Shown one piece after another: positions 1 to 22,290 of a stretch of DNA of 22,290 bases. Position 1 is the stretch's first letter, and each line of letters starts with the position of its first letter. Where the stretch lies: IMG/VR virus record IMGVR_UViG_2563366854_000001, positions 1 to 22,290 of that record. The stretch is one strand, 5' to 3'. Under the pieces are notes generated by a model. That model saw nothing but the letters and a program-made list of their open reading frames with translations, had not been told where the DNA came from and made no database searches. Source of the DNA: a virus (Duplodnaviria > Heunggongvirae > Uroviricota > Caudoviricetes). Both the position numbers and the translations under genes were made by a program.

Positions 1-1164
1 TTACGCCTTCTTTATATCCTCCATAATTCCACAGTGGGACATATTTGGGACATTATCACCAAAAATGTCGTCTATTTTCCTTGCATGCTCTGTCAAATGA
101 TTAGGCGCAAGGTGAGCATACCTACGAACCATTTCTATGGACTCCCATCCGCCCATTTCCTGAAGCACAGATAATGGGACGCCTGACTGGATCAGCCAGC
201 TTGCCCAGGTGTGTCTGAGGTCATGGAAACGGAAATCTTCAATTCCTGCACGACGACAAGCTGATAGCCATGATGTCTTGCTGTCGATGCGCATCTTCCT
301 GACCGCAGGCGTTGATGTTCCATCTGCTCGCTTAGCCGCCTTGGTATGTACAAACACCCATTTGTGATGCTTGCCTATTTGATCACGCAACACTTTACAG
401 GCGGTATCGTTCAGCGCCACACCAATGGCGCGGTTTGATTTGCTCTCTTCTGGATTCACCCAGGCAACTCGTCGCTGCATGTCGATTTGTTGCCATTCCA
501 GATTTATGATGTTCGACTTTCTCAGACCAGTTGCCAGCGCAAACTTGACGACAGATTTCAGTGGTTCGGGGCACTCATCAATAAGGCGTTTTGCTTCCTC
601 CTTTTCCAGCCATCTGACTCGCTTGTTTCTGACCGCTGGTATCTTGATGACAGGCGCTTTTTCCAGCCACTTCCAGTCGCGTTCTGCAGCACGGAGAATG
701 GCCTTTATCATGGCAAGATGCTTTGCCTTTGTCTGAGTTGATACTGGCTTTGGTTCATAAACAGGCGGTTCTTTACCTTTCCTGATGGCGGCCTGAACTT
801 TCTGTTTCCATATTTCTTTCGTCTTTCTGTTATGCATTCTGCTTACAGCAGAGTAAATCTTTGCCTCCGAGATATCTTTAAGCCTTATACCCTCAAAATG
901 TTCAAGCCAGAACTCAATCCGGCTTTTATCTGAATCGAGAGATTTTTTATCAGCTTTTTCCTCAAGCCATCTTAGGCAGGCCTCTTCAAAAGTGACATCA
1001 GGTAAATCCCCTAGCTTTTCTACTCGCCAGAGTTCTGCTTTTCGCTTGTCGTGCAACTCCTGAGCTTGCCGCTTGTCCTTTGTGCCAAGAGATTCCTTAA
1101 TTCGTTTCCCGCCCGGGAGCGAATACGAGGCATACCATATTTCATTTCTGCGGAAGAGTGACAT
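1..1164 (-). CDS. int: Phage integrase, tyrosine recombinase family
   Basis: 387-aa ORF; C-terminal region carries the tyrosine-recombinase pattern (HDLRHTWAS...LGGW...RRYAH); start ATG at 1162-1164 preceded by AGGAAAG; sits at the prophage end next to an Xis-like gene. Confidence 0.9.
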
Positions 1165-1391
1165 TTTCTTTCCTCTGTTATGCCATCACCCGCGCTCACT
1201 TGGACAGTATGCAGCGGAGACTGAAGCGCCGCAATGCAAGCTTGCCGTGTTGTGAGGTAAGGAGATTTTGGCTTGGTTGGATCTTTACGTGTTGCCTGTA
1301 GGCGGCCTGTTCGTATCCAGTTGGTGGCGGTTGGTCTGGATATCTTAAGAAACTGACAGGCCTCATCGAGTGTGAGGCTGTATGGCTCCAT
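1020..1391 (-). CDS. xis: Excisionase / AlpA-like HTH DNA-binding protein
   Basis: Internal Met of the 1020..1475 ORF gives [31 protein letters not shown], typical of Xis/AlpA HTH; its ATG overlaps the stop of the upstream gene (TAATG at 1389-1393). The 3' end overlaps int by about 145 nt, so the true C-terminus is uncertain. Confidence 0.65.
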
Positions 1392-1696
1392 TATTTCACC
1401 TCTTGCTGTGTCATTGTTGAAAAATGGATACCAGCTCGTTGCTGCCAGACGATCCAACCGAGAGTCATATCCCATGCCATGTATTCGTTATCGCCGTTTT
1501 TTACTCTCCGACGATCTACTAAGTCACCGAAACGCTTTTCCATGAATAATTCATAGGCTTCGCGTTCATCTGGCTCTACTTCCAGAGATACGAGTGCGAT
1601 TTCATAAGCACGGCGCTCAATATCGTCTCGAACCTCTAGGCTGCTGATTCGTTCTTTGATTTCTTTAATCAGTTCTTTATTGGTAAATGTGGTCAT
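1391..1696 (-). CDS. Hypothetical early-operon protein (YfdT-like by size and position)
   Basis: 101-aa ORF, translationally coupled on both sides (GGAG-N5-ATG; TAATG overlaps); acidic helical composition. Confidence 0.6.
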   Translation of the reverse strand: MTTFTNKELIKEIKERISSLEVRDDIERRAYEIALVSLEVEPDEREAYELFMEKRFGDLVDRRRVKNGDNEYMAWDMTLGWIVWQQRAGIHFSTMTQQEVK

Positions 1697-2058
1697 TATG
1701 CTCCAGCCTCCGGTGCTTTTGGCATTACTGCCCAGTGAGTGATATTGACGTTTTCAAGGTCCCCGACCTGAAATGTCCACTGCCATTCTCCGGTTTCTTT
1801 TTGTCCCCAGGTGTACCAGAGAGAACGCCAGCCAATCAGCCAGCCTTCTCCATTAGCATCAAATAACAGAACACTTTCATTTGCTGGTGGCAGTTCAGCT
1901 GACACTGGTATTATTTTGTTTTCCAGTGCCGCACATTTAGCTTCAAGCGCGTCGAATTTACGTAACAGGTACTCAGCATTTGTTTCATTCACTTTCAGAT
2001 CTCGCGGTACACATTTCCCGCGAAGAAACCCTTCCATTTCGAAAACATTCATGCGCAT
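1696..2058 (-). CDS. Hypothetical Trp-rich phage protein (YfdS-like by size and position)
   Basis: 120-aa ORF; GGAG 9 nt upstream of ATG at 2058; 10-nt overlap with the upstream HD-domain gene. Confidence 0.6.
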   Translation of the reverse strand: MRMNVFEMEGFLRGKCVPRDLKVNETNAEYLLRKFDALEAKCAALENKIIPVSAELPPANESVLLFDANGEGWLIGWRSLWYTWGQKETGEWQWTFQVGDLENVNITHWAVMPKAPEAGA

Positions 2059-2585
2059 TTGCGTAACTCCGATAAATCGTTAAAACGTTCCATAAACATC
2101 CCGTAGGCATGACCCGGTGCCAGTGGAATCACGTTGAACATCTCTGTTGCCGGGATGCCTTCCAGTACAGGCCAGAAAGAGCCATCATCAAGCCCGAGAT
2201 CGCGGCGTTCGGTTGCCAGCATGATGAGATCGGCATATTTCACGGGTGTACTCATAACTGGGGGTAACCCGTATTCCTCACGGATTACGGCGTCTATTTT
2301 TTCTTCCATCCGTTTATAGTCAGGAAGAAGGCGTTTCAGTGGTGCGGGAATGTCCTGGCAATACGCTTCTGTTGCATCATGCATTAACGCTTCAAAAGCA
2401 AATTCCTGCGGCACCAGCTGGCTGCAAAGAACCGCATGTTGGGCGACGCTGTAGAAGTGCGAAAGATGACCGGCAAAGCGACAGATATTTGAAAGGGAAA
2501 CCGCGATATCGTTAATATCGATGTCGTCTTTATTTATCTTGTCATAATAAAAATGCTTCCCGGAAAAAGTTTTAATAAATGACAT
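2049..2585 (-). CDS. HD-domain phosphohydrolase (YfdR-like 5'-deoxynucleotidase family)
   Basis: Start taken at the internal Met MSFIKTF (GGAGAA-N4-ATG); HD signature in SVAQHAV...LMHDATEAY; size matches prophage YfdR-like proteins. Confidence 0.75.
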   Translation of the reverse strand: MSFIKTFSGKHFYYDKINKDDIDINDIAVSLSNICRFAGHLSHFYSVAQHAVLCSQLVPQEFAFEALMHDATEAYCQDIPAPLKRLLPDYKRMEEKIDAVIREEYGLPPVMSTPVKYADLIMLATERRDLGLDDGSFWPVLEGIPATEMFNVIPLAPGHAYGMFMERFNDLSELRKCA

Positions 2586-2679
2586 TTTGTTCTCCACGTA
2601 TATGCACTGCACCGCGCTGAATTCTGGTAAAAGGAAGCCCTCACCATCCGGTGATTATTGAGTTAATTACGTTTCCATA

Positions 2680-2701
2680 AATGCCCCCGCAGGGGCATTT
2701 G
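2680..2701. terminator. Perfect 9-bp-stem hairpin between the YfdQ-like and HD-domain genes (possible intra-operon attenuator or bidirectional terminator)
   Basis: AAATGCCCC-CGCA-GGGGCATTT; A/T tracts are part of the stem; no separate U-tract. Confidence 0.3.
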
Positions 2702-2712
2702 CAGTAATGAAA

Positions 2713-3537
2713 TCAGGCGGTGAAAGTACCAATAAAGGTTTCTACTTTGCTGTCTTTGAATTTCTCAACAAGCAGATCACGAAATTCGTTAGCCATTTCT
2801 TCCTGCACCGCTTCCAGCTGAATAATGCGCAGAACCAGTACAGGACGATCGCCAGTGATAATGCTGAGGCGTAATTTAAACGGACGTTCTTTCAGACCTT
2901 CAAACGGAACGCATTTAAATTCAAATGCCACTGGCATAATGTCTTTGGTCTTCGCTTCGACAGACTCCATCAGGGAGCGTTTGCCGCTGAAGTCATTATC
3001 TTCAAAATCAGCGGTCTGGTTTGCTTCAATCGTGATTTTACGGACTGCCGCAGCCGCTTTTGTTGCTTGAATGGCGTCACCATTAGCATCAAAGCCCACA
3101 AGGTAGTCGGCCCAGTCTTCGATCCATTCTGCCAGTGACCTCTGGGAGTTACGCTCGCCGTTAACAGACAACAGAGCAGAGAACGGTGCTGTCTTTTTCA
3201 GTTTGAGAGTGGCAGTGTTATCTGCGTGACCTGGCTCATCAATAGTACCCAGGTTAAGCACACTGACGGCACGCATATTATCGGCATCGATAAAGCAGCG
3301 GGTGCCTTCATCTGCAAGATCTTTAGAATAACGGGTAAAATCATCGATGCTGGCAGTGGAAAGTGCACCACGGAAACGGAAGCGATTTAAATTAAATTTT
3401 TCCAGATCATGAATGCGGAAATTCTCAGGCAATGCCACAGCATCGGCACCAATCTTACTGATAATTTCATTAACACCCTGAGCAGAAATAAGGGCATGGA
3501 TTTGATTAATTGCGGTTGCGTCTAAGTTCTGAGACAT
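2713..3537 (-). CDS. Conserved prophage protein, YfdQ-like
   Basis: 274-aa ORF with GAGGA 7 nt upstream of ATG; length and neighbourhood match the yfdQ position of KplE1/CPS-53-type prophages (recognition from memory). Confidence 0.65.
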
Positions 3538-3602
3538 AATAAGTCCTCACTATATAAAGATATTCAGTGATGAGATAAATAATCAGTTTATTACGAACGA
3601 TA

Positions 3603-3965
3603 TTAACGACCTGCTGCGCGGAGTTTTCCGTCAGGTTCACCGGCAAGAGTCAGTAATTGTCCCTGGTCTTCCTGCAGAATAGTCAGGCGACCACCGCGAT
3701 TGACATACATCGGCGTTTCGGTGGTGTCTTCTTCGGAAATTTTCCCGCGGTTAGTTGGGCGAACATATGAGAGTTTGTGTTTGATTTTCACACGGTTCTC
3801 ATCAAACGGTTCGATTTCCAGATTGAGTGAGACCTTCCCTTTGGTTTTCGTGTTCATCACACCGGAAGCGACCTCACTGAGAACTGCGCCGATTTTGGTT
3901 TCAAATACGCCGCCGTCCAGCTCCCCGATAAATGCCTGCACATCAGTACTGCGTTCGCTAGCCAT
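3603..3965 (-). CDS. Hypothetical phage protein (YfdP-like by size and position)
   Basis: Start at internal Met MASERSTD (GAGGAG-N8-ATG at 3963-3965); 120 aa. The longer 182-aa ORF upstream of this Met lies in GC-rich non-coding-looking sequence. Confidence 0.6.
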   Translation of the reverse strand: MASERSTDVQAFIGELDGGVFETKIGAVLSEVASGVMNTKTKGKVSLNLEIEPFDENRVKIKHKLSYVRPTNRGKISEEDTTETPMYVNRGGRLTILQEDQGQLLTLAGEPDGKLRAAGR

Positions 3966-4426
3966 TTTGCTGCTCCTCATCATATCGACCCTGCAAGGTC
4001 GGTTGGTTTCTCCACAAAACAGAGAAGAACACCTGCGGTGGCAGCCGCCCGGATGGATTGGGTTATGAGCCCGTCGTCCGGTGATGCTCTTCTCTGTTTT
4101 GTAAAAAGAGCGGTGCCAGCCGGAAGCAAGTGTACAAACTGGTACCGCCAAAGCAGTGGCTGTTGTGGTGCCGGGTGCCTCCCGGTGCCTGGCGAAGGTT
4201 GCACACCAGGCGGGTGGGTATCCACAGAAGGTCGACTGTCAGCCTCAACCTTAACCCGCGTGCGCTGAGCCGCATTCACCACAACGCTAAGGATTCTCTC
4301 TGGTTGAAAATACTTAGCTGTTATGTGCCTGCTTTTAGCCACATCAGGCGAGGTGGACCTGGTTATTCCCCAACAACAAGGATTCGGTTAATCTTGATAC
4401 CCCCAATAACATGGTGATTATTTAAG
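3966..4426. promoter_or_regulatory. GC-rich ORF-free divergent intergenic region with a long inverted repeat; candidate divergent promoters and/or structured RNA
   Basis: All frames carry overlapping junk-like ORFs; 17-bp inverted repeat (4015-4031 vs 4085-4101, one mismatch) enclosing a 53-nt GC-rich segment; flanked by divergently transcribed genes. Confidence 0.3.
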
Positions 4427-4930
4427 ATGGACAAATTTGATAGAAGTGCACAAAGGCAGTTGTTACAAATACTGTATGATGCTCATCCTTATGAAATTTC
4501 TGATGATGCGTTGCAGTCTGTTCGTGACGCATTTGGAGATGATAATGTCCTAATTTCGAACTTAATTTATCTCGAAGAACATGGCTTGATTAAGAATGCT
4601 CTTGATTATTACTTGGATGGCATAAATATAAATATTCCTGAATTAAGAATTACTAAAGATGGAATTGATTTCATTCGTGATGATGGAGGTCTTAAAGCTA
4701 TTCTTGGGATTATGACAATAAGATTGCATGATGAGACTCTCTGTGAACTTGAACGTATCATCAATAGTTCTACTTCTGCCACGACTGAAGATAAGAAGAA
4801 ATTACTCTCTCAGCTTCGAACGCTTCCTGCCGACGCCATAAAACAGCTGACGATTCGATTACTTGGTCAGGGGCTTGACCATCTGCCGGACGTATTTCAC
4901 GTAATTCAAAAAGCCCTCCATTCTCTGTAA
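4427..4930 (+). CDS. Hypothetical protein, putative N-terminal winged-helix domain (AT-rich accessory gene)
   Basis: 167-aa ORF starting at ATG 4427; AT-rich codon usage unlike flanking genes; motifs LIYLEEHGLIKN and ITKDGIDFI resemble wHTH recognition helix and wing. Confidence 0.6.
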   Translation: MDKFDRSAQRQLLQILYDAHPYEISDDALQSVRDAFGDDNVLISNLIYLEEHGLIKNALDYYLDGININIPELRITKDGIDFIRDDGGLKAILGIMTIRLHDETLCELERIINSSTSATTEDKKKLLSQLRTLPADAIKQLTIRLLGQGLDHLPDVFHVIQKALHSL

Positions 4931-5108
4931 ATTCTGATTCTGGTCGGATTAGACAGAATCGTCCCCATCCGACCTGCTTACTAAGTAGAATCCAGAATTC
5001 GTCTTGTTGGTTGGTGCTGATAAAAAATCCATTAGGATGAACGTAAGCACAGAATATGACCATAGAACCCTCTTTTGTTACGGGGATACTAAGATTGTTA
5101 AAGAGCTA

Positions 5109-5131
5109 AGCGTCCTGTAGGGCGCTTTTTT
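5109..5131 (+). terminator. Rho-independent terminator-like hairpin
   Basis: AGCGTCC-TGTA-GGGCGCT (7-bp stem with one G-U pair) followed by TTTTTT; about 180 nt downstream of the 4427..4930 stop. Confidence 0.5.
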
Positions 5132-5216
5132 GTTGCTAACGAATCATCCGGTCATTCATACGCCACCGGCGGCTACTTCGTGGGCGTCCTGCCTGTCCGT
5201 GATAGCTTACATTATG

Positions 5217-5288
5217 TTGCTACTTAAAGTAGCAAAAATCAACAACAAAAAGTAGATATTTGTTGTTGTCTATGATTTTTCTATAATT
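5217..5288. promoter_or_regulatory. Operator-like palindromes plus a sigma70-like plus-strand promoter
   Basis: Near-perfect palindrome TTGCTACTT-A-AAGTAGCAA (5217-5235), related to the 13-bp motif repeated next to cI/cro; second inverted repeat AACAACAAA-N9-TTTGTTGTT (5241-5267); TTGTTG (5260-5265), 16-nt spacer, TATAAT (5282-5287). Confidence 0.4.
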
Positions 5289-5426
5289 AATTGAAAGTTA
5301 AATGTTTTTGCTGATTTACTATGCTGTAAACTGAAAATATCGCACGAAGTTGGAGTAGGTATTGAGCATAGTGAATTATGAGGAGGGAGTTTTTTATGAG
5401 ATTAATCAGGGAGAAAGAAGAGTAAA

Positions 5427-5446
5427 GCCCGGTTATGCGGCCGGGC
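5427..5446 (-). terminator. Hairpin immediately downstream of the ParA-like gene (candidate terminator)
   Basis: GCCCGG-N8-CCGGGC; on the minus-strand RNA it is followed by UUUACUCUUCUUUCU; begins 8 nt after the ParA-like stop. Confidence 0.4.
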
Positions 5447-5453
5447 ACATGCA

Positions 5454-6530
5454 TTACTTTGTAAGTTCTAGAACTCGTTGAGCCAGCCCTTTAAATTGTT
5501 CGTTAAAGGCGTCTCTGCTTGATTTCATTGTATTTAAGGCATGCCCAAATTGCCCTGAATCGCGAATTTGCTGATCACTGATGGAGAAAACAGGTGTCGC
5601 TAGTTGTTGGCTTATTGCGATTAATGAGTTGAAATCGGAAATATGCGCAAGATCATAGGCTGATAAATCTCCACTGACTGTTGTTTTGTTAATTGCATGT
5701 TGCACTTTATCTCGTGGAATTATGCAGGTAATTTTTTCTAGATTTGGCACTAAGATCGAATCAACAGCATCACGGATAGCTGCCATCCATTTTTCGAAAG
5801 ATTTTACAGGTGCTCCTTTACGCGGCCTGTATCTCTGCTGAATCATACCTAGAAACTGCGGTGCATTTTTAATTGATTGTGAAGAGTTACCATCATTATT
5901 TTCTTTAAATAATGCTAATTCTTTGTGCCAGCGAGGTATATTTTTTGAGAGAGAGCGAATTGCTTGCCAGCAAAAAAAGTCTGGAGCTACAGGTACGATA
6001 AAATAGTCACTTGACATGAGAACTACTTCATTTAAACCTCCAACATTAGGGCTGAGATCATAAAGAATGTAATCAATATTATTCTTCATGGCGATTAGCT
6101 GTAATATTTTTGGCAGGTTCCCTGGTATATTTCTTGTAGCAGGAATACCAGCAGCAATTTTTAGAGAAACACTTATCTGTGAATCTAAGTCCGAAACATC
6201 TAAATGTCCGGGAAGAAGCAGAAGGTTTTCATGCAGTGTAGGGTGTAATTTTCCCGTTTCTTTTTCAAGGTATGCTTCAGGTTGTCCGCCATTAATCAAA
6301 TATTCTACAATAGGTCCAAGAGTTAAGTTATCTCTGCTAGAATAAAAAGAATCTAAACCCTCATCAATCTTTTCATAGCCAAGAACCATTCCTGTTAGAT
6401 TACATTGCGAATCAAGGTCAACCATCAATACTTTCTTGCCTTCATCCGCAAGTGCCCATCCAAGATTGAAGGTTGTTGTGGTTTTACTTACCCCACCTTT
6501 ATGATTAAAAAAACAAATTGATTTTGTCAT
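5454..6530 (-). CDS. ParA/MinD-family P-loop ATPase with long C-terminal extension (orphan; no ParB partner seen)
   Basis: 358-aa ORF; deviant Walker A NHKGGVSKTTT near the N-terminus, VLMVDLDSQCNLT motif, Walker-B-like ILYDLSPNVGG; AGGA upstream of the ATG; AT-rich; same strand as and directly downstream of the cI-like repressor. Confidence 0.8.
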   Translation of the reverse strand: MTKSICFFNHKGGVSKTTTTFNLGWALADEGKKVLMVDLDSQCNLTGMVLGYEKIDEGLDSFYSSRDNLTLGPIVEYLINGGQPEAYLEKETGKLHPTLHENLLLLPGHLDVSDLDSQISVSLKIAAGIPATRNIPGNLPKILQLIAMKNNIDYILYDLSPNVGGLNEVVLMSSDYFIVPVAPDFFCWQAIRSLSKNIPRWHKELALFKENNDGNSSQSIKNAPQFLGMIQQRYRPRKGAPVKSFEKWMAAIRDAVDSILVPNLEKITCIIPRDKVQHAINKTTVSGDLSAYDLAHISDFNSLIAISQQLATPVFSISDQQIRDSGQFGHALNTMKSSRDAFNEQFKGLAQRVLELTK

Positions 6531-6700
6531 ATTTCTCTATCCTTTCGACCCCCAGCATATTGTAATTTACGCTGGGTGATTATTTTATATTGTTAATGAT
6601 AATGTTTAATAAAAATAAGAGAGTAAAACAACTATTAGTAATAGCACTTGCTTGATAAATATTATTTTTTCACCTTTAGTTCTATAGTCTAAACGAAGAA

Positions 6701-7462
6701 CTAAAGCCGGTTGTATTTAATTGATTCGTGTATCAATGCTTTGCCCATAACATAAAGTTGATCTTGGGACTTCTCATCAATGTACCATTTCTCATAGGCT
6801 GGATTATCCGAAAGAACGGCGAGTTTGTTGCCTTGCATTTGTAGACGTTTAACGTGGAACGTCTTACCATAAACGAAAGAGTAAACACCATCAGTTTGGA
6901 AGTTGCGAACAGAAATGTCGACAAACAGTCGATCTCCGGAAACTAGAGTAGGGGACATGCTGTCGCCATTTACAGTCATAACTTTAATATCATCTTGAGA
7001 ACGATTACCGAAAAGAGAACGGGCATGCTCTGTTGTGAACTCAATGGCGTAGAGCACATCAACATAGTCTGAAAGCATATAGGTTCCAGGTCCTGCGCTA
7101 ACGCTAAGATCCAAAACTTCTATCCTGTATACATCGGGTTTTGTTGGATTGGGGATGCTTGCCATTTCCTTACATCCTTCTCTCTCGCCAACACCATATT
7201 CTAAATATGAAGCTGATACCCCCAGAGCCAATGCAAGTTTATTCATGACAGAGGCACGAGGCTTCGCAGCGCCGATTGTGTATCGCCGCGCCATTTCATA
7301 TGTAACGCCCACAAGACTTTTGAGTTGGGTGACAGAAATTCCCTTGTTTGTCATTAGCTCGTTTAGTCTCTTGGCGAAATCTGGATACTTCTGTTCTTCT
7401 ACCATAGGTAGAAGGTTACTCGCATCACATACGCTAGTCATTTCTATTTTAAGTAGTTGCAT
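6701..7462 (-). CDS. cI-like prophage repressor (XRE-type HTH plus S24 LexA-like peptidase domain)
   Basis: HTH LMTNKGISVTQLKSLVGVTYEMARRY; Ala-Gly cleavage-site-like SAGPG; S24 motifs VNGDSMSPTL and KRL. Start is ambiguous (7462, 7441 or 7405) with no strong SD, so it may be leaderless. Confidence 0.85.
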   Translation of the reverse strand: MQLLKIEMTSVCDASNLLPMVEEQKYPDFAKRLNELMTNKGISVTQLKSLVGVTYEMARRYTIGAAKPRASVMNKLALALGVSASYLEYGVGEREGCKEMASIPNPTKPDVYRIEVLDLSVSAGPGTYMLSDYVDVLYAIEFTTEHARSLFGNRSQDDIKVMTVNGDSMSPTLVSGDRLFVDISVRNFQTDGVYSFVYGKTFHVKRLQMQGNKLAVLSDNPAYEKWYIDEKSQDQLYVMGKALIHESIKYNRL

Positions 7463-7503
7463 TCTGCTATTTTAAGTAGCATCATCCCTCTGAATTTCAG
7501 AGG
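7444..7503. promoter_or_regulatory. Immunity-region operators between cI and cro
   Basis: Two identical 13-bp copies CTATTTTAAGTAG (7444-7456 and 7467-7479, 23 bp centre to centre) plus palindrome CCTCTGAA-T-TTCAGAGG (7487-7503) overlapping the cro SD. Confidence 0.55.
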
Positions 7504-7511
7504 AGAAAGGT

Positions 7512-7775
7512 ATGTCATCTCAAAACTACACAGAGAAAGCAGTAAAAGCTGCGGGAAAATCTTTATCTGAAGTAGCCCGTCACTTTGGTTTTAAGTCCAC
7601 TCAATCCGTCGCTAATTGGGTAATTAACAATCAAGTCCCGTCAGAACGGGTTTTACAACTTTGTGAGTTGGGAAACTGGTCCGTGACCCCTCATGAACTG
7701 CGTCCTGATATTTACCCCAATCCAAATGATGGATTACCTGAGTGCTATTCAAAAGTTAGCGGTTCAGCTGCGTAA
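7512..7775 (+). CDS. Cro/YdaS-like HTH regulator
   Basis: 87-aa ORF with GGAGAAAGG upstream; divergent from cI across the operators; C-terminal ELRPDIY resembles the YdaS family (memory-based). Confidence 0.7.
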   Translation: MSSQNYTEKAVKAAGKSLSEVARHFGFKSTQSVANWVINNQVPSERVLQLCELGNWSVTPHELRPDIYPNPNDGLPECYSKVSGSAA

Positions 7776-7803
7776 ACGTAACCACAGAAACGAGGAGTTA
7801 ACC

Positions 7804-8355
7804 GTGGGTAAGCATCACTGGAAAATAGAAAAACAGCCTGAGTGGTACGTGAAAGCTGTCAGAAAAACTATCGCAGCGTTGCCGGGGGGTTACGCTGAAG
7901 CTGCTGACTGGCTGGACGTAACAGAGAACGCATTATTTAACCGCCTTCGTGCCGATGGCGATCAGATTTTCCCGCTGGGATGGGCAATGGTTTTACAGCG
8001 TGCTGGTGGCACTCACTTCATTGCTGATGCTGTGGCGCAGTCTGCAAATGGCGTATTTGTGTCTCTTCCTGACGTCGAGGATGTGGACAACGCCGATATT
8101 AACCAGCGTCTGCTGGAAGTCATTGAACAGATCGGCAGTTATTCAAAACAGATTCGTTCAGCAATCGAAGACGGTGTAGTGGAACCGCATGAGAAGACAG
8201 CAATTAACGACGAGCTGTATCTCTCAATTTCGAAGCTGCAGGAGCATGCAGCACTGGTCTACAAAATCTTTTGCATTTCAGAAAGTAATGACGCCCGCGA
8301 GTGTGCAGCTCCGGGCGCCGTGGCGTGTCGTGACTGTGGAGAAACTAACGCATGA
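7804..8355 (+). CDS. YdaT-like protein (putative CII-type regulator)
   Basis: Start placed at GTG 7804-7806, 7 nt after GAGGAG and just after the cro stop; the ATG-initiated 7693 ORF would overlap cro by 80 nt. Assignment is by position and size. Confidence 0.5.
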
Positions 8356-8707
8356 ACAGTTTAACAACACACTACCGTCGCTCGCAACTGATTGCGCTTC
8401 CTGTACCGGGTGGAAAAGCGAAGGTGGAATATTGCTATGCAGTGAATGTACCAGGTGACAGGGAAATTGTAACCCACAGCTTTGCTGAGTGGGCTGTGGG
8501 TGATTTCAACCGGCAGAAGGAGACAGTCCTTTGCGACAAGTTAACCGCTGGTTCAAAGATCACTACGGAGTGCCCGTCAGAGTCATTCGTTGGGAACCGG
8601 AAACACAACGTGTTATCTACCTCCGCGAAGGCTATGAGCATGAGTGCTTCAGCCCGCTCGAACAGTTTCGTCGTAAATTCAGGGAAATAGAGGTCGGTCA
8701 TGAGCAC
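8352..8707 (+). pseudogene. Small gene with apparent frame discontinuity (frameshifted or mis-sequenced)
   Basis: N-terminal part is in the frame starting at ATG 8352 (ATGA-coupled to the upstream stop); the protein-like C-terminal part ([49 protein letters not shown]) is in another frame from about 8504 and ends at 8707, overlapping the O-like start. The frame-0 tail after about 8530 is Ser-rich junk. Confidence 0.45.
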
Positions 8708-9641
8708 TAAATTAACCGGCTATGTATGGGATGGTTGCGCTGCATCAGGCATGAAATTATCCAGCGTGGCAATTATGGCCCGCCTGGCTGATTTCAGTAA
8801 TGACGAAGGTGTGTGCTGGCCATCAATTGAAACCATTGCCCGCCAGATTGGCGCGGGGATGAGTACCGTCAGAACGGCTATCGCACGGCTGGAAGCAGAA
8901 GGCTGGTTAACGCGTAGGGCGCGTCGCCAGGGTAACCGCAATGCGTCGAATGTTTATCAGCTTAACGTTGCGAAGCTTCAGGCAGCGGCATTTTCTCAAC
9001 TGTCAGATTCTGACCCGTCAAAATCTGACGCATCAAAATCTGACCCGTCAAAATTTGATGCGTCGAAATCTGGCAAAAAAGCGGGTTTTCACCCGTCAGA
9101 ATCTGGTGGGGATCCGTCAGTAAAATCAAAACATGATCCGTCAGATAAAAAAACTTCTCGTCCGGACGCTTCGCAACCGGACACGCAGACGGCTGAACAG
9201 GATTTTTTAACTCGCCATCCTGATGCGGTTGTATTCAGCCCTAAAAAGCGCCAGTGGGGGACGCAGGATGATTTGACCTGCGCACAGTGGCTCTGGAAAA
9301 AAATCATCGCCCTGTACGAGCATGCCGCCGAATGTGACGGCGAGGTGGTTCGTCCCAAAGAACCGAACTGGATAGCCTGGGCAAACGAAATTCGCCTGAT
9401 GTGTGTGCAGGATGGTCGTACTCATAAACAAATCTGCGAGATGTACAGCCGCGTCAGTCGCGATCCGTTCTGGTGCCGTAACGTGCTCAGCCCGTCGAAG
9501 CTGCGGGAAAAATGGGATGAGCTTTCCCTGCGCTTATCGCCGTCCGTCAGCACGTACACCGAAAAACGCGAAGACCCGTACTTCAAAGCCAGTTACGACA
9601 ACGTGGACTACAGCCAGATCCCGGCAGGATTCAGGGGGTGA
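8700..9641 (+). CDS. Replication initiator, lambda O-like
   Basis: 313 aa; N-terminal HTH-like region; internal low-complexity linker encoded by tandem DNA repeats (iterons), as in lambda O; GAGG 6 nt upstream of ATG. Confidence 0.75.
   Translation: MSTKLTGYVWDGCAASGMKLSSVAIMARLADFSNDEGVCWPSIETIARQIGAGMSTVRTAIARLEAEGWLTRRARRQGNRNASNVYQLNVAKLQAAAFSQLSDSDPSKSDASKSDPSKFDASKSGKKAGFHPSESGGDPSVKSKHDPSDKKTSRPDASQPDTQTAEQDFLTRHPDAVVFSPKKRQWGTQDDLTCAQWLWKKIIALYEHAAECDGEVVRPKEPNWIAWANEIRLMCVQDGRTHKQICEMYSRVSRDPFWCRNVLSPSKLREKWDELSLRLSPSVSTYTEKREDPYFKASYDNVDYSQIPAGFRG
9000..9150. repeat. Iteron array: candidate phage origin of replication inside the O-like gene
   Basis: At least five tandem units of about 15 bp (consensus near CCGTCAAAATCTGAC) at 9001-9074, further degenerate copies to about 9145, followed by an A-rich tract (GATAAAAAAA). 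Confidence 0.6.
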
Positions 9642-9643
9642 TC

Positions 9644-10132
9644 ATGAGTCTTTTGAATGACGTTCAGAAATTCATTGAAGCCCATCCGGGGTGTACTTCC
9701 GGAGACATTGCGGATGCTTTTGCAGGTTACTCACGACAGCGCGTTCTGCAGTCAGCAAGCAAGTTACGTCAGAGTGGGCGTGTGGCTCACCGTTGTGAAG
9801 GGGATACACGCAGACATTTCCCGCGGCTGACTGAGATACCGCAGGAGCCGGAACCGCAACCAGTTCGTGAATCCAGACCTGTGCGCAATTTCTATGTCGG
9901 CACTAACGATCCCCGGGTGATTTTGTGCCTGACCCGCCAGGCGGAAGAACTGGAGTCCAGGGGCTTATACCGTCGTGCTGCAACGGTGTGGATGGCGGCA
10001 TTCCGTGAAAGCCACTCCCAGCAAGAGCGAAACAATTTTCTTGCGCGTCGTGAGCGGTGTTTACGGAAAAGCAGCAAGCGCGCTGTATCGGGTGAAGAGT
10101 GGTATCTGTCAGGGAATTACGTGGGGGCTTAA
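9644..10132 (+). CDS. Hypothetical protein, possible PerC-like regulator
   Basis: ATG 9644 overlaps the O-like stop (TGATCATGA); segment ESRGLYRRAATVWMAAF resembles the PerC-family motif (from memory, low certainty). Confidence 0.45.
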   Translation: MSLLNDVQKFIEAHPGCTSGDIADAFAGYSRQRVLQSASKLRQSGRVAHRCEGDTRRHFPRLTEIPQEPEPQPVRESRPVRNFYVGTNDPRVILCLTRQAEELESRGLYRRAATVWMAAFRESHSQQERNNFLARRERCLRKSSKRAVSGEEWYLSGNYVGA

Positions 10133-10458
10133 TGACGACGTTAACTCAATGCCAGCAGCAGGTGCTGGATATGCTGATTTCTTACCAGAAAGAACGTGGC
10201 TTCCCGCCAACCAATCAGGAGGTGGCTACCATGCTGGGATACCGTTCAGTGAATGCAGCGGTGGAGCATCTTCGCGCACTGGAGAAAAAAGGCGTCATCA
10301 CGATAAAGCGTGGCGTGGCCCGGGGCATCACGCTTCATACCGCGGTGAAGGACGACGACAGCGAGGTGGCCGGGATTATCCGCGCACTGCTTGCTGGTGA
10401 GGAAAACGCCAGGCTGCGTGCAGCCCACTGGTTACATGAGAGGGGGCTGAAAGTATGA
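10132..10458 (+). CDS. LexA DNA-binding-domain-like protein lacking the S24 peptidase domain
   Basis: MTTLTQCQQQVLDML...GFPPTNQEVATMLGYRSVNAAVEHLRALEKKGVI...RGI aligns by eye with the LexA N-terminal winged HTH (LTARQQEVFDLI...[36 protein letters not shown]); only 108 aa; TAATG coupling with the upstream gene. Confidence 0.75.
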   Translation: MTTLTQCQQQVLDMLISYQKERGFPPTNQEVATMLGYRSVNAAVEHLRALEKKGVITIKRGVARGITLHTAVKDDDSEVAGIIRALLAGEENARLRAAHWLHERGLKV

Positions 10459-10844
10459 AGCTGATTCTGCCTTTTCCACCCAGCGTGAACACCTACTGGC
10501 GACACCCCAACAAAGTGGCATTTGCTGGTAAGAGCCTGATAAGCGCGGCGGGGCGAAAATTCCAGAGTGCGGCGTGCACAGCAATAGTTGAGCAGTTACG
10601 TCGTCTGCCGAAACCAACGTCGGCACCTGCTTCAGTGGAGATCGTGTTGTTTCCTCCGGATAACCGGATCCGCGATCTGGACAACTATAACAAGGCGCTG
10701 TTTGACGCCCTGACCCACGCGGGTGTGTGGGAAGACGACAGCCAGGTGAAAAGAATGCTGGTGGAGTGGGGACCGGTTATCCCGGAAGGGAAGGTCGAGA
10801 TCACTATCAGTAAGTACGAGAAAACGGCGGGTGCAGCCGCCTGA
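10455..10844 (+). CDS. rusA: RusA-family Holliday junction resolvase
   Basis: 129 aa; LPFPPSVNTYWRH and DLDNYNKALFDALT motifs characteristic of RusA; ATGA overlap with the upstream stop. Confidence 0.9.
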   Translation: MKLILPFPPSVNTYWRHPNKVAFAGKSLISAAGRKFQSAACTAIVEQLRRLPKPTSAPASVEIVLFPPDNRIRDLDNYNKALFDALTHAGVWEDDSQVKRMLVEWGPVIPEGKVEITISKYEKTAGAAA

Positions 10845-10863
10845 TCAAGAGGAGAAACGAAGT

Positions 10864-11661
10864 ATGAATAATCTGATGGTCATTGATGGTATTGAAGTTC
10901 GTCGTGATGCTTATGGGCGTTACAGCCTGAACGATCTGCACAGGGCTGCCGGTTCTCTGGATAAGCATAAGCCTGCATTCTGGCTCCGCAATGAGCAAAC
11001 TGAACGTTTAATAAGCGAGTTGCAGATTTGCAACTCGGTCAATATAGAGCCAGTTAACGTTATTCGTGGCGGAAATAACCAGGGGACGTATGTCTGCAAA
11101 GAACTGGTGTATGCCTATGCAATGTGGATCAGCCCGTCATTCCATCTGAAGGTGATCCGTACTTTCGATATGGTAACCAGCGCATCGGAAAAATTATCCG
11201 GGCAGGCTGCTGACAAGATGCAGGCTGGCGTGATTCTGCTGGACTTTATGCGCCGGGAGTTAAACCTGTCTAACTCTTCAGTGCTTGGTGCCTGTCAGAA
11301 ACTCCAGGAGGCTGTTGGCTTACCGAATCTGGCACCGCGCTATGCCATTGATGCTCCTGCTGACGCGCCTGATGGCTCAAGCCGTCCCACGCTGTCACTG
11401 AGTGCACTGCTGAAGCAGTATGGTATCCGCCTGACAGCTAATCAGGCATATCACCAGATGGTGAAGCTGGGGATCGTCGAGCAGCGCGAACGATACAGCC
11501 GTACCGCGATTAACAACATCAAAAAATTCTGGTCGCTGACAGCGAAAGGCTGCATGTTCGGCAAGAACATCACCAGTCCCGCAAATCCGCGCGAGACGCA
11601 GCCGCATTTCTTCGAATCCCGATTCCCTGAGCTGTTAAAGCTGCTCGATACCGTTCATTGA
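10864..11661 (+). CDS. KilA-N domain protein (Bro/antirepressor-like)
   Basis: Start at internal Met MNNLMVIDG (GAGGAGAAACGAAGT-ATG); N-terminal KilA-N-like pattern (YSLNDLHRAAG ... GTYVCKELVYAYAMWISPSFHLKVI). Confidence 0.75.
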   Translation: MNNLMVIDGIEVRRDAYGRYSLNDLHRAAGSLDKHKPAFWLRNEQTERLISELQICNSVNIEPVNVIRGGNNQGTYVCKELVYAYAMWISPSFHLKVIRTFDMVTSASEKLSGQAADKMQAGVILLDFMRRELNLSNSSVLGACQKLQEAVGLPNLAPRYAIDAPADAPDGSSRPTLSLSALLKQYGIRLTANQAYHQMVKLGIVEQRERYSRTAINNIKKFWSLTAKGCMFGKNITSPANPRETQPHFFESRFPELLKLLDTVH

Positions 11662-11662
11662 G

Positions 11663-12658
11663 GTGACCGTGAGAGCACTATTGACCCCTGAAATTGCCCC
11701 GCGTATGGGGATCGTATTGTTCAGGCCCGGTTCAGAGCTGATGCCCCTGTTTATGCAGGGGCGTGTACTGCTGGAGCCTGAGCCGGAGCATTATTCATCT
11801 TTCGCCAGTGGTGCCGTTCCCGCGGCATCACAACCGCTGGCGGATGATCCTGCCGTTCGGGCCGTGTTCCGTAATGAGGCAGTGATTCGTCGTGCTGGTG
11901 GGGTGGAATGTCTTGAAAGCTGGTTACTTCGTGAAAAAGGCTGCCAGTGGCCTCATTCCGACTGGCACAGCGAGAACATGACCACAATGCGACACGCGCC
12001 GGGCGCAATCCGTCTGTGCTGGCACTGCGATAATCAGTTACGTGATCAGTTCACGGAGCGGCTGGAATCAATGGCAACGGATAACTGTGCCCGTTGGGTG
12101 TTGTCTGTAGTCCGTCGGGATCTCGATTTTAATGATAACCATGCCGTGACAATGCCGGAACTGTGCTGGTGGCTGGTTCGTAATGACCTGGCGGATGCCT
12201 TACCGGAAAGCGCAGCCCGTAAGGCACTGAGATTACCGAAGTCTGTTTTGCCGTCTGTCACCCGGGAAAGTGACCTTGTGCCTTCGGTTCCTGCCACCAG
12301 CATTATCCAGGATAAAGCGAAAAAGGTGCTGGCGCTGAAAGTGGATCCGGAGTCGCCGGAGTCTTTTATGTTACGCCCCAAACGTCGTCGCTGGGTTAAT
12401 GAACAGTACACGCGCTGGGTTAAGACGCAGCCGTGTGCATGTTGTGGAAAGCCAGCTGATGATCCGCATCATCTGATAGGCCATGGTCAGGGTGGAATGG
12501 GTACAAAAGCGCATGACCTTTTTGTGCTGCCTTTGTGCAGAAAACACCACGACGAACTGCATGCGGATACCGTGGCATTTGAAGAGAAGTATGGCTCCCA
12601 GCTGGAGCTGATATTTCGTTTTATCGATCGCGCACTGGCGATTGGTGTGCTGGCCTGA
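11663..12658 (+). CDS. HNH-motif phage protein (DUF968-like)
   Basis: C-terminal [21 protein letters not shown]...[10 protein letters not shown] is Cys/His HNH-like; start uncertain (GTG 11663 or downstream ATG 11705). Confidence 0.65.
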
Positions 12659-12675
12659 TTTTGTGGAGAAAGTTA

Positions 12676-13059
12676 ATGCGTGATATTCAGATGGTTCTTG
12701 AACGTTGGGGAGCGTGGGCGGCTAATAATCATGAAGATGTGGCCTGGTCGTCCATTGCCGCCGGTTTTAAGGGATTAATTCCTTCAAAAGTAAAATCTCG
12801 CCCGCATTGTTGTGACGATGACGCGATGATCATTTGCGGGTGCATGGCCCGTCTGAAAAAGAACAACAGCGATTTACACGATTTATTAGTAGATTATTAT
12901 GTATGTGGTATGACATTCATGTCACTGGCAAGTAAGCATTGCTGCTCGGATGGTTATATCGGGAAAAGGTTACAGAAGGCTGAGGGCATAATTGAAGGGA
13001 TGTTAATGGCATTAGATATCCGGTTAGATATGGATATCGTTGCTAATAATTCTAATTGA
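12676..13059 (+). CDS. Q: Late-gene antiterminator Q
   Basis: Start at [22 protein letters not shown] (GGAGA-N7-ATG); Q-family-like sequence with Cys-rich zinc-binding region; sits upstream of a hairpin terminator and the lysis cassette. Confidence 0.8.
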
Positions 13060-13197
13060 TATGCAATTGTTTACTAAAAGTTATTAAAAATGGGGCGTGG
13101 AAACGCCCCCAAAATAAAGGGTAATATATAACAGAAGGTTTATATAGTAAGAAGCAAGGTAGTGCTTCTAAAGGAAGTGGCTTGAGGGCTCCACTTA

Positions 13198-13245
13198 TAT
13201 GTTGCGGAGGCAAAGCCTCCCGCAACATATCTTTTTCGTAAGTCA
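13198..13245 (+). terminator. Strong rho-independent terminator (tR'-like) downstream of Q
   Basis: ATATGTTGCGGAGGC-AAA-GCCTCCCGCAACATAT followed by CTTTTTCG. A second hairpin GGGGCGT-GGAA-ACGCCCC at 13092-13109 has a U-tract on the opposite strand and may terminate the porin transcript. Confidence 0.6.
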
Positions 13246-13247
13246 GA

Positions 13248-14330
13248 TTAGAACTGATAAACCAGACCTACAGCGACGATGTCGTCGGTATCAATACCAG
13301 CTGTTTTGGTAAACTTACTATCGTCAATTAAGTTGATTTTGTAATCAACAAAAGTAGACATGTTTTTATTAAAGTAGTAAGTAGCACCGACATCGACATA
13401 CTTGACTAAGTCTCGGTCACCATGAACACCAAGGTCTTTACCTTTTGACTGAAGGTAAGCAACAGATGGGCGCAGACCGAAGTCAAACTGATATTGTGCT
13501 ACTGCTTCAAAGTTTTGTGCTTTGTTTGCAATATGGTTATTACCAAAAACGGTCATATTCTGAGTTTCAGAATATGTGGTAGCCAGATAGATATTGTTCG
13601 CATCATATTTCAGGCCTGCAGCCCATACTTCCGCATTTTTGCCGGAGGCATTGAATTTGCTCTTACCATAGGCGACCTGACCGTCAGTGCGATCTGATTT
13701 AGCATAGGTTGCACCCACGCCGAATCCTTCATACTCATAAGTAGTGGAGAAACCGAAACCATCACCATTGGCTTCAGTTACGTCAGTGCGGTCATTTTTA
13801 CCCTGATACTGAGCAGCAAAGTTCAGGCCATCGACCAGACCAAAGAAGTCGTTGTTACGATAAGTTGCAACACCAGTAGTGCGACCAGTCATGAACACAT
13901 CTGTTTGGGTCCAGGTATCACCACCGAATTCTGGCAGAACGTCAGTCCACGCACCGATGTCGTATGCTACACCGTAGTTACGGCCGTAATCGATGGAGCC
14001 GTAATCACCAAATTTCAGGCCTGCAAATGCAAGACGGGTTTTGTCTTTGGAAGAACCTTGAGATTCAGCACGGTTGCCTTTGAATTCATATTCCCACTGA
14101 CCGAAACCAGTCAGTTGATCGTTGATTTGGGTTTCACCTTTGAAGCCAAGACGGGCATAAGTAGTATCACCATCATCTGCATCATTAGAGGAGAAGTAGT
14201 GCTTGGCATTAACTTTCCCGTATAGATCCAGCTTGTTACTGTCTTTATTATAAATTTCAGCTGCCTGAGCAGACATCGCCATCAGTACTGATGCAGCTAC
14301 AGCAGAAATTGCCACTGTTAATTTTTTCAT
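13248..14330 (-). CDS. nmpC: Outer-membrane general porin, OmpC/NmpC family (lysogenic-conversion moron)
   Basis: Start at internal Met [23 protein letters not shown] (signal peptide); porin hallmarks AEIYNKD...LDLYGKV and C-terminal GLVYQF; lies between Q and the holin, as nmpC does in DLP12-type prophages. Confidence 0.85.
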
Positions 14331-14756
14331 TGTACGCCCTTTTTTTGAACTATTATTAAAAAATGATGTCACTGCGCGATAAATATTCATCTAATCAATG
14401 TGATTATTTCAAGATGTAAGTTTTAGTTTCTCATTTAATTTGTGAAGTAGATCTCTATTTTTATCTGAACCTTTTCTATCTAATCCTATTCATGGCTCTT
14501 GTCTGAACAAAAATAAATCTATTAGCTAATTTATATTAATGGCACTTATTTATAAGTGCTCTATAATTCTTTAGCTTAATTTAAACAAACTAAAAATAAC
14601 ATCGGAAATTATTAACTGATTATTTGTTGAAGTTTTCTTATGTATTTGTGGTGGTGTTTTGAACACTCGGTGGCATTCTCACAAATATCATTTAGTAGTT
14701 TACGTACGTAAAAAATTGGTTATGCTGTTAAGAGTGGTTACTTCGTCACACAGCTT

Positions 14757-14790
14757 AAACCCGCCGTCGAGCGGGTTTTTCCATTTTTTG
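14757..14790 (+). terminator. Hairpin with U-tract upstream of the lysis cassette
   Basis: AAACCCGC-CGTCGA-GCGGGTTTTT followed by CCATTTTTT. Confidence 0.4.
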
Positions 14791-14918
14791 AGTCTCGATA
14801 TTAGCTGATAACCCAATACCTGAGTTATTCACTGACTCCGAATCTGTTACGTTTCTGCCTTTATTGCGATACGTAATATCCCCTTAATTTACACCCGCTT
14901 TGTCTGCGAGGTGGGGTT

Positions 14919-15134
14919 ATGAAATCCATGGATAAGTTAACAACGGGTGTCGCCTATGGCACCTCAGCAGGTAGTGCCGGTTACTGGTTTTTACAGCTGC
15001 TCGATAAAGTCACGCCCTCACAGTGGGCAGCAATAGGTGTGCTGGGTAGCCTGGTATTTGGCCTGCTGACGTACCTGACAAACCTTTATTTCAAGATTAA
15101 AGAAGATAAGCGCAAGGCTGCGAGAGGTGAATAA
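14919..15134 (+). CDS. Class II holin, phage-21 S-type pinholin with dual-start motif
   Basis: 71 aa, [29 protein letters not shown]...; Met1-Lys-Ser-Met4 dual start; two TM segments; charged C-terminus. Confidence 0.9.
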
Positions 15135-15631
15135 TGCCTCCATCATTACGAAAAGCCGTTGCTGCTGCTATTGGTGGCGGAGCAATTGCTATAGCATCAG
15201 TGTTAATCACTGGCCCAAGTGGTAACGATGGTCTGGAAGGTGTCAGCTACATACCATACAAAGATATTGTTGGTGTATGGACTGTATGTCACGGGCATAC
15301 AGGAAAAGACATCATGCTCGGTAAAACGTATACCAAAGCAGAATGCAAAGCCCTCCTGAATAAAGACCTTGCCACGGTCGCCAGACAAATTAACCCGTAC
15401 ATCAAAGTCGATATACCGGAAACAATGCGCGGCGCTCTTTACTCATTCGTTTACAACGTGGGTGCTGGCAATTTCAGAACATCGACGCTTCTTCGCAAAA
15501 TAAACCAGGGCGATATCAAAGGCGCATGTGATCAGCTACGTCGCTGGACATATGCTGGCGGTAAGCAATGGAAAGGTCTCATGACTCGTCGTGAGATTGA
15601 GCGTGAAATCTGTTTGTGGGGTCAGCAATGA
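15134..15631 (+). CDS. SAR endolysin (lysozyme with N-terminal signal-anchor-release domain)
   Basis: 165 aa; Gly/Ala-rich weakly hydrophobic N-terminus ([20 protein letters not shown]) followed by a lysozyme-like domain; TAATG coupling to the holin. Confidence 0.9.
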
Positions 15632-16089
15632 ACAGAGTAACCGCGATTATCTCCGCTCTGGTTATCTGCATCATCGTCTGCCTGTCATGGGCTGTTAATC
15701 ATTACCGTGATAACGCCATTACCTACAAAGCCCAGCGCGACAAAAATGCCAGAGAACTGAAGCTGGCGAACGCGGCAATTACTGACATGCAGATGCGTCA
15801 GCGTGATGTTGCTGCGCTCGATGCAAAATACACGAAGGAGTTAGCTGATGCGAAAGCTGAAAATGATGCTCTGCGTGATGATGTTGCCGCTGGTCGTCGT
15901 CGGTTGCACATCAAAGCAGTCTGTCAGTCAGTGCGTGAAGCCACCACCGCCTCCGGCGTGGATAATGCAGCCTCCCCCCGACTGGCAGACACCGCTGAAC
16001 GGGATTATTTCACCCTCAGAGAGAGGCTGATCACTATGCAAAAACAACTGGAAGGAACCCAGAAGTATATTAATGAGCAGTGCAGATAG
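15628..16089 (+). CDS. Rz-type i-spanin
   Basis: ATGA overlap with the endolysin stop; N-terminal TM helix followed by coiled-coil-like periplasmic domain. Confidence 0.8.
15848..16030 (+). CDS. Rz1-type o-spanin lipoprotein, embedded in Rz in the +1 frame
   Basis: 60-aa ORF wholly inside Rz; lipobox LVVVGC; proline-rich mature region ([15 protein letters not shown]). Confidence 0.75.
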
Positions 16090-16120
16090 AGCTGCCCATA
16101 TCGATGGGCAACTCATGCAA

Positions 16121-16414
16121 TTATTGTGAGCAATACACACGCGCTTCCAGCGGAGTATAAATGCCTAAAGTAATAAAACCGAGAAATCCATTTACGAATG
16201 TTTGCTGGGTTTCTGTTTTAACAACATTTTCTGCGCCGCCACAAATTTTGGCTGCATCAACAGTTTTCTCCTGTCCAATTCCCGAAACGAAGAAATGATG
16301 GGTGATGGTTTCCTTTGGTGTTACTGCTGTCGGTTTGTTTCCAACAGTAAACGTCTGTTGAGCACATCCTGTAATAAGCATTGCCAGAGCGGCAGAAAAC
16401 AACATTTTTTTCAT
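16121..16414 (-). CDS. bor: Bor-family outer-membrane lipoprotein (serum-resistance moron)
   Basis: Start at MKKMLFSAALAMLITGCAQQTF (lipobox); AGGA upstream; C-terminus ...GIYTPLEARVYCSQ matches lambda Bor closely. Confidence 0.9.
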   Translation of the reverse strand: MKKMLFSAALAMLITGCAQQTFTVGNKPTAVTPKETITHHFFVSGIGQEKTVDAAKICGGAENVVKTETQQTFVNGFLGFITLGIYTPLEARVYCSQ

Positions 16415-16775
16415 CTTATTATCCTGCATTGTTAAAAACGGCAGAATCCTATGTGACAACAATTAAACGATAGTTAAATGGATTGATGAAAATTAAAACT
16501 ATATAGGTGGATGCTCAGCCTATTGGAGGAGGGGGGGGCACTCAGAATCCTGTGGAATGAAATAAACCGCTCTATCTGTCCATTACCCTTTTAGCTGCGC
16601 TGTATCGTCGCCGTATTCCCGCATTAACCATGACCGTAGCCCGACGGGGAATTCCTTCTGCGTGAGTGTGCGGGAATAATCAAAAACGATGCACACCGGG
16701 TTTTACTGTGCTGACAGACGCAGGGTTACCCTCATAGTCGCTTTTCCGGTGCGATGGTGGAAGAAACCGGGATGT

Positions 16776-16970
16776 TCATCCATCATCACTTTGGATTGAT
16801 GTATATGCTCTCTTTTCTGACGTTAGTCTCCGACGGCAGGCTTCAATGACCCAGGCTGAGAAATTCCCAGACCCTTTTTGCTCAAGAGCGATGTTAATTT
16901 GTTCAATCATTTGGTTAGGAAAGCGGATGTTGCGGGTTGTTGTTCTGCGGGTTCTGTTCTTCGTTGACAT
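16776..16970 (-). CDS. Small YlcI-like protein
   Basis: 64-aa ORF MSTKNRTRRTTTRNIRFPNQMIEQINIALEQKGSGNFSAWVIEACRRRL; position after bor matches DLP12 ylcI (memory-based). Confidence 0.55.
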   Translation of the reverse strand: MSTKNRTRRTTTRNIRFPNQMIEQINIALEQKGSGNFSAWVIEACRRRLTSEKRAYTSIQSDDG

Positions 16971-17099
16971 GAGGTTGCCCCGTATTCAGTGTCGCTGATT
17001 TGTATTGTCTGAAGTTGTTTTTACGTTAAGTTGATGCAGATCAATTAATACGATACCTGCGTCATAATTGATTATTTGACGTGGTTTGATGGCGTAGAT

Positions 17100-17350
17100 G
17101 CACGTTGTGACATGTAGATGATAATTATTATCATTTTGCGGGTCCTTTCCGGCGATCCGACAGGTTACGGGGCGGCGACCTCGCGGGTTTTCGCTATTTA
17201 TGAAAAATTTCCGGTTTAAGGCGTATCCGTTCTTCTTCGTCATAACTTAATGTTTTTATTTAAAATACCCTCTGAAAAGAAAGGAAACGACAGGTGCTGA
17301 AAGCGAGCTTTTTGGCCTCTGTCGTTTCCTTTCTCTGTTTTTGTCCGTGG
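17100..17350. other. Lambda-type cos site (cosQ-cosN-cosB); cohesive-end sequence GGGCGGCGACCT at 17170-17181
   Basis: Sequence ...CGACAGGTTACG|GGGCGGCGACCTCGCGGGTTTTCGCTATTTATGAAAA... corresponds to the joined right and left ends of phage lambda, immediately upstream of Nu1. Confidence 0.85.
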
Positions 17351-17358
17351 AATGAACA

Positions 17359-17904
17359 ATGGAAGTCAACAAAAAGCAGCTGGCTGACATTTTCGGTGCG
17401 AGTATCCGTACCATTCAGAACTGGCAGGAACAGGGAATGCCCGTTCTGCGAGGCGGTGGCAAGGGTAATGAGGTGCTTTATGACTCTGCCGCCGTCATAA
17501 AATGGTATGCCGAAAGGGATGCTGAAATTGAGAACGAAAAGCTGCGCCGGGAGGTTGAAGAACTGCGGCAGGCCAGCGAGGCAGATCTCCAGCCAGGAAC
17601 TATTGAGTACGAACGCCATCGACTTACGCGTGCGCAGGCCGACGCACAGGAACTGAAGAATGCCAGAGACTCCGCTGAAGTGGTGGAAACCGCATTCTGT
17701 ACTTTCGTGCTGTCGCGGATCGCAGGTGAAATTGCCAGTATTCTCGACGGGATCCCCCTGTCGGTGCAGCGGCGTTTTCCGGAACTGGAAAACCGACATG
17801 TTGATTTCCTGAAACGGGATATCATCAAAGCCATGAACAAAGCAGCCGCGCTGGATGAACTGATACCGGGGTTGCTGAGTGAATATATCGAACAGTCAGG
17901 TTAA
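17359..17904 (+). CDS. nu1: Terminase small subunit Nu1
   Basis: 181 aa, MEVNKKQLADIFGASIRTIQNWQEQGMPV...; essentially lambda Nu1. Confidence 0.95.
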   Translation: MEVNKKQLADIFGASIRTIQNWQEQGMPVLRGGGKGNEVLYDSAAVIKWYAERDAEIENEKLRREVEELRQASEADLQPGTIEYERHRLTRAQADAQELKNARDSAEVVETAFCTFVLSRIAGEIASILDGIPLSVQRRFPELENRHVDFLKRDIIKAMNKAAALDELIPGLLSEYIEQSG

Positions 17905-19936
17905 CAGGCTGCGGCATTTTGTCCGCGCCGGGCTTCGCTCACTGTTCAGGCCGGAGCCACAGACCGCCGTTGAATGGGCGGATGCCAGTTACTATCTCCC
18001 GAAAGAATCCGCATACCAGGAAGGGCGCTGGGAAACACTGCCCTTTCAGCGGGCCATCATGAATGCGATGGGCAGTGACTACATCCGCGAGGTGAATGTG
18101 GTGAAGTCTGCCCGTGTTGGTTATTCCAAAATGCTGCTGGGTGTTTATGCCTACTTCATAGAGCATAAGCAGCGCAACACCCTTATCTGGTTGCCGACGG
18201 ATGGTGATGCCGAGAACTTTATGAAAACCCACGTTGAGCCGACTATTCGTGATATTCCGTCGCTGCTGGCGCTGGCCCCGTGGTATGGCAAAAAGCACCG
18301 GGATAACACGCTCACCATGAAGCGTTTCACCAATGGGCGTGGCTTCTGGTGCCTGGGCGGTAAAGCGGCAAAAAACTACCGTGAAAAGTCAGTGGATGTG
18401 GCGGGTTATGATGAACTTGCTGCCTTTGATGAGGATATTGAACAGGAAGGCTCTCCGACGTTCCTGGGCGATAAGCGTATTGAAGGCTCGGTCTGGCCAA
18501 AGTCCATCCGTGGCTCCACGCCCAAAGTGAGAGGCACCTGCCAGATTGAGCGTGCAGCCAGTGAATCCCCGCATTTTATGCGTTTTCATGTTGCCTGCCC
18601 GCACTGTGGGGAGGAGCAGTACCTTAAATTTGGCGATAAAGAGACGCCGTTTGGCCTCAAATGGACGCCGGATGATCCCTCCAGCGTGTTTTATCTCTGC
18701 GAGCATAATGCCTGCGTCATCCGTCAGCAGGAGCTGGACTTTACTGATGCCCGTTATATCTGCGAAAAGACCGGGATCTGGACCCGTGATGGCATTCTCT
18801 GGTTTTCGTCATCCGGTGAAGAGATTGAGCCACCGGACAGTGTGACCTTTCACATCTGGACGGCGTACAGCCCGTTCACCACCTGGGTGCAGATTGTCAA
18901 AGACTGGATGAAGACGAAAGGGGATACGGGAAAACGTAAAACTTTCGTAAACACCACGCTCGGTGAGACGTGGGAGGCGAAAATCGGCGAACGTCCGGAT
19001 GCTGAAGTGATGGCAGAGCGGAAAGAGCATTATTCAGCGCCCGTTCCTGACCGTGTGGCTTACCTGACCGCCGGTATCGACTCCCAGCTGGACCGCTACG
19101 AAATGCGAGTATGGGGATGGGGGCCGGGTGAGGAAAGCTGGCTGATTGACCGGCAGATTATTATGGGCCGCCACGATGATGAACAGACGCTGCTGCGTGT
19201 GGATGAGGCCATCAATAAAACCTATACCCGCCGGAATGGTGCAGAAATGTCGGTATCCCGTATCTGCTGGGATACTGGCGGGATTGACCCGACCATTGTG
19301 TATGAACGCTCGAAAAAGCATGGGCTGTTCCGGGTGATCCCCATTAAAGGGGCATCCGTTTACGGAAAGCCGGTGGCCAGCATGCCACGTAAGCGAAACA
19401 AAAACGGGGTTTACCTTACCGAAATCGGTACGGATACCGCGAAAGAGCAGATTTATAACCGCTTCACACTGACGCCGGAAGGGGATGAACCGCTTCCCGG
19501 TGCCGTTCACTTCCCGAATAACCCGGATATTTTTGATCTGACCGAAGCGCAGCAGCTGACTGCTGAAGAGCAGGTCGAAAAATGGGGGGATGGCAGGAAA
19601 AAAATACTGTGGGACAGCAAAAAGCGACGCAATGAGGCGCTCGACTGCTTCGTTTATGCGCTGGCGGCGCTGCGCATCAGTATTTCCCGCTGGCAGCCGT
19701 ACTGGATGCACTGGAGAAGCATGACACCGGGGCGACGTTTTTTGATGGTCGCCCCGCTGTTTTTGATGAGGCGGATTTTCCGGCAGTTGCCGTTTATCTC
19801 ACCGGCGCTGAATACACGGGCGAAGAGCTGGACAGCGATACCTGGCAGGCGGAGCTGCATATCGAAGTTTTCCTGCCTGCTCAGGTGCCGGATTCAGAGC
19901 TGGATGCGTGGATGGAGTCCCGGATTTATCCGGTGA
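17879..19936 (+). pseudogene. A: Terminase large subunit A, 3'-truncated and fused out of frame to U
   Basis: Lambda-A-like through ...ALAALRISISRWQ (to about 19696), then continues as junk in the wrong frame of U-derived DNA until a stop at 19936. Confidence 0.85.
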
Positions 19937-20067
19937 TGAGTGATATCCCGGCACTGTCAGATTTGATCACCAGTATGGTGGCCAGCGGCTATGACTACCG
20001 GCGCGACGATGATGCGGGCCTGTGGAGTTCAGCCGATCTGACTTATGTCATTACCTATGAAATGTGA
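19697..20067 (+). pseudogene. U: Tail terminator U, 5'-truncated remnant with no own start
   Basis: Frame-1 translation from 19696 reads AVLDALEKHDTGATFFDGRPAVFDEADFP...LTYVITYEM*, lambda U minus its first few codons. Confidence 0.8.
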
Positions 20068-20074
20068 GGACGCT

Positions 20075-20815
20075 ATGCCTGTACCAAATCCTGTAATGCC
20101 GGTGAAAGGTGCCGGGACCACCCTGTGGGTTTATAAGGGGAGCGGTGACCCTTATGCGAATCCGCTTTCAGACGTTGACTGGTCGCGTCTTGCAAAAGTT
20201 AAAGACCTGACGCCCGGCGAACTGACCGCTGAGTCCTATGACGACAGCTATCTCGATGATGAAGATGCAGACTGGACTGCGACCGGGCAGGGGCAGAAAT
20301 CTGCCGGAGATACCAGCTTCACGCTGGCGTGGATGCCCGGAGAGCAGGGGCAGCAGGCGCTGCTGGCGTGGTTTAATGAAGGTGATACCCGTGCCTATAA
20401 AATCCGCTTCCCGAACGGCACGGTCGATGTGTTCCGTGGCTGGGTCAGCAGTATCGGTAAGGCGGTGACGGCGAAGGAAGTGATTACCCGCACGGTGAAG
20501 ATCACCAATGTGGGACGTCCGTCGATGGCAGAAGATCGCAGCACGGTGACGGCGACAACCGGCATGACGGTGACACCCGCCAGTGCTTCCGTAGTGAAAG
20601 GGCAGAGCACCACGCTGACCGTGGCATTCCAGCCGGAGGGCGCAACCGACAAGAGCTTCCGTGCGGTGTCTGCGGATAAAACAAAAGCCACCGTGTCGGT
20701 CAGTGGTATGACCATCACCGTGAACGGCGTTGCTGCAGGCAAGGTCAACATTCCGGTTGTATCCGGTAATGGTGAGTTTGCTGCGGTTGCAGAAATCACC
20801 GTCACCGCCAGTTAA
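20075..20815 (+). CDS. V: Major tail protein V
   Basis: Start at [22 protein letters not shown] (GAGGA upstream); near-identical to lambda V, including the C-terminal Ig-like region. Confidence 0.9.
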
Positions 20816-20830
20816 TCCGGAGAGTCAGCG

Positions 20831-21253
20831 ATGTTCCTGAAAACAGAATCATTTGAACATAACGGCGTGACCGTCACGCTTTCTGAACTGTCAGCCCTGC
20901 AGCGTATTGAGCATCTTGCCTGGTTGAAAGAGCAGGAAAAAAAGGCTGAATCCAGCGGCAACCTGCAGGTGTCTGTAGAGGATCTTATCAGAGGCGGGGC
21001 GTTTCTGGTGGCGATGTCTCTGTGGCATAACCATCCGCAGAAGACAAAGCTGCCGTCCATGAATGAAGCCATTACGCAGATTGAGCAGGAAGTGCTTACC
21101 ACCTGGCCCACGGAGGCAATTGCTCAGGCTGAAAACGTGGTGTTACGTCTGTCCGGAATGTCTGAGTTTGTGGTGAATAATGCCCCTGAACAGGCAGATG
21201 ACGCCGGGCCTGCAGAGCCTGTTTCTGCGGGAAAGTGTTCGACGGTGAGCTGA
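20831..21253 (+). CDS. G: Tail assembly chaperone G
   Basis: 140 aa, MFLKTESFEHNGVTVTLSELSALQRIEHL...; ends shortly after the slippery site. Confidence 0.9.
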   Translation: MFLKTESFEHNGVTVTLSELSALQRIEHLAWLKEQEKKAESSGNLQVSVEDLIRGGAFLVAMSLWHNHPQKTKLPSMNEAITQIEQEVLTTWPTEAIAQAENVVLRLSGMSEFVVNNAPEQADDAGPAEPVSAGKCSTVS

Positions 21254-21654
21254 GTTTTGCCCTGAAACTGGCGCGTGAGATGGGGCGACCCGACTGGCGC
21301 GCCATGCTTGCCGGGATGTCATCCACGGAGTATGCCGACTGGCACCGCTTTTACAGTACCCATTATTTTCATGATGTTCTGCTGGATATGCACTTTTCCG
21401 GGCTGACGTACACCGTACTCAGCCTGTTTTTCAGCGATCCGGATATGCATCCGCTGGATTTCAGTCTGCTGAACCGGTGTGAGGCTGACGAAGAGCCTGA
21501 AGATGATGTGCTGATGCAGAAAGCGGCAGGGCTTGCCGGAGGCGTCCGCTTTGACCCGGACGGGAATGAAGTTATCCCCGCTTCCCCGGATGTGACGGGC
21601 ATGACGGAGGATGACGTAATGCTGATGACAGTATCCGCTATAAACATTCAGTAG
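20831..21654 (+). CDS. G-T tail assembly chaperone fusion made by programmed -1 frameshift; T part C-terminally altered
   Basis: Slippery heptamer GGGAAAG at 21229-21235; the -1 frame continues as VFDGELSFALKLAREMGRPDW... (T domain); the last residues (…TVSAINIQ*) differ from what I recall of lambda T. Confidence 0.7.
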
Positions 21655-21986
21655 AGACGATAGATTCAGAGCACGCCGATCTCATTTTCAGGATGCGCCC
21701 TGTGTGGTACAGGTCGCAATGCGAAAATGACAGGCGTGACTGGGGATTCTATGGATTGATTGCCGAGGAAGTAGGAGAAATTGCCCCTCAGTTTGTTCAC
21801 TGGCGACCAGCCAACGAAGATGATGCACCGGAAACCATTTCCAGCAATGGCCTTGTTGCCGAAGGTGTAATGTACGAACGTCTGGTTGTTCCACTGATTC
21901 ACCATATCCAGAAACTGACTGAAAGAGTTGATGAACTTGAGTCAGAATTGAAGTTGTTATCAACTTCCCAAAGCGATATCGGATAA
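21637..21986 (+). pseudogene. Tail-fibre C-terminal remnant (intramolecular-chaperone / S74-like domain)
   Basis: Open frame without a credible start; WGFYGLIAEEVGEIAPQFV...NGLVAEGVMYERLVVPLIHHIQKLTERVDELESEL resembles the C-terminal chaperone domain of tail fibres and tailspikes. Confidence 0.5.
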
Positions 21987-21996
21987 AGGAGGAGTA

Positions 21997-22290
21997 ATGG
22001 ATATAACACCTTTTCTTCATGCGCTTTGTGCTGTGGCTGCGCAGGTAATGATTGGTCTTTTTGCCGGAAACTGGGTTTACGGGGCGATAGCCGGTTGTAC
22101 GTTCTTCATTGCGCGTGAACACACCCAGGCAGAATATCGCTGGATTGAAATGTTCGGGCATGGCAAGCGGATTAACATGCCGTGGTGGGGCGGTTTTGAT
22201 CCGCGTGTTTGGGATGTGGCAAGCCTGATAGATTTTGCTGTGCCGGTGGTGGCGTGTCTGCTGGTCTGGCTGTTGGTTAATCGTGGGTGA
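21997..22290 (+). CDS. Small hydrophobic membrane protein, function unknown
   Basis: 97 aa with strong SD (AAGGAGGAGTA-ATG); two predicted TM segments; stop is the last codon of the window. Confidence 0.6.
   Translation: MDITPFLHALCAVAAQVMIGLFAGNWVYGAIAGCTFFIAREHTQAEYRWIEMFGHGKRINMPWWGGFDPRVWDVASLIDFAVPVVACLLVWLLVNRG

Follow-up and report, generated by a model that had tools for sequence, protein, structure and literature searches.

An lc/nmpC-type porin gene between the antiterminator gene and the lysis cassette of a lambdoid prophage at the DLP12 site

Phage PA-2 is the classical case of lysogenic conversion by a phage-borne porin, and the PA-2 model includes exclusion of other phages at their receptor. 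OmpC is the receptor of both phage 434 and PA-2. The porin of PA-2, Lc (GenBank J02580.1), is a protein of 365 aa. In Escherichia coli K-12, the corresponding porin NmpC (b0553) is carried by the prophage DLP12, where an IS5 element flanked by a TTAG target duplication splits the gene behind codon 346. The Salmonella enterica porin OmpD belongs to the same group. It is named as a porin of Salmonella and Citrobacter in the source annotations, and it is encoded by a core gene of the chromosome and not by phage cargo. In the literature, ompD is treated as having its E. coli counterpart in nmpC, whose mRNA is a target of the small RNA RybB (PMC3333887). DLP12 also encodes IpeX, a repressor of OmpC, 167 nt long, that arises by processing of the porin transcript (review PMC12197685).

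Here we describe a porin gene in a stretch of 22,290 nt of lambdoid prophage DNA (the window) and compare it with these systems. The gene and its neighbors are as follows.

13248..14330, minus strand: porin CDS, NmpC/Lc/OmpD-type general porin, 360 aa plus stop (translation, Pfam, NCBIfam, OmpC alignment)
14262..14330, minus strand: signal peptide, 23 codons, followed by AEIYNK (start of the mature-OmpC alignment; sig_peptide annotated on an identical N-terminus in PA-2)
12676..13059, plus strand: antiterminator Q, QuuD type, PF06530, 127 aa (Pfam, NCTC86 annotation, H-19B/P13374 alignment)
14919..16089, plus strand: lysis cassette of phage-21-type holin, endolysin and Rz with embedded Rz1 (Pfam, annotation)

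The porin gene and its closest relatives

The open reading frame on the minus strand extended over 13248..14390 (380 aa), and the start ATG at 14330 gives a protein of 360 aa. Neither translation of this frame nor its alignment revealed an internal stop or frameshift. The same coordinates are annotated by PGAP in E. coli NCTC86, to which the window was 100% identical over 2.6 kb. The match to the Pfam profile Porin_1 (PF00267) spanned all of its 337 positions (504.7 bits, cut-off 23.7, E = 1.9e-151), which bore out the full-length porin of the preliminary description. Its Sec signal peptide was also recovered: the crystal chains of mature OmpC (residues 1-343) aligned with residues 24-360, and the PA-2 homologue is annotated with 23 codons. 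The mature N-terminus, AEIYNK, follows the family pattern AE(I/V)YNK.

The product bore every sequence hallmark of an OmpC/OmpF/PhoE general-diffusion porin. The PEFGG motif of constriction loop L3 was found at residues 133-137. Among 25 homologues, K39, R60, R99, R150 and D130 were invariant and E134 was nearly so; all six aligned with OmpC, and we take them, from the OmpF and OmpC structures, to be constriction-zone residues. The C-terminus was VGLVYQF, ending in the Phe of the aromatic assembly signal. OmpC, PhoE and OmpF of known structure (2J1N, 2XE2, 1PHO, 2OMF) belong to the same family, and their 16-stranded trimeric β-barrel fold can be expected for the window porin from about 60% identity to these solved proteins. 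An AlphaFold2 model built from the 25-sequence alignment was poor (mean pLDDT 43.9). The OmpC/PhoE/OmpF group differs from the window porin by indels in putative surface loops, as judged from the OmpC alignment, and by its locus and regulatory DNA.

The window porin was closer to PA-2 Lc and K-12 NmpC (IS5 removed), with 90.7% protein identity to each, than to any chromosomal E. coli porin (OmpC 62.9%, PhoE 62.5%, OmpF 58.6%). OmpD was its nearest named chromosomal relative (78.9% over the full length), although with different loop sequences. These values agree with the membership of the OmpC/NmpC family that had been proposed. DNA identity was 90.7% between the window and the entire 2.7-kb PA-2 lc record, and the two were collinear. 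Relative to the S/R/Rz genes, PA-2 lc had the position and orientation of the window gene, and it shared the upstream region with its annotated CRP sites and the 3′ flank. The two proteins had the same signal peptide and were identical over the first 148 residues save one substitution. They differed at the loop clusters 182-187, 217-227, 263-267, 303-306 and 335-347, and the genes showed heavy synonymous divergence over their 3′ two-thirds.

Similarly, the window prophage shared much with K-12 DLP12. Their argU/intD attachment sites were 99.3% identical, the Q-porin-lysis-bor block was present in both, and the porin flanks were 95-96% identical. The window prophage retains many more phage genes than DLP12, and its porin frame is uninterrupted. 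When IS5 and one TTAG copy were removed from K-12 nmpC, a 365-aa frame was restored. Thus, the contrast drawn earlier between the intact frame in the window and the IS-disrupted K-12 copy was correct. The restored K-12 allele was of the Lc-like 365-aa type, unlike the 360-aa allele of the window.

Isolated lambdoid phages, among them Perceval and ev017, encode an identical protein, and Perceval carries its porin gene in the same layout, between Q and the lysis genes on the opposite strand. Of 5,426 complete E. coli genomes, 2,502 contained the gene with a coverage of at least 80%. The gene is therefore already known, and comparison of the sequences identifies it as an allele of classical lc/nmpC rather than a new gene.

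Another reading is that the gene is the host's chromosomal ompC and not phage cargo. The CDS is labeled 'ompC: porin OmpC' by PGAP, and its score of 521 bits lay above the cut-off (484) of the NCBIfam OmpC model, which is of the subfamily type, not an equivalog. However, identity to K-12 OmpC was only 62.9%. The gene lies between Q and the holin gene of a prophage at argU and does not adjoin micF, the identical gene occurs in isolated phage genomes, and the region is collinear with PA-2 lc. The genomic context (a prophage, not the ompC-micF locus) already refutes this identity, and we regard it as extremely improbable. The porin gene is extra phage cargo, lodged in a lambdoid prophage at the DLP12 site between its Q gene and its lysis genes.

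Position relative to Q and the late promoter

The porin gene lies, as described before, on the opposite strand to its neighbors, with Q and the holin, endolysin and Rz genes on the plus strand, and it is separated from the holin gene by 588 bp. GC content was 43.6% in the porin CDS, 27.1% in its upstream region, 49% in the lysis genes and 48.1% in the whole window; the cassette is unlike the adjacent phage genes in base composition. Comparison with phage H-19B delimited the cassette and located the late promoter.

13009..14695, unstranded: porin cassette relative to H-19B, comprising an alternative Q C-terminus, the IpeX region, the porin gene and the porin upstream region (H-19B alignment)
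14699..14733, plus strand: putative late promoter pR′, with -35 TTTACG at 14699-14704, -10 TATGCT at 14721-14726 and start at about 14733
14757..14788, plus strand: leader hairpin AAACCCGCCGTCGAGCGGGTTT with T-run, +25..+56 of the pR′ transcript (terminator scan)

Positions 301-633 of H-19B matched 12676-13008 of the window, and positions 720-803 matched 14696-14780. Since these matches flank the cassette on both sides, the 86 nt between them in H-19B correspond to 1,687 nt in the window. In H-19B and P13374, both without the porin, Q abuts the pR′ segment. Closer relatives of the window Q without the porin diverged from the window at about 13035. The H-19B Q protein is 144 aa, 17 longer than that of the window, and its last 24 residues are replaced by 7 in the window. 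We rejected a classification of the window Q as phage-21-like, because PF06530 and the alignments placed it in the H-19B Q family.

Homology linked the segment 14696-14790 to pR′ and its leader in H-19B and Stx phages, and the putative promoter of the window to TTTACG-N16-TATCAT of H-19B. With a start at position 757, GU/AUU of H-19B falls at +173 and the following T-run ends at +258, an exact match to the landmarks mapped in the pR′-tR′ region of Stx phages (PMC7547250). The homology places the cassette between Q and pR′ and not within the late transcript. As the cassette also points away from pR′, it lies outside the late operon.

The leader hairpin was conserved in K-12, PA-2, H-19B, P13374 and SfII, and the terminator scan gave no other plus-strand terminator between it and the holin gene. 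It is a candidate for the tR′ of this phage type. It does not qualify as a tR′ of the Stx type, since the Stx tR′ lies 258 nt from pR′ and the hairpin (14757-14778) occupies +25..+46. We also rejected a pR′ just after Q (about 13098-13148) with a hairpin at 13198-13236 as tR′. That proposal had been based on two promoter-like matches of 8/12, and it was overruled by the H-19B/Stx homology and the +173/+258 landmarks in favor of 14699-14733. A promoter at the rejected position would have run late transcription antisense through the porin gene.

The stx cassettes of Stx phages and H-19B are cargo in the same interval between Q and the holin gene, in phages with a homologous pR′ and a Q of the same family. 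There, the stx genes follow pR′-tR′ on the late strand and depend on antitermination by Q. In contrast, the porin cassette sits on the opposite strand, upstream of pR′, and is thus independent of late transcription.

Regulatory elements upstream and downstream of the porin gene

Putative control elements of the porin gene were found on both of its sides.

14331..14695, minus strand: porin upstream regulatory region, 27.1% GC (composition; 95% identical to K-12, collinear with PA-2)
14438..14458, minus strand: proximal predicted CRP site, 108-128 nt before the ATG (PA-2 lc annotation; exact 21/21 match)
14733..14753, minus strand: distal 'CRP site' of the PA-2 annotation, equal to +1..+21 of the putative pR′ leader (21/21 match)
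14311..14317, minus strand: CAGUGGC, mRNA +14..+20, complementary to the RybB 5′ seed (exact 7-nt match; candidate site)
13086..13252, minus strand: porin 3′ region of about 165 nt, IpeX equivalent, ends approximate (96% identical to K-12 DLP12)
13082..13109, minus strand: intrinsic-terminator-like hairpin GGGGCGTTTCCACGCCCC with T-run (terminator scan; K-12 differs twice in the loop region)
13198..13236, unstranded: long hairpin without mismatches shortly after the porin stop, forming the first stem-loop of the 3′ RNA (sequence, fold)

The preliminary description had assigned the porin an AT-rich upstream region of its own of about 530 bp. The AT-richness was confirmed (27.1% GC), but the porin's share is only about 365 bp (14331-14695), and part of the remainder is pR′ sequence. 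With 27% GC the region is a plausible target of H-NS. No convincing sigma-70 promoter for the porin was found by scanning the upstream region; a weak extended -10-like element, TGAAATAAT at 14411-14403, was the only promoter-like element there, and a hand-picked promoter, TTGAAA-N18-GAATAT, failed re-scoring. As the distal CRP site overlaps the pR′ segment, its conservation may reflect pR′ and not CRP. The candidate RybB site was identified by comparison with the RybB sequence. A possible MicC target was rejected, as it was a 7-nt match outside the MicC 5′ end.

On the other side of the gene, the 3′ region folded at -53.6 kcal/mol (z = -6.4). It was found in 36 phage records, in all of them beside the porin gene. 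A search of the window against Rfam gave no hits at the gathering threshold and only chance-level ones at E < 1; the ends of the 3′ region were therefore deduced from the terminator position and the published length. From the published location and length of IpeX and the homology to K-12, this flank seems to correspond to the IpeX region. This conserved 3′ region had been overlooked in the preliminary description. In K-12, IpeX lies downstream of the IS5-broken gene, whereas in the window it would form the 3′ end of an intact porin mRNA. The hairpin at 13082..13109 is likely to be the end of the porin/IpeX transcript. The hairpin at 13198..13236 is followed by CTTTTT on the plus strand, and might also act as a plus-strand terminator of read-through from Q.

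Selection, expression and possible function

Between the window allele and the K-12 allele, we counted 98 synonymous and 29 non-synonymous codon differences. The latter were confined to amino acids 149-151, 182-187, 217-227, 263-267, 303-306 and 335-347, plus two conservative single changes, and amino acids 271-300 had 14 synonymous differences and none that was non-synonymous. When mapped by the OmpC alignment and by cluster spacing, the non-synonymous changes appear to cluster at surface loops. The excess of synonymous differences and this clustering argue for a maintained, functional barrel, and codon comparison indicates that the gene is kept under purifying selection.

It might still be that the porin gene is intact but silent, retained only as a phage passenger or for the sake of IpeX, with the porin itself contributing nothing. 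The low GC content of the upstream region and the failure to find a good promoter match there would fit such a gene. nmpC of E. coli B is called a 'quiescent porin gene' in the title of a cited work, and nmpC is often disrupted by IS5 or IS1 in laboratory lineages without obvious cost. However, the 98 against 29 codon differences, with the non-synonymous ones gathered at putative loops, point to strong purifying selection on the barrel, and 2,502 of 5,426 complete genomes still have the gene over at least 80% of its length. In addition, the gene of Perceval, whose NmpC protein is 100% identical to the window porin, was expressed 10-fold above the local background in an LF82 lysogen (PMC9928086). 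NmpC protein has also been detected, as a spot in proteomics of extraintestinal clinical E. coli isolates. Weighing both sides, we consider a silent porin very unlikely.

Other published work connects nmpC expression with phenotypes. Excision of IS1 reactivated nmpC and turned its transcription on, and the altered cefotaxime phenotypes were attributed by the authors to a higher drug permeability through NmpC. Heat survival was raised by NmpC expression.

The window porin is a real, undamaged copy of NmpC/Lc, and it is probably functional. The reading we prefer, with a probability of about 0.85, is that of an intact lambdoid Lc/NmpC allele encoding an exported channel, which lies with IpeX in a cassette of its own and brings about lysogenic conversion of the outer membrane. 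The porin would be exported and assembled as a trimeric barrel, giving the lysogen an extra non-specific channel. Since the cassette has its own AT-rich upstream region with a predicted CRP site and a putative terminator of its own, it is expected, also from the literature on identical or near-identical copies, to be transcribed in the lysogen. The 3′ end of the porin transcript would then yield the IpeX small RNA, which would lower the synthesis of OmpC and OmpF. In the classical PA-2 model of lysogenic conversion, the host porin would be partly swapped for a phage porin with different loops. Such a swap could alter permeability (for example to β-lactams) and remove or alter the receptor of porin-dependent phages.

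The selected function might instead be mainly superinfection exclusion, in which OmpC, the receptor for tips of the 434/PA-2 type and so for those of the carrier phage as well, is lowered or replaced. The variable loops would in that case reflect an arms race with porin-binding phages. Repression of OmpC by IpeX (PMC12197685) and the restriction of allelic differences to putative surface loops are in line with this function. Of about 40 phage records with the porin, at least 18 had a J C-terminus of the 434 type (at least 90% identity); among the 217 other records of a lambda-like J, about 50 had one (odds ratio 2.7, nominal P = 0.006). These records depend strongly on one another, since they include duplicates, one collection and mosaic relatives, and the association is therefore weak. 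Moreover, more than half of the porin carriers have other J tips. We regard superinfection exclusion as the main selected function only tentatively, and as somewhat unlikely. It is compatible with the lysogenic conversion that we prefer.

A further proposal is that the porin and IpeX form a widespread receptor-swap immunity module, with loop alleles matched to tail tips and a CRP-linked co-regulation with pR′. A loop-diverged porin would replace OmpC and so keep permeability while hiding the receptor for tips of the 434/PA-2 type, that of the carrier phage included. The cassette stands back to back with pR′, with the distal CRP-like site at +1..+21, and the catabolite state might co-regulate both. 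This proposal seems to us quite doubtful.

The analysis opens no new question, and its chief value is in correct annotation, as the PGAP label 'ompC' masks a phage-borne NmpC/Lc porin. Nearly half of the complete E. coli genomes carry a phage porin of the NmpC/Lc type besides the real ompC. Published work has linked porins of this type to β-lactam permeability, to survival of heat and, by way of IpeX, to reduced OmpC levels. What is new here is minor and structural: the placement of the cassette between Q and pR′, independent of late transcription, and the allelic differences at putative loops. They are useful for the design of deletions and for reading differences in phage receptors and antibiotic uptake among lysogens.

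An intact porin of the NmpC/Lc type

We found that the porin gene lies on the strand opposite to Q and the lysis genes, which flank it as the preliminary description had stated:

13248-14390, minus strand: porin open reading frame, with an ATG at 14330 that gives 360 amino acids
12676-13059, plus strand: Q antiterminator (PF06530)
14919-16089, plus strand: phage-21-type holin, endolysin and Rz (Pfam and annotation)

The porin ATG is preceded by AAAGGG. Translation of the 360-aa frame, previously described as intact, revealed no stop codons or frameshifts. Exactly the same coding sequence, WP_000737271.1, is present in the PGAP annotation of E. coli NCTC86, the DNA of which was 100% identical to the window over the 2.6 kb queried. 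The claim of a full-length OmpC/NmpC-family porin also held, and hallmarks of the family are present: the whole Pfam Porin_1 profile is covered (1-337 of 337, E=1.9e-151), residues 24-360 align to residues 1-343 of mature OmpC crystal chains and the C-terminus is ...VYQF. The intact porin is thus confirmed and its interpretation supported. It passed the NCBIfam OmpC subfamily model (521 bits, cut-off 484) and scored below both the PhoE and OmpF equivalog cut-offs. The PGAP gene name 'ompC' is a label at the family level only. The alignments to NmpC, OmpD and OmpC proposed in the preliminary description are included below.

Identity of related porins to the window porin
Lc porin of phage PA-2: 90.7% (protein)
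K-12 NmpC, IS5 removed: 90.7% (protein)
Salmonella OmpD: 78.9%
K-12 OmpC: 62.9%
K-12 PhoE: 62.5%
K-12 OmpF: 58.6%

Window 15700-13022 aligns collinearly, at 90.7% DNA identity, to the entire GenBank record of PA-2 lc (Rz, R, S, spacer, lc and downstream). The porin is phage cargo: homologues occur in 42 phage records, and the identical 360-aa protein is carried by the sequenced lambdoid phages Perceval, ev017, ev207, 2G7b and several PhiR phages. The homologue in P7 (AF503408.1), a P1-like plasmid-prophage, is annotated nmpC at 25534-26646 and is 81% identical. Of the 5,426 complete E. coli genomes surveyed, 2,502 had a copy spanning at least 80% of the coding sequence, and the window allele (at least 99% DNA identity) was found in 1,215 records. 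Considering these identities, phage copies and genome counts, the gene is the well-known lc/nmpC porin in its common intact form, a feature already known and ordinary in E. coli. The sequenced 434B stock of phage 434 (OL657227.1) has an IS5-disrupted K-12-type nmpC at 43214-44254, annotated inside a region of '434 nonhomology'; this copy suggests acquisition from DLP12 in K-12.

In K-12, an IS5 insertion flanked by a TTAG target duplication splits nmpC after codon 346, whereas the window copy is unbroken. Removing IS5 and one TTAG restored a 365-aa frame in K-12. Thus, the contrast originally drawn with the IS-disrupted K-12 copy was correct.

The porin cassette and its prophage

The first gene of the window is intD, which abuts the tRNA-Arg gene argU, the DLP12 attachment site, in both NCTC86 and K-12. 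The window and DLP12 share intD (99.3% identity), the Q-porin-lysis-bor block (91-94%) and nohD; the immunity region, replication genes and nin-type genes are kept in the window and lost from DLP12. The NCTC86 prophage is 99.8% identical elsewhere but has an IS66-family element and ~6 kb of further DNA that are missing from the window; the ~6 kb hold the genes for portal, protease, decoration protein, capsid and head-tail proteins. The deletion region is at 19693-20156, with its junction near 19697, and the large terminase ORF (17879-19936) nearly joins the tail-tube gene, the tail genes running from 20045. Because the head genes are missing, this prophage looks unable to make heads. A second cargo gene, encoding a Bor-family lipoprotein (Iss, increased serum survival, according to PGAP in NCTC86), directly follows Rz at 16121-16414 (minus), on the other strand from the lysis cassette. 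A 167-aa ORF without a Pfam match (4427-4930, plus) and a ParA-family ATPase gene (5454-6530, minus), flanked by the early-left genes on one side and the CI-like repressor (6701-7462) on the other, may be further cargo.

Our initial idea, a late promoter (pR') just after Q with late transcription antisense across the porin, was dropped on the homology to H-19B and other Stx phages. About 300 Stx-type phage records contain a segment homologous (77-79%) to window 14696-14780. The Q proteins of H-19B and P13374 are of the same family as the window Q (~83% identity over residues 1-120), and in both phages the homologous segment starts 16 nt upstream of the stop codon of Q. In H-19B it carries TTTACG-N16-TATCAT. 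With the start set 7 nt downstream, at position 757, a GU/AUU lands precisely at +173, and the T-run that follows ends precisely at +258. In the experimentally mapped Stx-phage pR' transcript, an RNase E site lies at +173 and the 3′ end of the terminator tR' at +258 (PMC7547250). The corresponding window features are:

14699-14704 (-35) and 14721-14726 (-10), start near 14733, plus strand: putative pR', placed by homology to H-19B
14757-14788, plus strand: conserved leader hairpin and T-run downstream of the putative pR' (holin start at 14919)

Relative to H-19B, 1,687 nt of the window (13009-14695) stand in place of 86 nt and contain an alternative Q C-terminus, the IpeX region, the porin and its upstream DNA. 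Given this replacement and the placed pR', the cassette lies between Q and pR', oriented away from pR'. Its junction lies within the 3′ end of the Q gene and accounts for the altered C-terminus: the window Q has 127 aa, 17 fewer than the 144 aa in H-19B and P13374, and 7 residues replace their last 24. The same short Q is found in active phages, e.g. Perceval. The stx genes are located inside the Q-dependent late transcript, whereas the porin cassette is outside it. The same pR'-like segment precedes the holin in Shigella phage SfII, where unrelated opposite-strand genes come before it; the slot between Q and pR' appears to be reused for different cargo. One of these SfII genes (421-1443, minus, of the SfII segment compared) encodes a 340-aa protein without a Pfam match.

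The preliminary description gave the porin an AT-rich upstream region of its own of ~530 bp. Porin and holin are 588 bp apart; the 365 bp adjoining the porin have 27.1% GC, compared with 48.1% for the whole window, and to that extent the description stands, but 14696-14780 belongs to the pR'-homologous segment.

Allele divergence, regulation and the 3′ flank

The first ~90 codons of the porin gene are near-identical to K-12 and PA-2, whereas ~40% of the remaining codons differ from K-12, mostly synonymously. This contrast indicates a recombination mosaic between old alleles inside the gene. Against the K-12 allele, 98 codons carry synonymous differences only and 29 carry non-synonymous ones. 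The non-synonymous differences and all indels fall in six clusters (aa 149-151, 182-187, 217-227, 263-267, 303-306 and 335-347), except two conservative single changes at aa 196 and 205; otherwise, changes between clusters are synonymous only (aa 271-300: 14 synonymous, none non-synonymous). The clusters are spaced by ~40 residues and several match gaps of the OmpC alignment; they probably represent the end of L3 and surface loops L4-L8. An AlphaFold2 model (pLDDT 43.9) was too poor for loop mapping. Judged from codon changes, the barrel is under purifying selection and its exposed loops are variable; the overall synonymous/non-synonymous pattern is unlike that of a decaying gene.

Two CRP sites are annotated in the PA-2 record, and both match the window at 21/21 positions:

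14438-14458, minus strand: proximal predicted CRP site, 108-128 nt before the ATG, within the porin's own region
14733-14753, minus strand: distal predicted CRP site, overlapping +1 to +21 of the putative pR' leader

Considering this overlap, conservation of the distal site may be unrelated to CRP. Promoter and terminator scans of the region found no convincing porin promoter. The best sigma-70-like match (14539-14567, plus; ATGGCA-N17-TATAAT, 10/12) lies inside the AT-rich upstream region, ~130 nt upstream of pR', which it faces. Its -10 is conserved in K-12 and its -35 is not; in DNA this rich in AT, the match may be due to chance. At +14 to +20 of the porin mRNA there is a 7-nt complement to the RybB seed. 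This is consistent with nmpC mRNA being a RybB target (PMC3333887).

The preliminary description overlooked the conserved 3′ flank. A terminator-like hairpin lies on the porin strand:

13109-13092, minus strand: terminator-like hairpin, ~140 nt past the porin stop codon

The ~165 nt from the stop codon to the terminator are 96% identical to K-12, have a predicted fold of -53.6 kcal/mol (z = -6.4 against shuffled controls) and were found in 36 phage records, in every case beside the porin. According to a 2025 review (PMC12197685), the DLP12 RNA IpeX has 167 nt; the porin promoter drives its synthesis within the porin transcript, processing then releases it, and its effect is to lower OmpC. The flank fits the IpeX region by position and length. 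Rfam has no model for IpeX, so its end coordinates are approximate.

Expression and possible host conversion

The nmpC of prophage Perceval, which encodes the identical protein, was transcribed 10-fold above background in an LF82 lysogen (PMC9928086). Clinical isolates have yielded NmpC protein, IS1 excision reactivates nmpC transcription, and altered cefotaxime phenotypes after reactivation were credited by the authors to higher drug permeability through NmpC. Heat survival increased with NmpC expression, and IpeX represses OmpC (PMC12197685). By analogy with these identical or near-identical copies, similar expression and effects would be expected in the window's strain. A phage porin with different loops would partly replace the host porin, as in classical PA-2-type conversion, and this replacement would change permeability and receptor display.

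A J C-terminus of the 434 type (at least 90% identity) occurred in at least 18 of ~40 porin-carrying phage records and in ~50 of 217 other lambda-like J records (odds ratio 2.7, nominal p=0.006, among strongly non-independent records). As OmpC is presumably the receptor for the 434-type tail tip, the association hints faintly at a receptor swap.

The gain here is one of annotation: the porin is NmpC/Lc rather than OmpC and forms a unit with IpeX, in a cassette with defined boundaries and a position placed relative to pR'.

Follow-up and report, generated by a model that had tools for sequence, protein, structure and literature searches.

The window analysed here, the whole stretch of 22,290 nucleotides, is 100% identical to scaffold KB732936.1 of GCA_000351985.1, a 2013 draft assembly of E. 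coli KTE161. By its sequence it belongs to a DLP12-family lambdoid prophage at argU, carried by KTE161 and close relatives. The window opens with the stop codon of intD; this integrase gene is 100% identical to intD of E. coli WP3-W18-ESBL-08, where it lies 15 bp from tRNA-Arg, and shows 99.3% DNA identity to K-12 intD over 1,259 bp. At the opposite end, the 47-bp argU repeat (attR) is found on the source scaffold at window-equivalent 26738-26784 (scaffold locus 15504-15550), between ompT and envY as in K-12, which makes the remnant ~26.8 kb long. Both traits of the DLP12 family are present: i) occupation of the argU 3' end with intD and the 47-bp attR; and ii) loss of virion genes, with A, U and T truncated.

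An intact prophage with its head genes, in the same order and orientation, was found by a whole-window search in 157 of 5,426 complete E. coli genomes, the best relative being that of WP3-W18-ESBL-08. Window positions 1-19697 match its locus 9001-28698 with 99.87% identity, and positions 19693-21635 match its locus 34741-36683 with 98.3% identity. From int to Nu1, all 26 annotated genes are full length, and 25 of them are 100% protein-identical to the intact relative, Q having two substitutions. The gene order from int to Nu1-A and across U-V-G-T is the same in WP3-W18-ESBL-08, NCTC86 and PhiR49_1/PhiR29_1, and the intact argU prophages and PhiR49_1/PhiR29_1 carry the same cargo as the window element, namely an OmpC/OmpD-like porin, bor/iss, and ompT at the right end. 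They differ from it in keeping W-Z (6.05 kb), H-stf (12.2 kb), a full A (641 aa) and a full U (131 aa).

The intact OmpC/OmpD/NmpC-like porin gene (13251-14330, minus strand) lies between Q and the lysis cassette and has 100% protein identity to the intact relative; it is the uninterrupted counterpart of the IS5-disrupted nmpC of K-12. The element has also kept a homologue of the Bor/Iss (increased serum survival) lipoprotein (16124-16414, minus strand), located downstream of the lysis genes. Where lambda has rexAB, immediately adjacent to the XRE/cI-like repressor, is a gene for a 358-aa ParA/MinD-type P-loop ATPase (5457-6530, minus strand), adjoined by a 167-aa ORF (4427-4927, plus strand) with no family match. 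PADLOC and Pfam searches of the ParA-like gene gave only a generic P-loop match, together with a short N-terminal PADLOC match to the candidate system PDC-M28B. PhiR49_1 carries different genes in this region, and the ParA-like gene and the 167-aa ORF may constitute a variable accessory or defence slot. To the right of the prophage, the nfrA gene of KTE161 (scaffold locus 17429-19053) is split by an IS3-family element, with rve and HTH_Tnp_1 ORFs between two NfrA fragments.

The cos region (17107-17350, plus strand) is retained and near-identical to that of lambda. It consists of the cosQ side, cosN, with the 12-nt cohesive end GGGCGGCGACCT at 17170-17181, and cosB; alignment and BLAST against lambda 48440-48502 and 1-231 revealed few substitutions and one 1-nt indel. 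Next to it lies an intact Nu1 gene (17359-17904, plus strand) for the small terminase subunit, a 181-aa protein that matches the Pfam family Phage_Nu1 and has 100% amino acid identity to the WP3-W18-ESBL-08 homologue. The following ORF (17879-19936, plus strand), referred to here as A', begins with a GTG start codon, as in lambda, and encodes 685 aa, of which residues 1-606 are native large terminase and residues 607-685 are out-of-frame U. Both enzymatic regions are present with the same boundaries as in lambda gpA: the GpA_ATPase domain (PF05876, E = 1e-50) at residues 47-285 and the GpA_nuclease, or endonuclease, domain (PF20454, E = 4e-74) at residues 322-600. The C-terminal 35 residues of gpA (607-641), the prohead/portal-binding end, are gone and 79 out-of-frame residues stand in their place; comparison of the A' translation with lambda confirms that the prohead (portal) binding segment is absent. 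The product has been deposited as ELF26706.1, "large terminase [E. coli KTE161]". As deposited, the gene extends from the start of A to the stop of U (window 17879-20067, 2,189 nt) while the product is the 685-aa A', and neither the truncation nor the fusion is flagged.

The joint between A and U was placed by BLAST of the window against lambda and by base-by-base comparison. Lambda 1-2529 corresponds to window 17170-19697 (98.6% identity) and lambda 8573-10515 to window 19693-21635 (95.7%), the second block being co-linear with the first. The A side matches up to 19697 and the U side from 19693, so that the two blocks overlap by the five bases GCAGC at 19693-19697 (deletion junction 1), a microhomology common to both parents, and there is no contiguous intact A. 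A preliminary description of this DNA had put the switch from A to U at 19690-19700 and had proposed that a lambda alignment would place the breakpoints; the joint does fall there. The same description had read the A translation as lambda-like up to ...ISISRWQ and as out-of-frame sequence thereafter to 19936, which agrees with the 606 of 641 native residues and 79 further codons found here.

The interval missing at junction 1 corresponds to WP3-W18-ESBL-08 locus 28699-34745 and amounts to 6,047 bp relative to that prophage and 6,048 bp relative to lambda. According to the annotation of the intact relative, it contains the last 107 nt of A (35 codons), W, the portal gene B, the protease/scaffold genes C/Nu3, D, E, FI, FII, the tail gene Z and the first seven codons of U. 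The A-U fusion is a deletion scar, and the head block was lost via this 6-kb deletion. The claim that the whole head module is absent thus holds against intact relatives that carry the same prophage at the same site and have W, B, C/Nu3, D, E, FI, FII and Z. The list of missing genes given earlier (portal, protease/scaffold, decoration, capsid and head completion) was correct as far as it went, but left W, FI, FII and Z unnamed. The fusion to U in another frame was likewise recognized, but what remains is more than the "3' part of U", namely codons 8-131 of 131.

This U remnant, 'U (19693-20067, plus strand), of the tail terminator gene is in a frame different from that of A and covers positions 9-130 of the 130-position Pfam profile Phage_tail_U. 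It no longer has the U start codon, nor is it translationally coupled to Z. The U frame is open from 19636, and inspection of the ORF and its translation found no ATG, GTG or TTG start before 19885; by eye, no canonical slippery heptamer that would lead from the A' frame into the U frame was seen in the stretch from 19636 to the joint. As judged from the reading frame, 'U has no usable start codon. The annotation pipeline of GCA_012537815.1 calls a 140-aa "Phage_tail_U" ORF at 19645-20067, the first codon of which is CTG (19645) in the window, and a GAGG lies 6 nt upstream of this codon; the 140-aa product would carry a foreign 16-residue N-terminus on U. The CTG was considered as a start for 'U, and the coincidence of the pipeline call and the GAGG at this point was not regarded as evidence of expression. 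Downstream of 'U are two intact genes on the plus strand: V (20075-20815), for the 246-aa major tail tube protein, with 98% amino acid identity over the full length to V of WP3-W18-ESBL-08, and G (20831-21253), for the 140-aa tail assembly chaperone, with 100% identity to its G. V and G are intact, yet they would lack a tail tip or initiator complex on which to polymerise.

A second deletion, absent from the preliminary description, lies 1.9 kb downstream of junction 1, and the 1.9-kb island between the two scars consists of 'U, V, G and T'. Within T, at 21635, the match to the intact prophage breaks off. The T' ORF (21235-21654, plus strand; Pfam Phage_tail_T) retains about 133-134 of the 144 native residues, followed by 5-6 foreign residues and a stop codon, the boundary being uncertain by one residue as the joint lies in shared bases. 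At deletion junction 2 (21632-21635), T is fused to a tail-fibre gene fragment through a 4-bp microhomology, TATC. From 21632 to the window end at 22290, the sequence agrees at 100% identity with a tail-fibre-domain gene of NCTC86 and with the ORF after it, which lie 12 kb further on in the same prophage. The fibre fragment (21636-21986, plus strand) is the 3' half of a gene for a "tail fiber domain-containing protein" (...SIRYKHSVETIDSEH...SDIG*), without a native start, and is 100% identical to NCTC86 locus 16005-16355; a Pfam search of this fragment gave no match. Relative to NCTC86, deletion 2 amounts to 12,175 bp. It takes the last part of T and the genes H, M, L, K, I, J, lom and stf, together with a small ORF and the 5' half of the tail-fibre-domain gene. 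Adding the two deletions (6.05 and 12.18 kb) to the ~26.8 kb remnant gives ~45.1 kb.

With the head module and Z removed by deletion 1 and H through stf removed by deletion 2, neither heads nor tails can be made by the prophage, as judged from the gene loss. The preliminary description had concluded from the missing head module that capsids cannot be made, which stands but is incomplete, given that the second deletion takes most of the tail genes as well. The remaining terminase would be affected too. In lambda, the portal is contacted by the gpA C-terminus (PMC2366019), and the Aam42 mutant, in which gpA lacks only its last five residues, shows no prohead binding while cos nicking and Complex I formation are kept (PMC4856287). 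A' resembles the Aam42-type lambda A amber mutants in that the C-terminal prohead-binding end is lost and the ATPase and nuclease regions are kept; it differs in the extent of the loss, 35 residues instead of five, and in the 79 unrelated residues added. Because the segment is lost where even removal of the last five residues abolishes prohead binding in lambda, A' would have to be classed as a truncated derivative and not as a functional member of the large terminase family. From the behaviour of Aam42 and the portal contact of the gpA C-terminus, A' could at most nick or cut cos. The protein may in addition be destabilised by its 79-residue junk tail. Clipping in A' may also extend to a putative leucine-zipper segment that gpA has near residues 580-615.

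A short-read draft can produce a false A-U junction by collapse or by a chimeric join, and the origin of the window from a 2013 draft assembly invites this reading, as does the distribution of the junctions: neither was found in any of the 5,426 complete E. coli genomes, and junction 1 had no exact match in the one-genome-per-species GTDB contigs (species representatives). Against this, exact 71-mers across both joints are present in GCA_012537815.1, which is identical over 11 kb, in GCA_024427605.1, and in an independent Logan assembly of SRR640037, where the contig is reported in seven samples. GCA_024427605.1 represents different data, since it has 2 SNPs over 5 kb. Both joints are thus seen base for base in three separately deposited NCBI assemblies and a Logan assembly; moreover, a 5-bp overlap is far too short for k-mer collapse. 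Assembly collapse, which the preliminary description had named as a finding that would overturn its reading, has in this way been answered; judged from these sequences, misassembly is effectively refuted and retains hardly any probability. As neither junction is found in the 5,426 complete E. coli genomes, the deletions are rare and lineage-specific; their presence in several assemblies shows them to be inherited in more than one isolate.

Both joints have the appearance of short-homology events. For a null expectation, 200,000 random deletion joints were placed in the parent sequence; five or more shared bases, as at GCAGC, occurred with P = 0.006, and four or more, as at TATC, with P = 0.018. 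The microhomology that had been suspected at the first joint from a few bases shared by the two parents is thereby borne out. No inserted or filler bases, IS element or att site were present at either joint, the parent has no direct-repeat family with copies at both endpoints of deletion 1 and no long direct repeats, and in flank alignments the parental flanks are at chance-level identity outside the shared bases. Since the null probabilities are low and IS elements, att sites, filler bases and long repeats are lacking, short-homology illegitimate recombination likely explains both joints better than random joining. Microhomology-joined deletions of up to ~40 kb are known in E. coli (PMC4872102, citing Chayot et al. 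2010). The ancestor, integrated at tRNA-Arg argU, would have been a phage of ~45 kb whose cos, Nu1, A, head and tail genes were of the lambda type. The isolated phage PhiR49_1 has this same layout and size (45,270 bp, with int, early genes, Q, porin, lysis, cos-Nu1-A, head, tail, fibres and ompT), from which the ancestor can be taken as a normal, viable lambdoid phage type. From this phage, deletion 1 (6,047 bp) would have removed the end of A through the start of U by illegitimate recombination at five shared bases, and deletion 2 (12,175 bp) the end of T and H through stf by illegitimate recombination at four. The route may have been replication slippage or microhomology end-joining after a break, which sequence alone cannot separate. 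For short-homology deletions in lacI, the study of Albertini et al. in 1982 is said to be the classical reference. A genome carrying one deletion without the other was not found, so that the order and independence of the two are inferred. The intactness of the other genes and the near-identity of cosN and cosB to lambda point to recent deletions, or else to few further changes after them.

The locus is thus very probably a deletion scar in a decaying DLP12-family prophage that has undergone two separate short-homology deletions. It could also be read as a joint between two lambdoid genomes, a resident argU prophage and a superinfecting or co-resident phage, instead of a deletion within a single prophage. 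Divergence from WP3-W18-ESBL-08 does jump exactly at joint 1: the ~2 kb leading up to it contain 0 mismatches and the first 980 bp to its right 33. Many other E. coli genomes, moreover, have alleles that match the U segment at 100% identity. But after these 980 bp there are again 0 mismatches up to 21635: all 33 lie within U and V (window 19738-20671) and 20672-21635 is identical, as expected of an ancestral mosaic U-V patch, the left edge of which is at the deleted interval or falls within it. In 157 genomes the same prophage has both flanks in this order and orientation. Recombination between two prophages on the chromosome would delete or invert the stretch of chromosome between them. A two-genome joint is also less parsimonious; we consider it improbable, and it would leave the outcome unchanged, a head-less defective prophage with a microhomology joint. 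Because identity jumps at the joint, the immediate parent of the deleted prophage is taken to have had a U-V allele different from that of any intact relative examined. A search for a closer intact parent of the U-T island gave 98.6% identity as the best among complete genomes and no exact intact parent. The difference in the U-V allele is ordinary lambdoid mosaicism.

Comparable losses are seen in other E. coli remnants. The cryptic prophage DLP12 of K-12 lies at the argU site with the intD integrase (PMC6379469). This prophage, with its nohD-aaaD-tfaD region, has in common with the window element the argU site, intD and the 47-bp attR, as well as homologous Q, porin, lysis cassette, bor, ylcI, cos and Nu1. 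It too has a truncated A (aaaD) fused by deletion, there to downstream tail-fibre sequences. K-12 aaaD ends at window-equivalent 18186, after ~103 codons, whereas A' keeps 606 codons; and DLP12 of K-12 is IS-ridden and far more eroded, whereas the window element has a complete early region, an uninterrupted porin gene and the 'U-V-G-T' island. The possibility that aaaD records the same event was rejected in view of its different breakpoint and the absence of both window junctions from K-12. As neither junction occurs in K-12, the two elements decayed independently. A composite match in E. coli Nissle 1917, with fragments of A, E and U, was also rejected as the same event, as it belongs to an older remnant at ssrA (locus 12001-12602). 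There, fragments of A, the major capsid gene E and U directly abut, which resembles the window junction; the differences are the other site, the other breakpoints and far greater erosion, with a few hundred bases left per gene. By sequence comparison, the Nissle 1917 remnant is an independent example of repeated deletion in the same head region.

Head genes can also be lost under selection, a domestication that would leave an F-type tailocin-like particle or a helper-dependent cos element. Co-option of tail genes does occur at times (PMC7744054), and in the present element cos, Nu1, int, the regulatory, replication and lysis genes, V and G are all intact. Yet no tail can form: the element has lost H, M, L, K, I, J and stf, and only truncated U and T are left. 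For stable packaging of lambda as a monomer, the lower limit is roughly 75-78% of lambda length; at ~26.8 kb the element has roughly 55% of that length and falls below this limit. Only a few near-identical isolates carry it, and there is no sign of long-term retention. Domestication can in consequence be given almost no credence. An F-type (lambda-like) tailocin in particular was rejected, the genes H, M, L, K, I, J and stf being absent besides the head genes, and U and T truncated. A cos-type phage satellite was rejected as well: such PICI-like elements are ~10-15 kb long and have their own primase/replication and helper-hijacking genes, whereas this element is ~26.8 kb long, is gene for gene a truncated phage, and has no satellite-specific genes. 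One might further imagine a role for the remnant, which has cos, Nu1, undamaged regulatory, Q and lysis genes, and an A' that is probably able to nick but unable to dock on proheads. Were a superinfecting lambdoid phage that shares its Q and cos specificity to trans-activate the late operon of the remnant, A' and Nu1 could occupy or cut the cos sites of the invader unproductively, a "poison terminase" type of interference. Alternatively, multimers of the element might be packaged by a helper phage via cos. Such a role seems very unlikely.

A literature search for KTE161 returned nothing, and no paper on this deletion was found. The element is a case of ordinary prophage decay, a new instance of the well-known loss of morphogenetic genes from lambdoid prophages. 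It has little significance beyond annotation, except as a dated-looking snapshot of two clean microhomology deletions in an otherwise undamaged 45-kb phage. The "large terminase" ELF26706.1 is a truncated fusion and is due a pseudogene flag, and the two junction sequences could serve as clonal markers of the KTE161 lineage.

Follow-up and report, generated by a model that had tools for sequence, protein, structure and literature searches.

The DLP12-type prophages are reported to be the most prevalent cryptic prophages of E. coli (PMC6379469). DLP12 of E. coli K-12 is a lambdoid prophage shorn of its morphogenesis genes by deletion. In K-12 a single, larger deletion joined the first 309 nt of the terminase gene A (aaaD) to tfaD (L007 17855-18598), and the tail genes U, V, G and T are missing.

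Intact sisters are found in the genomes of WP3-W18-ESBL-08 and NCTC86 and in the phages PhiR49_1, IdasGreatGrand and PhiR46_1. The complete, intact late operon was found in WP3-W18-ESBL-08 in the same order. In PhiR49_1, an isolated/induced phage, the order in the fibre region is J, lom, stf, a 93-aa gene, a 234-aa gene and a 97-aa gene.

Spontaneous deletion mutants of lambda and illegitimate recombination in E. coli provide a second point of comparison. These deletions are several kb in size and have a few bases of identity at their ends, and no recombinase site is involved. The lambda mutants were usually selected in the laboratory and are located in the non-essential b region, whereas in the element described here essential morphogenesis genes were lost from a resident prophage.

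The window, i.e. the whole analyzed stretch of 22,290 nt, contains a lambda-like prophage of the DLP12 family, which is integrated at argU of E. coli. Positions 21632 to 21635 are very probably (with a probability of roughly 93%) the scar of a spontaneous, microhomology-mediated deletion in this DLP12-family cryptic prophage. The features on which the analysis is based are the following:

1-1164, minus strand: intD integrase, with the stop codon exactly at the window start
17170-17181, plus strand: cos cohesive-end sequence GGGCGGCGACCT, exact motif; the alignment of the window to lambda begins at 17170 (lambda position 1)
17879-19936, plus strand: terminase large subunit A, truncated, 685-aa ORF (Pfam GpA_ATPase and GpA_nuclease)
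19693-19697, no strand: junction 1 (A-U), 5-bp microhomology GCAGC (three-way alignment to both NCTC86 sites; lambda 2529/8573)
19698-20067, plus strand: U remnant, residues 9-131, start codon absent (Pfam Phage_tail_U, profile positions 8-130 of 130)
20075-20815, plus strand: V, major tail tube protein, intact, 246 aa (Pfam Phage_TTP_12 and Big_2)
20831-21253, plus strand: G, tail assembly chaperone, intact, 140 aa (Pfam Phage_TAC_2, PF06894, E = 3.7e-53, full length)
21229-21235, plus strand: slippery heptamer GGGAAAG for the -1 frameshift from G to G-T (motif match)
21235-21654, plus strand: T′ reading frame (translation; alignment to intact T and lambda T; Pfam Phage_tail_T, PF06223, E = 3.9e-14)
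21632-21635, no strand: junction 2, 4-bp microhomology TATC common to both parental sequences (three-way alignment and BLAST coordinates)
21636-21986, plus strand: tail-fibre pseudogene remnant, residues 119-234 of 234 (100% identity to NCTC86, L001 43804-44154)
21997-22290, plus strand: predicted membrane protein, 97 aa, intact, with AGGAGG upstream (phrog_1443, E = 1.5e-57, function unknown)

Gene content and boundaries of the element

Positions 1-1259 of the window match intD of E. coli K-12 MG1655 with an identity of 99.3%. The window ends before argU itself is reached; in NCTC86, the sequence equivalent to the intD end of the window is located 15 nt from the tRNA-Arg. At the other side, the 47-bp argU repeat (attR) was identified in the scaffold of E. 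coli KTE161 at the window-equivalent position 26738, followed by envY. The element has therefore the two features by which the DLP12 family is recognized, intD beside the argU tRNA-Arg gene and a repeat of the argU 3′-end at the far end. Both edges of the window coincide exactly with ends of coding sequences: intD stops at position 1, and the 97-aa gene stops at position 22290.

The gene order after intD is immunity/replication, Q, porin, lysis cassette, bor/iss, cos, Nu1, A, V, G and T. In the BLAST comparison with phage lambda, positions 17170-19697 of the window correspond to lambda 1-2529 and positions 19693-21635 to lambda 8573-10515. V was also called as a gene of 246 aa in the KTE161 scaffold and is collinear with lambda V. 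The Rfam scan of the whole window matched no family.

Two cargo genes are placed between Q and the packaging genes. The gene for an OmpC/NmpC-type porin (13248-14390, minus strand) is intact and uninterrupted, whereas it is disrupted by IS5 in K-12. The gene for a Bor/Iss serum-survival lipoprotein (about 16121-16414, minus strand) is intact as well.

Over the 9 kb past the window, the KTE161 scaffold (L002) is collinear with NCTC86 with an identity of 99.98%. The genes found there are a tfa remnant, a methyltransferase (ybcY homologue), a DinI remnant, a second tfa remnant, an alpha/beta hydrolase and ompT. The original prediction presupposed that a complete tail module does not follow just outside the window, and a tail module was indeed absent 3′ of the window in the 9 kb of the KTE161 scaffold. 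The att-bounded element runs 4.45 kb past the window (L002 11057-15550), which is beyond ompT, resulting in a total size of about 26.8 kb. As in DLP12 of K-12, ompT is cargo of the element.

The block Q-porin-lysis-bor-nohD (Nu1) is common to the element and to DLP12 of K-12, with an identity of 91-98%. In addition, both share a right arm consisting of a tfa remnant, the ybcY methyltransferase, tfaX, ompT and the 47-bp argU repeat. In contrast to the single deletion of K-12, the element has two deletions, which flank the segment U′-V-G-T′; 606 codons of A are kept, and the early region is different.

The element retains the integrase, immunity, replication, Q, the porin, lysis, bor/iss, cos-Nu1 and V-G. 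Since portal, capsid, tape measure, tail tip and fibres are missing and the terminase is truncated, no virions would be expected from this gene content. The element is thus probably unable to package DNA or to build heads and tails, and it can be regarded as a cryptic prophage.

The two deletion junctions

At the first junction, the alignment of A stops at lambda position 2529, which is within lambda A (711-2636). The head deletion that had been proposed before is confirmed: A is joined to U, and 6,048 bp are missing in comparison with NCTC86. The lost sequence comprises W, B, C, nu3, D, E, FI, FII and Z as well as the first 8 codons of U. The resulting A ORF consists of 606 of the 641 native codons, followed by 79 out-of-frame codons through the U remnant. 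In the frame of the U remnant, the ORF listing contained no ATG, GTG or TTG before position 19885, and the remnant is therefore without a usable start codon. In a public gene call, a 140-aa 'U' ORF was annotated from position 19645, where the codon is CTG.

The second junction was located within T. The homology of the G-T region to lambda and that to the intact sister prophages both end at position 21635 (lambda 10515), and in the BLAST search the window after 21635 had no match to lambda T-H. With positions 20800-22290 as megablast query, all top hits to phages and complete E. coli genomes ended at query position 836, which corresponds to position 21635 of the window. When the query started at 21600, the match resumed at 21632 with 100% identity, at a downstream site of the same prophages.

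In NCTC86 (L001), the left parental sequence ends at position 31628 (window 21635) and the right parental sequence begins at position 43800 (window 21632). The two flanks are contiguous with sites 12,175 bp apart, on the same strand and in the same order within one NCTC86 prophage. The right flank is 100% identical to NCTC86 over 659 bp, and the left flank has an identity of 98.4%. With each flank matching contiguous parental sequence at 98-100% identity, the junction is far beyond chance. Compared to the sisters WP3-W18-ESBL-08, NCTC86, PhiR49_1, IdasGreatGrand and PhiR46_1 together, the identity is 99.4-99.7% over positions 1-21635 and 96.7-100% over positions 21632-22290. The gene order is the same in all of them, but they have the blocks of head genes (6.0 kb) and tail genes (12.2 kb) that the element lacks.

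The left breakpoint is 34 nt short of the end of T, and the right one is at codons 117-118 of the 234-aa fibre gene. The genes gone in the 12,175-bp deletion are H (tape measure), M, L, K, I, J, lom, stf and the 93-aa gene, and in addition the first 117 codons of the 234-aa gene, which is annotated as 'tail fiber domain-containing'. In NCTC86 and WP3-W18-ESBL-08, stf in this interval encodes a side tail fibre of 798/799 aa. Tape measure, tail tip and baseplate genes had been described as missing. This holds for tape measure and tail tip, as H, M, L, K, I and J are absent, but not for a baseplate, since lambda has a tail tip and no baseplate.

The scan of positions 20800-22290 for promoters and terminators revealed nothing at the junction or 3′ of it. 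Three antisense ORFs over the junction (21369-21647, 21666-21905 and 21688-22161, minus strand) were rejected as spurious; they had no Pfam hits. Junction 2 is probably without a function of its own.

Products of T, the fibre gene and the 97-aa gene

The heptamer GGGAAAG, which is the slippery sequence of lambda G/GT (PMC3296357, Table 1), lies just ahead of the G stop codon (21251-21253). T is made solely as a G-T fusion through the -1 frameshift, and the domains Phage_TAC_2 (G) and Phage_tail_T were found in overlapping frames. The intact T (144 aa) ends with EGIAGGVRYG and has 4 substitutions compared to lambda T. In T′, 134 of the 144 native residues are followed by AINIQ and a stop codon, so that the final 10 residues are missing; the G-T frameshift product has the same 5 foreign residues at its end. 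In lambda, NCTC86 and WP3-W18-ESBL-08 the start of H overlaps the end of a full-length T; neither a full-length T nor H was found here.

The fibre remnant starts at residue 118/119, and its frame differs from that of T′. Upstream, the frame is shut by a TGA at 21612-21614, and the native start and residues 1-117 are deleted. The first in-frame start codon within the remnant is the ATG at 21693, followed by the GTG at 21702 and the TTG at 21756. Because of such internal starts, gene callers annotate ORFs of 94 or 76 aa. The source of the remnant is the small 234-aa gene two genes 3′ of stf and not stf itself.

The original prediction had been precise about the end of T. It placed the departure from lambda at about 21636 and the stop at 21654, and the lambda match ends at 21635 with the TAG at 21652-21654. 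The alignments to lambda and to fibre genes agree with it in that T is not intact and the next gene is not normally initiated. A fusion of T to a fibre remnant was found at the DNA level. As a protein it does not exist: a T-fibre fusion protein was ruled out by the different frames of the two parts. The sole chimeric product predicted for junction 2 is T with 5 junk residues, and the fusion would accordingly be one of DNA only.

For the DNA after T, a start-less C-terminal chaperone domain of a tail fibre had been proposed, and this was borne out by the deleted native start and a match to Peptidase_S74 (PF13884). The remnant scored 24.3 bits (E = 3.9e-5, profile positions 4-57 of 58), which is above the curated cut-off of 22 bits. 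The intact 234-aa protein reached 27.3 bits over profile positions 1-57. Furthermore, tail-fibre PHROGs were matched at their C-terminal ends (E = 2e-62 and 9e-21). In the PDB, the remnant matched the MyRF ICA domain and, with E = 4.9e-7, the C-terminus of an L-shaped tail fibre (8hqz).

ICA domains are found in endosialidases, the T5 L-shaped tail fibre and MyRF. They carry a catalytic dyad, with a Ser at the scissile bond and a Lys five residues on, and the fibre or spike segment is located covalently upstream in the same ORF, which has its own start. In the intact 234-aa protein, S116 and K121 align with S587(A) and K592 of MyRF and with S911 and K916 of endoNF, the dyad residues of the latter two being those given in PMC8326128. 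The remnant is similar to these domains in that it aligns from the fourth profile position to the end and has kept the Lys of the dyad (K121). It differs in that the catalytic Ser116 at the scissile bond is deleted, and no fibre shaft and no start codon of its own precede the domain. Judged by its alignment, the remnant comprises only the chaperone part, which is normally cleaved off after folding. It is predicted to be unable to work as an intramolecular chaperone, since Ser116, the fibre shaft and the start codon are gone.

The 97-aa gene, for which the AGGAGG provides a strong ribosome-binding site, was left untouched by the tail deletion. Its product had no Pfam hit. The gene likewise follows the fibre gene in NCTC86, WP3-W18-ESBL-08 and phage PhiR49_1, and many lambdoid phages, phage 21 and Lambda_2E9 among them, have it conserved behind their fibre genes. 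In KTE213, the pair of remnant and 97-aa gene adjoins a second complete cassette.

Occurrence and origin of the deletions

The identical junction 2 was found in four independent assemblies, GCA_000351985.1 (KTE161), GCA_012537815.1, GCA_024427605.1 and Logan SRR640037. All four carry both junctions and are 99.96-100% identical to the window. Positions 11235-22290 of the window are 100% identical to the KTE161 scaffold KB732936.1, and the contig of Logan SRR640037 recurs in 7 samples.

Neither junction was detected in 5,426 complete E. coli genomes with junction-spanning queries, and the 30-mer of junction 2 had 0 matches in IMG/VR, the GTDB representative genomes and the JGI metagenomes. In look-ups of exact proteins, from which the distribution was derived, T′ was found in 5 contigs, compared to 140-369 for the intact T alleles. 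The T′ junction is a genuine but rare allele. No intermediate with a single deletion was identified: every contig with the exact A::U fusion protein also has T′, as far as exact protein matches are concerned.

Random deletions were simulated on the parental prophage sequence, and the length of the overlap was scored. The probability of an overlap of at least 4 bp was 0.018 for junction 2, and that of at least 5 bp was 0.006 for junction 1; about 2% of random junctions would thus have a 4-bp overlap by chance. Within 500 bp on each side of both sites, the best homology between the parental flanks was at most 11 nt and off-register. No IS ends, repeats or att sequences were found at the join of the tail deletion. 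Junction 2 thus has a few bp of identity at the join and no long repeat, IS or att site.

The overlaps of 4 and 5 bp point to illegitimate recombination at short homologies, by slippage or end joining. Such an event would have joined two sites having just TATC in common, with replication slippage or microhomology-mediated end joining as the likely routes. About 12.2 kb would have been taken out in the tail event, and the head genes would have been taken out with a similar scar between A and U. The scar is compatible with slippage, end joining and Red/RecET-type short-homology recombination alike.

Several other explanations were considered, all of them with a low probability. The least improbable is that the U′-V-G-T′ island and the chaperone fragment are kept by selection instead of being neutral remains, either as a reservoir from which superinfecting lambdoid phages could recombine or as part of a mobilisable element that bears cos and depends on a helper. 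V and G are intact, cos and Nu1 are present, and defective prophages are reported as donors of DNA to temperate phages (PMC3945230). Against this, the exact T′ protein is rare (5 contigs vs. 140-369 with intact alleles). Moreover, there is no signal of purifying selection, because all carriers found are nearly identical (99.96-100%). Packaging of the lambda type covers a range of about 38-51 kb. With about 26.8 kb, a single copy of the element falls below this range and a dimer exceeds it. It is just as improbable that the doubly deleted element is helper-dependent and mobilised or rescued by co-resident lambdoid phages, with selection on the V-G-T′ island. If this were true, it would be packaged in trans, or V, G or fibre-chaperone sequence would be donated by recombination.

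A deletion caused by an IS, a site-specific recombinase or homologous recombination at repeated sequences is slightly less probable again. IS elements do occur in this prophage family: V of NCTC86 contains IS66, and in GCA_900448635.1 a member of the IS3 family is inserted in the small fibre gene. However, an IS which causes an adjacent deletion normally stays at the scar, while at junction 2 neither an IS nor an inverted repeat end nor an att-like site is present and the flanks are parental up to TATC. A repeat of more than 11 nt was not found within 500 bp of either parental site.

That two contigs were mis-joined in assembly or scaffolding, and that the strain does possess the tail genes, is highly improbable. 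It would fit the lack of the junction 30-mer in the 5,426 complete E. coli genomes, IMG/VR, the GTDB representatives and the JGI metagenomes, but the junction is the same base for base in the four independent assemblies, which include the Logan assembly from raw reads (7 samples). In addition, there is no N-gap at the join, the 4-bp overlap is far below an assembler k-mer, and a second scar is located on the same contigs. Hardly worth retaining is an exchange of modules, with the right arm coming from another phage by mosaic recombination and the tail genes replaced instead of deleted: lambdoid tail-fibre regions are highly mosaic and the 97-aa gene and fibre cassette occurs in several prophage types, but the right flank matches the same NCTC86 prophage further downstream with 100% identity and is collinear to attR, and no other tail genes are present in the window or downstream.

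With the deletion by short homology as the preferred explanation, the element is a case of ordinary prophage decay and one more member of a well-known kind. It provides a base-resolved example of decay through two short-homology deletions. Its importance beyond annotation is little and no new question is opened; for annotation, the T gene and the fibre fragment should be marked as pseudogenes.

DLP12 of K-12, the prophages of NCTC86 and Nissle 1917 and the intact one of WP3-W18-ESBL-08 represent one family at one site with different, independent routes of decay. In the NCTC86 prophage (L001 19116-34217), V is interrupted by IS66 and both A and H are frameshifted. Nissle 1917 shows a deletion of its own, which runs from A across the capsid gene E to U. 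The 234-aa Peptidase_S74 gene was found to be independently broken elsewhere, by the IS3-family insertion in GCA_900448635.1, and it is present as split ORFs in three metagenome/Logan contigs. This fibre gene seems to be hit frequently when such prophages decay.
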